60,156 nt of DNA. It comes from a virus. This document shows, piece after piece, positions 1 through 60,156 of this stretch (positions are counted from its first letter, which is position 1; each line of letters begins with the position of its first letter). Made by a program: the position numbers and the translations under genes. The stretch spans positions 1 through 60,156 of IMG/VR virus record IMGVR_UViG_3300010398_000003; one strand, written 5' to 3'. The notes under the pieces were generated by a model. The model did no database searches and was not told the DNA's origin. It saw only the letters and a program-made list of their open reading frames with translations.

Positions 1-123
1 GAGGAAAGATCATGGCGAGTATCCAGGAGCTGGAGAGCTTCCCTGTCCCGGTCGTCTCCGCCGCGTACACCGCGACCGGCGACACCACCAACGCCGGCCC
101 GGTCATCCCGTTCAAGGGCACTC
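1..123. repeat. terminal overlap copy 1, identical to 60034..60156
   Basis: Read directly: bases 1-123 recur exactly at 60034-60156. The window is therefore one 60,033-bp unit plus a 123-bp overlap, from circular assembly closure or terminal redundancy. Confidence 0.95.
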
Positions 124-422
124 TGGTCTCGGTCCAGTTCGTCCCGTCCGCCGCGATTACCGCGAACGCTTCGAACTTCTCCACCCTGACCGTGCAGAAC
201 AAGGGCACCAACGGTCTGTCCGGTACCACCGCGATGGCCAGCCGCGCCTGGTCGGCCACCAACTCGGTCCAGTCGGTCGCGGAGCTGTTCACCCTGTCGG
301 TTACGGCGGCCAACCTGGAGGTGCTGCCCGGCGACGTACTCCAGATCGTGCAGACGCACGGCGGTACCGGCCTGGCGATCCCGGCCGGCGCGTTCGTGTT
401 CAACATCCGGGCCCACCGGTAG
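12..422 (+). CDS. hypothetical virion protein (follows the capsid gene across the junction)
   Basis: 136-aa ORF. ATG 12 is preceded by GAGGAAAG. The composition is Thr/Ala/Val/Gly-rich and beta-type. It lies between capsid gene 58173..59981 and the head-tail genes. No motif recognised. Confidence 0.6.
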   Translation: MASIQELESFPVPVVSAAYTATGDTTNAGPVIPFKGTLVSVQFVPSAAITANASNFSTLTVQNKGTNGLSGTTAMASRAWSATNSVQSVAELFTLSVTAANLEVLPGDVLQIVQTHGGTGLAIPAGAFVFNIRAHR

Positions 423-428
423 GAGACG

Positions 429-1349
429 ATGGCCCAGCCGCCGCTCGTCCGTGACCCTCTTCCGCCGCTGCCCACGCCGGACGGTCTATTCCGCGTGCTC
501 CGGGAATACGGGGGCCTGAGCACGGAATGGGACCCGCACTACGCCAACGCGGGCGCACTGTGGGTGCCGGACACCTGCGTGGGCGCCGAGGTGTATGCGG
601 CGGCCTGCCTGACCCCGCCGTACTCCAGCTTCACGCTGGACGGGATCGACGGCATCGCCCAGGCGTGGCCGATCGCCGTCTACTCCTCGCTGATCACGGC
701 CGGGCTCGGCATCTCCAACGATGAAGCGCGGCGGCGCGTCGTCCAGCGGCTCTACAACTACGAGCAGAACGTGGTCGAGAAGGCCACCTGGGGCGGCACC
801 GCGACCCTGTTCACGAACCAGCAGAACTACGCCGGCACCGTGGCCCCAGCCGCTGGACAGGCAGGCGTGGCCGGCGGTGTCTTCCAGCAGCTGGTCGGCA
901 CCAGCGGGTACCAGGGCGAGCTGTCCGGCGGTACCGGCGTCGGCGTGGTGGAGGCCGTCAGCCTGCTGGAGCAGAGCGCTGCTGATCACTACTACGGGCA
1001 GGCGCTCATCCACGCCCGGCCACGCATGGCGGCCTACCTGGCGTACCGCAACCAGTTCAAGTTCGTGCCCGTGCCGCCCATCGAGCAGACGTGGAACGAG
1101 GACGCGCTGGTGCTCGGCAACGGGTACACGGGCGTCGGGCCGGCGAACGAGGCGGTAGACGCCACCTCCGAGTACATGTGGACGACCGGCCGGATGATGG
1201 TCTGGCAGAATCCGGACATCTGGGTGTCGCCGCCGGAACAGCTGCTCAACCGCACCAACAACCAGCGCGGCCTGTATGCCTTCCGGCAGTACATCATCGG
1301 CGTGGAGTGCTTCTCGGCGTCCGTCAAGGTCGTCCGGGCGAACGTGTAG
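429..1349 (+). CDS. structural protein, possible second HK97-like coat-fold protein
   Basis: 306-aa ORF with AGGAG at 421-425, starting 6 nt after the upstream stop. The segments LLEQSAADHYYGQALIHARPRMAAYL and NNQRGLYAFRQYIIGVECFSASVKVV resemble conserved coat-protein stretches by eye only. Confidence 0.5.
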   Translation: MAQPPLVRDPLPPLPTPDGLFRVLREYGGLSTEWDPHYANAGALWVPDTCVGAEVYAAACLTPPYSSFTLDGIDGIAQAWPIAVYSSLITAGLGISNDEARRRVVQRLYNYEQNVVEKATWGGTATLFTNQQNYAGTVAPAAGQAGVAGGVFQQLVGTSGYQGELSGGTGVGVVEAVSLLEQSAADHYYGQALIHARPRMAAYLAYRNQFKFVPVPPIEQTWNEDALVLGNGYTGVGPANEAVDATSEYMWTTGRMMVWQNPDIWVSPPEQLLNRTNNQRGLYAFRQYIIGVECFSASVKVVRANV

Positions 1350-1360
1350 GAGAGACGATC

Positions 1361-1678
1361 ATGGCACAGGTGCACTTCGACCCCGACCAGCCGCACGACG
1401 TGCAGGCACAGCGGCTGCTGCGGCTCGCCTTCGCCAACGGCTACGGGCCACACCACGTCGCGTGGGACCCGGCCACCGCGAGCTACGACGCGCCCGACGA
1501 GGTGGCCGACAGCTTCCATGCCGGGCACGACCCGCAGGTGTCGGACGAGGTCGAGCCGGACGACGCGGACGACGCGGGCGAGGACTCCGGCGAGCCCGAG
1601 CAGAAGCCCAAGGGTCGCGGCCGGCGCGCCCGCAACGCGGCCAGTGACGAGGGCGCCGGGGCGCCCGGCGAGGAGTAG
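1361..1678 (+). CDS. hypothetical protein with acidic centre and basic KGRGRRARN tail
   Basis: Internal ATG 1361 of ORF 1091..1678 was chosen. It has AGGAGAGA at 1349-1356 and starts 12 nt after the upstream stop. 105 aa. Confidence 0.55.
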   Translation: MAQVHFDPDQPHDVQAQRLLRLAFANGYGPHHVAWDPATASYDAPDEVADSFHAGHDPQVSDEVEPDDADDAGEDSGEPEQKPKGRGRRARNAASDEGAGAPGEE

Positions 1679-1681
1679 CAG

Positions 1682-2362
1682 GTGGCCACCTACTGCCAGC
1701 GGCCGTTCAAGTGCGTCGCGATCCGGGGCACCAAACTTGACCTGTGCGGCAACGTCGTGCATGGGCTCACCTCCACCGTGGTCTCGCAGGCCCTGACGAA
1801 GGTGACCCTGTCGCCGGTATACGACTCGGCCACCGACTACAACGTGCGCGACGCCAACGACGCACTCGCCGTCAACGAGCAGGGCCAGCCGCCGTTGCGA
1901 TGGTGGGAGGCCACTATCGACTTCATCGCAGTGGACCCCTACTGGATCAACATCGCGCTGGGCTGGCCCCTCGTCCTGGACGACGCGGCCACGCCGAACG
2001 TCGTCGGGTGGCGGTCCGAGGAGGGCGACAGCGCGGCGTTCGCCCTGGAGGGCTGGCAGAATCTGGCCGGCGAGGCGTGCGTGGGCACCACGCGTCCGTA
2101 CGGGTATCGGCTGCTGCCGTTCTTGATCAACTCGCAGGTGTCCGGGGACGTGGTACTGGAGAACGGCGTGGCGTCGTTTTCGATCAAGGCCCACACGCAC
2201 AACAACTCGCCGTGGGGCCAGGGCCCGTACAACATCCGGCTCAATAACTCCAGCGTGGCGTCCCCGCTGCTGACCTCGATCCAGCCGCTCCAGCACTTCC
2301 ACTGGGAGCGGGTACTCGTCGCACCGCCGGCTCCTGTCTGCGGTGCCCAGAACCTGCCCTAA
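1682..2362 (+). CDS. virion structural protein, possible major tail/tube protein
   Basis: 226-aa ORF. GTG 1682 is preceded by GGCGAGGAG. The protein looks beta-rich (KCVAIRGTKLDLCGNVV...FIAVDPYW...FALEGWQNLAGEAC). The tail-tube assignment is a weak pattern-based guess. No other obvious tube candidate lies upstream of the chaperones. Confidence 0.45.
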   Translation: MATYCQRPFKCVAIRGTKLDLCGNVVHGLTSTVVSQALTKVTLSPVYDSATDYNVRDANDALAVNEQGQPPLRWWEATIDFIAVDPYWINIALGWPLVLDDAATPNVVGWRSEEGDSAAFALEGWQNLAGEACVGTTRPYGYRLLPFLINSQVSGDVVLENGVASFSIKAHTHNNSPWGQGPYNIRLNNSSVASPLLTSIQPLQHFHWERVLVAPPAPVCGAQNLP

Positions 2363-2376
2363 CGGAGGGATGAGAG

Positions 2377-2892
2377 ATGGCCCAGACCCTCGACAATCAG
2401 CTGTTCCAGCTGAACGTGCAGGGCACTGTCAACAACCTGCTGGACTGGCAGCTGGCCAGCGCGCCCATGACCTACCCGTACAGCTACCAGCTCGTCTCGG
2501 GTACCGGCGCCAACCAGGCCGACCGCCTGTTCGCCGACACGCGGACCATCGCGGCGTCCGGTACCGACCCGCTGGACGTGTCCGGCGTGCTGGTCGACGC
2601 GATCGGCACCACGCTCCTGTTCGCTCGGATCAAGGGCATGATCGTGCGGGCCGCGCCGGGCAACACCAACAACGTGCTGGTTGGCGGCGCAGGCTCCAAC
2701 CAGTTCGCCACCTGGCTGTCCGCCGCCACCACCAATATCATCGTGCGGCCGGGCGGCATCTTCACCCTCTTCGCGCCCGACGCTACGGCGTACGCGGTGA
2801 CCGCCGGTACCGGCGATATCCTCCAGATCGCCAACTCGGGCGCCGGCACGTCGGTGAACTACGACGTGATCCTGATCGGGTCGAGCGCCTGA
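2377..2892 (+). CDS. hypothetical virion protein
   Basis: 171-aa ORF. ATG 2377 is preceded by GGAGGGA. Gly/Thr/Ala-rich beta-type sequence (FTLFAPDATAYAVTAGTGDILQIANSGAGTSVNYDVILIG). Confidence 0.6.
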   Translation: MAQTLDNQLFQLNVQGTVNNLLDWQLASAPMTYPYSYQLVSGTGANQADRLFADTRTIAASGTDPLDVSGVLVDAIGTTLLFARIKGMIVRAAPGNTNNVLVGGAGSNQFATWLSAATTNIIVRPGGIFTLFAPDATAYAVTAGTGDILQIANSGAGTSVNYDVILIGSSA

Positions 2893-2922
2893 CCTTCTAC
2901 GCTGGGAGCAGGAGGTAGCCAC

Positions 2923-3756
2923 GTGGATGTCCCCTGCTCCTACAGCGACGGCATGGCGCCGGGCTGGAGTCCGAACGTCAATGACCTGTGTTCGGACTGG
3001 ACCACCAACACAGCGATCACCGCGCCCATCCAGGCGTACGCGTCGAACTTCGCCGCGACGATCATGTTCAACGCGACCGGGCGGCAGTTCGGGCTGTGCC
3101 AGACCACCATCCGGCCCTGTTTCAACCAGACGCTGCCTACCTACCTGACGTACCCGAGCCTCTGGAATGCCGGCCAGTACGGCGGCCAGTACGCCTGGGG
3201 GCTCGTGGCGTTCGTCAACGGGGTAGACATTCTCTGGGGCGGCGGGTGCGGCTGCGCCACGGGCTCCTCCTGCGGCTGCATGCCCCCGCAGATCGAGCTG
3301 CCCATGCCGGTGTACCGGGTGCAGTCGGTCACCATCAACGGGGCCACCCTGGACCCGTCGGCGTACCGGGCCGACGGTAACCTCCTGGTCCGCCAGGACG
3401 GCAAGGCGTGGCCGGTCGTCCAGAACCTGGCCCACGTCCTCGGCGACGTAGATACCTGGTCGGTGACGTACCTGAAGGGCACGCCGGTCCCGCAGTATCT
3501 GAACGACGCGGCCGGCATCCTGGCGTGCGAGCTGGCGAAGGCCCGCGTTGGCGCGGACTGCCGGCTGCCGCGCCGGGTGCAGTCGGTGACCCGTAACGGC
3601 ACCACCGTCCAGATGATCAACCTTCAGGATCTGCTGGACAAGGGCCTGACGGGCATCCTAGAGGTGGACCAGGCGATCCTCTCGGCCAACCCGGGCGGTC
3701 TCCGGCAGCGGCCCCGTGTCGTGTCGCCGGATCTTCCCCAGTGGCGTCCCGTGTAG
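2923..3756 (+). CDS. head-to-tail adaptor (gp6-like)
   Basis: GTG 2923 follows GGAGCAGGAGG. The Cys cluster GGGCGCATGSSCGC is followed by PVYRVQSVTINGATLDPSAYRADGNLLVRQDGKAWP and by a C-terminal CRLPRRVQSVTRNG. This is the pattern typical of actinophage head-tail adaptors. Confidence 0.65.
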   Translation: MDVPCSYSDGMAPGWSPNVNDLCSDWTTNTAITAPIQAYASNFAATIMFNATGRQFGLCQTTIRPCFNQTLPTYLTYPSLWNAGQYGGQYAWGLVAFVNGVDILWGGGCGCATGSSCGCMPPQIELPMPVYRVQSVTINGATLDPSAYRADGNLLVRQDGKAWPVVQNLAHVLGDVDTWSVTYLKGTPVPQYLNDAAGILACELAKARVGADCRLPRRVQSVTRNGTTVQMINLQDLLDKGLTGILEVDQAILSANPGGLRQRPRVVSPDLPQWRPV

Positions 3757-4310
3757 GGTGTGCCTCTATGGTCTACGTCGATCCGCTCGTCATGCCCGTC
3801 GTCCAGGACACCCTGGCGGTGCTCGGCGACCAGCTGGAGCTGACCGCGCGCGGTCAGCCGAAGCACCTGCGGGTCGTTCCTGGGGTGGAGGTGGTCATCG
3901 CGCTGGTGGGTTCGGAGTCCGGCATCATCACAGCGGACGAGTGCTGCGAGGGCGTCGCGGCCGTCCGGGTGTCCCGGGTCTTCCCCACCGATGTCTTCCC
4001 CAACGAGGACCAGCGCGCGGCCAGCGAAGGCGGCCCGATCACCTGGGCCGTCGAGATGGAGTTGACCGTGATCCGGTGCGGCAGCCAGCCGGGCCAGAAC
4101 CTGGCACCCACCGACGAACAGCTGACGGCGGACGCGGCCTGGAACCTGGATGACGCAGCGGCCATGCGTTGCGTGGGGCGCCGGCTGAAGCAGATGGGTC
4201 GGATCTACGACTACCGGACCGGGCCGTGGGAGCCGGGCCAGGCCGACGGCGGGTGCCTCGGCGGGACCCTGACGCTCGCCGTCCAGGTCGACTGCGCCGA
4301 GTGCGGATAG
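3741..4310 (+). CDS. head-tail connector region protein, function unknown
   Basis: 189-aa ORF from GTG 3741, overlapping the upstream gene by 16 nt. An alternative in-frame ATG at 3768 lies 12 nt after the upstream stop. Assigned by position in the neck module. Confidence 0.5.
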   Translation: MASRVGCASMVYVDPLVMPVVQDTLAVLGDQLELTARGQPKHLRVVPGVEVVIALVGSESGIITADECCEGVAAVRVSRVFPTDVFPNEDQRAASEGGPITWAVEMELTVIRCGSQPGQNLAPTDEQLTADAAWNLDDAAAMRCVGRRLKQMGRIYDYRTGPWEPGQADGGCLGGTLTLAVQVDCAECG

Positions 4311-4318
4311 GAGATGCC

Positions 4319-4612
4319 ATGCCACCTCGGACCCGAGCAAAGAAGGCACAACCGTCCACTGTGGACGACGATCAAGAGTCTCCCGGGCAGTCCAATGTGG
4401 ACAGTGCAGCCGCGCCGGGGACGTTGCCGCTAAAGGACTTTGGCTCGATCGAGACTCCGGACCCGGAGATCGTTGCGCCGGAGGATCCGTGCTTGTATCG
4501 CGCCACCCACGCCTTCGATGACTGGCGGGAGGACGAGGTGCGCGAGCTGCTGCCCAGTGCTCCCCGGGTGGCCGGGCTCGTAGCCGGTGGCTTCCTCGTC
4601 CAGGTGGACTGA
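4319..4612 (+). CDS. hypothetical protein
   Basis: In-frame ATG 4319 of ORF 4169..4612 with AGGAG at 4308-4312. 97 aa. The stop overlaps the next start (TGATG). Confidence 0.55.
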   Translation: MPPRTRAKKAQPSTVDDDQESPGQSNVDSAAAPGTLPLKDFGSIETPDPEIVAPEDPCLYRATHAFDDWREDEVRELLPSAPRVAGLVAGGFLVQVD

Positions 4613-5073
4613 TGGCCGGACTGCGCGTCACGAAGGTCCGCGTCGAGCTTGATTCGACCTGGGTGTACGCCGTCGGGGTGTCCATGGCGGCGCCCAGGGT
4701 CAATGAAACCACCCAGGCGGTCATGACCCGATCCATGGTGCTCACGCCGGTCCGCACCGGAAACCTGCGCTCCCGGCACCGCAAGGTGATGCGGGCGCGT
4801 AGGACCTCGGTCACCGGTACGGTGGAGAACCGGACCAAGTACGCGATTTACGTCCACGAGGGGACGAAGGCACACCTAATCGTGGCCCGGAAGAAGAAGG
4901 CCCTGCGGTGGACCGAGGACGGTCTGGTCTTCTTCCGGCGCGTCGTGCGGCACCCGGGCACCAAAGGCCGGCCGTTCATGCGGACCGCGCTGTTCGAGGA
5001 GGCGCCCCGGCGCGGGTTCCTGGTGACGGGTGGAGCGCGGGGAACGCTGATCCGGCAGGTCTTCGACGGGTGA
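4612..5073 (+). CDS. HK97 gp10-like neck / tail-completion protein
   Basis: 153 aa with TGNLRSRH, YAIYVHEGT and GTKGRPFMRTAL stretches, characteristic of the HK97 gp10 family. Confidence 0.7.
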   Translation: MAGLRVTKVRVELDSTWVYAVGVSMAAPRVNETTQAVMTRSMVLTPVRTGNLRSRHRKVMRARRTSVTGTVENRTKYAIYVHEGTKAHLIVARKKKALRWTEDGLVFFRRVVRHPGTKGRPFMRTALFEEAPRRGFLVTGGARGTLIRQVFDG

Positions 5074-5094
5074 TCCCGTAGTAGCATCCTCGAC

Positions 5095-5535
5095 ATGGCA
5101 GCCCCTACGCGCCGGCCGCTGAAGCAGGCCATCGCCCCCGTGAACGGGCGCGATCACGCGCCGTTTCCGCTCGGCACCTGGCGCAACCCGGAGACCGACG
5201 AGATCGAGCCGCGCATGGTCGAGATCTATGACCCGGACGAGACCGATATGTTCGTGATCACCCGCGTGCAGAAGCTCATCGAGCAAGCCGAGCGCACCCA
5301 GGACGGGCAGCTCACCATGACCGCGATGGGCCACTTCGGGGACCTGATCGACTCCATGTTCGTCGAGCCGGAGGACCGCCGGTACGCCCTGGACATGCTG
5401 ATCGCCCGGGAGGTCTCACCCACCGAGTACGCCGACGTGGTACTGGCCGCCGTCAAGCATTTCAAGGGCGAACCGGATGAGGCACCCCGCACCGGGCCGC
5501 CGGCCACCAAGCGCGCGGCGCGGAGCCGGCGGTGA
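5095..5535 (+). CDS. putative tail assembly chaperone (gpG-like)
   Basis: 146-aa acidic, helical protein (LIDSMFVEPEDRRYALDMLIAREVSPTEYADVVLAAV) with a basic tail. Both position and composition fit a chaperone rather than a tube protein. Confidence 0.45.
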   Translation: MAAPTRRPLKQAIAPVNGRDHAPFPLGTWRNPETDEIEPRMVEIYDPDETDMFVITRVQKLIEQAERTQDGQLTMTAMGHFGDLIDSMFVEPEDRRYALDMLIAREVSPTEYADVVLAAVKHFKGEPDEAPRTGPPATKRAARSRR

Positions 5536-5906
5536 AGACGATCGCCCTGGACTTCGACGGCGTGATCCACGCCTACTCCCGGGGCTGGCAGGACGGCTCG
5601 ATCTACGACGAGCCGTTGCCCGGCGCCCTGGACGGCATCCGCACCCTCCAGAAGTACTTCGCGGTCTACGTACATACCTCAAGGGATGCGCTGGAGGTGT
5701 GCCGCTGGCTGGAGGAGCGCGGCGTCCCGTCCACCGTCGACATCCCGCCGGACTGTGTGTACCAGTTCTGGGAGAGCCCGAAGATCGTCCTCGTGACGAA
5801 CCGGAAGCTGCCGGCGGTGCTCTACGTGGACGACCGGGGGCTGCGGTTCCAGGACTGGCCACAGACGATGTCGTACGTCCTCGCCTTCCTGCCCGACGAG
5901 GGCTAA
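5532..5906 (+). CDS. HAD-superfamily phosphatase / nucleotidase-like protein
   Basis: GTG 5532 overlaps the upstream stop (GTGA). HAD motif I is IALDFDGVIH and there is a late YVDDRG acidic motif. 124 aa. Confidence 0.7.
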   Translation: MKTIALDFDGVIHAYSRGWQDGSIYDEPLPGALDGIRTLQKYFAVYVHTSRDALEVCRWLEERGVPSTVDIPPDCVYQFWESPKIVLVTNRKLPAVLYVDDRGLRFQDWPQTMSYVLAFLPDEG

Positions 5907-5921
5907 AGGGACGGTGGCGAT

Positions 5922-6152
5922 GTGGGTAAGCCGGCGCGCCGGCCGCGTAGGGACATCCGCTGCCCGGACTGCGGCAAGGGCACGTACCCGTCGCTGAGTG
6001 CCTGCCTCTGGGCCGGCGCGGCGGTCACCTACCGGGACCCCGGGAGGACGCTCTATGCGTACCCGTGCCCGAAGGAGCGCGGCTGGCATATGACGAGCCA
6101 CTGGCAACCGCCCTGGGGTGCGGACATCCGGTTCGAGGAGCTGGCGGCGTGA
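5922..6152 (+). CDS. small zinc-ribbon-like protein
   Basis: 76 aa with a CPDCGK pair and a later YPCPKERGWH. GTG start. The stop overlaps the next start (GTGA). Confidence 0.5.
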   Translation: MGKPARRPRRDIRCPDCGKGTYPSLSACLWAGAAVTYRDPGRTLYAYPCPKERGWHMTSHWQPPWGADIRFEELAA

Positions 6153-6712
6153 CGTTCGATCCGATCGCCGCACTGCACCCCTGCGCCGTTGATATCCAGC
6201 TGGGGGGGTGGGAGTACACGATCCCGGCACTGTCGGCGGCGCGGTGGATTGAGGCGGTGCTGGACCCGGACGGTCTGGCGATTGTGCCCGGCCTGCTGGG
6301 CATCGAGGATCGGCGAGACGTTCTCGGGCAGTGGGTGACGGGCGCCTTCTCGCCGGAGGAGATCGCGGAGACGGCGCGGGCCGCGCTCGGCGCGGCGGCC
6401 GGGCGGCCGTGGTGGCAGGCAGCGAAGCTGATCTACTCGGCGTGCGACGAACGTGCGTGGCCGATCATCTCCGGGACGTTCGCGCGCGGTACCGACCTGG
6501 ACAAGATCGGCATCGGGGCGTTCTGCAACGCGGTGTGGGCCCTCGCCATGCGGAACGCCGACGAGCAGGAGCGGGCGCGCCTGGAGGCGGAGATGTCGAT
6601 CCCGCCGGCTGGCGTCGACCTGGACGAGCTACTCGACGAGGAGGCCGAAGCGGAGGCGTTCGCCGCCGACCTGGCCGAGTACACGGGGTCGCTGGGCGGC
6701 ACGGCGGGTTGA
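6149..6712 (+). CDS. tail assembly chaperone
   Basis: GTG 6149 within ORF 6065..6712. The stretches ALSAARWIEAVLDP, AAAGRPWWQAAKLIYS and DKIGIGAFCNAVWALAM plus an acidic C-terminus match the chaperone pattern found immediately upstream of actinophage tape measure genes. Confidence 0.65.
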   Translation: MTFDPIAALHPCAVDIQLGGWEYTIPALSAARWIEAVLDPDGLAIVPGLLGIEDRRDVLGQWVTGAFSPEEIAETARAALGAAAGRPWWQAAKLIYSACDERAWPIISGTFARGTDLDKIGIGAFCNAVWALAMRNADEQERARLEAEMSIPPAGVDLDELLDEEAEAEAFAADLAEYTGSLGGTAG

Positions 6713-6748
6713 TCGATACCGGCGTGGCCAGCCGGTACGCTCTGGCGC

Positions 6749-9244
6749 ATGGCGGTAGCTCCTCTCGGGAAGGCGTTCATTACGGTGACCGCTGACCTGA
6801 AGGACTTTCCGGCCGAGCTGAAGGCGAAGCTGATCGCGGCGCTGAAGGAGGCCACGGCTGGCGTCGACTGGACCGAGTTCGAGGACAAGGCGCGGGAGGC
6901 CGGCGACGAGGCCGGCGACGCCATCGCGGACGAAGTCGAGAAGAAGACCAATCAGCGTATGAAGGACAGCGGTGACAAGTCTGGGAAGTCCTTCATGTCG
7001 GGATTCCTTGGCGCGTTCAAGTCGATCGGGCCCCTGCTACTGCCGACCCTGATCGCACTCGCGGTGGAGGTAGGCGCCGCGCTACTCCCCGCCGTGTACG
7101 CCCTGGGTGCTGCCCTTCCGGCCGCGATCGGTACCGCCGTGGTGTCGGCCGGTGCGCTCATGCTCGCCTTCCACGGCGTCGGCGCGGCCATCTCCGCCGC
7201 CTTCGCTGGGGACCCGGCCAAGCTGGCCGCCGCCATGCAGAAGCTGGCGCCGGCCGCGCGCGAGGTGGTCGGCGAGGTCGTCGCGCTGAAGGGCCAGCTA
7301 TCCGGACTCCAGCAGGCCGTTCAGCAGGCGTTCTTTGTCCAGCTGGAAGGCTCGGTCAGGCGGCTCGTGACGACGCTGCTGCCGACCCTGCGGTCCGGGC
7401 TGACCGGGCTGGCCTCCGACTTGGGCAGGATGGGTGCCGGCCTGGCGTCGGCGCTCGGGGGGTCCAAGGGCGACCTGGCGCAGGTGTTCGCCGGGGCGCG
7501 TGCGGCGCTGGCGCCGATGATCCCGCTGCTGGGCCAGATGGTGGCTGCGTTCATCAAGCTCGCCGCCCAGGCGGCCCCGTTCGTCGCCGTGTTGTCCCAG
7601 GGGTTCGCGGGCACGCTGGAGCATCTGGTGATCGCGATCAATACGGCTGCGGCTAATGGCGGGCTCCAGCGTCTCTTCGCGGACGGCCTGATCGTGCTGC
7701 GTCAGTTCGGTGACCTGCTGGGCTCCGTGCTCCGGCTGGTCGGTACGTTGCTGAGCGCACTCCAGACGGCCGGCACGCCCGCGCTCGGCGTGCTCGGCGC
7801 GATCGTCAACGAACTGAACGCGTTCTTCTCCTCGGCCCAGGGCAAGGACGCGCTGGTCATCCTGTTCGACCTGCTCAACAACGTGCTGTCGTCGCTGGGC
7901 CAGATCCTGGCGCCGCTGCTTCCGGTGCTCGGCGAGCTGGTTTCGGCGCTCGGCACCGAGCTGATCAACTCGCTATACGTGCTCACTCCGGCGATGGTGA
8001 CGCTGGTGGACGCGGTGGCCAAGCTACTGCCAGTGGTGATTCCGCTCCTTCCGGTCATCACCGCCCTGGCTACCGGTCTGGCCGCGATCGTGCAGTTCCT
8101 CGGCCGGTACCCGGGCTTGATCCAGGCGGTGGTCGTCGGGCTGACCGCGTGGAAGCTGGCGATGATGGCGATCGACGCCTACCAAGCGATCTTCATAGCG
8201 GAAGAGGCGGCCACTCCCTGGGGTCTGATCATCCTGGCCATCGCGGCGATCATCGCGGGTATTACCTTGCTGGTCACGCATTGGAAGGAGGTCACCAAGA
8301 TCGCGTCCGATGCGTGGGGCGCGATCGTCGGCGGCGCGAAGGCGGCAGCCAACTGGATGGAGGGCGTCGCCGGCCAGATCGGCAGCTTCCTGGCCAAGAT
8401 CGGCAAGTTCTTCTACGACCTACCTGGCCAGATCCTGGGCTTCCTGTCGTCTCTACCTGGGATGCTCGTGCAGCAGTTCGAACAGGCCATCGATGGCGTC
8501 GCGTTCGTCGTCGGCGCTGGCATCGGCCTCGTGGTACGCGAGTTCTTCATGCTCCCCAGCCAGATCTGGAATGTCCTGTCGGGCCTGGGCCAGCTGCTCT
8601 GGCACCTGTTCACCGATGCGCTGAACCTCACGATCAACACGACGGTCGCACTCGGCGAACAGCTGGTGGACTTCTTCCGCGCGTTGCCCGGTCGGATCTG
8701 GAGTTTTCTGTCTGGTTTGCCCGGAATGCTCGGTAATGTGTTTCGCAACGCGTGGGACTCCGCGTACAACGCCGTGGTGTCGGCCGGCGAGCGGATCATC
8801 TCGTTCACCATGTCGCTGCCGGGCAGGCTCGTCGGGTTCATGCGCAACGTCGGCTCCGACATCCTGAACGGCCTGAAGGACGCGATCAACGGCGTGATCC
8901 GGTCGTTCAACTCGGGTATCGACAAGGCGGCCGGCCCGCTGCACATCCTCATCCCGCACATCCCGTACCTGGCGCACGGCGCCGTCATCGACTCGCCCAC
9001 CCTCGCGGTGCTCGGCGAGAAGGGCCGCGAGGTTGTGCTCCCCACGGACGACGCGGAGCGGGCGCGCCAGCTTATGGTCCAGTCGGGGCTGGCCAACCTG
9101 CTGGCGGTACCGCAGGGGACGCCGAACATCACCGTCCTGGCCTACTTCGGGCCGAACGGGGAGATGCTGGACGTGATCGACCAGCGGGTAGAGGCCGGAC
9201 TGGACGGCCAGGCTACCGCGCTCAACCAGGGCACCCGGAGGTAG
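6749..9244 (+). CDS. tape measure protein
   Basis: 831-aa ORF. It has a charged helical N-terminus, then long Ala/Gly/Leu-rich hydrophobic helical repeats. It lies between the chaperone and the minor tail genes. Confidence 0.85.
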   Translation: MAVAPLGKAFITVTADLKDFPAELKAKLIAALKEATAGVDWTEFEDKAREAGDEAGDAIADEVEKKTNQRMKDSGDKSGKSFMSGFLGAFKSIGPLLLPTLIALAVEVGAALLPAVYALGAALPAAIGTAVVSAGALMLAFHGVGAAISAAFAGDPAKLAAAMQKLAPAAREVVGEVVALKGQLSGLQQAVQQAFFVQLEGSVRRLVTTLLPTLRSGLTGLASDLGRMGAGLASALGGSKGDLAQVFAGARAALAPMIPLLGQMVAAFIKLAAQAAPFVAVLSQGFAGTLEHLVIAINTAAANGGLQRLFADGLIVLRQFGDLLGSVLRLVGTLLSALQTAGTPALGVLGAIVNELNAFFSSAQGKDALVILFDLLNNVLSSLGQILAPLLPVLGELVSALGTELINSLYVLTPAMVTLVDAVAKLLPVVIPLLPVITALATGLAAIVQFLGRYPGLIQAVVVGLTAWKLAMMAIDAYQAIFIAEEAATPWGLIILAIAAIIAGITLLVTHWKEVTKIASDAWGAIVGGAKAAANWMEGVAGQIGSFLAKIGKFFYDLPGQILGFLSSLPGMLVQQFEQAIDGVAFVVGAGIGLVVREFFMLPSQIWNVLSGLGQLLWHLFTDALNLTINTTVALGEQLVDFFRALPGRIWSFLSGLPGMLGNVFRNAWDSAYNAVVSAGERIISFTMSLPGRLVGFMRNVGSDILNGLKDAINGVIRSFNSGIDKAAGPLHILIPHIPYLAHGAVIDSPTLAVLGEKGREVVLPTDDAERARQLMVQSGLANLLAVPQGTPNITVLAYFGPNGEMLDVIDQRVEAGLDGQATALNQGTRR

Positions 9245-9246
9245 GC

Positions 9247-11289
9247 GTGTCGACCCTCACCGCGACGGCGGACCCGGCAAACTCCTTCATCCGTCTTGAC
9301 CTGGACTATTCGGACGTGCTGGCCACGCATGCCCGGATCACCCGGACCAACGCTGACGGTACCCAGGTGGACGTGCGGCCGAACGCGTTCGCGCGTACGT
9401 TGACCACGACGCCCGCCAACACCAATCAGACGTTTGAGGGTCTGGGCACCGGGTCGGTCCAGGGCTGGTTCAACACGGGCGGCACGGTCGCCCGTGCCGC
9501 CGACCAGACGCACGTCCACAGTGGACTATGGGCGATGATGCTCACACCGAACGGGGTGGCCGCGACGCCGTTCGTAGAGTCCGACAAAATCGCGGTCACG
9601 CCGAGCCAGCAGGTCCAGGGTGCCGCGTGGCTCTACAACGTCGCCGGCTACTCCACCGGGATGCGACTGGGCATTAACTGGTACGACGCGGCCAGTAACT
9701 TCCTGTCCACCTCGTTCCTGTACCCCGGCAGTACCGGGGCCGCGCTGCCGGCCGCGACGTTCACCGCGTATGGCTCGGCGCAGACCGGCATCTATCCCCA
9801 GGCGCCGGCCGGCGCCTTCCAGGCGAGTCTTTCGATCAACTATCTGGGGACGCCGTCGGGCGCCGTCGTGGTGTGGGCCGACGATGCGCGAATCGGCCCG
9901 TACCCGTCGCCGGTGCCGCTGCCGACGGTCGTTGCCCAGGTGCTCGTTGGCGGGAAGATCACGTTGTACGACACCGAGGCGTCCCTGGATCAGAACGTCA
10001 CCTACACTGCCATCGCCTACGCCGACCAGGGTCCGCTGACCAGCGGAAGCCAGACCTACGACCAGGGCCCTGTCATCGGCTCGACCCTGACCGCACAGAC
10101 GACGCTCCTCAGCCAAGGCACCATGTGGCTGAAGGACCCGACGCGGCCGGCCAACTCGATCCGCGTCGGGTTCAACGCGCCCGGCGTCCCGCTGCGCGAG
10201 GCGGTGTCGGGCGTGACCGCTGTGTCCAGCCCGGCCGTGACGTTCCAGGGACTCGACGCCGAGAAGCTGGCCGGCCGGTCCTCCGCCTTCGACGTGAACA
10301 ACCGTAACCGGCCGGTAGCCGTGACGCGGTCCCGGTCTGACCCGTCCGGACAGCTGTTCCTGATCACTCGCACCCTCGCCGACCGGGACGCGCTGACCGC
10401 GTTGCTGCGCCCCGGCGGTCAGGTGCTCCTCCAAGTCCCACCCGTCTACGGAGTGCCGGACTCCTACCTGCTGGTCGGCGATGAGACGATCTCTCGGATC
10501 GGCCAAGACCACCGGTACCCCCGGCGGGTCGTCGGGCTGCCCTACCAGGTGGTGGACCTGCCGCCCGGGCCGAGCCAGGGCGTGGCCGGCGCGCGCTGGT
10601 CCGATCTGTGCAACCGGTACGCTACGGCGGGCGCCCTCATGGCCGGCTCGGCTGGCCTGTGGGACACGTTCACCCGCACGCTGTCCTCCGCGTGGGGTAC
10701 GCCGGATACGGGCGCCGCGTACACGCTCAACGGCTCCGCCGCCGACTTCAGCACCAACGGCGCGTCCGGCGTCATCACCCTGTCGGCGACGAACCTGATC
10801 CGGTCCGCCACCTCGGGGAGCTTCACCAACTCGGACCTGTACGGGGAGTGGACGGTACCGGCTATCGCGGTAGGCGCGGCGCTGTCCGCCGGCCTCGTCA
10901 CTCGCTACACCGACGCGTTGAACTACTACCGGCTGGTTATGGTGTACGGGACGAGCACGGCGGCCCCCACCCTCATCAAGCGGGTAGCCGGCGTGGAGAC
11001 CACCCTCGCCACCGGTACGGCGGTGGCGTATGTGGCCGGTCAGCGGTACCGGGGGCACCTCCAGATCTCTGGCACCGCCATCAAGGCGTCCATCTGGAGT
11101 AACACTGGCGAGCCGGCGGCGTTCCAGCTATCCGTGACCGACTCAGCGCTAGCCGGCCCCGGCAGCTGCGGTGCATTCGCTCTCGCCGCCACCGGTAACA
11201 CCAACGTCTCGCCGGCCTTCACCTTCGACAATCTGCTCGTGCCCGTGGCGCCCACCTGGGCGCAGGTCATGGCACGGGCGTTCGCGTAG
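9247..11289 (+). CDS. minor tail protein (distal tail protein-like with extra domains)
   Basis: GTG 9247 lies 3 nt after the tape measure stop, in frame within ORF 8752..11289. 680 aa. Assigned by its position directly after the tape measure gene. Confidence 0.7.
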   Translation: MSTLTATADPANSFIRLDLDYSDVLATHARITRTNADGTQVDVRPNAFARTLTTTPANTNQTFEGLGTGSVQGWFNTGGTVARAADQTHVHSGLWAMMLTPNGVAATPFVESDKIAVTPSQQVQGAAWLYNVAGYSTGMRLGINWYDAASNFLSTSFLYPGSTGAALPAATFTAYGSAQTGIYPQAPAGAFQASLSINYLGTPSGAVVVWADDARIGPYPSPVPLPTVVAQVLVGGKITLYDTEASLDQNVTYTAIAYADQGPLTSGSQTYDQGPVIGSTLTAQTTLLSQGTMWLKDPTRPANSIRVGFNAPGVPLREAVSGVTAVSSPAVTFQGLDAEKLAGRSSAFDVNNRNRPVAVTRSRSDPSGQLFLITRTLADRDALTALLRPGGQVLLQVPPVYGVPDSYLLVGDETISRIGQDHRYPRRVVGLPYQVVDLPPGPSQGVAGARWSDLCNRYATAGALMAGSAGLWDTFTRTLSSAWGTPDTGAAYTLNGSAADFSTNGASGVITLSATNLIRSATSGSFTNSDLYGEWTVPAIAVGAALSAGLVTRYTDALNYYRLVMVYGTSTAAPTLIKRVAGVETTLATGTAVAYVAGQRYRGHLQISGTAIKASIWSNTGEPAAFQLSVTDSALAGPGSCGAFALAATGNTNVSPAFTFDNLLVPVAPTWAQVMARAFA

Positions 11290-11298
11290 GGGGGCGCC

Positions 11299-12435
11299 GT
11301 GCTCACTGGGGGGCTCGACGCCCGGTACCGCCAGGCCCTCGCCACGGGCGCCGGCTTCACCGCGCGGGTGGACATCACCGACCAGAACGGCAGCGTCCTG
11401 CTGGGCGACGTGCCGTACTCGGCCGGCCAGGTCCAGGCGACCCTCCAGAACCGGGTCACCCGCCAGCTGAACCTGACCGTGGACAGCTCGCTGAAGCCGT
11501 TCACGGCCGGCGGCCTCATCGACTACACGGCGCCGCTGGCCCCGTTCGGCAACCGGATCAAGGCGTATCGGGGGATCGCCTACGGCGACGGCACGGTGTG
11601 GCCGCCGCCGTACGGCTTCCCGGTCTTCTACGGCTGTATCGAGACCGTGGCGGTGGACCACACGGGCGCCGTCCAGGTCACCGCGATGGACCTCGCCAAC
11701 GAGATCGTGACGGCCGGGCTGGAAAACCCAATGAACTCGATCCCCACCAACTCGGTGGCCCAGGAGTTCGTCCGGCTCATCCTGGACGCGCTACCCAGCG
11801 CGACCTTCGGCACCAGCGACCCCTTCACCTGGGGCATCGGCCAGTTGACCTGGACGGACCGGGGGCAAGCCCTGGACGACCTGGGCAAGTCTGTCTCCGG
11901 CCTCTGGTACCCGCTCGCCGACGGTCGATTCGTGCAGCGGCGCACGCCCTGGACGTACCCGGGGCATCAGCCGGTGCTCACCCTCGCCTCCGGTGACACG
12001 GATTCGCTCGGGGTGATCGGCCAGTACAAGGCGATGCTGTCCCGGACCGGCGTGGCGAACACGGTCGCCTACGTGGCCGACAGGCAGGACGGCTTTCCGG
12101 CGCTACGGTCGGTGGCCCGGGACTTGACCACCACGTCCCCGACGTACGTACACGGCAAGTTCGGCAAGAAGGTGCTCCAGGTCCAGGTGCAGGCCGCCCT
12201 CTCGCAAGGCCAGGTGGACGTGGGTGCGCAGAATGAGCTGCACAAGGCCCTCGCGCTCGGCGTGACCTGGAACCCCGTGCAGATCGTCCCGGACGGTTCG
12301 CTGGAGTTAGGCGACCTGGTCACGATCACGGCCGGCGGGGTGACCGGTCAGCAGGTGATCACCGGCTTTACGATGCCGCTACGGGAGAATGGCGCTATGC
12401 CGCTCCAGGTCCGTGCGTACACGCCGCTGTCGTAG
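11299..12435 (+). CDS. minor tail protein
   Basis: 378 aa. The N-terminus LDARYRQAL..FTARVDITDQNGSVLLGDVPYSAGQVQATLQNRVTRQLNLTVD is typical of actinophage baseplate/tip proteins. Confidence 0.65.
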   Translation: MLTGGLDARYRQALATGAGFTARVDITDQNGSVLLGDVPYSAGQVQATLQNRVTRQLNLTVDSSLKPFTAGGLIDYTAPLAPFGNRIKAYRGIAYGDGTVWPPPYGFPVFYGCIETVAVDHTGAVQVTAMDLANEIVTAGLENPMNSIPTNSVAQEFVRLILDALPSATFGTSDPFTWGIGQLTWTDRGQALDDLGKSVSGLWYPLADGRFVQRRTPWTYPGHQPVLTLASGDTDSLGVIGQYKAMLSRTGVANTVAYVADRQDGFPALRSVARDLTTTSPTYVHGKFGKKVLQVQVQAALSQGQVDVGAQNELHKALALGVTWNPVQIVPDGSLELGDLVTITAGGVTGQQVITGFTMPLRENGAMPLQVRAYTPLS

Positions 12436-12445
12436 AGGAGGTGGG

Positions 12446-13000
12446 ATGCCCAGCAACCAGCTTGCTCAGGCCGCACAGGCGCTCTCGACCGACTTCGAGA
12501 TGCGCACGGGCGTAGTGAAGACCGCGTCCGCCCGGTCGGCGAGTGTCGTCGTCACCGTGGACAAGACGGATATCCCCATGCGGTCTGTCGTCTCCGACTG
12601 GTACCTGGTCGGCGACACCGTTACCGTGCTGCGCCAGGACGCGACCTACCTGTGTCTCGGCCGGACCAACCAGGATGCCTTCCACGCTGTTGCCCTCCAG
12701 AGCGGCTGGGGCGGCTTCATCGAGGTCGCGCGCGTGGCTGGCATTCCCGGCGGCTGGCAGCTCGTCGGGATTCCCACGCCCGGCACGAAGACCAACGGCA
12801 CTACGATCGGCCAGCTGCCGGCGGGCATCGGCTGCTTCCCTGGGCGCGCTCAGGGCTTTTCCGGCGTCGACTGCGACGTGACGGTGGCCGGCGGCCAGAG
12901 CCCACACCTGGCGGTCAACACAGACGGGACGCTGGTCTGCTTCGGACTGGGTAGCGCGAACGTCGTCGAGATCAGCGGCTTCTACTCCGTGGACTGGTGA
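12446..13000 (+). CDS. minor tail protein
   Basis: ATG 12446 follows GAGGAGGTGGG, in frame within ORF 12389..13000. 184 aa, beta-rich. Confidence 0.6.
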   Translation: MPSNQLAQAAQALSTDFEMRTGVVKTASARSASVVVTVDKTDIPMRSVVSDWYLVGDTVTVLRQDATYLCLGRTNQDAFHAVALQSGWGGFIEVARVAGIPGGWQLVGIPTPGTKTNGTTIGQLPAGIGCFPGRAQGFSGVDCDVTVAGGQSPHLAVNTDGTLVCFGLGSANVVEISGFYSVDW

Positions 13001-13003
13001 GGC

Positions 13004-13597
13004 ATGCCGGGCAGCACCGCAAACCAGGGCTTCAGCTTTGCCCTCGCCGGTGACGCACCATGCTCGTGGGCGGTCACTGAGCAGCTCTTGGCTTCCCAGG
13101 TGGAGACGAAGTCGGTCGGGTTCGATACTGACTCCGCCCGGGTGGCCGCGAACAACATGGTCAAGATCAGCAAGTCGAACGCTAGCGCGATCGGTTTTCT
13201 CTCCTACGACACGGTGGAATTCAATCGGGGAACGCCTACCGATCTATCCGTGTACAACGGGGTGTTGTTGAATCCGGGCTATTACCTGATCGGCGGTGAG
13301 GCCCAGGTGATTACCACATCGGCCGGCAATAACACCAGCAAGTACTTTAGCGGTGGTATACAGGGTGCGGTCGGGTTCGTCGCGTCGGATATCGCCGCTT
13401 CCGGCTACAGCCTGACGGTCGAGGGGACGTTTAGCAACACGAATGGGCCGGCACCTTGGCCGAATACCGCAGTGGGGGCTAGCGCAGTAGTGCAGGCCAC
13501 CACGCCCAATACCCACATACGGTTCGCCCCGGGGGGAAGCACCATCGACTCCTACCTTTATGTGCAGATGTGGGCGTTCCAGATCGGGGATCTGTAG
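13004..13597 (+). CDS. minor tail / receptor-binding-like protein 1
   Basis: 197 aa, Gly/Ser/Thr/Asn-rich. First of three tandem genes of about 200 aa. Confidence 0.6.
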   Translation: MPGSTANQGFSFALAGDAPCSWAVTEQLLASQVETKSVGFDTDSARVAANNMVKISKSNASAIGFLSYDTVEFNRGTPTDLSVYNGVLLNPGYYLIGGEAQVITTSAGNNTSKYFSGGIQGAVGFVASDIAASGYSLTVEGTFSNTNGPAPWPNTAVGASAVVQATTPNTHIRFAPGGSTIDSYLYVQMWAFQIGDL

Positions 13598-14206
13598 ATG
13601 CGGTACACCACCACGGAGAACTACCCGGCGCCGGATACCTTCGACTTTGCCGACGCACCCAGCGACCTGTTCGCCCTCGCCTCGGGAGTGGATGCCAAGT
13701 TCCCTGGTTGGGACGCCATCTTCGCCGCGTCCACCAAACAGAAGACCTTCCGGGTCCGCTCGACCGTGGACAGTGCGGCCATCACGCCGCTGAACGTCGG
13801 CTTTCTGAAGACCCCTGTCACGATCGACTTCGACAATACCGGGGGGATGCTCAGCACCTCGGGGACATTGTGGAGTCAGCAAAGAGTGGCCGGGGACGGT
13901 CCGAGTTGGTGGTATTTCGGCGGTCTGTTTCTGGTGCTGGAGGCGAGTGCGCCGACCATCGGAAAGCCAGTCGGCGTGAACCTGGCCATCAATGACACCA
14001 ACACTGACACCAATGCGTCGATTACGACCAATATCTATGGCGACTCCCCGGCATCGAATACGTCAGGTGAGTTCGTCGCATTCCAGGGGATCGTCAAGTG
14101 CTACGGGACGGCGTCGGGCATTCCGACATTCAATAACGGCAATACCGTGAACTACGTTGTCAAGGCCGGGTCCATGTTCTGGGGTACGCGATTGGGTGGT
14201 GCGTGA
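13598..14206 (+). CDS. minor tail / receptor-binding-like protein 2
   Basis: 202 aa. The N-terminal RYTTTENYPAPDTFDFADAPSDLFALASGVD motif is typical of actinophage fibre N-termini. It starts directly after the upstream TAG. Confidence 0.6.
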   Translation: MRYTTTENYPAPDTFDFADAPSDLFALASGVDAKFPGWDAIFAASTKQKTFRVRSTVDSAAITPLNVGFLKTPVTIDFDNTGGMLSTSGTLWSQQRVAGDGPSWWYFGGLFLVLEASAPTIGKPVGVNLAINDTNTDTNASITTNIYGDSPASNTSGEFVAFQGIVKCYGTASGIPTFNNGNTVNYVVKAGSMFWGTRLGGA

Positions 14207-14820
14207 TGCCGGGGGTGACGCCGAACCGGTCGATCCGGTATCCGCTTTACGGCGAGGCCGCGCTACCGCCGATCGCCATGGAGGCGACCGCGATCGACAT
14301 CGATACGGCGGCCACCACGACCGACGGCCTCCGAGCGGGTGCCCTACACAAGCCTCGCGCGTCGATCCTGTCTACCTTGGGCATCGGGTCCGGGCAGGCG
14401 ATCACCAAGGCGTCGATCACCGGGCTGACGTTCAACCAGCTGAACTACGACAACACGGCCGCGCAGAACTTCGCCGACCTGGGCAACAACCGGCTCGTGT
14501 GCCGGACGGCCGGCGTCTACTACATTACGGCCGGGGGCACCGCCGACTTCAGCGGCAGCATGACCACCCCGTGCACTCTCCAGATCGCGATCTCGCGCAA
14601 CGGCAACACATCGTCGCTACCGGACTTCCAGCCGCATAAGTACTTTACGCCCGACATGACGGCCGGCTTCCTCGACATCTCGGTGTCGGCCTGGTCCTTT
14701 ATGGTGCTCGCGGTTAACGACCTGATCACCGCGAACTTCTTCTGGAACGCGGCCAACACGCCGACGCTGAACTTCGCCAACGCGTTCCTGAGCGCCACGA
14801 TGCTGTGTACGAACCCGTAG
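14203..14820 (+). CDS. minor tail / receptor-binding-like protein 3
   Basis: 205 aa. The N-terminal IRYPLYGEAALPPIAMEATAIDID is analogous to the neighbouring gene. GTGATG overlap with the upstream stop. Confidence 0.6.
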   Translation: MMPGVTPNRSIRYPLYGEAALPPIAMEATAIDIDTAATTTDGLRAGALHKPRASILSTLGIGSGQAITKASITGLTFNQLNYDNTAAQNFADLGNNRLVCRTAGVYYITAGGTADFSGSMTTPCTLQIAISRNGNTSSLPDFQPHKYFTPDMTAGFLDISVSAWSFMVLAVNDLITANFFWNAANTPTLNFANAFLSATMLCTNP

Positions 14821-14851
14821 GCGGTACCCTCGGCCCAGGAGGGGGGACTGG

Positions 14852-15544
14852 ATGACCAGCTATCTGATCGACGTGGCGTCGCCGTACCAGGACGGGATCG
14901 ACCTGGCCGAGGTGTTGGCGGCCGGGTTCACGCGGGTCAATGTCAAGATCAGTCAGGGCGACTGGTACACCAACCCGAACGCCCAGATGTGGATCACGCG
15001 GGCCCAACAGCTCGGCATGGGCGTGTCCACCTTCCACTGGCTGGACAACTCGGCGAGCGGCAAGGCCCAGGCCCAGTTCGCGCTCGGCCTGATGGATCGC
15101 TACGGCGTCCGGTACGGGGCCGTCCATCAGTGCGACTGCGAGGACACGAAGTCGCCGGCCACCTGGACGATTTGGCGCGACTACATGACCGAAGTCCAGC
15201 AGGGTCTGGGCCGATACGCGATCAACTACACGGGTCACTGGTGGTGGACGGCGGCCGGCCGCAACTGGAATGGCGCGTCGATCACCCCGTACCTCTGGGC
15301 GGCGCCGAACCATGGCTACGACATTGCGTACCCTGGCGACAGTTCGCCGGACTGGAACGCCGGCTACGGAGGGTGGGACCAGTACACGGCGCTCCAGTAC
15401 GCGGTCTCGCCGGTCTGGGGTGCGGGCGGCGGCGAGCTGTCGAAGACGGCGTGGCGGTCCCAGCCGGCCTGGGACGCGCTGACCGGGGTGGCGGCCTCGT
15501 CCGGCACCCGATCATCCAACTGGTGGCTCTGGGAGAACTCATGA
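14852..15544 (+). CDS. endolysin, GH25 muramidase domain
   Basis: AGGAGGGGGG RBS. LIDVASPYQDGIDL is the GH25-type IDVSxxQG signature, with a later HQCDCED acidic cluster. 230 aa. Confidence 0.8.
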   Translation: MTSYLIDVASPYQDGIDLAEVLAAGFTRVNVKISQGDWYTNPNAQMWITRAQQLGMGVSTFHWLDNSASGKAQAQFALGLMDRYGVRYGAVHQCDCEDTKSPATWTIWRDYMTEVQQGLGRYAINYTGHWWWTAAGRNWNGASITPYLWAAPNHGYDIAYPGDSSPDWNAGYGGWDQYTALQYAVSPVWGAGGGELSKTAWRSQPAWDALTGVAASSGTRSSNWWLWENS

Positions 15545-15936
15545 TCTTGACTCACGACGACCCGATGGGCGTCCTGGCCTATCCGACGACCATCGGCGGC
15601 GGCATCGTCTGGGTGTCCATCGGCGCCGACTTCGGTGACTGTGACATCCGACTGGCGTTCCTGCGTCAGAAGCCGGGCACGCCGGCCCCCGTCTGGGAGG
15701 TCGTCACCCTGCCGGTTCGCTCGGCGGCTGGCAACATCGAGTACAAGGTGGACACCGACGGCACCGTGTACCACCGGGTGTCGGCGGAGATCAGCAACAT
15801 CAGCCACGAATGGACGCGGGACTTCGGCGAGAAGGACGACGGCGGCAAGCCGATCCTCCGGCCGTCGAAGTTCGGCGAGAGCCCGTATTGCGGAATCAAG
15901 GTCGCGGTACAGATCATTCCCGACGCGGGGGTGTAA
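15541..15936 (+). CDS. hypothetical protein in lysis cassette
   Basis: ATG 15541 overlaps the upstream stop (ATGA), in frame within ORF 14989..15936. 131 aa. Confidence 0.55.
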   Translation: MILTHDDPMGVLAYPTTIGGGIVWVSIGADFGDCDIRLAFLRQKPGTPAPVWEVVTLPVRSAAGNIEYKVDTDGTVYHRVSAEISNISHEWTRDFGEKDDGGKPILRPSKFGESPYCGIKVAVQIIPDAGV

Positions 15937-16015
15937 CCGGCGAGGCCGCTTCTCCGCCTGACCGGTGGCGGCTACCGTAGGTCAACTTCGGGTTGGGAGG
16001 GGAGCGTGCCGGCGG

Positions 16016-16336
16016 GTGGAGCTGTTCCAATCGGCGTGGGCCCAGGGTGGGGCACTCGGCATTCTGCTGCTGGTGGTGGTACTGGTCTGTACCGGCCGCC
16101 TGGTACCGAGGAGCGTGGCGAAGGCATGGGTGGACCTGGCCAAGACCAACGCGGAGATCCATCAGGCGGCGGCAGCGGCGGCGGACGCGCGGGCCGACAC
16201 CGCCGTGAACGCGATGGTGGAGCAGACGGCGGCTATGCGGGAGATGCAGGGCGTCATGCGGACAATCAACGATCGGCTGGGGACGCCTCCGGTGCCTCCG
16301 CCGGGCTGGATGCCGGCCTCCGCAGGTGGTCCGTGA
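16016..16336 (+). CDS. single-pass membrane protein (holin/spanin-like accessory)
   Basis: GTG 16016 lies about 10 nt after GGGAGGGGAG, in frame with ORF 15965..16336. It has a TM helix GALGILLLVVVLVCTG and an Ala-rich helical tail. The start is uncertain. Confidence 0.45.
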   Translation: MELFQSAWAQGGALGILLLVVVLVCTGRLVPRSVAKAWVDLAKTNAEIHQAAAAAADARADTAVNAMVEQTAAMREMQGVMRTINDRLGTPPVPPPGWMPASAGGP

Positions 16337-16539
16337 TCCGCGCGACGATACGCCGGGTCTGGGTGCGATTGTGGCATCTGGATGGGGACATGGCCGCCCA
16401 GCGCCAGGCCGCCGAGGAGCAGCGCCTCCACCTGGAGACGAAGCTGGAGGCCACGCGCCGCGATACCATTCCCCGCGTACGCCGGCAGACGGACGCCTTC
16501 GCTGCGGAGGTGGAGCGGGCGCTGAGGAGCCTTCGGTGA
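16333..16539 (+). CDS. small coiled-coil protein
   Basis: GTG 16333 overlaps the upstream stop (GTGA). 68 aa with a helical segment AAQRQAAEEQRLHLETKLEATRRD. Confidence 0.45.
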   Translation: MIRATIRRVWVRLWHLDGDMAAQRQAAEEQRLHLETKLEATRRDTIPRVRRQTDAFAAEVERALRSLR

Positions 16540-16874
16540 CCCAGATGCAGGTCATCTACGACGCCGGCAACATCCTCGTGTACGTGCTGGCGGGCGTCTG
16601 CCTCCTGTTCGTCGCCGTCTACTCGGTGCTGGCGCCCTGGTGGCGCTCGGCCGTGGGACGTAACCAGGTGGAGCTGGTGGGGGCGCTAGGACTGATCGCG
16701 GCGCTGGCCATCGTCCGGCAGCTGGCCGGCGGGGACGCCGCCTGGTTTGCCTGGCTGCGCCTGGCCGTGTTCGCGGTCATCCCTTTCGCGGTGGTGCGCC
16801 GGACCGTTCTGCTCGTCGGACTCCAGCTGCGGAGCCGGCGCGCGACGCGGCGCGGCGGACGGCCGGCGCGGTGA
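16536..16874 (+). CDS. multi-pass membrane protein (holin candidate)
   Basis: GTG 16536 overlaps the upstream stop. There are three to four hydrophobic helices (ILVYVLAGVCLLFVAVYSVL, LVGALGLIAALAIV, LRLAVFAVIPFAVV) and a basic tail. Confidence 0.55.
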   Translation: MTQMQVIYDAGNILVYVLAGVCLLFVAVYSVLAPWWRSAVGRNQVELVGALGLIAALAIVRQLAGGDAAWFAWLRLAVFAVIPFAVVRRTVLLVGLQLRSRRATRRGGRPAR

Positions 16875-16903
16875 CCTTGCGGTGGTAGCCTCCCCGTCGA
16901 GGG

Positions 16904-17851
16904 GTGGACTACATCCCACGGAGGTGTGATATCGCAACGAGACGGTACATTCCGAGCACGGATCCGCGCCTGAACCGGCACGTCTGGCACGACCCACACT
17001 CCCGGGCGTACACGCCAGATCTGACCGGGCTTGCGCTGAAGGCGTTCGCCTGGCAGGGGCCGGTCAACGCGCTCGACCAGGGTCAGGTTGGGGCCTGCAC
17101 GTCGGGCGCCAGCGCCACGTGCCTCCTGACTGGGCCGTTCCGGGTCCCGGCGGTCAGCGACCCGTACGGGGCACGGTGGGGGTCGCTCGGTACCACCCCG
17201 GCCATGTACGCCATGTACTCGGCGGAGGAGACGTACGACGGGGACGGACCGTATCCGCCCAACGACAGCGGTTCGACGGGCCTGACGGCCGGTCACGTGC
17301 TGCGCGATGCCGGGGTCATCTCCGGGTGGACGCAGACGTTCACGCTGGAGGACGCGCTGACCGCCGGCACCCAGCAGCCATGGATCACCGGGACCGACTG
17401 GCTCAATTCACAGTTCCAGGTGGATCCGAGGACGGGCCTGGTGACGGTCGACCGGAAGTCCGGGCTGGCTGGCGGCCACGAGTACACCGGCGTCGGGTAC
17501 GACCCGGTGCGCGGCTGGGTCTGGTACCGCCAGGACTGGGGCGACGCGTACGGCGTGGACGGCTCCCTCGTGCCGGTACCAGACGGCCAGGAGCCGCTGA
17601 TCGGTAACGGGTACTTCGCCATGCAGGCGGAGGACTACGGCTGGCTGCTCGGCCAGCAGGGCGACACCACGTTCTTCACGCTGCCTACCGCGCCGGCCCC
17701 GCAGCCCACGCCGGTACCGGTGGACAGCGCCGCGCAGGCGCTCGCCGACACCCTTGTCCACGACGGGTGGTACCGGCAGCATCACATCGGCGGCAATGGC
17801 CGCGTGGCACGGGCCGCCGGCCCGTGGCTCCAGGAGATCGGGAGGACATGA
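16904..17851 (+). CDS. papain-like (C1-type) cysteine peptidase, probable endolysin peptidase
   Basis: QGQVGACTSGA parallels the papain motif QGxCGSC. GGHEYTGVGYD parallels the His motif H..VGY. YRQDWGDAYG parallels NSWG. 315 aa with a Pro-rich linker and a C-terminal domain. Confidence 0.7.
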   Translation: MDYIPRRCDIATRRYIPSTDPRLNRHVWHDPHSRAYTPDLTGLALKAFAWQGPVNALDQGQVGACTSGASATCLLTGPFRVPAVSDPYGARWGSLGTTPAMYAMYSAEETYDGDGPYPPNDSGSTGLTAGHVLRDAGVISGWTQTFTLEDALTAGTQQPWITGTDWLNSQFQVDPRTGLVTVDRKSGLAGGHEYTGVGYDPVRGWVWYRQDWGDAYGVDGSLVPVPDGQEPLIGNGYFAMQAEDYGWLLGQQGDTTFFTLPTAPAPQPTPVPVDSAAQALADTLVHDGWYRQHHIGGNGRVARAAGPWLQEIGRT

Positions 17852-18177
17852 CCATGTGGACGGTGCAGTTCTGGAAGCAGGCCACCGAGCTGGCCATCCG
17901 GCAGGGTGCTGGCGCGCTGATCGCCATGTGGACGGTCGGGCAGGGGTTCAACGTTCTGCACGTGGACTGGTCGGGCGCCCTTGGCGTGACCGCTGGCGCC
18001 ATGGTGCTGTCGTTGCTGGGCTCTATCGTCGCGTCCGGCGTGGGCCAGCCCGGTACCGCGACGTTCACCCGCACGCGCGCCACGCCGGCTGGTCCGGCGC
18101 CCGAGGGCGGGCGACAGTACGGCGGCCGGATCGGTGGAGACGAGCCACCCAGGCCGGGCGCTGGCACCCGCTTCTGA
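17848..18177 (+). CDS. holin
   Basis: ATG 17848 overlaps the upstream stop (ATGA) after GGAGGA. 109 aa with two hydrophobic segments (AGALIAMWTVGQGF, ALGVTAGAMVLSLLGSIVASGV) and a hydrophilic tail. Last gene of the late operon. Confidence 0.6.
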   Translation: MTMWTVQFWKQATELAIRQGAGALIAMWTVGQGFNVLHVDWSGALGVTAGAMVLSLLGSIVASGVGQPGTATFTRTRATPAGPAPEGGRQYGGRIGGDEPPRPGAGTRF

Positions 18178-18188
18178 CGGTTACGCGA

Positions 18189-18222
18189 CAGCGCCACCGG
18201 GTATCCGTCCCCGGTGGCGCTG
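18189..18222. terminator. GC-rich hairpin at the convergence of late and leftward operons
   Basis: CAGCGCCACCGGG (18189-18201) pairs perfectly with CCCGGTGGCGCTG (18210-18222) around an 8-nt loop. The stem is followed by TTCGTTCT. Confidence 0.6.
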
Positions 18223-18363
18223 TTCGTTCTGCTCTGCCTGATCCTCGGGCTCCTGTGCTTCGCGGCCGCCGCGTTCGGAGTGGCCGTCACACGGGTCAAC
18301 CTCGTCACTCTCGGCCTGGCCTTCTGGATCCTGACGGACTTGGTGGCCGCGTGGCCGCGCTGA
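18214..18363 (+). CDS. possible 49-aa two-helix membrane peptide
   Basis: The GTG-initiated ORF VALFVLLCLILGLLCFAAAAFGVAVTRVNLVTLGLAFWILTDLVAAWPR is not in the ORF track because it is under 60 aa. Its start lies inside the terminator stem, so it is doubtful. Confidence 0.25.
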   Translation: MALFVLLCLILGLLCFAAAAFGVAVTRVNLVTLGLAFWILTDLVAAWPR

Positions 18364-18489
18364 TCACTTCGTGGGGCCACACTCGACCGGGCCCCAGTCG
18401 GACTCCAGCATGATCAGGATGGCGACGAACGCCGCCGCCTTCATCCACAACGGAACCAGGGTCCACGCGGCGCCCAGTCTGTAGATCAT
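18364..18489 (-). CDS. 41-aa membrane peptide
   Basis: ATG 18489 overlaps the stop of 18486..19070 (ATGA). Sequence: MIYRLGAAWTLVPLWMKAAAFVAILIMLESDWGPVECGPTK. Confidence 0.4.
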   Translation of the reverse strand: MIYRLGAAWTLVPLWMKAAAFVAILIMLESDWGPVECGPTK

Positions 18490-19070
18490 TCCAACTCCTT
18501 CGCCTTGTCCGCCGCGAACTCCGCCACCTTGCGGAGGTACATCTCGCCGTCGCTCGCCTTGCTCAGCAGCTTCCGCACCGCGTCCAGCACGGCCATACCC
18601 TCACCGAACGGCTCCGCCGTCTCCGGCATGCCCAGCAGCCGGCGGAGCTGACGGTCGTTCCGCTCCCACCACTTGTTGGCGTCCACCGTCTGGGCGAGCT
18701 GGCCGTGCTCCGGACACCTCGGGTCGTCCTCGCGGTCGCCGCTCTCCGGGTCCCCGAAGGACGAGACGGTGGAGCAGGTGCACAGCTCGTACCCGGTGGC
18801 CCAGGCGAATAGGGTAGCGAGACCGACGGCCGCCTTCGCCTCCGGTTCGCGCCCCTCGTCCTCGGCCTGGTACAGGACCACGTACATCTCGGCGCGCGGG
18901 ACGCCGTCGTGCTCGGTGCCGTACCAGTGCGCCGGCCCCATGGCGGTGTCGAACTCGGTCCCCTGAACCCGGGCCGTCACGAGCTGCTCGTCGGGCTCGT
19001 GCCAGTCCGGGCGCACCCGCAGCTCCTTGGCCAGCTCCACCAGCTGATCCCGGCGGATGATCCTCTTCAT
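18486..19070 (-). CDS. hypothetical protein
   Basis: 194-aa ORF, ATGA-coupled to the upstream gene. Coding-like composition. No motif recognised. Confidence 0.65.
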   Translation of the reverse strand: MKRIIRRDQLVELAKELRVRPDWHEPDEQLVTARVQGTEFDTAMGPAHWYGTEHDGVPRAEMYVVLYQAEDEGREPEAKAAVGLATLFAWATGYELCTCSTVSSFGDPESGDREDDPRCPEHGQLAQTVDANKWWERNDRQLRRLLGMPETAEPFGEGMAVLDAVRKLLSKASDGEMYLRKVAEFAADKAKELE

Positions 19071-19372
19071 CGGTGGTACCTCCAGGTGATGTAGGCCGCG
19101 TGCACGGCGGTGGACACGACGACAACGCCGATGATGACGAGCGCGCCGGCCACACTGCCAGTCCAGACCGCGTCCACAGCCCAGGCGAAGAACCGGTCCA
19201 GGGTGTGCACCAGCCAGTCAGCGCAGGCCAGGAACGGCGTCCGTAGGTAGAGGGCGGCGGTGGCGCCCGTGGCGAGCGCCGCGAACGCGCCGCCGGCCAC
19301 GTAGAGGACCGTGGGGTTCACGCCGGCCAGGGCGCGGATCACCCTGGCCGGCCACTGTGACAGCTTGATCAT
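19067..19372 (-). CDS. membrane protein
   Basis: 101 aa with hydrophobic helices (VLYVAGGAFAALATGATAALYL, AGALVIIGVVVVSTAV). ATGA coupling at both ends. Confidence 0.6.
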   Translation of the reverse strand: MIKLSQWPARVIRALAGVNPTVLYVAGGAFAALATGATAALYLRTPFLACADWLVHTLDRFFAWAVDAVWTGSVAGALVIIGVVVVSTAVHAAYITWRYHR

Positions 19373-19872
19373 GCCGTCACCAGCGCTTCCACCTCAGTCA
19401 GGTGCAGGACGCTCGCCGCCGTGGCACCGTCCAGCGAGGTCAGGTCGGCCTCGGCCGCCCCGCAGTAGCAGTCCCAGGCGTACGTGCCGCCGCCGTCGTA
19501 GTGGGCGCCGGCCGCGTGCATCTGGCCGTCGCTGCCCCGGACCAGGCCGGGCTGGAGTACGCCGCCCTCCTCCAGCCATCGCTGGGCGGTGGCCCAGTCC
19601 TCCCGGAGCGCGGCCTGGAGAGCGCCGCTGTAGACGGGGTTCCCGTTGTCCCTTTCCCAACGCTCGCAGGCGTCCAGCCGGTCCCGCTGCTGCCACTTCA
19701 GGCCGAAGTGCTCCTTCAGCGCGGCGTAGGCGTCCATCTGGACGATGGTGTGGAGCTGGGTCGCGAGCTTCTGCTTGGCCAGCTCGGTCTTGACGTACTG
19801 GTCGGCGGTGGGGCTGGTGCCGGTCTCCAGCAGCTCCTTGGTCACCTGCTGGGCCTTCGTCAACTTCGCCAT
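19369..19872 (-). CDS. hypothetical protein
   Basis: Start taken at ATG 19872 (MAKLTKAQQ), 15 nt downstream of dyad element A, after GGAGAGGA. 167 aa. Confidence 0.6.
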   Translation of the reverse strand: MAKLTKAQQVTKELLETGTSPTADQYVKTELAKQKLATQLHTIVQMDAYAALKEHFGLKWQQRDRLDACERWERDNGNPVYSGALQAALREDWATAQRWLEEGGVLQPGLVRGSDGQMHAAGAHYDGGGTYAWDCYCGAAEADLTSLDGATAASVLHLTEVEALVTA

Positions 19873-19887
19873 GGTCCTGATCCTCTC

Positions 19888-19938
19888 CCTGTCGTGCGTA
19901 CCTCTACAGGATAGCACACGCCTTGACTGGGCTGTCAA
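19888..19938 (-). promoter_or_regulatory. promoter/operator A: 23-bp dyad element plus TTGAC-N6-GTCAA palindrome
   Basis: On the minus strand it reads TTGACA(19938-19933)-19 nt-TATCCT(19913-19908), then CCTGTAGAGGTACGCACGACAGG (19910-19888). The palindrome is TTGAC 19923-19927 / GTCAA 19934-19938. Confidence 0.6.
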
Positions 19939-20207
19939 TGCGGGGGAGGGCCGGCGATCCGCATGGTCAGCTCCGCGCCGGCCAGCTCGGCCAGCCGATC
20001 GCCGAACTCGGCCAGGTCCCGAAGCTGCCTCTCCGTCAGGTCATCCAGCTGGATCTTCAGCCCGTCGCTCGCGGCACCCTCGGTCGCGCGGAACCGGGCG
20101 AAGGAGCCACTGACCCGGAAGCCCAGGCCGGCGTCTAGGAGGGCGCGGTTCCACTCCTCGGCCGCCTTCTTCAGTGCGGCCACGATCTCGTCAGCGGCGG
20201 CCGTCAT
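19935..20207 (-). CDS. hypothetical protein
   Basis: ATG 20207 (MTAAADEIVAALKK) in frame within ORF 19935..20327. 90 aa, helical and acidic. Confidence 0.5.
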   Translation of the reverse strand: MTAAADEIVAALKKAAEEWNRALLDAGLGFRVSGSFARFRATEGAASDGLKIQLDDLTERQLRDLAEFGDRLAELAGAELTMRIAGPPPH

Positions 20208-20715
20208 CGGTAGATCCTTCCCGCTGGGCGAGGGCCGCGTACCAGAGCCCTTCGGTGTCGTAGGTGAAGCCCTCGCCGAGGGAGCGTAGGGCGATCTGCT
20301 CCAGATGGCGCTTGACGCCGGGATCAACCGTCACCGAGAAGGTGACGAACCGGCCGCCCTCGTCCAGTTTGGTCCCGGGTGGCGCGTCTTCCTGCCCGAG
20401 CATGATCCCGTGCGCGCGGGACTGGAGCCATCGGGTCAGCCACTCCTGGTTGCGGACCGTGAGTACTTCGATCACCTCGGTCTGGCCGGCCGCGTGGTTC
20501 TTGCGCAGCCACGCCAGGAACGCCTGGAGATCCTCCACCTGGAGACTCGGATTGCTGACCGACGTGGAGCCGGTCATCTCCCCCTTCACGGTCGCGGTGA
20601 TCGCCGTCTGGTTCGCGTCGAACTCGTGCCGCGCCTCGTCCTTCAGGAGCAGGGCCGCCGCCTTCGCCATGGCCTCCGCGTACGCCTTGATCCTCATCAG
20701 GTCGCGCCGGTTCAC
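20191..20715 (-). CDS. hypothetical protein
   Basis: GTG 20715 overlaps the upstream stop (GTGA), in frame within ORF 20191..21030. 174 aa. Confidence 0.55.
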   Translation of the reverse strand: MNRRDLMRIKAYAEAMAKAAALLLKDEARHEFDANQTAITATVKGEMTGSTSVSNPSLQVEDLQAFLAWLRKNHAAGQTEVIEVLTVRNQEWLTRWLQSRAHGIMLGQEDAPPGTKLDEGGRFVTFSVTVDPGVKRHLEQIALRSLGEGFTYDTEGLWYAALAQREGSTDDGRR

Positions 20716-21191
20716 CGCCGCACCTCCACATCCAGCTCGGCGAGGATGGTCTCCACCCGGCCCCACCCGTCCACCCGGATGCCCCGGGTGGACGCGCGGT
20801 ACGCGTGGCCTGGTACGACTGCCATTGCCTGGGTCGTCCTCTGGTCGCTCTCCGGATGGACGAGCGTCACCGAGACGATGACCGGGGCCGCGAGCTGGGC
20901 CTTCAGTTGGCGGATCTTCTGCCTCAGCTCCTTGCGCGTGGGCCGGCGCCTCGGCGCGTCCGCCCCGTACTGGAGGCCGCCGCGCGTGACGCTGACCGGA
21001 GGCAGGAAGGCATCGGCGGGCGCGCACCATCCGCCGTCCGCGTGCACCGGCTCCTTTCGGATCTCCTCGTACCGCGTCAGAATCTTGACCAGGGTGTCGA
21101 CGACGAGGCTGCTTCGGCGCCTGCCGAAGATGAAGCCGACCGCCTCGTCCAGCATGTCGATCAACTCGGCCGGCACCTCGACGCTGATCAC
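20712..21191 (-). CDS. ribbon-helix-helix domain protein
   Basis: GTG 21191 overlaps the ERF stop after AGGAGGGG. The N-terminus VISVEVPAELIDMLDEAVGFIFGRRRSSLVVDTLVKIL fits a CopG/MetJ-type strand-helix-helix. Confidence 0.55.
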   Translation of the reverse strand: MISVEVPAELIDMLDEAVGFIFGRRRSSLVVDTLVKILTRYEEIRKEPVHADGGWCAPADAFLPPVSVTRGGLQYGADAPRRRPTRKELRQKIRQLKAQLAAPVIVSVTLVHPESDQRTTQAMAVVPGHAYRASTRGIRVDGWGRVETILAELDVEVRR

Positions 21192-22780
21192 TTCCCCTCC
21201 TTCAGGTAGAACCGACGGGCGGCCACCCCGGCGTAGGCGCGTTCGGCCAGCTTCGCATCCAGCTGGGGCTCGGCCTGCTGGCGGTCCTTGTTGACCAGCA
21301 GCGTGACGGCGTCCAGCTCCTCCATGGAGATGGCGGTCTCGGCCAGCCACGCCGCGAAGTTGAACAGGTTCAGGTGGACAGCCGGCAGACTACGCAGCAT
21401 CGCATCCAGCGCGGCGTGCTCGTCAGCGGACACCTCGCCGCGCTCGAACAGACCCAGCAGGTCGTCCATCAGGGCGGCGATCGACTTGCCATCGGTCAGC
21501 TCGGGCGAGCGGATCCGCGTCCGCGTGTCCAGATAGGCCACACTCGGCGTGCCGATCGTCGGAGGCCAGAACTCTGGGACCGGCTCGTCGTCGTAGTTCT
21601 CCATGGGCTCGTCCTGCTCGGGTAGCTCGTCCAGGGCCTCGGCGTTGTCCGCGTGCCCGGTACCGGGAAGCGGGCCCATCCTGGCCCGGTCCTCCTCGCG
21701 CTGGAGGGCACCCTGGCGCTCGGCCTGGACGGTGCGCAGCCGCTCGCCGGCCGCCGCGCTTACTCCGCCACCCTGAATGGCGTGGCTGATCCGCTTGTCC
21801 ACGTGGCGCAGGTCGTCGAACGTCCGGCACTCCACGATGGCCAGCTCCAGCTCCTCCGCCAGGGTGCCGTCGGCCGGCTTCCGGGTGGCCTCGGCGAGTA
21901 CCTGGCCGTGTCGGCTGTGCCGCTCAACGGGGCCGACGCCTTCGTGCGACCACGGCAACCGTGCCTCGCCGACCGCGCCCAAGGTCTTGTTCAGCGCTAC
22001 CCACTCGTCCCGGTTGCGCGGCGTCTCGATGATCTCGGCGAGCCGGGCGCCGAACCGGGCCGACATCTCCTCGGTGCGCCCCTCTGGCTCCATCCGCTCC
22101 CAGAACGCCGCCAGATCCTTCGGCTCGGCCCTGGCGATCCGGGCCTGGAAGTCACCCCGGTCGCGTTCCTCGCGCCGGCTCTCGGCCCGCTGGTGGCCCG
22201 CGCTGGCCGCGTCCGCGTCGTCGTCGTCCTCCGCCGGGGCGAGCCCCGTCACGGCCTGGAAGCAGTACCGCCGGGCATAGGTGATGTGCGAGCCGATCGT
22301 CTTCGGATCCGCCGTACCGGGTTTCGGCAGCGGCCAGAAGCCCCCATCCTCCTCGCCGGAGGTGTGTCGGAGGATGTAGGCGAGACCGAAACCCTCCGGC
22401 GTCATGGTCGGCTTGGCCGAGAAGCTTAGACCGTACCGGCCCAACATGCGCATGCCGACCCGGCTCACGTCGGCCAGGTTGGCGTACCGGTACCGGTAGC
22501 TGCGTTTGCCCTCCTTCGCCTCGATGTCCGCCTCGTCCGCCGCGATCACGTCGGGAAGCTGTGACTGGAACAGCGCCAGGGCGGCGGCGAGGGAGGCGGG
22601 GGACTCCGACAGCAGGACGCGGGGAGGGCCGGCTATCGCGCGCTTCAGCAGGTCAGCCAACTGCTCGTCTTCCGGCAGGCTGGCGGGATCGAGGACGACG
22701 GGGGTGGCGGGGCCGAACGTCGCGTCCAGCTCCTCTTCGGTGACCGGGATCTGGCGCCGGTCAGGTTGCGCTCGGGACAT
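21188..22780 (-). CDS. ERF-family single-strand annealing recombinase with long C-terminal extension
   Basis: YRYRYANLADVSRVGMRMLGRYGLSF and GSHITYARRYCFQAVTGLAPAEDDDD match the conserved ERF core. 530 aa. Confidence 0.8.
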   Translation of the reverse strand: MSRAQPDRRQIPVTEEELDATFGPATPVVLDPASLPEDEQLADLLKRAIAGPPRVLLSESPASLAAALALFQSQLPDVIAADEADIEAKEGKRSYRYRYANLADVSRVGMRMLGRYGLSFSAKPTMTPEGFGLAYILRHTSGEEDGGFWPLPKPGTADPKTIGSHITYARRYCFQAVTGLAPAEDDDDADAASAGHQRAESRREERDRGDFQARIARAEPKDLAAFWERMEPEGRTEEMSARFGARLAEIIETPRNRDEWVALNKTLGAVGEARLPWSHEGVGPVERHSRHGQVLAEATRKPADGTLAEELELAIVECRTFDDLRHVDKRISHAIQGGGVSAAAGERLRTVQAERQGALQREEDRARMGPLPGTGHADNAEALDELPEQDEPMENYDDEPVPEFWPPTIGTPSVAYLDTRTRIRSPELTDGKSIAALMDDLLGLFERGEVSADEHAALDAMLRSLPAVHLNLFNFAAWLAETAISMEELDAVTLLVNKDRQQAEPQLDAKLAERAYAGVAARRFYLKEGK

Positions 22781-22820
22781 GTGTCTCTCCTTGCCCGCTG
22801 GTCCGGGTGTCGAGCGTATA

Positions 22821-22843
22821 TCTGTCGAGCGACACTATACAGG
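22821..22843 (-). promoter_or_regulatory. 23-bp dyad element H upstream of the ERF gene
   Basis: The minus strand reads CCTGTATAGTGTCGCTCGACAGA. Its TAG is the stop codon of 22835..23338. It lies 40 nt upstream of ATG 22780. Confidence 0.5.
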
Positions 22844-23338
22844 AGCGACGGCGTCCAGGTCGACCCAGACCCGCAGATCCTCCTCAGTGATCTTCACCCA
22901 GTTCAGGCGTAGCCTCTGGGCCTGCTTCAGGCAGTTGATCGTTCCCGGGCTGTGCGAGCGGCACTGGATGCCCACCACAAGATCCGGCATCTCGGTGCGC
23001 AGCATGAAGCCGTTGCGGGCGCGTCCTGCGTACCGGCCCAGACTCCAGTCCGGCAGGTACGACGGCGGTATCGAGGCGCCACACCGGGCTCCGGCCTCCT
23101 CCGCCCAGGTGTCCACCCCGGACGCACCACCCTGGGCCAGCCGCACCACCTGAGGGCGTCGGCGGGCCACGACCAGGCGTACCACGGCGATGACCACCGG
23201 ACGCCAGATGATCGACATCTCCACGTCGCCTCGCTCCCGGCGCGAGCCGGCCACCACCAACCGGAACTCCTCCCGGACGGGGGTGGCCTTCTCCAGCGCG
23301 CGGTTCACCTTGTCCAGGTAGGCCGGAACCCTGCTCAC
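22835..23338 (-). CDS. DUF2493 / SLOG-like protein
   Basis: LVVAGSRR followed by RLAQGGASGVDTWAEEAGARCG. This is the GGAxGxD glycine-rich loop typical of the phage DUF2493 branch of the SLOG/DprA-like fold. Confidence 0.6.
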   Translation of the reverse strand: MSRVPAYLDKVNRALEKATPVREEFRLVVAGSRRERGDVEMSIIWRPVVIAVVRLVVARRRPQVVRLAQGGASGVDTWAEEAGARCGASIPPSYLPDWSLGRYAGRARNGFMLRTEMPDLVVGIQCRSHSPGTINCLKQAQRLRLNWVKITEEDLRVWVDLDAVAPV

Positions 23339-23778
23339 GCGACCTGCCGTTCCAGGGCCTCCAGGGCACGCTGACGGGCTGCCTCGAACTCGGCCGCCTC
23401 GTCACCCACCAGGCGTGGTGACGCGGTGTCGGGCCGGCGGTGCAGCCGCTGCGGGTCACCCACCCGGCGCGCCAGCCCGGCGATCGCCTGACGGTACTCG
23501 GCGTTGGGTTCGGTGAACTCCCGCGTCCGACGCTCGATGGCCCGGCGCTCCCGGTCGGCGCGGGCCGCCCGGAACTCCAGAGCCCGGCGCCGGATGGAGG
23601 CCGGCAGGAGCTGGCCCTTCTCGTTCAGCCGGAAGTACTCGGCGACGGCTGCCTGGGCGTCCGCAACGTCGATGTTGCGGAACTGTTCCAACCAGACCTC
23701 GGCCGCGCCCTCGGGGAAGGGCCGGCGGTCCTGCGCTTCGATGTGGGCCAGCATGGCCTGGACTTCGCCGATGTTCAT
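23335..23778 (-). CDS. hypothetical helical protein
   Basis: 147-aa ORF, GTGA/ATGA-coupled on both sides. Arg/Glu/Ala-rich. Confidence 0.6.
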   Translation of the reverse strand: MNIGEVQAMLAHIEAQDRRPFPEGAAEVWLEQFRNIDVADAQAAVAEYFRLNEKGQLLPASIRRRALEFRAARADRERRAIERRTREFTEPNAEYRQAIAGLARRVGDPQRLHRRPDTASPRLVGDEAAEFEAARQRALEALERQVA

Positions 23779-24809
23779 GCCGTCACCTCCGGGACGGGTC
23801 CTTCGATCACCTCGGCCACGATCACGTCCGGGTCATTGTACCCAGACCCTCTACGATCGCGCAGGAGTGTTTCGTGGATTCCGTCCACCCTTGCCCAAAA
23901 CGTCTTCGCCTCGGGGGTACCCAGCCGGGGGATCTCGGTACCCTCCTGCTCGCACAGCTTGTCCGCGATGGCGTAGCGCTGGGCGTAGTGCGCATCCCGT
24001 TCACGCCTCTTCTCGGCCGCCGTCTTGAACTCCTGGCGGCCGGCCGGCGGGGCGGACACGGGGCGCCCGGCGCGCTGGATCTCGATGATCACGTTGTCCA
24101 GGAGCCCGGGGCGGCTCTCCTGATGGCGCTCCAGCATGAGCGCGAGTGCCTTCTTGACCGTCCGCTCGTCGAAACCCTGTCCCAGTAGGTCCTTGATCTT
24201 CGCGCCGTAGCGGCCGATGGCCTGCTTGGTCAACGTCACATGTTGTGACGCGCAGTAGTCGATCCAGTCGGCCACTACGGACCCCCCACTCGCCGGCTTG
24301 GGCTCCTGCTCCTCGGATGTCCCCCGGCCCTCGGTAGCCTCCGCGCCAGCGGAAGCTGGCGGCTTAGTCGTCTTCTGGTTGGTCTTCTTAGAGGTGTTCT
24401 TCTTAGTAGCGGATTCTCCGGCGCCGGATTTTCCGTCGCTGGTTTCACCTGCGGAAACGTCCTCTTCTTGCTGGTCAGCTCCAGGGACGGGTTTTCCGTC
24501 GCCGGACCATCCGTCGGTGGGCGCGGTCACCTCGTAGTCGAAACCGGCGGTGCGCCCGTGCTCGTCCCGTAACGGGAGGCGGCGCAGCACTCCGACCTCT
24601 TCCAGCTCGCGTAGCCCGGCGCGCACCGCGTCCCGGGAGTCCTTGCCCTCGGCGATGATCTGCTCGGTGGACAGGCTGTAGTCGGCCGCGTGGCTCATGA
24701 CGTAGGCGAGCAGACCCTTGGCCTTCCAGGTCAGGCGTGGGTCGCGGAGCATGGCGTTGGATATGATCGTGAACTCGTCGGCGGGCACCTTGCCTCGGCG
24801 GATCGCCAT
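23775..24809 (-). CDS. replication organiser / winged-helix DNA-binding protein
   Basis: FTIISNAMLRDPRLTWKAKGLLAYVMSH...STEQIIAEGKDSRDAVRAGLRELEEVGVLRR is a winged-helix initiator-type N-domain. It is followed by a low-complexity linker and a helical C-domain. The start is ATG 24809, or ATG 24881 further upstream. Confidence 0.6.
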   Translation of the reverse strand: MAIRRGKVPADEFTIISNAMLRDPRLTWKAKGLLAYVMSHAADYSLSTEQIIAEGKDSRDAVRAGLRELEEVGVLRRLPLRDEHGRTAGFDYEVTAPTDGWSGDGKPVPGADQQEEDVSAGETSDGKSGAGESATKKNTSKKTNQKTTKPPASAGAEATEGRGTSEEQEPKPASGGSVVADWIDYCASQHVTLTKQAIGRYGAKIKDLLGQGFDERTVKKALALMLERHQESRPGLLDNVIIEIQRAGRPVSAPPAGRQEFKTAAEKRRERDAHYAQRYAIADKLCEQEGTEIPRLGTPEAKTFWARVDGIHETLLRDRRGSGYNDPDVIVAEVIEGPVPEVTA

Positions 24810-24893
24810 GGGGTGCGCTATCCTCTCGCTCGGGTAGGGGTGACGGGAACGGGTCGGCGAGGGGTCGCCGGCCTGTTCCATTTCTCGGGCAGG

Positions 24894-25250
24894 CTACGCC
24901 GCCGCGCGCCGCTCCGAACAGGCCGGCGAATGCTGCCAGCGGTCGGTGGCCACCAGCCAGTCGACGATCTCGGACAGCGGGAACCGCTGGAGGGTCTTGT
25001 TCGCGCTGACCACCACCGCGTGCTTCTCGTCGGGGGTGGGGAACGGGCGCACCTCCTTGCCGTTGCGCATCTTCCGCTCATCCACCGGTTGGGCGTGGCT
25101 GCGCCAGCGCCACTGCTGGACCGTGTTGGCCGGCCGGCCGGCCAGGGCGGCCACCTGGAACTGGTAGAGCAGCGGATCCGCGTCCCGGGACAGCTCCGGC
25201 CACTGCTTATGGATCCACTTCAGGGCGGCCCAGAACGGGTCAGCGGCCAT
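24894..25250 (-). CDS. HTH DNA-binding protein, first gene of the leftward operon (Cro/Xis-like candidate)
   Basis: 118 aa. GAGGAGG RBS on the minus strand. YQFQVAALAGRPANTVQQWRWR is a helix-turn-helix-like segment. Confidence 0.55.
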   Translation of the reverse strand: MAADPFWAALKWIHKQWPELSRDADPLLYQFQVAALAGRPANTVQQWRWRSHAQPVDERKMRNGKEVRPFPTPDEKHAVVVSANKTLQRFPLSEIVDWLVATDRWQHSPACSERRAAA

Positions 25251-25253
25251 TGG

Positions 25254-25295
25254 TGTACCTCCTCGGACTTGACGTGTAGAGGTACACTATACAAT
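25254..25295. promoter_or_regulatory. divergent control region with dyad element J
   Basis: Inverted repeat TGTACCTC (25254-25261) / GAGGTACA (25279-25286). The sequence CGTGTAGAGGTACACTATACAAT (25273-25295) matches the dyad element on both strands. Candidate hexamers are TTGACG 25269-25274 and TACAAT 25290-25295 rightward, and TATAGT leftward. Confidence 0.5.
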
Positions 25296-25333
25296 CATGG
25301 AGCCGGACAGAGAAGCGCCGAGGGAGGCGAGTC

Positions 25334-25741
25334 GTGCGGCTGGAGGTAGCCCAGGATATCGTGCGGGCCCGCTGCTGGGGCCGGTGCGAGGGCTGCGGCG
25401 CCTTCGGCCCGGTGCAAGTGCATCACCGTCGCGCAAGAGGCGTCGGTGGTGTGCACCGTGCGGAGGCCGAGCGGGCCAACGATCCGCGCAACCTGCTCGC
25501 GCTCTGCCCGCCCTGTCACGCCAAGACCGAGGACGCCTCCACCTGGAGACAGTGCGAGGAATTGGGTTGGCGCGTCGAGCACGGCATCCGGGACCCGTAC
25601 GAGATCCCGGCGTACCTGCACACCGTCAACGGCGTGGGCTGGTGGCTGCTGACCGCAGAGGGCGGCTACCGCTGGCAAGACCTTCCGGCCGACCACCGGA
25701 TCACCTGGAGAGAGGACCACGAGGATGGGGACCAAAGCTGA
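25334..25741 (+). CDS. HNH endonuclease
   Basis: CEGCG...VHHRRARGVGG...NLLALCPPCHAKTE is the canonical HNH Cys/His/Asn arrangement. GTG start after GAGGGAGG. Confidence 0.85.
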   Translation: MRLEVAQDIVRARCWGRCEGCGAFGPVQVHHRRARGVGGVHRAEAERANDPRNLLALCPPCHAKTEDASTWRQCEELGWRVEHGIRDPYEIPAYLHTVNGVGWWLLTAEGGYRWQDLPADHRITWREDHEDGDQS

Positions 25742-26897
25742 CGATCTGGTCCAGATCGTCAAGAACATGGAGAAGATGGGCTGGGGTGTGCGCAATGCCC
25801 GGGGCTCCGCCGACGACAAGCTGATCACCGCCCCCAACGGTATGACCATGATGATCAATGTCCGGCCGACATCGAACAACCGTAGCCGCGCCAACTCCCT
25901 GGCCGACATCAAACGTATCGGGTACCACGATGCGTGGGCCCGGTACCAGGAGGCCAACGCCCGGCCAGCCCACCCCAACGGCACCCCGGAGGCGATCGCG
26001 GTGAAGCCCACCGTCCAGGCGGTACCGGTCCAGATGCGGACCGAGAGCGTGCGGGTCACGCGCCGGATGGCCGAGGAGTACCTGTCCCGCCCGCCGGCCC
26101 AGCTGGCCACCGGGGAACGGATCCTCCAGCGCAATCTGGACGGCAACCTGGTGGCCCGGTACGCCGCCTGGATGCGGGCCGGCGAATGGCTCGACAACCA
26201 CCCGCAGGGCTTCGTCTTCGCCCCCGACGGCGGCCTGATCGAGGGCATGCACCGCTGCTGGGCGATCGTCGAATCCGGCCACGAGCCGATCGTGCAGATC
26301 ACCTACGACGCCGACCCGGCCAGCTTCGCCACCATCGACCAGGGCAAGCGGCGCACCTCCGCGAACGTCCTCCAGACCCTCGGCGTCGAACGGGACGCCC
26401 ACCACCTGGCCAGCGCGCTGAAGGTGCTCTGGTGCTGGGACCGCTGGCTGGCCGGCAAGCCAGACGCGGTCGACTGGCGCGGCTGGCACCAGCTGGTCAT
26501 GTCTGCCCCGGAGATGATCGCCACCCGGACCAGGCATCCCCAGCTGGAGGAGTTGGGCGCAGGCGGACGACTCATGGTGGCCCGCATCAGGGGTGTCCCG
26601 GCGGCCGGCGTCGCCGCCCACTACCTGGCCGCCCGTGCCCACCCCGGAGGAGAGAAGGCCCTCGCCGAGTTCGTGACCGGCATCCGGGATGGCGAGATGC
26701 TCGCCAAGGGTGACCCGCGCCTGGCCGTCCGTAACTGGATCCTGGCCCAGCAGGGCATCCGGCAGGTGGATAAGCGGGAAAGGCAGCTGCTCGCGCTGAT
26801 CAAAGCGTGGAACGCCTGGGTGACCGGCAAGAGCATCCGTCAGATGGTCGTCGGCGGCACCGAGCCGCTCTCCCTCCCGTACCACCCGAAGGTCTGA
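25725..26897 (+). CDS. ParB-like N-terminal (nuclease/Srx) domain protein
   Basis: 390 aa. QRNLDGNLVARYAAWMRAGEWLDNHPQGFVFAPDGGLIEGMHRCWAIVESG matches the phage ParB-like core (QR..y...m..G.W....dG.HR..Ai). Confidence 0.6.
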   Translation: MGTKADDLVQIVKNMEKMGWGVRNARGSADDKLITAPNGMTMMINVRPTSNNRSRANSLADIKRIGYHDAWARYQEANARPAHPNGTPEAIAVKPTVQAVPVQMRTESVRVTRRMAEEYLSRPPAQLATGERILQRNLDGNLVARYAAWMRAGEWLDNHPQGFVFAPDGGLIEGMHRCWAIVESGHEPIVQITYDADPASFATIDQGKRRTSANVLQTLGVERDAHHLASALKVLWCWDRWLAGKPDAVDWRGWHQLVMSAPEMIATRTRHPQLEELGAGGRLMVARIRGVPAAGVAAHYLAARAHPGGEKALAEFVTGIRDGEMLAKGDPRLAVRNWILAQQGIRQVDKRERQLLALIKAWNAWVTGKSIRQMVVGGTEPLSLPYHPKV

Positions 26898-26962
26898 ACT
26901 TGACCTATCCCCGTCCGGCCGTCGTACGGTGGCCGGACGGGGGCACCGAGAGGAGAACCATC

Positions 26963-27409
26963 GTGCACGTGCTGTTCGCCCTGTCGATCGCCGTCGGCGT
27001 CGTCGCCGCCCTCGCCCTGCCGCTGCCACTGCTCGGCCGGCACCTGGAGCGCCGCAAGGCCGCCGCCGTGCGGGCCGTCGCTGTCCCGGAGACCGTCGCG
27101 CGTCCATCCGGCCCGGCGCTGGCCGACCTGGACGTGGCCGCCGCGCTCGACGAGTACGAGACCGTGGTCGGCGCCGCGTACCGGCAGTGCGCCAGCCGGA
27201 TCGGCGCCGCCCTCACGCTGTTCGCGGTGAAGGGCCAGATCGAGGTTCCGGCGGTCAGGGCCCTGTCCAGTATCGAGATCGCGTTGCTGCACCTGCGCCA
27301 CGGCGTGCTGGAGCCGGCGTCCGCGTACCGGCCGGCGACCACCGCCACCTCGGAGCACGACTTCGCCGGTCTGCGCGCGCTCCTGGCCGCCGAAGACGCG
27401 CTGGCCTGA
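26963..27409 (+). CDS. membrane-anchored hypothetical protein
   Basis: GTG 26963 lies 8 nt after GAGAGGAG, in frame within ORF 26807..27409. N-terminal TM helix VLFALSIAVGVVAALALPLPLL. Confidence 0.5.
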   Translation: MHVLFALSIAVGVVAALALPLPLLGRHLERRKAAAVRAVAVPETVARPSGPALADLDVAAALDEYETVVGAAYRQCASRIGAALTLFAVKGQIEVPAVRALSSIEIALLHLRHGVLEPASAYRPATTATSEHDFAGLRALLAAEDALA

Positions 27410-27422
27410 TCTCCACCTGGAG

Positions 27423-27464
27423 TTGTCATCGGGGGCGGTCCCGTGTAGAGTGAGTGTCGACAGG
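27423..27464 (+). promoter_or_regulatory. promoter E with 23-bp dyad element
   Basis: TTGTCA (27423-27428)-17 nt-TAGAGT (27446-27451). The dyad element CGTGTAGAGTGAGTGTCGACAGG is at 27442-27464, 23 nt upstream of ATG 27488. Confidence 0.55.
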
Positions 27465-27487
27465 AAAACTCCGGAGAGGGAGTAGCC

Positions 27488-28627
27488 ATGACCGACAACA
27501 TCACCGCCCCCGGCAACTTCGCCGGCACCGCGTGGGCCGACTACCAGCCCACCCAGGACCCCACCGTGGCCAACTGGGGCGGCAGCGACTACGACCGCAT
27601 CGAGAAGGGCATCACGGACGGCCTGGAGAAGACCGCCCAGGGCGCCTCCTTCGCGGCCGTCCGGGCCGGCGGCTGGCACCAGCTCGGCACCGTCTTCGAC
27701 CGCCCGGCCACCGCCGAGGAGCTGCTGGTCACCGCGAACGCCGACTACCCGGTGTTCCTGCGCCCCCTGTACGCCGGCATCGAGGAGGACTCCCAGGTGG
27801 GCACCGCGACCGTGCCGAACATGGCCTCGATCTGCCGGCCCGCCGCCGACGGGGGCGTGCAGGTGCTCGGCGTCGGCTCCAAGAACTACCAGCCGATCAG
27901 CAACCGCGAGGCGTTCGTCCAGCTCGGAGACGCCGTTGTGGACGTGGCCGAGCCCACCGCCGCCACCTGCGGTGTGCTGTATGGCGGTAAGCGCGCGTTC
28001 ATGTGCTGGCGGCTCCCGCAGGGCCTCATGGTCGGCGGCGTGGACGCCCACGAACTGTGGCTGCTGGTCTGCCACTCGCACGACCTGTCGCAGCCGCTGA
28101 TCGCCGCGATCACCCCGCTGCGCACCGTGTGCCAGAACACCGAGCGATACAACCTGCGCAACGTCGTCTCCCGCTGGACCATGAAGAAGACCCGCAACGC
28201 CAAGGTCCAGCTCCAGCAGGTCCGGGACGCCCTGAAGCTGTCCTGGGAGTACACCAACGAGCTGGACAAGATCGCTACCGAGCTGCTCAACACCCCCATG
28301 ACCAATGCCCGCTTCGAGGCGATCATCACCCAGGAGTTCGGCCCCGGTGAGGACGCCGGCAAGCGCGCCGAGAACGCCTGGGACGAGAAGCACACCAAGC
28401 TGATGGAGCTGTTCGCCGTCGCCGACACCCAGGCCAACATCCGGGGCACCGCGTGGGGCGCCGCCCAGGCCGTCGGCGAGTATCAGGACTGGATGACGAA
28501 GGCCATCCAGAAGGGCTGGGACAGCCCCGACGCGTACCGCTTCTGGCGCTCCGTCAGCGGCGAGAAGTCCACCCAGCAGCCCAAGGACGCCATGCTCCGC
28601 GCCGTGCGCGAGTACGCGGGCGTCTAA
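27488..28627 (+). CDS. DUF932-family protein
   Basis: 379 aa. SKNYQPISNREAF, GVLYGGKRAF, LLVCHSHDLSQPL and PLRTVCQNTERYNL match the DUF932 (phage/plasmid-related) conserved blocks. Confidence 0.7.
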   Translation: MTDNITAPGNFAGTAWADYQPTQDPTVANWGGSDYDRIEKGITDGLEKTAQGASFAAVRAGGWHQLGTVFDRPATAEELLVTANADYPVFLRPLYAGIEEDSQVGTATVPNMASICRPAADGGVQVLGVGSKNYQPISNREAFVQLGDAVVDVAEPTAATCGVLYGGKRAFMCWRLPQGLMVGGVDAHELWLLVCHSHDLSQPLIAAITPLRTVCQNTERYNLRNVVSRWTMKKTRNAKVQLQQVRDALKLSWEYTNELDKIATELLNTPMTNARFEAIITQEFGPGEDAGKRAENAWDEKHTKLMELFAVADTQANIRGTAWGAAQAVGEYQDWMTKAIQKGWDSPDAYRFWRSVSGEKSTQQPKDAMLRAVREYAGV

Positions 28628-28633
28628 CCGACC

Positions 28634-28668
28634 GGTGCCCGGTCCGTTCGCAAGGCGGACCGGGCACC
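28634..28668 (+). terminator. hairpin after the DUF932 gene (terminator/attenuator)
   Basis: GGTGCCCGGTCCG (28634-28646) pairs perfectly with CGGACCGGGCACC (28656-28668) around a 9-nt loop. There is no clear T-tract. Confidence 0.45.
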
Positions 28669-28689
28669 TCCATTCGGAGAGGGAGACCA

Positions 28690-29103
28690 ATGGAGGAAGA
28701 CGGATCATTGAGCGCCTACCCCGAGCACGAGAAGCTGAAGCAGTTCAACGCCGGATATGAGTCGGCCACCCAGGCTGTCGGGGACTTCCTGGAATGGATC
28801 GCCAGCCAGCAGTCCGCCCGGCTCATGGTCTTCGCCGAATGGATCGAGGAATTCAAGATCACCTGTCCGAATACGCACTTCACGGCTGGGGGCATCGCCC
28901 ACTGCGAGGTCTGCGACGAGAACGGTAGCGCCGCGACTTCCGAGAAGAAGTCCGGTTGGGTACCCGCCGCCGGTTCCCTCACGGGGTGGCTTGCCGACTG
29001 GTCCGGTGTCGACCTGGCGAAGTTGGAGGCCGAGAAGCGCGCCATGCTCGATGCGATCCGGGCGCAGAATCTTACTACCGAACCGAAGGCGGCCAGCGCA
29101 TGA
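28690..29103 (+). CDS. hypothetical protein
   Basis: ATG 28690 after GGAGAGGGAGA, in frame within ORF 28453..29103. 137 aa. Contains CPNTH...HCEVCDENG. Confidence 0.6.
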   Translation: MEEDGSLSAYPEHEKLKQFNAGYESATQAVGDFLEWIASQQSARLMVFAEWIEEFKITCPNTHFTAGGIAHCEVCDENGSAATSEKKSGWVPAAGSLTGWLADWSGVDLAKLEAEKRAMLDAIRAQNLTTEPKAASA

Positions 29104-29429
29104 CCCGGGACGAAATGCTGGCCAACGCGCTGACTATCGGTCTTACGGCGGGTGAACGGCAGGCGCTGGACGAGTTAATCGCTGAATACGTGGGACCGCC
29201 GGAGACCTGGTCGCGGTGCACCGGCTACGGGCCGTGCGGGGGCTGCGACTCCTGCATCATCGGCCAGGCAACCTACGGATTCGAGGAGCGCGCCAAGGAC
29301 CGATACCGCCGGGCCAAGCTCGGCCTCCTCGTTGCGCCGATACTCCTCCAGTTCCCGCCCTGGATGCTGCCATGGCCTGCGTGCTGCGCCACCTGGGAAC
29401 ACACCGTACGAGTGAGGGAGGACCGATGA
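29100..29429 (+). CDS. hypothetical Cys-rich protein
   Basis: ATG 29100 overlaps the upstream stop (ATGA). 109 aa. Contains CTGYGPCGGCDSC. Confidence 0.55.
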   Translation: MTRDEMLANALTIGLTAGERQALDELIAEYVGPPETWSRCTGYGPCGGCDSCIIGQATYGFEERAKDRYRRAKLGLLVAPILLQFPPWMLPWPACCATWEHTVRVREDR

Positions 29430-29635
29430 ACAGGTCACGGGCCAGGCGACGCCTGTTTGCCTGGATGCGCTACGAGGCCCGATGCTGCCAGGTGGCCGGC
29501 GGGGCGGAGTATGCCCGCCCGCACTGGGGCTACGCGCGAGCCGGTGCGCCATTCTACCGAAACGAGGCCACGTTCCCGTATGGGTGGCATGTCCGGATGT
29601 GGTGGTACGCGGACGAAGTGGCGATCAACCGATGA
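29426..29635 (+). CDS. hypothetical small protein
   Basis: ATG 29426 overlaps the upstream stop (ATGA). 69 aa, Trp/Arg-rich. Confidence 0.5.
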   Translation: MNRSRARRRLFAWMRYEARCCQVAGGAEYARPHWGYARAGAPFYRNEATFPYGWHVRMWWYADEVAINR

Positions 29636-30012
29636 GCGGATCCGAGATCCGGCGCGGCCGGGCGGCCGGCCCGAAGGTCCACGAGGACGTGTTGCCTATC
29701 GACGTGCCGCCGGCCGCCGCCCCGCCGTGGCCGGTCAAGAACAAGCTGTGGGCTGGGATCTCCACCTGGACCACGTACCGGGGCAAGCACCAGCTCTGTC
29801 ACCCTTGCGTCCTCGTCGTCCACGAGCGCGGCATCCAGGCCGCCCCGCCTCCCGCGCCGGCCACCCAGAAGCGCAAAGGACCCAACGGCGAAACGCTGTG
29901 CTGTGGACCGCACGCGGCCGAATGGCAGCGGATGGACGCCGAGGCCGCAAGGGCACGAGCCGACCGCGTCAGGCGGGTCGCCGAGCGGTCCAAGACCCGG
30001 ACCTTCCGATAG
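29632..30012 (+). CDS. hypothetical protein with Cys/His pairs
   Basis: ATG 29632 overlaps the upstream stop (ATGA). 126 aa. Contains LCHPC...LCCGPH. Confidence 0.5.
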   Translation: MSGSEIRRGRAAGPKVHEDVLPIDVPPAAAPPWPVKNKLWAGISTWTTYRGKHQLCHPCVLVVHERGIQAAPPPAPATQKRKGPNGETLCCGPHAAEWQRMDAEAARARADRVRRVAERSKTRTFR

Positions 30013-30275
30013 CACGCGAGGGTTGCGATCTCGCCGTAAACCACGCTAGGCTTCCGGCAGGTTCGAACCGAGGGCGCACTGAGCCGACAAGGCGAGGGAC
30101 GCGTACCCCGGGGCCACCACCGGGGTTGCCCGTAAGGTGGCGGAGGGCAAGCCGATCCAAGAGGGTCTCGGTGAGAGACCTACCCGGGGGGGCTGCGGCG
30201 CCCGGCTTGCCGGGACAGATGGACGGCTTCGCAACCGTCCTGCCCACAGGATCTGCGAGGGATCCGGCACGAGGA

Positions 30276-30348
30276 GCGTCGAAGGTCGGGCGGAACCGAC
30301 CACCGCTGAAGCAGGCGGAGACGCAGGGTTCGACTCCCCGCTGACGCA
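30276..30348 (+). ncRNA. tRNA-like cloverleaf b (non-canonical anticodon arm)
   Basis: Acceptor 30276-82 / 30341-47: 6 of 7 pairs, one of them G-T. D arm GTCG / CGAC with an 8-nt GG loop. T arm CAGGG-TTCGACT-CCCCG with one mismatch. The central arm has only 4 bp and an 8-nt loop TGAAGCAG with no U33-type geometry. Confidence 0.4.
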
Positions 30349-30450
30349 CGGGAACGCTTGACGCCCAGGCTGTGGTGATCGTGGCGACGACACTGACGGC
30401 TGAAAGAGCAGGAACCCGGAGAGTTCGCAGCGCAAAGCGGCGGTCCGGGA

Positions 30451-30524
30451 CGCACGGAAGCTCCAGGGAGAGCGCCGAGGGTGGGTAACTCTCGGAGGCC
30501 GGGGTTCGAGTCCCTACCGTGCAC
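30451..30524 (+). ncRNA. tRNA-like cloverleaf c (extended central hairpin)
   Basis: Acceptor: 6 of 7 pairs. D arm GCTC-CAGGGA-GAGC. T arm CGGGG-TTCGAGT-CCCTA. The central arm CCGAG / CTCGG extends to 7-8 bp, with a loop of 5-7 nt that does not fit an anticodon loop. Confidence 0.4.
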
Positions 30525-30744
30525 GAGCGGCAACGCACGGGAAAGCCCCCAGGTCCGGGACGCCGGGCAGCCTGGTCGAGGCCGGTACCGGTGACACCAG
30601 CTCGGAGCCCACGTCGACGTCCGTGGGGTGTGTCCGGTCCACCACCGCGAGGCGGGTACCGCGTAGCGGATGCGCATGGGGGGACTGGCTTCGATGCCAC
30701 GGACATGCGGAGCGGGACAGCCCTAGCAGAGGCCCCCGCGCCAT

Positions 30745-30804
30745 GGGGCGGTAGCCGGCTGGGACCGGTACTCCGGAGTCCAGGTTCGAATCCTGGCCGC
30801 CCCT
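30745..30804 (+). ncRNA. 60-nt minimal tRNA-like element d
   Basis: Perfect 7-bp acceptor GGGGCGG / CCGCCCC. Perfect T arm CCAGG-TTCGAAT-CCTGG. D-like arm CCGG-CTGGGA-CCGG. The anticodon arm is replaced by the 10-nt palindrome ACTCCGGAGT. No encoded CCA. Confidence 0.5.
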
Positions 30805-31133
30805 CGTAGGACCGGCAGGCCGCGCTTCGGCGCGCGAGGTCTGGGGCTGGGGAATCTGCTCACCCATCCTCGGTAAGAACGCGGCGCGATACGGGCGAGG
30901 CCGCGCACGTCCGGCTAGGGATGAGGCCGGACGCGGAGAGGTCGAGCGGAGCGTCCTGCTGCTCGACCTCTCCACCCGGAGTTCCCGGGCTTGCCCGGGG
31001 GGACTTGCCGGCTGGACCAGATGCAACCGGTGGCCGGCGGACAGCGGCCCGTGATCTACAGGCTGCCGGCCGGCCGGTACCCCAGCGCGGGCATGGGTAT
31101 CGGCCTCGGACATCCACCTGGAGAGGAGTGGAG

Positions 31134-31586
31134 ATGGGGAAGCCCGTCACCCGCGAGAACGCCGTCAGGACGCAGGCCACCCTGCCGGACGAACTGTCGG
31201 GCCCCGGTCAACAGACTCCGCACGGACCCCAGGGCCCGAAGCGGCTCACCCGTGCCGACCGGCGCGCCTACGAGCGGATCCGTGCTCGGCGCAAGCTCCG
31301 TCCGCAGTACGCGGGCGAGACCGGCCGCCAGCGGCGGGAACGGTGGGAGCAGGAGCGACATCAGGAGTTGGCGCGCGCCGGCCACCGCCTCGGCGTCGGT
31401 GAGATGTTCACCGTGGGTGACCGGAAGCGGATCGTGATCGCGCTCAACCAGGAGGCCGCCGAACGGGCTGGGTTGACCAACGCCCAGTGGGCCTGCATGA
31501 ACCGGAAGCAGCGGGCCGAGACGCTCGATCGGGTACGCCACGAGGCCCTGTCCGAGTACATCGCGGCCACCGGGAGCACCTGGTGA
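31134..31586 (+). CDS. hypothetical basic protein
   Basis: ATG 31134 after GGAGAGGAGTGGAG, in frame within ORF 30921..31586. 150 aa, Arg/Glu-rich and helical. Confidence 0.6.
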   Translation: MGKPVTRENAVRTQATLPDELSGPGQQTPHGPQGPKRLTRADRRAYERIRARRKLRPQYAGETGRQRRERWEQERHQELARAGHRLGVGEMFTVGDRKRIVIALNQEAAERAGLTNAQWACMNRKQRAETLDRVRHEALSEYIAATGSTW

Positions 31587-31804
31587 GGATCCTTCACTAC
31601 CCGAGCCCGCCCGACGTGGGCACCATCGTCGGCCCTGGCCTGGATGGCCGGTGGTGGATGGTCGTTGGTCAGGACGGGCAGGACACCCAGCTGGAACAGG
31701 CCGGCTTCTGGTCCCTCATGGACGCGCCGCTGGCCATCACCGCGCCGCGTTCGATGACCGAGTTCGACTACCACGCGATGCGTTCGAGGAGGAGGTTCCG
31801 GTGA
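31583..31804 (+). CDS. hypothetical small protein
   Basis: GTG 31583 overlaps the upstream stop (GTGA). 73 aa. Confidence 0.5.
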   Translation: MRILHYPSPPDVGTIVGPGLDGRWWMVVGQDGQDTQLEQAGFWSLMDAPLAITAPRSMTEFDYHAMRSRRRFR

Positions 31805-32424
31805 GGTACTGGTACGACTTCGAGTTCCTGGAGGACGGCCGGACCATCGACCCGATCTCCGTCGGCGTGGTCGCGGAGGACGGCCGCGAGTATTACGCGG
31901 TGTGGGACAACATCAACGACGAGCCGCTGTACTCACGCATCTGCGAGCATCGCTGGCTGGTGAAGAACGTGGTGCCGCACCTGCCGCTCGTACCGCAGCC
32001 GGACGGTGAGCTGGTCCACCTGGAAGGCGCACAGCGGAAGGTCCTCGGCGCCACGGTGCCCTACTACTACGAGAAGACCCGATGGGCGCTGGACATGGAC
32101 AGCACGGTCGTCAAGCCGCGCCGGCTGATCCGCGCCGAGCTGCGGGGGTTCTTCCTGGCCGACGAGGAGCCGGAGCTGTGGGCGTGGTACGCGGCCTACG
32201 ACCACGTGGCGCTCGCCCAGCTCTGGCGGCCGATGGCCGATCTCCCGGCCAACCTGCCGATGTATACGAACGATCTACGGCAGACGGTCCGCCAGGTAGG
32301 CATCCGTGAGCAGGACCTCCCGACCCTCCCGCCCGGCGCCGCGCACCACCCGCTTTCCGACGCCCACAACCTGCGGGATCGGTTCTACTACGTCGCCGAG
32401 TACTGCGACGGGCGACAGTTGTGA
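31801..32424 (+). CDS. DEDDh 3'-5' exonuclease (DnaQ-like fold)
   Basis: GTG 31801 overlaps the upstream stop. YDFEFLEDGRTIDPISVGVVAEDGREYYAV is Exo I. WAWYAAYDHVAL is Exo II. HHPLSDAHNL is Exo III of the H-x4-D type. Confidence 0.75.
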   Translation: MRYWYDFEFLEDGRTIDPISVGVVAEDGREYYAVWDNINDEPLYSRICEHRWLVKNVVPHLPLVPQPDGELVHLEGAQRKVLGATVPYYYEKTRWALDMDSTVVKPRRLIRAELRGFFLADEEPELWAWYAAYDHVALAQLWRPMADLPANLPMYTNDLRQTVRQVGIREQDLPTLPPGAAHHPLSDAHNLRDRFYYVAEYCDGRQL

Positions 32425-32786
32425 ACCCGCGCCAAGCTAACGACCAGGCCCTGGAGTGGGCCATCGTACTGGCCCGGGGCGTCAGCGTCGGGTGCGCGAT
32501 TAGCGCCCTTATGACGCTAGTACTGGCCGCGCTGTGGTTGTCGCCGCCGGTCGCCTACGCGGGCGGTGTCCAGCTGGTCGGCGCCGGCCTGATTGGCTGG
32601 TTCGGCTGGTGGCAGTACGGCAACCCGGAGTGGCGCGGCGGTATCCAGGTGCGCCCCGACGTGTGCAACGTCGTCCACCTGGAGAGCGGCCTGGTCTGCC
32701 GGGTCCGGATCACGCCCGGCCACGCCCACCCCGGCTCGCACTGGGACTCTGTGGCCGACCCTGAAGGGAAGTCCAGGTGGAGCTGA
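32421..32786 (+). CDS. membrane protein
   Basis: GTG 32421 overlaps the upstream stop. 121 aa with two hydrophobic helices (AISALMTLVLAALWL, GGVQLVGAGLIGWFGWW). Confidence 0.55.
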   Translation: MNPRQANDQALEWAIVLARGVSVGCAISALMTLVLAALWLSPPVAYAGGVQLVGAGLIGWFGWWQYGNPEWRGGIQVRPDVCNVVHLESGLVCRVRITPGHAHPGSHWDSVADPEGKSRWS

Positions 32787-32974
32787 AGATGTATCTCTGG
32801 AAGGCCCTGGACTTCGTGCCGGCCGAGTCCCGCCACGATGCCGTGGACACCACCATGGCCGCCTTCATGGCCTGGCTGCGCGAGGGCGCGCGCCAGCACC
32901 AGGAAAGCGGCCGTCCGCAGACCGCCCAGGTGCTGCGGGGCGTCGCCGGACTCGTCGAGTTCGAGCGCACCTGA
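32777..32974 (+). CDS. hypothetical small protein
   Basis: 65-aa ORF. The start is GTG 32777 or ATG 32789 (MYLWKAL). Confidence 0.45.
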   Translation: MELKMYLWKALDFVPAESRHDAVDTTMAAFMAWLREGARQHQESGRPQTAQVLRGVAGLVEFERT

Positions 32975-33252
32975 TGGCCCGGCCCGCCAGCGAGGAGATC
33001 GCCTGGGTGTCGGCCGAACTGGCCATGCGCGCCCTGGAGAAGGCGGCGGCGGCCGAACCGCGCCTGCTCGCCCAAGCGTTCGTCGACTGGTTCCCGGACG
33101 CTGACGGGTCGATGCAGCGCGCCGAGATGGCGGCCGGCGTGGCCACCGCGCTGCGCGGCTACGCCCGGCTCATCCAACAGCGCATGAACAAGATGGTAGC
33201 CAGGGGCGATATGCGTAAGCCCGGTTCAACCCCAGATGGAGAGGTGACGTGA
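32974..33252 (+). CDS. hypothetical small protein
   Basis: ATG 32974 overlaps the upstream stop (TGATG), in frame within ORF 32593..33252. 92 aa, helical. Confidence 0.5.
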   Translation: MARPASEEIAWVSAELAMRALEKAAAAEPRLLAQAFVDWFPDADGSMQRAEMAAGVATALRGYARLIQQRMNKMVARGDMRKPGSTPDGEVT

Positions 33253-33488
33253 TGGGCTACCTCCAGCAGATCGTCCAGCCGACGCCGAAGATCCGCCGGC
33301 TCTACACCCCCGCCGAGGTCGCCGCGATCTTCCGCGTCGACCCGAAGACCGTCACCCGGTGGGCAGCCAAGGGCACGATGATCCTCCAGGACGGCACGCC
33401 CGTCGAGATCATCCGCACGCCTGGTGGTCATCGCCGCTTCGACGCCCTCCAGGTGGACCAGCTGCGCCGTGAGACCGTAGGCCAGTGA
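33249..33488 (+). CDS. MerR/excisionase-type HTH DNA-binding protein
   Basis: LYTPAEVAAIFRVDPKTVTRWAAKG...IRTPGGHRRF is the excisionase-family/MerR-like HTH signature. 79 aa. Confidence 0.7.
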   Translation: MMGYLQQIVQPTPKIRRLYTPAEVAAIFRVDPKTVTRWAAKGTMILQDGTPVEIIRTPGGHRRFDALQVDQLRRETVGQ

Positions 33489-34120
33489 TCTCCCAGCAAC
33501 CCGGCGCGGACGGCACCTACGGCCAGCGGCTGGCCACCCGACGCAAGGCCGCCCAGGAGCGCCAGAACAAGGTGCTGGAGATGCTGGTCGCCGGCTACAC
33601 CAACATGCAGATGGCGGGCGCCCTCGGCGTCGCCTCCAGCACCATCTCCCGCGACGTGGAGGCGGTACTGGAGCGGCGTCGGGAAGAGACCAACCCGGAC
33701 CTGGTCAGGGCGCGCGAAATCCACGCCCTGCGCCTCGGCCAGCTGCTGGCCGCCTGGTGGCCCCTCGCCACCGGCACGTACGAGATCGAGAACGAGCGGA
33801 CCGGTGAGGCAGACACGTTGCCGCCGGACCCGAAGGCGGCCGAAGTCGTGCTGAAGATCCTCGACCGGATGGCGTCCGGTGGCCTGCCCCAGCCGGAGAC
33901 CAACGTGACCAATGTCGGGGTATTCGTCGGGAATGTCCTGGAGAAGGACGCGGCGGTCAGCAAGATCATGACGACCCTTGCGCAAATAGCCGACAAGCGC
34001 GACGCAATAGAGGGAGAACTCGCCAACGTCGGCACCACCGTCGGCCAGCTCACCGGTACCGAACAAGCCGACGACCGGCCACCACCCCCACCCACCCAAG
34101 GAGAGGACCAGAAAGCATGA
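33485..34120 (+). CDS. HTH protein, possible terminase small subunit
   Basis: 211 aa. VLEMLVAGYTNMQMAGALGVASSTISRDV is an HTH. It is followed by REIHALRLGQLLAAWWP and PDPKAAEVVLKILDRM helical segments, as in actinophage small terminases. It lies 7 kb from terL. Confidence 0.45.
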   Translation: MISQQPGADGTYGQRLATRRKAAQERQNKVLEMLVAGYTNMQMAGALGVASSTISRDVEAVLERRREETNPDLVRAREIHALRLGQLLAAWWPLATGTYEIENERTGEADTLPPDPKAAEVVLKILDRMASGGLPQPETNVTNVGVFVGNVLEKDAAVSKIMTTLAQIADKRDAIEGELANVGTTVGQLTGTEQADDRPPPPPTQGEDQKA

Positions 34121-34314
34121 ACGTCAGCGTCATGATCGACGGCATCATCAACCGCAACGGTGCATCCATCGCGGTCAGTGTCAGCGAGGCTGTCCGCACC
34201 GACGACGTGGTCACAACGGGCGAGATGTACGAACTGAAGGGCCGCATCTCCGACGCCATCGAGCGTCTGGGCAGCGAGATCACTCCTCTGGTAGACGAGG
34301 CGATGTCCCGGTGA
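34117..34314 (+). CDS. hypothetical small protein
   Basis: 65-aa ORF, ATGA-coupled upstream and GTGA-coupled downstream. Confidence 0.5.
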   Translation: MNVSVMIDGIINRNGASIAVSVSEAVRTDDVVTTGEMYELKGRISDAIERLGSEITPLVDEAMSR

Positions 34315-34607
34315 GCCAGGTCGACGACTTCCCGATCAAGCCGGTTGAGCACCCGATCACCGAGCCGGCCACCCCGCCCCTCCCGGTATCGTTCCCGCCG
34401 GCCGTCGTGGTCAAGGACACCGAACTGCGGCCCGGCGACCGGGTGGTGTACTGCCTGCGCCACGCGGCTCCGCTTGACCTCCTGGACACCTTGCGGGCCG
34501 AGCTGTCCCGCGCTCTGCCCGGCGTGGAGATCTTCCTGGTCGCTGGTGTCGAATCCGTCCAGGTGTACCGCAATTCGTCTGGCGCCACCGTTACGGACGA
34601 GTCGTGA
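34311..34607 (+). CDS. hypothetical protein
   Basis: 98-aa ORF with GTGA coupling at both ends. Confidence 0.5.
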   Translation: MSQVDDFPIKPVEHPITEPATPPLPVSFPPAVVVKDTELRPGDRVVYCLRHAAPLDLLDTLRAELSRALPGVEIFLVAGVESVQVYRNSSGATVTDES

Positions 34608-34792
34608 GGACCCCGGGACCCGGCGGGGTACGCAAGCACGTCCTGGCCGTCCGGCTCACCAAGGACGAATGGGCCCGGCTCCAGCGGCGTGCCCGCCGCA
34701 CCAGGCGGTCCGCCTCGGACCTGGTCAGGGACGCCCTATTCGACCGACCCGACGAGGAGCCTTACGCGGCGCTGGCCAGGGAGGCGACGTGA
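34604..34792 (+). CDS. ribbon-helix-helix (MobC/CopG-like) small protein
   Basis: HVLAVRLTKDEWARLQRRARRTRRSASDLVRDALF fits the strand-helix-helix pattern. 62 aa. Confidence 0.55.
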   Translation: MRTPGPGGVRKHVLAVRLTKDEWARLQRRARRTRRSASDLVRDALFDRPDEEPYAALAREAT

Positions 34793-35337
34793 CCCCCTGC
34801 GGAAAGCCGGTCGCGGACGAGCCGTGCGGTCTGGGCCGGGGGCACACCGCCCCGTGCATCCCCGTCAGCGAGATCGCCGCGCTGCGGGACGCCGCCATGG
34901 ACCGGGGCCGGCGCTGCAACGCCCAGCATCCCGCCAGCTCGGACCGTGGCGCCAGGATCGTGGAATGCCACCTCCAGCGGGGTCACCCTGGCGAGCACGA
35001 GGAAGCCGAGACGGGGATCACCTGGATGCCCCAGGCTCCGGTACACCATGCGCCGTACCAGTTCACGCCGATGGCCCAGGCCATGTGCTGGGACGGTACG
35101 GAAGAATCCGCCAACGAGATCCGTGGCTGGCTGTCGGACTCCCTGGTTGGCGCGTGGTCGGTGTCGCGGACCCTGGACTTGCGCTCAGACGAGGACCACT
35201 CGCCGTGGATGCAGATCCGGATCATGTGCGTGGCGGTGGACTCGCGCAAGGCGTCGGCGGTCGAGGCTCTGGTACTCCCTGGCCTCTGGGTGGTGCTCTA
35301 CCTTGGCCAGGTCTACGTCCTGCCGTCTCCGGCATAG
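34789..35337 (+). CDS. hypothetical Cys/His-rich protein
   Basis: GTG 34789 overlaps the upstream stop, in frame within ORF 34345..35337. 182 aa. Confidence 0.5.
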   Translation: MTPCGKPVADEPCGLGRGHTAPCIPVSEIAALRDAAMDRGRRCNAQHPASSDRGARIVECHLQRGHPGEHEEAETGITWMPQAPVHHAPYQFTPMAQAMCWDGTEESANEIRGWLSDSLVGAWSVSRTLDLRSDEDHSPWMQIRIMCVAVDSRKASAVEALVLPGLWVVLYLGQVYVLPSPA

Positions 35338-35490
35338 CGTCACCGAACGTGATACTTCTTCTGGCCTGGGGAAATGCTTGTTACCGACCGGTACGGGTGC
35401 CGGGATTCCCGGGCCGAGACGGCGGAGACGGTGCCAGGAGACCAACTTAACGGTTACTGAACATACCCAGAGTAGTTTTCGGGAGGACGA

Positions 35491-35985
35491 ATGACGCAGG
35501 TCTGCCGCTATTGCGAAGATCCGCTGTCCTGGTGGGCGCGGGTGCTCCGGTTCACCGCCTGCAAGGACTGCGTGTACCGGATGTCCCACGGCGAAAGCCC
35601 CGTGACCCCCGAGGGCCGGCGGCGCACGCTGGCTGCGCTCCGGCAGGCCACTCGGCGCCCTTGGTCGGGCCTCTCCGGGCAGGAGGCAGAACTGATGCGC
35701 GCCCATCCCTTTGACCGGCCGGCGCCGGAGTTCTCAGCGCTCCAGGCCGCCGCGCGGGGGCTCGGGCTGCGGTACTACGGGTCCGAGGGCACCATTCACC
35801 AGTCCGGCGAGGTCAACGTGGAGGTGTTCAACGGCGAACCGGTGGCCGTCTGGTTCCGCTGCCAGATGGTCCCGTTCGACTTCACTCCGGTCGACGAGAA
35901 GCGAGCCAACGAGATGCTGGACATGGCGATCAGCCCGCGCGATCCCCGGCTGGTCGGGCTCGTGCTGAAGGACGTCGATGGATGA
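35491..35985 (+). CDS. hypothetical protein with N-terminal zinc-ribbon-like CxxC pairs
   Basis: ATG 35491 after GGGAGGA. CRYCEDP...CKDCVY. 164 aa. It is preceded by a 153-nt, relatively AT-richer spacer. Confidence 0.6.
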   Translation: MTQVCRYCEDPLSWWARVLRFTACKDCVYRMSHGESPVTPEGRRRTLAALRQATRRPWSGLSGQEAELMRAHPFDRPAPEFSALQAAARGLGLRYYGSEGTIHQSGEVNVEVFNGEPVAVWFRCQMVPFDFTPVDEKRANEMLDMAISPRDPRLVGLVLKDVDG

Positions 35986-36232
35986 CGAATACGAGCGCCT
36001 GAAGACGGAGGCCTACAAGCTGCTCTCCGACCTAGACCGGTGCGTTCACGGCCGGCACGCTCTGGATTCCTGTTTCAACTGTCCCGGCGGCCACTCGGCA
36101 GGCAATCCGCACCTGAAGCCCGGCCAGGTGGTGGGCTACGACTACACCGGCCGGCCGTACGCGGTACCGGTCGTAGGTGAGCTGCGGCGCCGCGCGGATT
36201 GGCTAAGCACTGGAGGGGTAGTGACGAAATGA
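35978..36232 (+). CDS. hypothetical small protein
   Basis: 84-aa ORF overlapping the upstream gene by 8 nt. Contains CVHGRH...CFNCPGGH. Confidence 0.5.
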   Translation: MDDEYERLKTEAYKLLSDLDRCVHGRHALDSCFNCPGGHSAGNPHLKPGQVVGYDYTGRPYAVPVVGELRRRADWLSTGGVVTK

Positions 36233-36387
36233 TCGCCTGGATCGTGATGCTGGTGGCCGGCGTGGTGATGTTCGCTGTCGGCCTGCCCGGCCTGCTGCTG
36301 ACCCGGGAGGCCAAGATGCTGGGCCGCTGGTTCCTGGTCATCGTCGGGGGCATCCTGCTGGCCGCGCTCGCGCTTGCTATGCTGTAG
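36229..36387 (+). CDS. 52-aa membrane peptide
   Basis: ATG 36229 overlaps the upstream stop (ATGA). Two hydrophobic helices. Its TAG stop lies inside dyad element F. Confidence 0.45.
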   Translation: MIAWIVMLVAGVVMFAVGLPGLLLTREAKMLGRWFLVIVGGILLAALALAML

Positions 36388-36403
36388 ATCATAGCTCGAC
36401 AGG
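36381..36403 (+). promoter_or_regulatory. 23-bp dyad element F
   Basis: GCTGTAGATCATAGCTCGACAGG, preceded by CTAT as in elements B and C. It lies 12 nt upstream of ATG 36416 and runs into the GGAGAGGAGAGG RBS. Confidence 0.55.
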
Positions 36404-36415
36404 AGAGGAGAGGAC

Positions 36416-37081
36416 ATGAGACACAGGCCATTCGCCGAGCTGCTCGACGTGGAGGCTCGGTACCGGGCGGCGGTCTCGGAGATGCTGCTGGCGACCCACG
36501 AGCGCTACCCGCGCCGGGAACGCGTCCTGATCAATCGTTTGCACCGGGATGACGGCGGGAAGATCCAGGCCGGGATCAACCACCTGCGCCGGATCCGTTG
36601 GTCGGACGTCTGGCCGGCGCGGCACCGGACGCGCAGTCCCCGGCAGATCGCTGGGGGACGGCTGGCGCGGCGCGAGGTGCGCATGCTGCCGATGTTCAAG
36701 GACTTTGGACTGGACCGCCACGGACTGCCCTACGTGGAGAACGTAGAGGTTCGGTGGGGTACCGACATGGTAGCCGTGCACACCATCGTGAGCGGCCTCG
36801 GCCATCAGCTACACCTGGATCAGAAGTACCCGCCGAACCACGTCGCGCGGGCCCACGACATCCGTCGGGCGTTCCCGCCGGCTCCGCTGTCCGGTACCCC
36901 GGCGAAGATGCGGGCCGCGATGGCGGCCGGCGACCGAGGTATCCATGCGGCGCCGTTGACCGCCGAGGAGCGCCGCGCCAACTATGTGCAGCGCGGTGGC
37001 TGCCGTTGGCCTACGCCGCGCCAGCGGCGCCGGCTCGCGCACAAGCAGAACCTGGCCGACCTTCGGGCCACGGGTACGTGA
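36416..37081 (+). CDS. hypothetical basic protein
   Basis: 221-aa ORF, first gene after element F. Arg-rich. No motif recognised. Confidence 0.6.
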   Translation: MRHRPFAELLDVEARYRAAVSEMLLATHERYPRRERVLINRLHRDDGGKIQAGINHLRRIRWSDVWPARHRTRSPRQIAGGRLARREVRMLPMFKDFGLDRHGLPYVENVEVRWGTDMVAVHTIVSGLGHQLHLDQKYPPNHVARAHDIRRAFPPAPLSGTPAKMRAAMAAGDRGIHAAPLTAEERRANYVQRGGCRWPTPRQRRRLAHKQNLADLRATGT

Positions 37082-38499
37082 CCGAGATCGTAGTCCGGGG
37101 GCCGTCTACCCACTCGATCGAGGACCCGACTACCGGCGAGCGGTTCGACGCCTGGGCCTGGCACGCGGAAGCCCAGGTGGATGGGGTTGTGTACGGCGAA
37201 GTGTTGATCTCCGGCCCGGACCTGCCCGAGGTCGAATGGCCACGCATGCGAACAGCTGTGCGGCGCGCACTGCTTAACAAGATCAACGAGATCAGGAGGA
37301 AGCCCATGCCCGTACCGGGCAGCAGTGACCGGCGGTGGACGCAGCCCAACGCCATCGACCAGTGGACCGCGCACCACCCGCCGGCCACGCCCGCCGTCGC
37401 GCGGGTCCACGAACAGGTCCGAGTCAGCTTCCGGACCCTGATGCACCTGATGAACGACGTCCTCCCGGAAGCGCCGATGAAGACCGACGTGCTGAACGGT
37501 CTTCGGGAGGTGATGTGGGCGGCCAATGCGACGGTGGCCGTCCACGGCAACTACGACCAGTTGTGGGTCCAGCTCGCCGAGGACGGCTTCACCTGGGGTG
37601 AGACCCAGCATCCGGACGCGGCGGCCGTGGACGAGCTGGCCACCTGGCTGGCGCGGGAGTTCCCGCGTGAGACGGTCCAGGCCAACGAGGACGGCGTGGG
37701 CGCCACCGAGCTGGCCGAACGGCTGCTGGGCGCGGCCAAGACCAATCTCGCCACGATCAACAACCAGCTGGCGGCCGACAACCGCTCCATTTCCGCCTAC
37801 CAGCAGTTGCTCAACCAGCTGGGCGAGTTCCTGGCCACGCACTACCAGATCACGATCCTGCGCCTGGAAGACCCGATCAAGGAGGCCATCCGGCTCCTGT
37901 CCGTCGCCGACTCGCCGGCCCACCGTGCGGCCCACGACTCGGAGGGCCTGGCTCGCCAGTTCCACGAGACGTACGAGCGGCTGGCGCCGGAGTACGGGTA
38001 CGAGACCCGGCGCGAGTCTGCGGTGCCGTGGGACCAGGTGCCGGAGCAGAACCGGCATTTGATGATCGCAGTGGCCCGCGAGATCCTGACTGGTCCGGTG
38101 CTGGAGATGGTGGCCGGCACGTTCAGTCCCGGGACGCCCGACTGGTTGAGGGGGATCACCGACGAGCAGCTGGCGGCGGAGCTGCTCCGGCGCTCCCGGG
38201 CGGATCGTGTCACCCTCTACGCGAACACGGCGGCCGGTCGGTCGCTGGCCGTCCAGGACGACAACGTGGACGGTACGGGCGTGCCGATGCGACAGGTCTA
38301 CACGCTCACGGGGCCTGCCGGATGGAAGCCTGGCATGCCGCCGCTGTTCGAGCTGGACCAGTCCGTGGATATCCCGGTGCGGCCCGGCCCCGACGAGGAG
38401 CGCGCGGCCGGTCTCATCTCCAACGACGAGTACGAGGCGATTAAGGCGCGGGCCGAGCGGGAGTCGCGCCTCGGCAAGCTCGCGGATCCGGAGTACTGA
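37078..38499 (+). CDS. large hypothetical protein with RyR-like repeat
   Basis: GTG 37078 overlaps the upstream stop, in frame within ORF 36598..38499. 473 aa. LARQFHETYERLAPEYGYETRRESAVPWDQVPEQNRHLMIAVAREIL resembles the phage RyR-domain consensus. Confidence 0.55.
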   Translation: MTEIVVRGPSTHSIEDPTTGERFDAWAWHAEAQVDGVVYGEVLISGPDLPEVEWPRMRTAVRRALLNKINEIRRKPMPVPGSSDRRWTQPNAIDQWTAHHPPATPAVARVHEQVRVSFRTLMHLMNDVLPEAPMKTDVLNGLREVMWAANATVAVHGNYDQLWVQLAEDGFTWGETQHPDAAAVDELATWLAREFPRETVQANEDGVGATELAERLLGAAKTNLATINNQLAADNRSISAYQQLLNQLGEFLATHYQITILRLEDPIKEAIRLLSVADSPAHRAAHDSEGLARQFHETYERLAPEYGYETRRESAVPWDQVPEQNRHLMIAVAREILTGPVLEMVAGTFSPGTPDWLRGITDEQLAAELLRRSRADRVTLYANTAAGRSLAVQDDNVDGTGVPMRQVYTLTGPAGWKPGMPPLFELDQSVDIPVRPGPDEERAAGLISNDEYEAIKARAERESRLGKLADPEY

Positions 38500-38834
38500 T
38501 GGGCCAGCCGAACGGACAGCCGGCGCAGCCCGGCGTACAGCAGCTCTCCGTCCAGGGAGCGGTCATCCAGGGCAACGTGATCCTGATGCTCGGTGTCGGG
38601 ATGGCCCTGTTCCAGGTGGGCCTCGGTACCGATCCGGACCAGGCCGACCGGGTGGCCGACTTCATCGCTGGCAAGATCAGGGAGGGGGCGGCCGAGTTGC
38701 GCCGGCAGAAGTCTGGCATCCAGCTCCCCGGCATGCCCGGCTTCCCCCTCGGCCAGTTCCCCGGCGCTGAGCGGCTGCCGGAGATGGGTGCGCCTGGCGA
38801 GCCGCCACCCGGTCACCCCGACCGGATGGGATGA
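38499..38834 (+). CDS. hypothetical protein
   Basis: 111-aa ORF. ATG overlaps the upstream stop (TGATG). It has a Gly/Pro-rich tail and one hydrophobic segment. Confidence 0.5.
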   Translation: MGQPNGQPAQPGVQQLSVQGAVIQGNVILMLGVGMALFQVGLGTDPDQADRVADFIAGKIREGAAELRRQKSGIQLPGMPGFPLGQFPGAERLPEMGAPGEPPPGHPDRMG

Positions 38835-38846
38835 GAGGAGATCCAG

Positions 38847-39128
38847 ATGGAAGAGGACGAGAGCATGGACTTCAGCGAGGCGCTGCGGCTCATGACCCGC
38901 GAGCACAAGATGCTGACCCGCGCCGGCTGGAACGCGTCAGGCCAGTGGGTGGGTATGGCGCAGAGCATATCGGCTACCTTCGGCTACCGCGCGGCCGGTC
39001 CGGATGGCGAGGGCCGCTTCGAGACCGAGCCGTTCTTGATCCTGAAGAACGCCCAGGAGCAGATGGTGGCCTGGGTGCCGTCAACGGGCGACCTGTTCGC
39101 CGAGGACTGGCAGCTCTACACGGTGTAG
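38847..39128 (+). CDS. DUF2829 protein (Tad2-like)
   Basis: MDFSEALRLM..KMLTRAGWNASGQW...EPFLILKNAQEQMVAWVPSTGDLFAEDWQLY matches the DUF2829 pattern M.F.eAl..gkk..R.gW......W.ps..DllAeDW. The start is ATG 38847 or ATG 38865. Confidence 0.75.
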   Translation: MEEDESMDFSEALRLMTREHKMLTRAGWNASGQWVGMAQSISATFGYRAAGPDGEGRFETEPFLILKNAQEQMVAWVPSTGDLFAEDWQLYTV

Positions 39129-39147
39129 CGCAACCGTTGATCAACAA

Positions 39148-39189
39148 CCGAGGCCCGGTCCCCCTCCTGCCGTGGGGACCGGGCCTCGG
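39148..39189. terminator. bidirectional terminator hairpin
   Basis: CCGAGGCCCGGTCCCC (39148-39163) pairs perfectly with GGGGACCGGGCCTCGG (39174-39189) around a 10-nt loop. It is flanked by TGTGGTT on the plus strand and TTGTTGAT on the minus strand, between convergent genes. Confidence 0.75.
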
Positions 39190-39212
39190 TGTGGTTAGGA
39201 GCCCGTCGTACG

Positions 39213-39235
39213 ACTGTCGTGTGCCGGCCTACAGC
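39213..39235 (-). promoter_or_regulatory. orphan 23-bp dyad element K
   Basis: The minus strand reads GCTGTAGGCCGGCACACGACAGT. Its TAG is the stop codon of 39229..39735. It points at the terminator with no downstream gene. Confidence 0.4.
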
Positions 39236-39735
39236 AACTCCTCCGGCCGGCGCGGACTGAGCGCCTCGTCGGTGGTCAGGGGCTCCATGGGGCGCCCGGT
39301 CCAGCGGTCGCGCCTCAGCTCGTCAACCCGATCGGCTATCCAGCCCCGTGCGGTCTCCTGGTGCGCCTCGTTGGCGGCCGTGTACGCCTGGTCATGCCGT
39401 ATGTCCTTCACCCGGAGACAGGTCGGACAGACCTCCACGGTCATCCGTGTGGGGCCCTCGGCGACGTGGCGCAGGTGGGCCGCGTGCTCCGGCGAGCGTG
39501 CGTATTCCTCGACGGCACGCGCCTGGATCTGGTTCTCCACCTCTATCAGCCGCTCCAGCTTGGCAGCCAGCTCGGCGGCGAAGACCCGGTGGTCGTCGAT
39601 CCCCAGCGTGAATGAGCCGTTAAGGTTGCGCGCTCCGGCGGTCACGCCGTGCGTGCACCCCTCCTCGTCGCAGTCCCGCGAGGCGGTGGCCATCCGCTCG
39701 ACCGCCTCGCGGATCAGCTCCTCCAAGTGGTTCAC
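39229..39735 (-). CDS. hypothetical protein
   Basis: GTG 39735 overlaps the upstream stop (GTGA), in frame within ORF 39229..40089. 168 aa. Contains CDEEGCTHG...CPTC. Confidence 0.6.
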   Translation of the reverse strand: MNHLEELIREAVERMATASRDCDEEGCTHGVTAGARNLNGSFTLGIDDHRVFAAELAAKLERLIEVENQIQARAVEEYARSPEHAAHLRHVAEGPTRMTVEVCPTCLRVKDIRHDQAYTAANEAHQETARGWIADRVDELRRDRWTGRPMEPLTTDEALSPRRPEELL

Positions 39736-40031
39736 GCGGCTACCTTGGGCCGGGGCTCGATCTTCACGAGGGTGTTGTGATCGGTGTACTGGTAGACGCC
39801 GGCCGGCTTGCCCGAGTCCACGTGGATGACCTCGGCGTACAGGATGTGTGGCGGCTCGCTCGGGCCGGAGTAGGTGGCGTCCGGCTGGGTGGTCTTGAGG
39901 GTGACGCGGTACCGACCGACCGACTTGACCAGCGTCGGGTCCGTGTCCACGTGGAAGGGCAGGATGACGTCCCCCTCCCGCAAGTCCCGGGCGTGGACGG
40001 TCTCGTACTGGATGGGCGTGGGCTGGGACAT
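39732..40031 (-). CDS. hypothetical protein
   Basis: ATG 40031 after AGGAGGAGAG (minus strand), in frame within ORF 39732..40064. 99 aa, beta-type. Confidence 0.6.
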   Translation of the reverse strand: MSQPTPIQYETVHARDLREGDVILPFHVDTDPTLVKSVGRYRVTLKTTQPDATYSGPSEPPHILYAEVIHVDSGKPAGVYQYTDHNTLVKIEPRPKVAA

Positions 40032-40072
40032 GGGCTCTCCTCCTGGGGTTTGCCTTGCGGGCATCCGCTACC

Positions 40073-40099
40073 CTACAGTGTAGACGCACATCCTACAGG
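40073..40099. promoter_or_regulatory. divergent control region I with dyad element
   Basis: Core palindrome CTACA-G-TGTAG at 40073-40083. The rightward element AGTGTAGACGCACATCCTACAGG at 40077-40099 lies 14 nt upstream of ATG 40114. A leftward half-site faces ATG 40031. Confidence 0.5.
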
Positions 40100-40113
40100 A
40101 AGAGGTGGGGAGC

Positions 40114-40392
40114 ATGCAGCCCGTACGGCGGCACGTACCGCTGGGTTGCGCCATCCCGCTGGCCATCATCGGAGCACCCATCATCGGCGGCCTGCTCATC
40201 ATCGCCGCCGTCCTCGACCTGATCCGGTGGACCAACCGGGCCCACCAGGCGATCAAGCGGCGCAAAGCATGGAGAAAGGAGGTGGCGTACCGGTGGGAAG
40301 GCCCACGGCACGCCAGTACGGCGCGGCCCGCAGCACCTGGACCGCGCTCGGGAGCGAGACGCCCGTCCAGGAGCGTCTCGACAAGGCCGTAG
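40114..40392 (+). CDS. membrane protein with basic tail
   Basis: ATG 40114 after GGAAGAGGTGGGG. TM helix PLAIIGAPIIGGLLIIAAVL. The C-terminal third is Arg/Pro/Ser-rich and overlaps the next gene, so the true end is uncertain. Confidence 0.45.
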   Translation: MQPVRRHVPLGCAIPLAIIGAPIIGGLLIIAAVLDLIRWTNRAHQAIKRRKAWRKEVAYRWEGPRHASTARPAAPGPRSGARRPSRSVSTRP

Positions 40393-40502
40393 AGGCGGCC
40401 ATCGCCCAGAGGTCTGACGACGCGATCGGCTGGCCCGGCGTCGTGCTGGTGCTCGGCATCGTGGCGGCCATGGTGCTGATCGTCTGGCTGGCGGTCCGGT
40501 GA
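40269..40502 (+). CDS. small membrane protein
   Basis: Frame of ORF 39777..40502. The start is ATG 40269, or GTG 40293 lying 10 nt after AAAGGAGG. C-terminal TM helix GVVLVLGIVAAMVLIVWLAV. Confidence 0.45.
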   Translation: MEKGGGVPVGRPTARQYGAARSTWTALGSETPVQERLDKAVEAAIAQRSDDAIGWPGVVLVLGIVAAMVLIVWLAVR

Positions 40503-40699
40503 AGGTCAACGCGAGCCAGGCGGATGGCCTGGGTGACTTCCTGGACCGGCTCACCTCGCTGTGCCAGGAGACCTGCTGGTTCCCCGTGTCCGGCACCCAG
40601 ATCTTCGCCGGCACGCCGGACGGGGTCGACCCGGAAGAGGGATACCTACGCCTGGCCTACGATCAGGAGGGCCGGAGGTTCCAGGTGGAGATGGAGTGA
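40499..40699 (+). CDS. hypothetical small protein
   Basis: 66-aa ORF. GTG overlaps the upstream stop (GTGA). Confidence 0.5.
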   Translation: MKVNASQADGLGDFLDRLTSLCQETCWFPVSGTQIFAGTPDGVDPEEGYLRLAYDQEGRRFQVEME

Positions 40700-40800
40700 G
40701 TGACCAGACCAAGGAATGGATCTCGGTAGTCGTCGGAGTCATCGTGGCGTTGGGCATCCTGGCGTTCGTCGCCTGGGTACCGGTGGGAGGGCACCAGTGA
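40696..40800 (+). CDS. 34-aa membrane peptide
   Basis: GTG 40696 overlaps the upstream stop (GTGA). Sequence: VSDQTKEWISVVVGVIVALGILAFVAWVPVGGHQ. Below the ORF-track size cut-off. Confidence 0.4.
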   Translation: MSDQTKEWISVVVGVIVALGILAFVAWVPVGGHQ

Positions 40801-40895
40801 GGGACATGTGCTGGAACTGCGCGGCCGGGCAGCACTGCGGGAACTGTGCGTGCTGCAAGCCGAAGAAGTACACGGCCGTTGGGTCGTCGAAGTGA
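40797..40895 (+). CDS. 32-aa Cys-rich peptide
   Basis: GTG 40797 overlaps the upstream stop. An in-frame ATG is at 40806. Sequence: (VRD)MCWNCAAGQHCGNCACCKPKKYTAVGSSK. Confidence 0.35.
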   Translation: MRDMCWNCAAGQHCGNCACCKPKKYTAVGSSK

Positions 40896-40984
40896 ATCTT
40901 GACCGAGGAGTGATCCTGGTGCTGGCCTGCGTGGTGCTGATCGGGCTGGCTGGTCTCACGGTGGTACTGGCTAGCATCCTGTAG
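40892..40984 (+). CDS. 30-aa hydrophobic peptide
   Basis: GTG 40892 overlaps the upstream stop. Sequence: VNLDRGVILVLACVVLIGLAGLTVVLASIL. Its TAG stop lies inside dyad element G. Confidence 0.35.
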   Translation: MNLDRGVILVLACVVLIGLAGLTVVLASIL

Positions 40985-41000
40985 AGGGTGCCTTGACAGG
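40978..41000 (+). promoter_or_regulatory. 23-bp dyad element G
   Basis: CCTGTAGAGGGTGCCTTGACAGG, 73 nt upstream of ATG 41074 and about 335 nt upstream of terL. Confidence 0.5.
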
Positions 41001-41073
41001 AGCGCCAAGATCGAGCTACCGTTGACTCCAGCTGAATGTCTGCCCGCGAAGCAGGCCATGACTGGGGGTCACG

Positions 41074-41256
41074 ATGAGCACGTTCCTGCACGCCTACCGC
41101 GTCGACTGGCGGATCCGACTCGCCGTCGCGCTCGTCCTGTTCGCGCTCGTCCTGATCGCTAGCACGGCCGCCGGACACCGGTACTACACCACGCTACCGT
41201 TCCTGCTGACCCTGCCATCCCGCAAGGAGATCGCCCGCCGGACGGCGGTACGCTAA
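41074..41256 (+). CDS. small membrane protein
   Basis: 60-aa ORF with TM helix LAVALVLFALVLIASTAA. First ORF after element G. Confidence 0.45.
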   Translation: MSTFLHAYRVDWRIRLAVALVLFALVLIASTAAGHRYYTTLPFLLTLPSRKEIARRTAVR

Positions 41257-41276
41257 CCGGGCGTCTGTGGAAGTCC

Positions 41277-41313
41277 CGAAGCCCCGACCCGTCTCTACCG
41301 GGCCGGGGCTTCG
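41277..41313 (+). other. imperfect long hairpin immediately upstream of terL
   Basis: CGAAGCCCCG (41277-41286) pairs with CGGGGCTTCG (41304-41313). There is an inner 4-bp helix in the 17-nt loop. It ends 21 nt before ATG 41335. Confidence 0.45.
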
Positions 41314-41334
41314 CCGTGATCTACCCTTGCCGCC

Positions 41335-42828
41335 ATGGCGCTCAGCCCCCAGGACGAGCTGGCCGGCATCCCGCCGGAACATCAGGCCGCCTGGCTGGCG
41401 TCGCAGCCCGACTGGGCGATCCAGGACATGGTGCGTGGCGAATGGTGGTGGACCGGCCGGCCGGAGCAGCAACCACCCCCCGGTGACTGGTTCGTCTGGC
41501 TGCTGCTGTCCGGCCGGGGCTTCGGCAAGACCCGCACCGCCGCCGAGTGGCTGGTCGATCGGATGCTGCGGTATCCGGTGGATACGACTGGCTTCCGCAC
41601 CGAGTGGGGGCTGGTCGCCGAAGACCTCCCCGACGCGATGGCCATGTGCGTGCGCGGTCCGGCCGGTATCGCCAGGGTGCTGGAGCGCCGGCTGGGCCCG
41701 GAGAAGCGCCACGCCCGGGATGCCTCGGGGAAGTGGCGGATCGGCCAGGTCGAAGGCAAGCCGAAGATCTTCTTGGACGACGGCCAGATCGTGCACGTCG
41801 AAGGTGCCAAGGATGAGGACGTGGCGCGCGGGTTCAACTGGGCCGGCGCCTGGCTGGATGAGTTCGCGAAGTGGAAGCACCCTGACGGCTCCTGGGCGGA
41901 GGGCATCCTCCCGTCGCTTCGCCAGGACATCCCCGGCGACTACCCGCGCGTCATCGTGGCCACCACGCCGAAGCTGGTCGTCCAGCTGGTCGAGTGGCGG
42001 CGCACCACGGACGGCTCGGTGGCCCTCACCACCGGGTCTACCTACGACAATGCGGCCAACCTGTCCCCGAAGATGTTGGCCGCCTTCCACCGCAAGTACC
42101 ACGGCACCCGACTCGGGCGCCAGGAGCTACACGGCGAGCTGATCGAGGAGATCGAGGGCGCCCTGTGGCGCCTGGACTGGATCGAACGCTGGCGGGTCAA
42201 GAGCATCCCCGCCATGGTGCAGGTCGACATCGGCATGGACCCGGCCTCCACCGGAGTGGGCGACGAGACGGGCCTCATTGCCGCCGGGCGGGGCGTCGAT
42301 GGCATCGACTACGTGCTCGGTGACTGGTCGAAGCAGATCGCCGGCAACGCGGCGGCCCGGCGTGCCTGGGAGATGTACATCGCCTACGGGGCCAGCTGGC
42401 TGATCGTCGAGGACAACGTGGCCAAGAAGTGGCTGTGGGACGTACTGGCCAGGGCCTATGACGACATGCGCAAGGAGGGTCTGTTCCCGTCTGGCGGTTC
42501 GCCGCCGATCCGTACCGAGACGGCGAAGGTGGGCAAGAAGCTACGCGCGGAGCCGGTGGCCGCCCGGTACGAGCAGGGATTCAACAACAATAGTGGGCTG
42601 GTGCGGCACGCCGCGAAGCTGGGCGACCTGGAGACACAGATGGTCTCGTGGGTACCGCAGGAAGCCCCCGAGTCCCCGGACCGGGTGGATGCCCTCGTGT
42701 ACGCCATGCTCCACCTGGGCAAGCTGGATCGCCGGCACGCCGAGGCCGCCGACCCCGGCAAGGCCACCCTCCCGCGCACCGAGCTGTCGCCGCTCGCCAC
42801 CGCGCTCCCGGCGCCCTACGGGCGGTAG
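41335..42828 (+). CDS. terL: terminase large subunit
   Basis: 497 aa. Walker A-like LLLSGRGFGKTRTAAEW. Later WLDEFAKW (Walker B/coupling) and nuclease-half acidic motifs (IGMDPASTG, LIVEDNVAKKW). Located upstream of the portal gene. Confidence 0.9.
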   Translation: MALSPQDELAGIPPEHQAAWLASQPDWAIQDMVRGEWWWTGRPEQQPPPGDWFVWLLLSGRGFGKTRTAAEWLVDRMLRYPVDTTGFRTEWGLVAEDLPDAMAMCVRGPAGIARVLERRLGPEKRHARDASGKWRIGQVEGKPKIFLDDGQIVHVEGAKDEDVARGFNWAGAWLDEFAKWKHPDGSWAEGILPSLRQDIPGDYPRVIVATTPKLVVQLVEWRRTTDGSVALTTGSTYDNAANLSPKMLAAFHRKYHGTRLGRQELHGELIEEIEGALWRLDWIERWRVKSIPAMVQVDIGMDPASTGVGDETGLIAAGRGVDGIDYVLGDWSKQIAGNAAARRAWEMYIAYGASWLIVEDNVAKKWLWDVLARAYDDMRKEGLFPSGGSPPIRTETAKVGKKLRAEPVAARYEQGFNNNSGLVRHAAKLGDLETQMVSWVPQEAPESPDRVDALVYAMLHLGKLDRRHAEAADPGKATLPRTELSPLATALPAPYGR

Positions 42829-42944
42829 GCTCCGGGCAAGGCCCCGGCCGTCCCCCCCGTTCGGTCCGGACCGAAGTCGCCGGCCGCCTGCTCCCATCCA
42901 GGTGGCCGGCGCGCCACTGCTCAGCTGGTGATCCACCGCGTACC

Positions 42945-43400
42945 ATGCGAGCCATGCAGCCGTGGGTCGTCGCCGTGTACGCGCTCGCGGCGGCCCGCGT
43001 CGTCCGTTTCGTTGTCGCCGATGACCTCTCGGCCGGCCTACGCCTGAAGGTGATCAACCGGATCTATCTCTGGCGGCACCCATGGATCCGCGAGGGAGCC
43101 CGGCGGAAGGCCGACGCCACACGCGACAAGCTGGACGCGACGGCCGCACTCCGGGCCCAGGCATGGGTCCGCGCCTATGGCAACGAGGTGCGCGAGAGTC
43201 TGGTGCTGGCCCGCAACGGCGGCGATGAGCCAAAGCTGGTCACGCTGCTGACCTGCCCGTGGTGCGCGTCCATCTGGATCGGTGCCGCCGCCGCGCCGCT
43301 CGCCTGGTTCGTTGGCCGGTCGCCGTGGCTGCTGGTGCCGGCGTTGGCCCTCGCGTTCAGCTACGTCACGGGCTGGCTGGCCGGCCACGAGGGGAAGTGA
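42945..43400 (+). CDS. DUF1360-like membrane protein
   Basis: In-frame ATG 42945 (or 42954) of ORF 42648..43400. VVAVYALAAARVVRFVVADDL and CPWCASIWIGAAAAPLAW are typical DUF1360 helices. Confidence 0.6.
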   Translation: MRAMQPWVVAVYALAAARVVRFVVADDLSAGLRLKVINRIYLWRHPWIREGARRKADATRDKLDATAALRAQAWVRAYGNEVRESLVLARNGGDEPKLVTLLTCPWCASIWIGAAAAPLAWFVGRSPWLLVPALALAFSYVTGWLAGHEGK

Positions 43401-43403
43401 CGC

Positions 43404-45377
43404 GTGGCCCACCGCCGCCCCGCCGCCGTAGCGCCCGAGCCGAAGCAGGAGATCATCCTGTCCTCGGACACTCCACCGCGCTCCCTGGTCGCCGCTGCCG
43501 CCGCCATTAAGCTGGACGGGCCCAGCATCCAGCGGATGCGGGTCTACGACCAGGAGTGGCAGTCCGAGGCGTGGCGTCATTACGACATCTGCGGTGAGCT
43601 GCGATTCGTCGCCAACCGGCACGCCGCCGCCATGTCCAGGGCCAAGCTGTACGTGGCCGACGTGGACGAGAACGGCAACATCCTCGGGCCCTGCAAGGAC
43701 AAGGACGTGCAGGCGCTCGCGGCGGCTCCGTTCGGTAACCAGGCGGCCCGCGCCGAAGGCATCCGCAACATCGCCATCCAGGAGTACATCGCCGGGGAGT
43801 GCTACCTGGTGGCCCTCGGTGGGACCGCCAATGACGGCCAGCCGGACCCGGACAACGACAAGTGGTTCGTGGTCTCCCGGAAGGAGATCCGCAAGCAGGG
43901 CGGGTTCATACAGGTGAAGCAGCCGCTGAACCTGGGCGGTGAATGGGCCACCCTGACGCAGGGCCGCGACCTATTCATGCGGATCTGGATGCCGCACCCG
44001 CGCCTCACCGACGTGGCCGACTCGCCTACCCGCGCGGTACTCCCCACCCTGCGCGAGATTGAGCGGCTGACGATGCTGGCGTTTAGCCAGATCGACTCTC
44101 GGCTCATCTCCGCCGGCCTGCTCCTGCTGCCCGAGGGCATCGACTTCCCGAAGACCGACGATCAGAAGTCCGGCATCCAGGGCCTTATGGACATGATCCT
44201 GGAGGCGGCCCGCGCGCAGCTCCAGGGCGCCGGTACCGCCGCCGGCCTCGTTCCGATCATGGCCACGGTGCCGCTGGCCGGCGTCGAAGGACGCGGCTCT
44301 ATCGCGAACTCCTTCGCCCACATCAAGTTCGACACGCCGCTGACCGCCGAGATTGAGAAGAAGCTGGACCAGGCGATCCGTCGGCTGGCCCTCGGGCTCG
44401 ATGTGGCCCCGGAGGATCTGCTCGGACAGGGTGACGCGAACCACTGGGCCGGCTGGCAGATCGAAGAGTCCTCGATCAAGATGTTCATTGAGCCGGCGCT
44501 GGTCCGGCTCTGTGGGGCCCTGAACGAAGGCTACCTGAACGCGGCCGTCAAGTCGTTGGGCAAGGACCCGGCCCGGTACGCGTTCTGGTACGACGCGGCC
44601 GAGCTGGTGGTGCGGCCCAACCGTCAGGCCGACGCGGTCACCCTGTACGAGAACGAGGCGCTGTCCGGCGATGCTCTGCGGGCGGCCGGCGCGTGGGACC
44701 CGGCCGACAAGCCGAGCGCCAAGGAGGTGCTGGAGCGGCGCACCTGGGCTCTCGTCCAGCTGAACCCGGCGCTCATCGCCGACCCACAGATCGCCGAGAT
44801 CCTCGGCTTCCCCCAGGGCATCCAGGTCCCCGGCGGGATGGGCCAAGGGCCACCCGGTGCGAACCCATCCCCGGAGGAGCTGGCCGCCCAGGGCGACCAG
44901 AACGCGCTACCCGACGCCGGCCAGGACCAGCGGCAGCTCCCGACCCAGCCGACCGACCAGGAGAGCCCGGCCCAGAACTCGGTGACGGCGGCCGGCATCC
45001 CAGTGCGCCGGGTCGGTACCGCGTTCATCACCGTGCTGCCCGGCGCGGAACAGGCCGTCCTCGGCGCGCTGTCCCGGGCCGGCGCGCGGCTGCTGGACCG
45101 GTCGAACCGGGGCCAGTACGCGGACGTGCCGCATCACGACCTGCACACGCGGATCAAGGTGAAGGACAAGGAGCACGCGCGCCAGCTGGTCTCGGGCGCG
45201 TTCGCGCACGTCCCGGAGCTGGCCAACCACTTCCAGCTGGACTCAAGGCAGCTGGAAGAGTTGCTCTCCGGATATTGCGTCGAGCTGCTCGCCCAGGGCT
45301 ACCCGCACAGCGCGCCGCTGCTCGACACCCTCCTTGCCAAGGCCGCCCCGCGCCTACGGGAGCGGGTGCCCGCGTGA
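43404..45377 (+). CDS. portal protein
   Basis: 657-aa ORF directly downstream of terL and upstream of the MuF-like gene. Size, position and an acidic Gln/Pro-rich C-terminal part fit a portal. No single diagnostic motif was read. Confidence 0.8.
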   Translation: MAHRRPAAVAPEPKQEIILSSDTPPRSLVAAAAAIKLDGPSIQRMRVYDQEWQSEAWRHYDICGELRFVANRHAAAMSRAKLYVADVDENGNILGPCKDKDVQALAAAPFGNQAARAEGIRNIAIQEYIAGECYLVALGGTANDGQPDPDNDKWFVVSRKEIRKQGGFIQVKQPLNLGGEWATLTQGRDLFMRIWMPHPRLTDVADSPTRAVLPTLREIERLTMLAFSQIDSRLISAGLLLLPEGIDFPKTDDQKSGIQGLMDMILEAARAQLQGAGTAAGLVPIMATVPLAGVEGRGSIANSFAHIKFDTPLTAEIEKKLDQAIRRLALGLDVAPEDLLGQGDANHWAGWQIEESSIKMFIEPALVRLCGALNEGYLNAAVKSLGKDPARYAFWYDAAELVVRPNRQADAVTLYENEALSGDALRAAGAWDPADKPSAKEVLERRTWALVQLNPALIADPQIAEILGFPQGIQVPGGMGQGPPGANPSPEELAAQGDQNALPDAGQDQRQLPTQPTDQESPAQNSVTAAGIPVRRVGTAFITVLPGAEQAVLGALSRAGARLLDRSNRGQYADVPHHDLHTRIKVKDKEHARQLVSGAFAHVPELANHFQLDSRQLEELLSGYCVELLAQGYPHSAPLLDTLLAKAAPRLRERVPA

Positions 45378-46267
45378 CGCAGCCCCAGACGCAGCAACTC
45401 CCGGCCCAGCCTCAGGAGCATCCGGTCGCGGCCACCGTCACCACCGCCGTGGCGCTCGACGCGATCCGGCGCGGCCTGCCCGACCCGTTCCTGCCACTGC
45501 GATGGGCCCGGCTCGCTAGCGTCGTGCGGGCGGAACGGCGTGTGCTCGGCCAGTACCGCGCCGCGATCGCCGACTGGACGCCGGCCGTGGCCCGGCGTGT
45601 CGTCCAGCATGGTGCCATCGATCCGCATGCCGTCCGGTTCGCCGCCCGGGGATTCGAGACCGCCGCCCGGCCGATCGTAGAGATCGAGCTGCGCGAGGTG
45701 TTCGAGACTGCCTTTCGCGAGGCCAGCGAGGCCGACTGGACGCCGGACGCTGACGCCTACCTGAAGCGGTACCTGGACGGTGCCTGGAACCGGCTGCGCG
45801 CCACCCCTGACCGCGTCTACAGCCTGATCACGCGCGAGGTGGCAACCGCCAGCCGCAACGGAGACGACATGGACACTCTGGCCGCCAAGATCGATGGCTT
45901 GTTCGCCGAGCACGACGTACCTACCTGGACGAACCGGGGGCTCACCGTGGCCCGCACCGAGGCCATCTCCGCGCACAACGCCGGCAACTTCGCCTCCTAC
46001 GTGGCCATGGCGAAGCAGGACGGCGGCGCCTGGGACAAGGTCTGGCTCGCCACCGAAGACGAGCGGACGCGGCCCACGCACGTGCGCGCCGACCTCCAGC
46101 GGGTGCCACTGCACGCCCCGTTCACCGTCGGCGGATTCCCCGGCATGTTCCCCGGCGACCCGACGCTACCCGCCCGGGAAGTGATCAACTGCCGGTGCGC
46201 GCCGCTCGCGGTCCGGGCCGGCGAGAAGATCGACCTGTCGCACCGCCAGTTCAAGGAGGCCGCGTGA
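45374..46267 (+). CDS. MuF-like (SPP1 gp7 family) head morphogenesis protein
   Basis: GTG 45374 overlaps the portal stop. GLTVARTEAISAHNAGNF...ATEDERTRPTHVRADLQRVPL...VINCRCAP is the Phage_Mu_F signature. Confidence 0.85.
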   Translation: MTQPQTQQLPAQPQEHPVAATVTTAVALDAIRRGLPDPFLPLRWARLASVVRAERRVLGQYRAAIADWTPAVARRVVQHGAIDPHAVRFAARGFETAARPIVEIELREVFETAFREASEADWTPDADAYLKRYLDGAWNRLRATPDRVYSLITREVATASRNGDDMDTLAAKIDGLFAEHDVPTWTNRGLTVARTEAISAHNAGNFASYVAMAKQDGGAWDKVWLATEDERTRPTHVRADLQRVPLHAPFTVGGFPGMFPGDPTLPAREVINCRCAPLAVRAGEKIDLSHRQFKEAA

Positions 46268-49200
46268 CCGCGTCGCTTGACCTCTACGCGCTCACCGCGC
46301 ACACGCCGGAGGGGTCGCGGGTGGTACTCGACCTGTACGCGGTCGGGGCGCAGGCCGGCGCGCTGCTCGCTGCCACCGTCCCCGTCGTCCAGCTGGACGA
46401 GACCGACCTGTACGGGCTCGACGTCGACAACTGGCTGTACGGGCTCGTCCACTTCGAGCACCAGGGCTGCGAGACCGGTGAGTACTGCCGTAACCCCCTG
46501 CATCCGGGTCCCTGCAAGGGCTGGAAGCACATGCTGCACAGCGTGGCGCCCGGCGCGTACCACGCCTACGAGCAGCAGAGGGTCGCGAAGCTGAACGAGG
46601 CGCGCCAGGCTCGGATAGCGGAGCTGAAGGCCGCCGGCAAGGCGGTCCCGAAGCATCTGCTGAAGCCGATCACCTACCAGCAGGTGCCCACCGCGCCGGC
46701 CGGGATCCCGTTCAAGCCACCCACTCCGAAGGAAGCCGAGGCGGCCCTCCCGACTACCGCGAAGGAGATCGCCCAGAAGATCGCGATGAAGCATGCTGAC
46801 ATCGCAGCCGCCCAGGCCAAGGCGAAGAAGGCGCTCCCCGGCCAGGGCGCGGCGGGATTCGCCACTCCGAAGGATGTCGATACCTACCTGCACGACTTCG
46901 AAGCGGACCCCAACCTCGCGGCGATGCCGGCGCTGAGCAAGGCCGTGTACAGCAAAAAGCTAGCCCAGATTGTCGATGACCCCAAGGCCACGCCCGAGCA
47001 GGTGGCGAAGGCCAAAGCGATCCTGGAGAAGATGGGCGCACCGAAGGCTGCTCCGCCTGTCGGGTCGTCGGCCAGCAAGGCCGCGAAGCTTGCAGCCGGT
47101 CAGGCCGGCAGCGTGATGATGCATAATGCCAAGCTCGGGCCGCCTGACAAGCCGATCATCCAGGCCGCCCTGGAGGCGCTGCACGATCACTCGAAGACGC
47201 CGGCCGCGCGCCTGGCCGCGTATGGCAGCCTGGAGCCGAAGCACGTTCAGGCCCTACCGCCGGACGTGGCCGAGGGGATCAGGAAGGATCTTGAGCACCT
47301 GGCGGGTGGTGGGTCCCACCTGGGCGGTGCGTCTATCGGGGCTAAGGCGGCCGATATCCACGGCAAGCTGTTCCCGCCGACCGCCGGGCCGGCCGGGAAG
47401 GTGTCGGGACCGCTCGCGCATCCGGACATGATGGCTGTGTCTGACCTGGCCAAGATGCCTAACGTCAGCCCCGCCCAGTTGGCGAAGGCGTTGGAGAAGC
47501 CTGGGGTGTCGAAGACGGAGCTGGATAAGCTACCGAATCCCACCAAGTTCAAGATCATGGATGCCATCCAGGCGGCGTACCAGAAGGAGCCGGCAGGTAC
47601 ATCCGATGGCTCGACCCTGGCATATATGCACGCGAAGCTGTTCGGGGAGCTGCCGCCGGCCAAGCTGCCTGCTCAGCGGGTGCAGTCCTCGGTCTCTGGT
47701 GGTGAGCCACACCCGGACATGGCGCATGCGCTGGAGATGTTGGCGGATTACCCGTCCCTCACCAAGGGGATCAATGCCCTAGATAAGACCACTATCACGA
47801 AGGCCGAGTATGCCAAGCTGGCCCCCGAGGATCAGCAGCTGATCAAGGATTTCCTGGCTGAGCACATCGGTGATGCGCCGGCCAGCGTCGATCACCTCGC
47901 CTACAAGCTGGGTATCGATAAGCTTGACTTGATCACGCCGACGGGCGAGAAGCCCAAGGTGGGCGCGGCCCAGGCCGCTCTGGCGGCGATCGACGCTGGT
48001 AAGCCGATGCTATCCAAGATCAAGAAGATCACGCCAGCTGAGTACGAGGCCCTTTCGGGAGCCGACCAGAAGAAGATCCACGACGTGCTGAAGGAGGAAC
48101 ACGACGCGGGGCACCCGAAGGTCGCCGCCGAGATTGCGGCCGGGCTGGGCCCGAAGGCGGTCATGAACCACACGCTGGCCGTGACCGGGTACACGCCGAC
48201 GAAGCGGGCGGCCCCCGGTGAGCCACACCCCGCGCTCCTCGACGCCCTGTTGTCGCTGAAGTCGAACAGTTCCAAGTCGATGGCGCTCAGCCACCTGGAC
48301 GACCCAGGCGTGACGGCGGCGCAGTTCGATGCGCTGCCGGAGGATGACCGTCAGCAGATCATGGACTTCCTCCACGAGGCAGCCCAGGCTAAGGGGCCGG
48401 CGACCAAGGCGAAGGCGAAGACTGTCGCGGCGAAGCTCGGCATCTCGTTGGCCGGCGAGGAGCCGGTACACGAGCGACCGTCGTCAACCAAGGGCGCGGC
48501 CAAGGTGGGTGGCGACGAGCTACTCCCCGGTTCGCCGGCGCATGTGATAGCCGCCCACGCTCTGGCCACCGGACTGACCTACGGCACCGCAACGAAGAAG
48601 CTGGCCGCCTACGGCAAGCTGTCCGCCGAGGAGTTCCACTCCCTGCCCGAGAACGCCCAGAAGGCCATCGTCTCCGACCTGAAGCAGGCCCATGACAAGT
48701 TCCTGGACCCGAAGAAGAAGAACCAGGTGCTGAACCTGCTGGAGAAGCTGAAGACCTCCGAGGCGATCCTGGAGACCCCGTCCGGTGGCGTCACCCCGCA
48801 GGGGAAGATGATCGCCAAGGCGCACGCGGCGATCCTGCCGCTCCTCGGCAACATGGCCGCACCGGTCACTCAGCATGAGCTGGAGCAGAACTACAGCAGT
48901 CCCGGGGCCAGTCTGCCTGACGAGGCGATGGCCCTCGCCAACGCCTGGTACGCCCATCACGTCCTCGATGGCGGCGTCGGTACCGCGCTCAGCCCGGACG
49001 ATCACGCCAAGGTGCTCCAGAAGGCCGAGGACGAGATCCTGCACATGCTCCAGACGGGCACGACGAAGCCGCCCAGCGACGGCGTCCTGGAGAACGCCGA
49101 CATCGCCGACAAGAACCTGCACGGCGCCAATAAGGCGGCCATGAAGGCGTCCCTCCTGAAGCAGGCGGCGAACAAGCAGACTGGGGCCGGCGGTAGCAGC

Positions 49201-50238
49201 CACGGGGGCGGCACTGCCGCGAAGGTCGAGGAGGCGGCGAAGAGCGCCGGGGTGCCCAAGGCTGTCAAGGACGAGGTGCTGGGCGCATTCAAGATGCACA
49301 CCCAGGGTGCCCAGCTGAAGGACCCGCCCGAGCAGGCGTACCAGGCGCTGCTGAACGTGGCGGCGGCGGCCAGTAAGAAGCCGGGCTGGCCCGACCTGTC
49401 GCTGCGCCAGATCATGCAGATCATCGACGAGCAGCACGCCAAGAACCTGGGCGTCACGAATCAGGGCCTGCTCGAACAGAAGATGGTCACCTGGCTCGGC
49501 ACTGCCGAGGGCAAAGCGGCGGCTGCCAACATGAAGCCGGACGCTGCGACGGTCAAGAAGCTGACCGGCGGCGTCGAGCTGCCCAAGGGCGTCAAGCTGA
49601 AGGCCGGCCAGAAGGTTCAGAACGTTGGCGGTCCCGGCGGGTACAAGAAGACCGACGGGCCGTTCCATGGCTACACCTCGGACCAGGCCATCGCCGAGCG
49701 CGACGCCTACCAGGCGCAGACCGGTCAGAAGTGGACCAAGGCTCAGCACGACGCCCTGTATTCCTACACGTACGCATCCGGCTCGATGAACAACTACCTG
49801 CGCAACGAGGCCGGCGCAGACACCTCGACCAAACAGAAGATTATCGATGCCCAGTCGGCGATGCAGCCGCTCCAGCACGACCATCTGCTCGGGCGCGGCA
49901 CCGGGTGGAGCGCGGTGCCGCCCGAGTTCCGGGGCTGGCCCGAAGCGCAGGGAATGGTCGGTAAGACCATCTCCGACCCGGCGTTCCTGTCCACGTCGGT
50001 AACTGGATCGCATCACGGCTTTTCTGGCCACGTGGTGTGGATCATCGAAGCGCCCGCCGGCACGATGGGCGCGTTCGTGGATGATTTCAGCAAGTTCCAT
50101 GGAGAGGCGGAGATGCTGCTCGCCGCCGGGACCCAGCTGAAGATCCTGGGTGTCGAGCAGTACGGCGATGGCATCCGCGTCCGGGCGCGCGTCGTATCTG
50201 GCTCGAAGACGGCGATCTCGACGGGGAAGAAGATATGA
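46264..50238 (+). CDS. giant virion-module protein with C-terminal R-S-ExE ADP-ribosyltransferase domain
   Basis: GTG 46264 overlaps the MuF stop (GTGA). 1,324 aa. ART triad: LLGRG (Arg codon 49894-49896), FLSTS (49990-49998), GEAEM (50104-50112). The ART domain spans roughly 49672-50199. There are six degenerate internal repeats. Confidence 0.85.
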   Translation: MTASLDLYALTAHTPEGSRVVLDLYAVGAQAGALLAATVPVVQLDETDLYGLDVDNWLYGLVHFEHQGCETGEYCRNPLHPGPCKGWKHMLHSVAPGAYHAYEQQRVAKLNEARQARIAELKAAGKAVPKHLLKPITYQQVPTAPAGIPFKPPTPKEAEAALPTTAKEIAQKIAMKHADIAAAQAKAKKALPGQGAAGFATPKDVDTYLHDFEADPNLAAMPALSKAVYSKKLAQIVDDPKATPEQVAKAKAILEKMGAPKAAPPVGSSASKAAKLAAGQAGSVMMHNAKLGPPDKPIIQAALEALHDHSKTPAARLAAYGSLEPKHVQALPPDVAEGIRKDLEHLAGGGSHLGGASIGAKAADIHGKLFPPTAGPAGKVSGPLAHPDMMAVSDLAKMPNVSPAQLAKALEKPGVSKTELDKLPNPTKFKIMDAIQAAYQKEPAGTSDGSTLAYMHAKLFGELPPAKLPAQRVQSSVSGGEPHPDMAHALEMLADYPSLTKGINALDKTTITKAEYAKLAPEDQQLIKDFLAEHIGDAPASVDHLAYKLGIDKLDLITPTGEKPKVGAAQAALAAIDAGKPMLSKIKKITPAEYEALSGADQKKIHDVLKEEHDAGHPKVAAEIAAGLGPKAVMNHTLAVTGYTPTKRAAPGEPHPALLDALLSLKSNSSKSMALSHLDDPGVTAAQFDALPEDDRQQIMDFLHEAAQAKGPATKAKAKTVAAKLGISLAGEEPVHERPSSTKGAAKVGGDELLPGSPAHVIAAHALATGLTYGTATKKLAAYGKLSAEEFHSLPENAQKAIVSDLKQAHDKFLDPKKKNQVLNLLEKLKTSEAILETPSGGVTPQGKMIAKAHAAILPLLGNMAAPVTQHELEQNYSSPGASLPDEAMALANAWYAHHVLDGGVGTALSPDDHAKVLQKAEDEILHMLQTGTTKPPSDGVLENADIADKNLHGANKAAMKASLLKQAANKQTGAGGSSHGGGTAAKVEEAAKSAGVPKAVKDEVLGAFKMHTQGAQLKDPPEQAYQALLNVAAAASKKPGWPDLSLRQIMQIIDEQHAKNLGVTNQGLLEQKMVTWLGTAEGKAAAANMKPDAATVKKLTGGVELPKGVKLKAGQKVQNVGGPGGYKKTDGPFHGYTSDQAIAERDAYQAQTGQKWTKAQHDALYSYTYASGSMNNYLRNEAGADTSTKQKIIDAQSAMQPLQHDHLLGRGTGWSAVPPEFRGWPEAQGMVGKTISDPAFLSTSVTGSHHGFSGHVVWIIEAPAGTMGAFVDDFSKFHGEAEMLLAAGTQLKILGVEQYGDGIRVRARVVSGSKTAISTGKKI
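47140..48702 (+). repeat. six tandem degenerate protein repeats (84-104 aa units) inside the giant gene
   Basis: Each unit has (G)EPHPxxxxALxxL followed by (S/T)xxE(F/Y)xxLPxxxxxxIxxxLxxxH. Examples: TPAARLAAYGSLEPKHVQALPPDVAEGIRKDLEH, KKLAAYGKLSAEEFHSLPENAQKAIVSDLKQAH, ITKAEYAKLAPEDQQLIKDFLAEH, VTAAQFDALPEDDRQQIMDFLHE. Confidence 0.7.
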
Positions 50239-50414
50239 CCGATCAGCCGATGGGGACGCCGGAGAGCCCGGAGCCGCTCGACGAACCGCGCTTCCAGGTG
50301 GTGGACGACGTGCCGGACGCCGAGGAAGATCAGGGCATGACCGACCGGGAGGTCCAGGAGTTCCTGGACGCGCCCTGGTCGCAGCACCAGGCGAATGAGG
50401 GGACCGGGCCATGA
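50235..50414 (+). CDS. 59-aa acidic protein
   Basis: ATG 50235 overlaps the upstream stop, and its own stop overlaps ATG 50411 (ATGA at both ends). Sequence begins MTDQPMGTPESPEPLDEPRFQVVDDVPDAEEDQG. Below the ORF-track cut-off. Confidence 0.5.
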   Translation: MTDQPMGTPESPEPLDEPRFQVVDDVPDAEEDQGMTDREVQEFLDAPWSQHQANEGTGP

Positions 50415-52633
50415 CCGCACCGTGTACCGACTGCGACCAGCCGGCGGACGACTTCGTGGCGGTCACCGCTGACGACGAGGACCAGGTGGACGAGAACGTG
50501 GATCCGCGCGGTACCAAGGTCCGCGTGTTCGGCCCGATGCTCATCGCCCCGTACGGGAAGAAGACCGGCGACCGGCGGCGCTTCGCCGCGCAGTCCCTCA
50601 CCAACCGGGACACCCCGCTCGCGGTGAAGTGGCAGCGCGCTGACGAAAAGGGGCACTCCACCAGTGTCGTCGTGGCCGCGATCGACGAGATCGAGCACCG
50701 TGACGACGGTGTATACGGCTCCGGAATCATCTTCGATCCGGACCCCGACCAGCTGCCCCGCCTCGCCGAGGACGTGGCCGAGTTCAACCTCCTGGCCTCC
50801 CAGGGCGTCCTGGGCCCGTCGGTGGACCTGGACGCGATGGAGTTCCGCGCGCTGCCGCCCGAGGGCGACGAGCATGCGGGCGAACTAGCGGCCGGCGAGG
50901 AGCGTCCGGAGATCGAGGTCACCTCGGGTCGGATCTCCGCCGTCACCGCCGTGGTCATCCCGGCCTTCGCCGAGGTGGACCGGTTCGCGATCCGCGAGGA
51001 GGATGCGGGCGAGTACGCGGCCCGCAAGGAGGCGGCGTACTCCGCCCTCACGGCGGCCGTGCGGGCGACCGGCTGGACCGATATGCCCTTGGCCGCGCCC
51101 GGTACCGCGTGGGACGCGGAGGCCGCCCAGCAGCGGATCAAGTCGTGGGCCGGTGGCGACATGGGCAAGTATGCCCAGGCGTTCCTCTGGAGCGGCGAGC
51201 CGGCGCAAAACCTGACCTCGTACAAGTTCCCCCTCGCCGACGTGATCGGTGGCCAGCTCAAGCTGGTCCCGAAGGCCGTCACCGCCGCGTCCGGTGTGTT
51301 GGCCGGTGCGATGGGTGGCACGAGCCTGCCCATGGCCGACCAGGCACGCATGCACGGCGTCCTCGTCGCACTGAAGTCACGCTTCGACCCGGATCAGGAC
51401 GGCGACGACGACCGGGACGACCTGAGCGAGAACGGCGAGGGCGCGCACGGGCTCGATGCGACCACCTTCACCGCGCTGGTGGATGAGCTGGGGCCGGAGC
51501 TGGACGGCGAGGCGGCCACCTTCGGCGCGCGGTTCGACGCGATCGTAGCGAAGCTACGTGGACGCAAGGGGATCGCGGACCCGGCAGCCGTCGCCGCCTC
51601 CATCGGCCGGGCGAAGTATGGCAAGAAGGGCATGGCCCGGCTGCGGGCCGGCGTCAGCCCGAGCAAGGTGAAGCCGCTCGCGGCCAGTGGCCGGCTGACC
51701 GCGCTGATCGCAGCGGCCGTGACCGGTGACTGGGCCGGCGTGGAGGAGGACGACGTGCGCGAGCTGGCCAGCCTGACCGCGAGTGGCTACGTGCCGGCGG
51801 CCGTGGACTCCACCTGGTTCGACAACCCGAAGCTGGACCGGCCCACTCCGCTCCGGATCACCGAGGACGGCCGGGTGTTTGGGCATGTCGCCGACTGGAA
51901 GACCTGCCACACGGCCTTCGCCGGCTGCGTGCGCGCCCCGAAGTCCAAGAGCAACTATGCGTACTTCCACGTGGGCGAGACGCTCACCGACAAAGGCCCC
52001 CTCGCAGTCGGGAAGCTGACCATCGGTGGTGGCCATGCAGACGGCCAGTTCGGGTACCGTGCGGCGGCAGCCCACTACGACGACGTGGCGACTGCCGTCG
52101 CCGAGGTGCGGGCCGGCGAGGACAAGCACGGCATCTGGGTGGCCGGCCGGCTCCTGCCCGGTGTGCAGGGTACCGAGCGGGAGGCCGAGCTGCGTCGCTC
52201 GCCGCTGTCCGGTGACTGGCGTCCCATCGGTGGCCACCTGGAGATGATCGCCGCGCTGGGGGTCAACTCGCCGGGCTTCCCGATCCCGCGCGTGGCCTTG
52301 GCCGCCTCCGGCGCGGTCGATCCGGAGGCGGAAGGCCAGGTGGTCTCGCTCGTCGCGGCCGGCGTCCTGGCACCCGCCCGGCCGGCGATGACATTCGACC
52401 TGGAGCAGGTACAGACGGTGGCCCGCGCGGCGGCCCAGGCTGTCCTGGACGAGCAGGCGGCGGCCGGCCGGCGCGCCAAGGCCCAGGGACTGTTCGCTGT
52501 GATGGACGACACCGACGACCAGCAGAACCTGGTCATGCGGCGCCGGAAGGCCAAGAAGGCGGCCATGGCCGTATCCTCGGGCGCGAAGGCGGTCGGCGCG
52601 CGGTCGGCCGGCGGCGACTACCAGGGGGGGTAG
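50411..52633 (+). CDS. prohead (capsid maturation) protease with long C-terminal extension
   Basis: 740 aa. KWQRADEKGHSTSVVVAAIDEIEHRDDGVYG, GVLGPSVDLD and ISAVTAVVIPAFAEV parallel the HK97/S78 protease His, Ser and strand motifs. A second similar block lies near AGEDKHGIWVAGRLL...LSGDWRP...VNSPGFPIPR. Confidence 0.75.
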   Translation: MTAPCTDCDQPADDFVAVTADDEDQVDENVDPRGTKVRVFGPMLIAPYGKKTGDRRRFAAQSLTNRDTPLAVKWQRADEKGHSTSVVVAAIDEIEHRDDGVYGSGIIFDPDPDQLPRLAEDVAEFNLLASQGVLGPSVDLDAMEFRALPPEGDEHAGELAAGEERPEIEVTSGRISAVTAVVIPAFAEVDRFAIREEDAGEYAARKEAAYSALTAAVRATGWTDMPLAAPGTAWDAEAAQQRIKSWAGGDMGKYAQAFLWSGEPAQNLTSYKFPLADVIGGQLKLVPKAVTAASGVLAGAMGGTSLPMADQARMHGVLVALKSRFDPDQDGDDDRDDLSENGEGAHGLDATTFTALVDELGPELDGEAATFGARFDAIVAKLRGRKGIADPAAVAASIGRAKYGKKGMARLRAGVSPSKVKPLAASGRLTALIAAAVTGDWAGVEEDDVRELASLTASGYVPAAVDSTWFDNPKLDRPTPLRITEDGRVFGHVADWKTCHTAFAGCVRAPKSKSNYAYFHVGETLTDKGPLAVGKLTIGGGHADGQFGYRAAAAHYDDVATAVAEVRAGEDKHGIWVAGRLLPGVQGTEREAELRRSPLSGDWRPIGGHLEMIAALGVNSPGFPIPRVALAASGAVDPEAEGQVVSLVAAGVLAPARPAMTFDLEQVQTVARAAAQAVLDEQAAAGRRAKAQGLFAVMDDTDDQQNLVMRRRKAKKAAMAVSSGAKAVGARSAGGDYQGG

Positions 52634-52635
52634 CG

Positions 52636-52812
52636 ATGGCGTGCGGATGCCAGGGTGGGCAGTACGGCACGGTGGCGGAGCCGGCGCAGAAGGCGTACGA
52701 GTCGGCCCCGAAGGACGCGCCCGTGCGGCGGTTCGAAGGCGTGGACGCGTACAGCGAGGCACGGCAGTACGCAGCCCGTAACGGTGGCGGACGCGTCCGC
52801 GAGGTGGACTGA
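52636..52812 (+). CDS. 58-aa hypothetical protein
   Basis: ATG 52636 lies 3 nt after the protease stop. Sequence begins MACGCQGGQYGTVAEPAQKAYESAPKD. Below the ORF-track cut-off. Confidence 0.4.
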   Translation: MACGCQGGQYGTVAEPAQKAYESAPKDAPVRRFEGVDAYSEARQYAARNGGGRVREVD

Positions 52813-52817
52813 TCCAG

Positions 52818-53213
52818 GTGGACGCGGCTGAACTGTACGCGGCCCGGCGTGCCAACGAGGACGTCGACTGGCTGGTGGCTCAGCTTGCCGTCCTCGCCCT
52901 GGAGCCGGCGCTGAGGCCGGAGACGCGCGCGCTCGGCGCCGATCCGACCGCCCAGGGCTGGCCGGCCGAGTTCGCTTCGACGGGCACCGCGCTACACCCG
53001 GCCTCGACCGAACGGCTCATGGAGTACTGGTCGCACGGTGAGGGCGCGGCGAAGGTGCGCTGGCCGGAGCCGTGTGCGTTCTGCCGCTGCCTGGACCACC
53101 TGGCTAAGTACTTCCCGAAGGACCCGAAAGGGCTCTGCGCCAACCTGGAGCGGCGAGCGACCGGGCACTGGCCGAACCCCGAGCATCACCGGACCCACCA
53201 CTGCCCGTGCTGA
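52818..53213 (+). CDS. hypothetical protein of the head module
   Basis: 131 aa. GTG follows GAGGTGG. LMEYWSHGEGAAKVRWPEPCAFCRCLDHLAKYFPKDPKGLCANL is a block I recall as commonly encoded near capsid genes in actinophages. Function unknown. Confidence 0.6.
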   Translation: MDAAELYAARRANEDVDWLVAQLAVLALEPALRPETRALGADPTAQGWPAEFASTGTALHPASTERLMEYWSHGEGAAKVRWPEPCAFCRCLDHLAKYFPKDPKGLCANLERRATGHWPNPEHHRTHHCPC

Positions 53214-53301
53214 CGCGGTAGTCCACAATGGACATACGTGAGCGCGCATGAGCTGGTGATGCACTGGGTATATGGCGGGAAACCTCCGAGAGGACACCGT
53301 C

Positions 53302-53511
53302 ATGGTCAAGAAGGACGCCCAGAAGGACCCGACCGAGGCTCAGGCCGCCGACCCGGAACGGCAGGCGCCGGACACCACCCAGCGGGAGCAGAGCGCCCCG
53401 ACCCGGGGCCCAGCCGGTGAGGTGGTCGGGGAGCGGCCCCTTTCGGCCGACGAGCGCCGACTGATGCACGAGCAGGACGTCGAGCGGGGGGCGGCCGACG
53501 TCGGCATGTAG
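53302..53511 (+). CDS. hypothetical small hydrophilic protein
   Basis: ATG 53302 after GAGAGGA, in frame within ORF 53272..53511. 69 aa. Confidence 0.45.
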   Translation: MVKKDAQKDPTEAQAADPERQAPDTTQREQSAPTRGPAGEVVGERPLSADERRLMHEQDVERGAADVGM

Positions 53512-53543
53512 GCTGGGCGCGACCCAGCTGGGACCGGACAGAG

Positions 53544-53577
53544 CGAGGCCCCCACCGACCTTACGGTGGGGGCCTCG
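53544..53577. terminator. bidirectional terminator between the late genes and the inverted island
   Basis: CGAGGCCCCCACCG (53544-53557) pairs perfectly with CGGTGGGGGCCTCG (53564-53577) around a 6-nt loop, followed by TCGTATTGT. Confidence 0.75.
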
Positions 53578-53585
53578 TCGTATTG

Positions 53586-53864
53586 TCAGGCGGACGCGCG
53601 GCGGCACGGTCGCGTACCGCAGTGCGCGCAGAAGCCGGTCAGGCTAGCTGGCTCTGTCAGCTCGTACATCCCATCTGGGATGTGCTCCGAGTACCGGGAC
53701 GGCGATTCACGGGGGCTTCCGTCCCGGTCAAGGTAGTAGTTCCCGCTGTGAAGGCGCAGCACGGTGATCCCACGTGCGCGGGATCGCGTCACGTCCCCGT
53801 CGATCACTGTCGCGAGCCCGGCGGCGATTCGGACTAGGCTGCCATTCGGTGGGCGGTCCTTCAC
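53586..53864 (-). CDS. hypothetical protein, last gene of the island
   Basis: GTG 53864 overlaps the glycohydrolase stop (GTGA), in frame within ORF 53586..54071. 92 aa. C-terminal CAHCGTRPC. Confidence 0.5.
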   Translation of the reverse strand: MKDRPPNGSLVRIAAGLATVIDGDVTRSRARGITVLRLHSGNYYLDRDGSPRESPSRYSEHIPDGMYELTEPASLTGFCAHCGTRPCRRASA

Positions 53865-54856
53865 GCCGTCGCCCCCTCCAGCTCCTGGCGAAACTCGATC
53901 TTGCTGTACCAGTCGGCCGGCCAGGCGGTGAAGCCGTACGCGGCGCCGGCCAGCGCGCCCGTGATCGCCGCGATCGAGTCGCTGTCGCCGCCCGTCGCGG
54001 CGGCCCGCCGGATCGCCAACACCGGGTCGCCGGGAAATAGGAGCAGGCAGGCCAGCGCGGTGGCCAGGCACTGCTCGGCCGTCCAGCCTTCACCCGTTAT
54101 CACGCACGGGTCCGCGTACCGGTCGTCCACCTGGAGCGCGGTCTCGACTGACCAGAGTGCGTCCTGGCATTCGAACCATCCCATGCGGGCCACCTGGAGC
54201 GGACGCGGGAACGCGCCCTCGCGGGTCGCCATCGCCCAGTCCTGGCACTCGCTGACCAGGTAGGGCAGCAGATCACTCAGCGAGCAGCCGGTGGCGAGGG
54301 CCCGGACCGCCTGGGCGGTCAGCTGCGCGGCGGCTACGGCCGTGGGATGCCGGTGGGTGATGACCGCCTGCATACGCGCGGCGTAGATCATGTCCATCTC
54401 GCCCCACGGCAAGAGCGCGACTGGTGCCACCCGCATGTTGGCACCGCAGCCCTTGGACAACTGGTCGCCAGCCCGGAATAGAGGGGCACCACCGGCCAGC
54501 CGGCGCAGCGAGGTCATTACGGTCATGCCCGGGTGGCGCCCGTCGTGGCCACCGTACCGGCCGTCCAGGTAGGCAAGAAACTCGGTCCGGACCGCCTCGC
54601 GGAGAAGGTACGAACGTCCCAGATCGGTCATGAGCGGCGCAGTCTGACGGGTGGCGGACGCGATGGCCTCGGCCAGGGCCAGCGTCATCTGGGTGTCGTC
54701 GGTGACCCTCCAGTCGTGAACGGCGGGTGTGGCTGGCCCGAGTTGGCCGTACCTGTGCAGGATCTCGCCGTAGCGCATGAACTCGGTCTCCGCGCCGAGC
54801 GCGTCGCCGTAGGCGGTGCCGAACAGGACACCCATCCTGGTGTTGTGGTCGATCAT
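53861..54856 (-). CDS. ADP-ribosylglycohydrolase (ARH/DraG family)
   Basis: ATG 54856 after AGGAGAGGAG. 331 aa. GTAYGDALGAETE, VTDDTQMTLALAEA and TGGDSDSIAAITGALAGAAYG are the metal-binding signature blocks of the ARH family, and all are intact. Confidence 0.9.
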   Translation of the reverse strand: MIDHNTRMGVLFGTAYGDALGAETEFMRYGEILHRYGQLGPATPAVHDWRVTDDTQMTLALAEAIASATRQTAPLMTDLGRSYLLREAVRTEFLAYLDGRYGGHDGRHPGMTVMTSLRRLAGGAPLFRAGDQLSKGCGANMRVAPVALLPWGEMDMIYAARMQAVITHRHPTAVAAAQLTAQAVRALATGCSLSDLLPYLVSECQDWAMATREGAFPRPLQVARMGWFECQDALWSVETALQVDDRYADPCVITGEGWTAEQCLATALACLLLFPGDPVLAIRRAAATGGDSDSIAAITGALAGAAYGFTAWPADWYSKIEFRQELEGATA

Positions 54857-54929
54857 CTCGGTCTCCTCTCCTGAGACTCCAGTGCGGCGCCCGGTCCACC
54901 CCTCCGGGACCGGGCGCCGCACAAGGGCG

Positions 54930-55301
54930 TCAGTGGGCGGTCAGGTTTAGCGCGGTGATCCAGCGGCCGGTGCGGGGGACCACGTAGGTAGCCACGGTCT
55001 CGGGGATGATGTGCAGCTGGATGCCCTCGGGGATCTTGATGCCCTCCACGGTCGCGGAGTCATCCGCGAAGACCTCGTAGGCGCCGAGCGCCGCGTTGCC
55101 GTTGGTGACGACACCTTCACCGCTCTCGCCCTCCCGGACGATCACGATCTGGTGCTCGTCGCCGGCCTCGTCCACCAGGGCGTCGAAGGTGTAAGGCCCC
55201 TGGCCGCCGCGCCCGTCCATGGTGAAGCGGTACCGGGCGACTGTGCCCTCGGTGTCGACGTAGGCGAAAAACCCGTGCTGGCTGTGGGTCTTGATCTCCA
55301 T
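54930..55301 (-). CDS. hypothetical protein, first gene of the ARH sub-operon
   Basis: ATG 55301 after AGGAGG, in frame within ORF 54930..55886. 123 aa, beta-type. It lies 19 nt downstream of element B. Confidence 0.6.
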   Translation of the reverse strand: MEIKTHSQHGFFAYVDTEGTVARYRFTMDGRGGQGPYTFDALVDEAGDEHQIVIVREGESGEGVVTNGNAALGAYEVFADDSATVEGIKIPEGIQLHIIPETVATYVVPRTGRWITALNLTAH

Positions 55302-55320
55302 GGTGACCTCCTGGTCGGTC

Positions 55321-55372
55321 CCTGTCGTGCGTACCTCTACAGCATAGCCCGCCTTGACGCACCCGTCAAGGC
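55321..55372 (-). promoter_or_regulatory. promoter/operator B: sigma70-like hexamers, palindrome and dyad element
   Basis: The minus strand reads TTGACG (55369-55364)-17 nt-TATGCT (55346-55341), then GCTGTAGAGGTACGCACGACAGG (55343-55321). The palindrome GCCTTGACG / CGTCAAGGC at 55351-55372 contains TTGAC-N6-GTCAA. It lies inside the 3' end of CDS 55337..55804. Confidence 0.65.
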
Positions 55373-55804
55373 GTCCCACTGGGCCCGGTACGCATCCCGC
55401 AACATCTCTGCCGTGAACCCGCCGACACGGCGTACCCGATCGTGGACCGCCTGCCGGCTGATATCCAGCACCTCGGCCACCACCTCGCGCGGAACATCCT
55501 GCTGGTAGTAGCCAATGTGCCAGGCGCATGCCCGGCCCAGCGGCGTACCCCACCAGCGGAAGTCCGGTTGGACGTGCAGTTCGGTCGCGATGTCGTGGGC
55601 GGCCTGGCGCGCCCGGGTGGCCAGCGTGGTCTCGTCGGCGTCCGGGGTATCCATGGCCAGCTCGCGCCAGTAGAAGCGGGAGACTCCGGCCACCGTCGCC
55701 TCGCACTGCTCGCCAAGGATGGCGCGGGCTCGCCGGTACAGCACCGCGATCTCGCGGGTCAGCTGCGCGTGCACGGTCCGGCCGGTGGCGGGATTCGGGA
55801 TCAC
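55337..55804 (-). CDS. HTH-containing protein (regulator candidate)
   Basis: 155 aa. REVVAEVLDISRQAVHDRVRRVGG is an HTH-like segment. The stop TAG lies inside element B. Confidence 0.55.
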   Translation of the reverse strand: MIPNPATGRTVHAQLTREIAVLYRRARAILGEQCEATVAGVSRFYWRELAMDTPDADETTLATRARQAAHDIATELHVQPDFRWWGTPLGRACAWHIGYYQQDVPREVVAEVLDISRQAVHDRVRRVGGFTAEMLRDAYRAQWDALTGASRRAML

Positions 55805-56106
55805 GGTACGTCCTTTCCGACGGTCCGGCGCTTGAGCATCGGCCGGGCCGCGTCCGCCTCGCAGGCGTTACGGACCACGTTGGCAAAGTGGGCGTTAGCG
55901 ATCAGGGATACCAGCTCGTTTTCGGCGAGCTGCGCGTGCATGTGGTACGTCTCGTAGTCCGGGGCGGCCCGTTCCGGCAATGAACGGACGCGGTGGGCTG
56001 CCCGCATGATCTCTCCGGCCGCCTGCCCCATCCGCGTTGCCAACTCCGCCAGCTGCTCGCCGAGTTGCTCGGCGCGTTGGGCCTCGATGTCGATAGCCAT
56101 GATCAT
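55801..56106 (-). CDS. hypothetical helical protein
   Basis: ATG 56106 overlaps the upstream stop (ATGA) after AGGAGAGGA, in frame within ORF 55801..56403. 101 aa. Confidence 0.55.
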   Translation of the reverse strand: MIMAIDIEAQRAEQLGEQLAELATRMGQAAGEIMRAAHRVRSLPERAAPDYETYHMHAQLAENELVSLIANAHFANVVRNACEADAARPMLKRRTVGKDVP

Positions 56107-56348
56107 TCCTCTCCTGCGCGCTGGCGGCCCACTGAGGGCCACGCCGGAGCCGCGTAACCGATAACCTGGACGAACCGCCAGCGCTCGTTCAGTTCGATGG
56201 TGATGCCGGCGCCGGGCTTGTCGCTCAGCGCTGCGCCTCCGCTGGCCTCGTCGCCGAACTTGCCGACAACGGTCACGCCGACCGGCATGTCCGGGCCGTC
56301 GAGCAGCGCGCGGGCCAACTCGTGGGTGGTCATGGGCTTGGGGTCCAT
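56103..56348 (-). CDS. hypothetical protein
   Basis: ATG 56348 after GAGGAGGCAAGGA, in frame within ORF 56103..56384. 81 aa. It lies 23 nt downstream of element C. Confidence 0.55.
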   Translation of the reverse strand: MDPKPMTTHELARALLDGPDMPVGVTVVGKFGDEASGGAALSDKPGAGITIELNERWRFVQVIGYAAPAWPSVGRQRAGEE

Positions 56349-56371
56349 CAAAATCCTTGCCTCCTCGAACG

Positions 56372-56430
56372 CCTGTCGTGTCATGCTCTACAGCATAGGC
56401 CACCTTGACGGTGATGTCAAGGTGGCCTAT
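56372..56430 (-). promoter_or_regulatory. promoter/operator C: sigma70-like hexamers, 15-bp-arm palindrome and dyad element
   Basis: The minus strand reads TTGACA (56420-56415)-17 nt-TATGCT (56397-56392), then GCTGTAGAGCATGACACGACAGG (56394-56372). A perfect palindrome ATAGGCCACCTTGAC-N6-GTCAAGGTGGCCTAT spans 56395-56430. Confidence 0.65.
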
Positions 56431-56440
56431 GCGTGGCAGG

Positions 56441-56830
56441 TCAGAAGCCGGGCGGCCGACGCCCCTGGAAACCGTGCGGTGGGGAGTGCGGATGCCAGAG
56501 CCTGATCGCCACCACCGAATGGAGGGGGATGTTGTAGTAGTGGCCCGAGTACCGCCAGTCCCGGTCGTTGCCGTGCTCGTCCTTGCCGCCGGGGATGTAC
56601 CGCGCCAGGACGATCTCCCACAGCCCGTTGAACTCGATGAGATCGATCATCTGGCCTTCGATGAAGGTATCGTCCCGGGCACGTCCGGACGGTGACCAGT
56701 GGATCCGCACGAAGTGACGGAGGTAGGTGCGCGTCGTCGCGCGTTGGGCCTCGGGGGTGGCGTAGTCGTTCATGTAGATGATGCGCTCGGGTGAACCCCG
56801 GGGGCGCCGTCCGCGCTTCTCTCCACTCAT
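56441..56830 (-). CDS. hypothetical protein (paralogue of 56827..57195)
   Basis: ATG 56830 overlaps the upstream stop (ATGA) after GGAGG. 129 aa. It shares the block RDWRYSGHYYNIPLHSVVAIRLW with the neighbour's RDRWYRGEQTVAIPLWAIKSIRRW. Confidence 0.55.
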   Translation of the reverse strand: MSGEKRGRRPRGSPERIIYMNDYATPEAQRATTRTYLRHFVRIHWSPSGRARDDTFIEGQMIDLIEFNGLWEIVLARYIPGGKDEHGNDRDWRYSGHYYNIPLHSVVAIRLWHPHSPPHGFQGRRPPGF

Positions 56831-57195
56831 ATCGGCCTCCGTGGTGGTGGTACCCGCCGCCGTGGGGGTGGCGCCGGGGGAGTCCAACGCCGGATCGACT
56901 TGATCGCCCAGAGTGGTATCGCGACGGTCTGTTCGCCCCGGTACCACCTGTCCCTGGCCTGGTACCACGGCTCGATCACGATCTCGGGCATGCCGCTACC
57001 GCGCCCCACCCACAGCACCGTGCCGTGCGTGGTCTGATCGCTGATCTCCGCGCTAGGTATCGTCCACTCGACCTGGACGCCTTTCTCCAGGAACCACTTC
57101 GCCACACGGATCCGGTCATCATCCGTGCGGCGCCGGGTCATGTCGATGAAGCCGGGGGGCGGCCGGTCCGGACGCCCCCCTTCCCGCCCGGTCAC
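56827..57195 (-). CDS. hypothetical protein (paralogue of 56441..56830)
   Basis: GTG 57195 overlaps the upstream stop (GTGA). 122 aa with a Pro/Arg-rich tail. Confidence 0.5.
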   Translation of the reverse strand: MTGREGGRPDRPPPGFIDMTRRRTDDDRIRVAKWFLEKGVQVEWTIPSAEISDQTTHGTVLWVGRGSGMPEIVIEPWYQARDRWYRGEQTVAIPLWAIKSIRRWTPPAPPPRRRVPPPRRPI

Positions 57196-57557
57196 ACCGC
57201 CCGCGTGATGAAGCTGCGCAGAAGCGTCAGCACATGCTCGATGGCGCCGAGCTGGTCGTCGATCTGCTCGGCCATGAGCGAGAGCGCCGCGCCCTGTTCG
57301 TCCAGCTTTTGGCCCACCTCGGCCAGGGCGGCGGCGATGCCGGCCCCGGTGATATGCGCGACGTGGCTCGGCAAGGTGATCTGCGCCATCTCCGCCGCAT
57401 ACCTGGTCTGCGTGCCGGCGAGCGACAGGCTACTGATCATGGGATCCTGGAGTGCATCCCGGGCCAGCAGGAATGCCGTCTTGACCTCGTTCTCAATGAA
57501 TGCGATAAGCGCCAGTACCGCAGGCTGGAAGTCGTCCAGCCCCGCGTATCCGGTCAC
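57192..57557 (-). CDS. hypothetical all-helical protein
   Basis: GTG 57557 after GGAGAGAGGGG. 121 aa, Ala/Leu/Gln-rich. Confidence 0.55.
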   Translation of the reverse strand: MTGYAGLDDFQPAVLALIAFIENEVKTAFLLARDALQDPMISSLSLAGTQTRYAAEMAQITLPSHVAHITGAGIAAALAEVGQKLDEQGAALSLMAEQIDDQLGAIEHVLTLLRSFITRAV

Positions 57558-57593
57558 GGCTACGCCCCTCTCTCCTATCGGGAATTGCGCGGA

Positions 57594-57788
57594 TCAGCGG
57601 TCGGGCATCTCGTTCGGCAGATCCTTGACGTAGCGGTCCGGGTTGCCCAGAGGGCCGCTCACGTCCTCGGGCTTGACGGGCTGGGCCTTCGCCTGCCGCT
57701 CGCGCGCCTCCTCGTTCTCCTTGACGCGGCGGGCCAGGTCGGCGTCGGACTTGGCGGTGAGGCGTGGCTGCCTGCGCCAGTTGACCAT
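57594..57788 (-). CDS. hypothetical small charged protein
   Basis: ATG 57788 after GGGAGA, in frame within ORF 57594..57851. 64 aa. First ORF after element D. Confidence 0.45.
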   Translation of the reverse strand: MVNWRRQPRLTAKSDADLARRVKENEEARERQAKAQPVKPEDVSGPLGNPDRYVKDLPNEMPDR

Positions 57789-57910
57789 GGTGATCTCCCA
57801 TTCCTGATAGAGGACTGGTGCGGGCGGGGGGCCGGTCTTGGTTGTGGGCACGGACCGATGTCCGGCACCCTGCCGGGTGCGCCCTGGCGGCAGCCTGCCC
57901 CGCCCGCTTA

Positions 57911-57933
57911 CCTGTCGAGTATACCTCTACAGG
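57911..57933 (-). promoter_or_regulatory. 23-bp dyad element D at the outer edge of the island
   Basis: The minus strand reads CCTGTAGAGGTATACTCGACAGG. A possible TGGACC-17 nt-TATACT hexamer pair overlaps it. Confidence 0.5.
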
Positions 57934-57957
57934 GAGATCGGGTCCACACAGAGATGT

Positions 57958-57985
57958 GGCCCGCCGGTGACCAGGCCGGCGGGCC
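57958..57985. other. GC hairpin between the island and the capsid gene
   Basis: GGCCCGCCGG (57958-57967) pairs perfectly with CCGGCGGGCC (57976-57985) around an 8-nt loop. No T-tract. Confidence 0.4.
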
Positions 57986-58067
57986 GAGACACATCCCCGG
58001 AGAGGAGGAGGTGTCCACCACGGTACGGCACCCGTGCGATACCGCGCCACTTCGAGATCTTCGGTCG

Positions 58068-58097
58068 TTGCGTCCCACCTGGAGGAATGCGTACAGT
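58068..58097 (+). promoter_or_regulatory. possible sigma70-like promoter for the capsid-tail-lysis operon
   Basis: TTGCGT (58068-58073)-18 nt-TACAGT (58092-58097), about 75 nt upstream of ATG 58173. This is a hexamer match only. Confidence 0.25.
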
Positions 58098-58172
58098 AGC
58101 GGCCAGCAACGTTGACGGTGCTGGCGGGAGGGCCGGCCGCGACGTGTGGAGCGAACGTGAGGACAGCTCCCC

Positions 58173-59981
58173 ATGGACGTGGCAGAGATCCAACTCCCCA
58201 CCAATCTGAGTGCCACCAACGCCGACGGCGCGTACGCGGTCACCGACGAGACCCTGGACGAGCTGTACGACACCGCCTTCGCCGCCGCCAAGCCCCTCGC
58301 GGACAAGGTCAACGCGGGCGAGGACATCCCCGACGCCGAACTGGACACGCTGACGCGCCTGTCCGCCGTCGTCACCGGGGTCGGCGAGGAGCGCACCCGG
58401 CGCACCGAGGCCGACACCGCCAGCGCCGTACGGTCCGCGAAGGCCAAGGACGCCGCCGCCCAGTTCGCCACCAAGCCGGCCGCCAAGCCGGACGGTGACG
58501 ACGAGCCCGATGGCGACGAGGGTGGCGACAAGCCGGCGGCCCGCAAGAAGGTCGGCGTGGCCGCCGTGGCCGCCTCCGCCGGCAAGGGGCCAGCCGACAA
58601 GGCGCCCGAGGTGGAAGAGGACCGGCAGCACTACGGCACGCTCGTCTCGTCTGCCGACTCGGCGAACGCGGGCGTCACCCCGGGCCAGAAGTTCAAGGAC
58701 TGGAAGCAGGTCGGCCAGGCGCTCGACGAGCAGATGGACATCCTGCGCTCGATGGCCGAGGGCGGCATGCAGGCCAGCGCGCGCCGGCACGTCCTCCAGG
58801 TCCGCCGGGAGTATCCGGCCGAGCTGCGGTTGATGCCGGGCGACAACGAGGAGGCCGCGTACCAGAAGCTGGAGCACGCGGTCAGCATGGGTCGGCTCCC
58901 GGGCGGGGCCCTGACGGCCGCTGCTGGCTGGTGCGCGCCGTCGCAGATCCTGTACGACCTGTACGAGATCGAGAACGGTACGGACGGCATGTACGACGTG
59001 CCGGAACTCCAGATCAGCAGGGGCGGCATCCAGTACACCGCCGGCCCGGACTTCTCCGCCATCTGGGGTGGTTCCTCGTCGAGCCCCGCATGGCCCCAGG
59101 GCTACTGGCACCAGACGGAGGCCCAGGTCCAGGCGGCCACGTCCAAGCCGACCATGGTCGTGCCGTGTCCGTCCTTCACGAACACGCGGCTGGAGGTCGA
59201 CGGCGTCCAGATCACCGGGGCCTTCCTCCAGGACCGGGGATACCCGGAACTGGTGGCCCGGTTCAGCCGTGGCGCCATGGTGGTGCACAACCGGCGGATG
59301 AACGCGTTCAAATTGAACGTGGTCACCGACGGCAGCACGGTGATCGACCTGACCGGCGCGAACTGGCCCGGTACCGTCGTCGAGTCCAAGGACCTGACCA
59401 CGGTGTCCCGGCTGCTGGCCGCCTTCGGCATCCAGGCGATGGACTACCGGTACCGGTACCGGATGGGCCTGACCGACCAGATCGAGGTCATCCTGCCGTA
59501 CTGGGTGGTCGAGTACGTGCGGGCCGACATCCAGCGCCGGACGTTCATGAGTCCGGACGACGCGTTCACGATCGCCGTGTCCCAGCTGACCGCCTGGTTC
59601 AACGCGCGGAACATGCGTCTCCAGCTGGTCTACGACTGGCAGGACGCGTTCAACACGCCGACCACCGCCAACCAGTGGGGTAGCGGCCGGTTCACCACCG
59701 ACACGCACACCAACGTCGGCAACCCGGCCGCGCAGATCTACACGCTGCCCACCACCGTCTACGGCCTGATGTACGCGCCGGGGACCTGGGTGGCCGGCGT
59801 CTCCGACGTAATCCGGCTCGACACCGTGTACGACGCGGCGAACCTGGCCCTCAACCAGTACGTCCAGCTGTTCACGGAAGAGGGCATCCTGATGGCGAAG
59901 CGTGGCTACGAGTCGCGCCTCCTGAAGGTCACCATCGAGCCCTCGGGCACCACCTCCGCCACCACCTCGATGACGGTGTAG
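58173..59981 (+). CDS. major capsid protein with N-terminal scaffold-like (delta) region
   Basis: 602 aa. The first 230 aa or so are charged, low-complexity and coiled (KPAAKPDGDDEPDGDEGGDKPAARKK). The C-terminal 370 aa or so carry AAAGWCAPSQILYDLYEI, PELQISRGGIQY and NQYVQLFTEEGILMAKRGYESRLLKV, which read like an HK97-fold coat protein. Confidence 0.7.
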   Translation: MDVAEIQLPTNLSATNADGAYAVTDETLDELYDTAFAAAKPLADKVNAGEDIPDAELDTLTRLSAVVTGVGEERTRRTEADTASAVRSAKAKDAAAQFATKPAAKPDGDDEPDGDEGGDKPAARKKVGVAAVAASAGKGPADKAPEVEEDRQHYGTLVSSADSANAGVTPGQKFKDWKQVGQALDEQMDILRSMAEGGMQASARRHVLQVRREYPAELRLMPGDNEEAAYQKLEHAVSMGRLPGGALTAAAGWCAPSQILYDLYEIENGTDGMYDVPELQISRGGIQYTAGPDFSAIWGGSSSSPAWPQGYWHQTEAQVQAATSKPTMVVPCPSFTNTRLEVDGVQITGAFLQDRGYPELVARFSRGAMVVHNRRMNAFKLNVVTDGSTVIDLTGANWPGTVVESKDLTTVSRLLAAFGIQAMDYRYRYRMGLTDQIEVILPYWVVEYVRADIQRRTFMSPDDAFTIAVSQLTAWFNARNMRLQLVYDWQDAFNTPTTANQWGSGRFTTDTHTNVGNPAAQIYTLPTTVYGLMYAPGTWVAGVSDVIRLDTVYDAANLALNQYVQLFTEEGILMAKRGYESRLLKVTIEPSGTTSATTSMTV

Positions 59982-60033
59982 CGGATCCAGGAATCGCTGG
60001 GGGCCGGCTCGCGGCCGGCCCCCGCAGCCCGAG

Positions 60034-60156
60034 GAGGAAAGATCATGGCGAGTATCCAGGAGCTGGAGAGCTTCCCTGTCCCGGTCGTCTCCGCCGCGTA
60101 CACCGCGACCGGCGACACCACCAACGCCGGCCCGGTCATCCCGTTCAAGGGCACTC
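60034..60156. repeat. terminal overlap copy 2, identical to 1..123
   Basis: An exact 123-nt repeat of the window start. It contains the RBS and the first 37 codons of CDS 12..422 (ATG at 60045), so that partial ORF is a duplicate and not a separate gene. Confidence 0.95.

Follow-up and report, generated by a model that had tools for sequence, protein, structure and literature searches.

The closest described counterpart of the locus analyzed here is in Actinoplanes phage phiAsp2 (NC_005885), where genes for a portal, a MuF-like head-morphogenesis protein and the large Pas7 protein are followed by six leftward genes (pas8-pas13) and the major head protein; the role of these leftward genes is not addressed in the searchable literature. 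The window (the whole 60,156-nucleotide stretch of viral DNA that we analyzed) is arranged alike, and its capsid protein is 37% identical to that of phiAsp2, but the pas8-pas13 proteins are not homologous to the window's own leftward gene products, g1-g10. A search of the phiAsp2 record found no ADP-ribosylhydrolase (ARH), and its locus upstream of the capsid gene gave no transferase-domain match. Accessory genes inside late operons are also described as lambdoid morons, which have their own promoter and terminator, and conserved inverted-repeat operators of actinophages are represented by the phiC31 CIR sites and the stoperators of cluster A mycobacteriophages.

The locus in the window is this phage's version of a clade-wide backward accessory block, placed after the portal-MuF-effector-protease operon and ahead of the capsid gene; the clade consists of approximately 60-kb high-G+C soil actinobacterial phages, distant kin of phiAsp2, assembled from metagenomes and sequencing runs. 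Our preferred reading, to which we give about an even chance, is that the block is expressed early and includes an eraser of the phage's own ADP-ribosyltransferase.

Layout and conservation of the block

Ten minus-strand genes occupy positions 53586-57851, with a terminator hairpin (53544-53577) on one side and the capsid gene (58173) on the other. This gene set, described in the earlier note, is confirmed by codon-position GC (ten minus-strand coding frames, with GC3 of about 0.8-0.95 and the GC2 minimum one base rightward) and by a second, independent gene call on the Logan assembly SRR5215831_18937 (60,063 bp), which recovers nine of the ten genes, missing only g8. The genes form three sub-operons (g10-g7, g6-g5-g4 and g3-ARH-g1), each with a 22-bp dyad at its head. 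The block's first gene, g10 (57594-57851; 85 amino acids [aa]), encodes a small basic protein and is followed by g9 (57192-57557; 121 aa), g8 (56827-57195; 122 aa) and g7 (56441-56830; 129 aa); g9 and g7 have the coding signature and were independently called, and g8 is a probable gene on the strength of its in-frame GC3 (0.85-0.90) and its 4-nucleotide overlaps (GTGA, ATGA) with g9 and g7. The g7 and g8 proteins are weak paralogs (BLASTP, 25% identity, E 0.005). In the second sub-operon, g6 (56103-56384; 81-93 aa, independently called) probably starts at 56348 (ribosome binding site [RBS] GGAGG, 81 aa), a start that displaces the ATG at 56384, inside the dyad; g5 (55801-56106; 101 aa) is supported by its coding signature and an ATGA overlap, and g4 (55337-55804; 155 aa) encodes a helix-turn-helix (HTH) protein. 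The third comprises g3 (54930-55301; 123 aa, a small beta-rich family), the ARH gene (53861-54856; 331 aa, ARH1/DraG/Tri1-like) and g1 (53586-53864; 92 aa, with a C-terminal CxxC), which has the coding signature, overlaps the ARH stop codon by GTGA and was independently called.

Apart from ARH and the HTH protein, the products are as unrecognizable as the earlier note had stated. The eight others have no match at E <= 0.01 in Pfam, NCBIfam or PADLOC, the PHROGs matches for g4, g5 and g6 are only marginal (0.011-0.044), the nine small block proteins have no tblastn match across 50,697 phage records, and none of the ten matches PADLOC or known anti-defense families.

The block had been viewed as an island interrupting an operon, to be sought as absent from the same junction in relatives. 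This view does not survive the comparison: in 19 of 19 relatives with a full-length capsid identity of at least 45%, the 2.5 kb ahead of the capsid gene is mostly minus-strand coding, phiAsp2 has a minus-strand block there as well, and the G+C content is unremarkable (0.665-0.696 in the block versus approximately 0.685 in the remaining genome). The layout matches in L031 and L033 (capsids 73% and 69% identical to that of the window phage), with ARH at the terminator end and the order g10, g6, g4, g3-like, ARH, and L034, L035-38, L042 and L043 have backward blocks with different cargo; cargo varies even between phages that share an identical capsid protein. Among distant relatives, L064, L068-70 and L072 have g4 homologs on the capsid-gene strand, Cluster B mycobacteriophage Rosebush is without such a block, and at this place the small genes of Microbacterium phage Cressida point forward. 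One relative lies within an Actinoplanes genome contig and another within a Micromonospora genome contig, and some distant relatives may be prophages.

The conserved core of the block is g4, shared by every close relative and joined in many relatives by the g3 family and in the closest by g10 and g6; the remainder is exchangeable cargo, with g1 and g7-g9 seen only here and g5 having a single homolog (46% identity, L033 only). Residues 8-85 of g10 are 53% identical to an L031 protein, and its amino-terminal coding DNA is kept in L031 and L033; the amino-terminal 44 aa of g6 are 57% identical to an L031 protein. No homologs were found for g1 among the relatives searched, or for g9 in phage records (tblastn) or in L031 and L033. 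For g4, residues 94-137 give only weak HTH and YlxM-like matches, and a family hidden Markov model (HMM) finds homologs in every sampled close relative, whatever the cargo; we regard its product as a candidate regulator.

Terminator, promoters and dyads

The hairpin at 53544-53577, the meeting point of the converging head operon and backward block, is a bidirectional terminator (folding energies of -38.5 and -37.2 kcal/mol on the plus and minus strands; z scores of about -6.4 and -6.9; 0 of 200 shuffles as stable), and L031 and L033 have equivalent strong hairpins. Because this two-way terminator bounds the block, the capsid-tail genes need a start signal of their own, as had been argued before. 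The candidate for this signal is a 45-nucleotide plus-strand element (58106-58150) just 5' of the capsid RBS; it is without a sigma70 -10 and has no second copy in the genome. L031 and L033 carry near-identical versions of it, even though protein identity is only about 70%.

Pattern scans uphold the description of three dyad-headed sub-operons, two of them with TTGAC-N17-TATGCT promoters and palindromes. The three modules follow a single design: a TTGAC-N6-GTCAA palindrome covers the -35, the -10 reads TATGCT, and a 22-bp dyad lies where transcripts probably start. The dyad pattern, CTGTAGAG-N7-CGACAGG, occurs without mismatch at 55321, 56372 and 57911, one per sub-operon. Module 3 (55321-55376, minus strand), heading g3-ARH-g1, combines a TTGAC-N6-GTCAA palindrome (55354-55369), the promoter TTGACG-N17-TATGCT (55369-55341) and the dyad CTGTAGAGGTACGCACGACAGG, of which an identical 22-mer lies at 19888-19909; in L031 and L033, orthologous modules precede the g3-like gene. 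Module 2 (56372-56432, minus strand), heading g6-g5-g4, has the genome's top sigma70-type match (TTGACA-N17-TATGCT, 56420-56392), a second TTGAC-N6-GTCAA palindrome (56405-56420) and the dyad CTGTAGAGCATGACACGACAGG, almost identical in L031. A perfect 17-bp inverted repeat (56393-56432) covers its -35 to -10, and the resulting hairpin (-34.8 to -36.5 kcal/mol, z -6.5) could terminate the g10-g7 transcript too. Module 1 (57911-57946, minus strand), in the divergent region at the head of g10-g7, has a weaker promoter (TGGACC-N17-TATACT, 57946-57918) and the dyad CTGTAGAGGTATACTCGACAGG, which is at the same position in L031 and L033. The three modules stand at orthologous places, all in L031 and partly in L033, and in L043 five modules follow this design with TGTATG-N7-CATACA as a variant dyad.

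The promoter scan found four sites versus 0.5 expected, and the block has two of the genome's four top sigma70-type matches. Genome-wide, the dyad pattern gives 17 strand-hits versus 2 expected (0 of 100 shuffles match), and the promoter/dyad family has about nine sites. The replication and recombination arm, away from the block, has a complete promoter/palindrome/dyad module (19888-19940, minus strand), and further dyads are at 22821-22842(-), 25274-25295(+), 27443-27464(+), 36382-36403(+) and 40979-41000(+). These copies head replication, recombination and packaging operons, and the sites are immediately 5' of an RBS and start codon; the one at 40979 precedes the packaging operon, so the dyad is not confined to early genes. 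The autonomous regulation once proposed for the block is not supported, since its modules belong to this genome-wide family. From these signals we infer that the host's main RNA polymerase would read the block unaided, and that it would therefore probably be expressed early, controlled, like the other nonstructural genes, by one dyad-binding regulator that the phage probably encodes, with g4 as a candidate. Like the phiC31 CIR sites and the cluster A stoperators, the element is a short dyad repeated genome-wide near transcription-unit starts; unlike them, this putative operator has an unrelated sequence and is fused to -35/-10 hexamers and a second palindrome.

The ADP-ribosylhydrolase and the head-operon transferase

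ARH matches PF03747 over its full length (1e-62), and its translation contains TDDT and GGDSDS motifs. Its top Protein Data Bank (PDB) matches are ARH1 (8e-19), DraG (1.5e-17) and Tri1 (1.7e-13), placing it nearest to arginine-type hydrolases, and its matches to the NCBIfam DraG and Tri1 models fall below the model cut-offs. L031 and L033 have orthologs (58% and 61% identity) in the equivalent place, and L049 also has ARH. Wherever ARH occurs, g3 is upstream of it; the minus-strand stem-loop between them (54871-54933; -51.8 kcal/mol, z -4.45), a possible attenuator or RNA-stability element, recurs at the same site in L031 and L033, where the stem sequence differs (four pairs altered on both sides). 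This g3-hairpin-ARH cassette persists in relatives with as little as 52% capsid identity. A search of 1.84 billion representative proteins gave eight matches to g3, five of them convincing small homologs; its family HMM is positive in L031, L033, L035/36, L042, L049, L050, L039-41 and others, with no match in the NUDIX-type phages L037/38 and L051/52/66. The AF2 model of g3 (pLDDT 82) has no matching fold in the PDB, and L031 and L033, which differ in transferase subtype, encode g3-like proteins with 83% identity.

The putative partner of ARH is encoded 3.6 kb away on the opposite strand, by a head-operon gene (46264-50238, plus strand; 1324 aa) that overlaps the preceding MuF gene by 4 nucleotides. 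Its carboxyl-terminal ADP-ribosyltransferase (ART) domain (residues 1231-1299; PF03496, 1.1e-15; also phrog_3895) shows the R (YLR), STS and ExE (EAE) motifs. The domain is present in L031, L033, L034, L035 and L043 as well, and the effector end of this large head protein is swapped among relatives, in which two ART subtypes and a NUDIX type are found. A small open reading frame (50235-50414) lies directly 3' of the gene.

Transferase and ARH occur together in the window phage, L031 and L033, so that all three closest-clade phages with ARH also carry the transferase. An unrelated eraser, NADAR, is at the same distal block end in L043, L055, L056 and L059, all transferase-positive, and it is alongside a NUDIX-type effector in L063. 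L035 and L037, 94-97% identical where aligned and with one and the same capsid protein, diverge at the effector end of the large head protein (ART versus NUDIX) and across the part of the block containing the g3-like gene. Elsewhere, four Gordonia phages have ARH and a VIP2-like transferase together, and approximately 70 Arthrobacter and Microbacterium phages have a head-fused VIP2-like transferase and no ARH. Among loci with a visible effector, which are phylogenetically non-independent samples, an eraser accompanies 7 transferase loci and is lacking from 6, and the corresponding numbers for NUDIX loci are 1 (L063) and 3; the association is statistically non-significant.

Co-occurrence points weakly to a link between ARH and the transferase. 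The arginine-type kinship of ARH and the ExE motif of the transferase fit such a link; against it speak the many phages with a transferase but no ARH, the distance and opposite strands of the two genes, which set them apart from classical toxin-immunity pairs, the different chemistries of ARH and NADAR beside one transferase subtype, and the high identity of the L031 and L033 g3-like proteins across transferase subtypes. If the link is real, the third sub-operon would make an ADP-ribosylhydrolase that strips ADP-ribose from targets modified by the phage's own R-S-ExE transferase, a head-operon product probably packed in the capsid beside MuF and injected with the DNA. Such an eraser could protect the producing cell, limit the lifetime of the marks, or neutralize the enzyme of a superinfecting relative.

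Alternative readings and known systems

ARH and NADAR might instead undo ADP-ribose added by host defense or toxin systems, unrelated to the phage transferase, with the other small proteins serving anti-defense or host takeover; we consider this possible but rather doubtful. Phage NADARs have been proposed to shield phage DNA against host transferases, and phage ARH-type domains to act on macromolecular conjugates (PMC11125620, PMC9503650). Characterized NADARs act on guanine-ADP-ribose, and ARH1, DraG and Tri1 on arginine-ADP-ribose (PMC11125620 and family knowledge); both erasers go with one and the same transferase subtype here, which is easier to understand if each answers a different host enzyme. 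GenBank ARH phages (of Mycobacterium, Rhodococcus and several of Gordonia) are mostly absent from the matches to this transferase type, NADAR accompanies a NUDIX-type effector in L063, and the fast cargo turnover is what an arms race predicts. Against this stand the missing anti-defense matches, the transferase in every closest-clade ARH phage, and the near-isogenic L035/L037 pair, in which the transferase and the g3-bearing segment are lost together. It is unlikely, in our judgment, that the block is an ordinary cluster of unrelated small early genes, placed and oriented by accident (for example, by an old inversion at a recombination-tolerant junction), with ARH as a passenger. The capsid-strand g4 homologs, Rosebush and Cressida, cargo that varies behind an identical capsid protein and the non-significant association would fit such a cluster, but erasers of two unrelated folds appear repeatedly at the same block end in phages of a clade that mostly has a transferase as its head effector, and the cassette has been retained across diverged capsids.

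The earlier note's own reading, a moron or immunity-type module that a prophage or carrier state would express without making virions, is very improbable, also in a form in which g4 would be the immunity repressor and the palindromes and dyads its operators, although part of it stands: the block has its own sigma70-type promoters and terminator, opposite orientation to the late genes and fast-changing accessory genes, a conserved HTH protein and genome-repeated dyads recall repressor operators, and the relatives in Actinoplanes and Micromonospora contigs are possible prophages. What is not supported is its foreign, autonomous and lysogeny-linked character. No integrase, recombinase, CI-like repressor or partition gene is among the larger proteins scanned, the contig self-closes as a free 60,033-bp genome, operons that a prophage would silence, those of the replication initiator and the ERF recombinase, are driven by the same modules, block G+C is like that of the genome, and g4 homologs are in all relatives regardless of cargo. 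The locus accordingly resembles lambdoid morons in promoter type, terminator, accessory content and presence/absence differences, and differs from them in that the whole block is clade-conserved, has normal G+C, a regulator-like gene and replication-type promoters, and bears no sign of a link to lysogeny. The block may be 'immunity-type' in another sense, as the antidote to the phage's own head-borne ADP-ribosyltransferase.

For the transferase, the likeness is to MuF polymorphic toxins (Jamet et al. 2017, PMC5576092), T4 Alt and the proteins of Iyer et al. 2022 (PMC9503650), with a terminal transferase domain encoded after portal and MuF; as in the MuF toxins, the effector end is swapped among relatives and a small open reading frame follows the toxin gene. 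Unlike those toxins, MuF is here a separate overlapping frame rather than a fusion, the window phage is without temperate signs, and the candidate antidote is in a distant backward block, not directly 3'. Tre1-Tri1 (Serratia) and DraT-DraG likewise place an R-S-ExE-type transferase and an ARH1/DraG/Tri1-type hydrolase on one genetic element. In contrast to those pairs, the genes here are nonadjacent, on opposite strands and in separate transcription units, the writer is a virion-operon protein, and many related phages have the writer without the eraser.

Genome plan and genes of the backward block

The first 123 bases of the window (1-123) are an exact copy of positions 60034-60156, indicating a closed and probably complete genome of 60,033 bp, with a G+C content of about 69%. 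On the plus strand, the stretch leading up to the block comprises genes for the large terminase (41335-42828), the portal (43404-45377), a MuF protein (45374-46267), a 1324-aa protein (46264-50238) whose last 100 or so residues match the PF03496 family of ADP-ribosyltransferases, a 740-aa protein (50411-52633) that is protease-like in its C-terminal half, and three small genes, the last of which ends at 53511. The capsid gene (58173-59981, plus strand; phrog_777 at 2e-120) is followed by tail genes that continue past the end of the window into its start. Genes for a replication initiator, an ERF recombinase, a DUF932 protein, and RNase H are found in the arm between 18.4 and 38.5 kb, and one for a GH25 lysin at 14.9-15.5 kb. 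A scan of the larger proteins against Pfam and PHROGs turned up no integrase, partition system, or CI-type repressor, and so gives no support to the lysogenic role that had been proposed for the genes ahead of the capsid. No Rfam family was found in the region or in the window, and no tRNA.

A stretch of about 1.1 kb amid the early plus-strand genes (30013-31127) lacks a coding-signature ORF, a notable tandem repeat, or an Rfam match, and could be an origin or an unrecognized RNA. The sole compositionally distinct stretch of the genome is 13000-15000, where G+C falls to 0.61-0.63 around small minus-strand ORFs and the genes ahead of the lysin. The N-terminal 150 or so residues of the capsid protein (58173-58630) are rich in Ala, Asp, and Pro, do not align to the capsids of Actinoplanes phage phiAsp2 or of Microbacterium phages, and may form a scaffold-like or delta domain.

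Between the head-assembly genes and the capsid gene, codon-position G+C bears out ten coding frames (53586-57851) for the ten minus-strand genes described earlier, which we denote g1, ARH (an ADP-ribosylhydrolase), and g3 to g10. Nine of the ten also appear in a separate gene call for the source contig (Logan assembly, run SRR5215831); the one missed, g8, has a coding signature and 4-nt overlaps with both flanking genes. The proposed terminator at 53544-53577 folds into a hairpin of -38.5 and -37.2 kcal/mol on the two strands (z about -6.4 and -6.9). The division into three sub-operons, each with a dyad at its head (g10-g9-g8-g7, g6-g5-g4, and g3-ARH-g1), also stands. For g6, a leaderless start at 56384 was dropped in favor of 56348. 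The products of g7 and g8 (56441-57195) share 25% identity (E 0.005) and a W/R-rich C-terminal pattern, and look like diverged tandem duplicates.

Family searches agree with the earlier note that the products are unrecognizable apart from the ARH and one HTH protein: ARH (53861-54856, minus strand) matches PF03747 across its full length (1e-62), g4 (55337-55804, minus strand) has a weak HTH match, and the other eight proteins have no convincing match in Pfam, PHROGs, NCBIfam, or PADLOC. Searches of 50,697 phage records returned nothing, either by tblastn with the nine small block proteins concatenated or by megablast with the region, and the ARH query found no match in IMG/VR. A word-indexed protein search with g4 returned g4 alone, making a deep alignment impossible; its single-sequence AF2 model (pLDDT 46) was unusable, and its family profile had no match among PDB sequences. 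The AF2 model of g3 (54930-55301, minus strand; pLDDT 82, six-sequence alignment) had no fold match in the PDB (best E 0.9).

Promoter, palindrome, and dyad modules

The block contains three predicted sigma70-like modules, built from promoter, palindrome, and 22-bp dyad elements, and a predicted terminator hairpin. The dyad, CTGTAGAG-N7-CGACAGG, occurs without mismatch at 57911, 56372, and 55321, once ahead of each sub-operon. The two strong promoters noted earlier are present, with the dyads at 56372 and 55321 directly following TTGAC(A/G)-N17-TATGCT, and the -35 element of each lies inside a TTGAC-N6-GTCAA palindrome, for which the operator role is a prediction. Only four sites in the genome combine a -35 hexamer with at least five of six matches and a TANNNT -10 element, and two of these are the block promoters. 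All three modules are found at orthologous places in a related contig, L031, despite proteins just 50-77% identical to those of the window, and a second one, L033, retains them in weaker form. The outer arms of the palindrome vary in sequence between phages and keep their complementarity, consistent with a hairpin or with a symmetric binding site. The palindrome at 56393-56432, right after the stop codon of g7, is plausibly a terminator; the one at 55349-55371 is unlikely to be purely that, because it sits within the last codons of g4. A more distant relative, L043 (capsid 48% identical), has five modules of a shared plan with a variant dyad, TGTATG-N7-CATACA.

These signals are not confined to the block, and the description of the block as autonomously regulated is not supported. 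Genome-wide, the dyad pattern gives 17 strand-hits (two expected; none of 100 shuffles gave as many), and good copies each lie just 5' of an RBS and start codon. Outside the block, dyads occur on the minus strand at 19888, where the palindrome and -10 module are complete and the 22-mer is the same as at 55321, and at 22821, preceding the ERF recombinase gene; on the plus strand they occur at 25274, at 27443 (preceding DUF932), at 36382, and at 40979 (preceding the packaging genes). We infer that the main polymerase of the host would read the block unaided, in which case expression is probably early, and that a single dyad-binding regulator may couple the block to other non-structural units; g4 is a candidate for this regulator. 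The modules make up a compact regulon of about nine sites, kept in relatives and directly testable, in a phage group that is poorly studied, apparently widespread, and known mostly from metagenome assemblies.

Because of the two-way terminator at the edge of the block, the capsid and tail genes need a start signal of their own, as had been argued. The divergent region of 320 bp contains a dyad and a 45-nt block (58106-58150) that lies just before the capsid RBS, is near-identical in L031 and L033, and is unique in the genome. It contains a TTGACG and no -10 hexamer, and may act as a late-start signal or as a leader element.

Conservation of the block among relatives

The closest homolog of ARH (58% identical) led to L031, whose portal, 740-aa protein, and capsid are 77%, 70%, and 73% identical to those of the window. 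Its gene order is portal, MuF, transferase protein, protease-like protein, a six-gene backward block, and capsid gene, with ARH last in the block and adjoining the terminator hairpin; L033 (capsid 69%) has the same layout. The window, L031, and L033 have in common, in one order, g10, g6 (N-terminus), g4, a g3-like gene, and ARH, the g3-like protein of the relatives being 25% identical to g3 (pairwise E 7e-5) and also picked up by the family HMM. Of the remaining genes, g5 is found in the window and L033 only, and g1 and g7 to g9 in the window only. More distantly related loci (L034, L035/36, L037/38, L042, and L043) have backward blocks with different cargo. The block of L043 (L043:3700-10050) has 16 genes, among them one for a NADAR protein.

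Capsid homologs in the clade number several hundred. A scan of IMG/VR with the capsid alignment added 80 loci, and we scored block orientation by strand coverage of the 2.5 kb ahead of the capsid gene. At full-length capsid identity of at least 45%, all 19 relatives have mainly minus-strand coding sequence in this interval. At 37-45% both orientations occur: the interval is backward in phiAsp2 and L071 and forward in five others, and some of the forward-oriented relatives carry g4 homologs on the capsid strand. Every close relative has a g4 homolog. Such a block is missing from mycobacteriophage Rosebush, and the small genes at the junction in Microbacterium phage Cressida run forward.

The earlier note had seen an island interrupting the late genes and had suggested looking for relatives that lack it at the same junction. 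None of the 19 relatives with capsid identity of at least 45% does, and only single genes vary. A foreign origin was rejected on base composition, the G+C of the block (0.665-0.696) being like that of the rest of the genome (about 0.685). The block in 19 of 19 relatives, the shared gene order, and the matching G+C together indicate an old arrangement common to the clade, with g4 as conserved core and a fast turnover of cargo, and not a recent insertion. For annotators, a backward block beside the capsid gene is normal in this group and no sign of recent insertion. Our best reading is that the block is accessory, shared across the clade, probably expressed early, and controlled by the common promoter/operator system of the phage, and that its most conserved cargo is an ADP-ribose eraser, plausibly paired with the head-borne transferase.

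Head-operon transferase, putative block erasers, and known systems

The transferase end of the 1324-aa protein (domain at about residues 1090-1324) has YLR, STS, and EAE motifs. Five close relatives all keep the R and ExE, and four keep S-T-S or SSS (L034 has STA). Its nearest annotated relatives are 'VIP2-like ADP-ribosyltransferase toxin' domains that form part of MuF or protease fusion proteins in Arthrobacter and Microbacterium phages; head-associated transferases of such a type are held to be packaged and injected (PMC9503650, PMC5576092). Directly downstream of the transferase gene lies a 59-aa ORF (50235-50414) kept in relatives. The capsid protein is shared by L035/36 and L037/38, and the aligned DNA of L035 and L037 is 94-97% identical; the giant protein ends in a transferase effector in the first pair and in NUDIX in the second, and the block segment that contains the g3-like gene and a 165-aa gene differs as well. 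The exchange of transferase for NUDIX is a polymorphic-toxin-like swap. L051, L052, and L066 are also on its NUDIX side. Two transferase subtypes, with about 20% mutual identity (window 49480-50235; L031, L033, L034, and L035), cut across the capsid phylogeny: L031 (capsid 73%) is of the L035 type and L034 (54%) of the window type. By eye, several copies of a motif of about 20 residues, of the 'ITKAEYAKLAPEDQQLIKDFL' type, precede the transferase domain in the translated 1324-aa protein. An unrelated-looking phage contig encodes a true MuF-ART fusion (L041:7035-10581) and also a g3-family protein, which lies upstream of the terminase gene and away from the capsid gene (L041:2216-2581).

The nearest matches of ARH in the PDB and NCBIfam, below equivalog cut-offs, are ARH1, DraG, and Tri1, which are arginine-type hydrolases, and its TDDT and GGDSDS motifs are intact in translation. 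Other relatives, including L043, L055, L056, and L059, carry in place of ARH, at the distal end of the block, NADAR, an ADP-ribose hydrolase unrelated to ARH. NADAR was seen in at least six IMG/VR relatives (L055-L059 and L063 among the loci). ARH-type domains are rare in phages and sporadic in actinophages (PMC9503650, PMC5576092).

Several of these observations suggest a writer-eraser link between the head transferase and the block eraser: the order g3-like to ARH is kept in the window, L031, L033, and L049; a strong hairpin separates the two genes in the window, L031, and L033, with stems that differ by compensating changes; NADAR substitutes for ARH; and the L035/L037 swaps are paired. A role of ARH and NADAR in counter-defense is nevertheless a serious rival, because the same comparison has features that the link leaves unaccounted for. 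Where the effector is visible, transferase and eraser occur together in seven loci, transferase alone in six, NUDIX and eraser in one, and NUDIX alone in three, the loci being mutually related, and ARH is absent from about 70 phages that have this type of transferase. ARH and NADAR both go with one transferase subtype, and their known substrates differ (PMC11125620). If g3 were a specific inhibitor, its subtype would track that of the transferase, and in L031 and L033 it does not: their g3-like proteins share 83% identity, yet their transferase subtypes are unlike. Finally, the ARH and transferase genes are not neighbors: they lie on opposite strands, separated by 3.6 kb and six genes.

Taken further, the writer-eraser link could amount to a timed circuit, a toxin-immunity system with one half in the virion operon and the other in an early operon; we regard this extension as tentative and rather doubtful. 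In such a circuit, the capsid-carried ADP-ribosyltransferase would be injected with the DNA and mark host targets at once, unmodified host polymerase would transcribe the block from its strong promoters, and the block would supply an eraser (ARH here, NADAR in cousins) and the partner protein g3, gated by the conserved hairpin. Eraser and partner would then reset or confine the marks, and might also neutralize the same enzyme brought by superinfecting relatives. If the link holds, the clade offers a natural system for reversible ADP-ribosylation during phage infection, in which the capsid brings in the writer and a block with its own promoters encodes the eraser, with natural swaps at hand for comparison (two transferase subtypes and NUDIX; ARH, NADAR, or none).

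The block relates to known kinds of system, namely accessory cassettes in structural regions and transferase/hydrolase pairs. Like a moron, it has its own predicted promoters and terminator; unlike one, it is present in all 19 relatives at capsid identity of at least 45%, with variation in single genes instead of clean absence from some, and its G+C is not set apart from that of its neighbors. A moron would also be expressed from the prophage; no lysogeny genes were found among the larger proteins scanned in the window. The immunity region of a temperate phage has an integrase or partition system and a CI-type repressor, none of which is among the proteins scanned; its repressor would bind repeated operators, and the window has repeated dyads and, in g4, a protein with a weak HTH match. 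Compared with transferase/hydrolase pairs (Tre1-Tri1, DraT-DraG), the window matches in its intact R, STS, and ExE transferase and in its ARH-fold hydrolase with metal-binding Asp motifs, nearest to arginine-specific members, and differs in that writer and eraser are not adjacent in one operon. MuF polymorphic toxins (Jamet et al. 2017, PMC5576092) join MuF and toxin domain in one polypeptide, whereas here these are separate ORFs with a 4-nt overlap; the clade matches them in its polymorphic toxin end (two transferase subtypes and NUDIX) with a small ORF, here of 59 aa, directly downstream.
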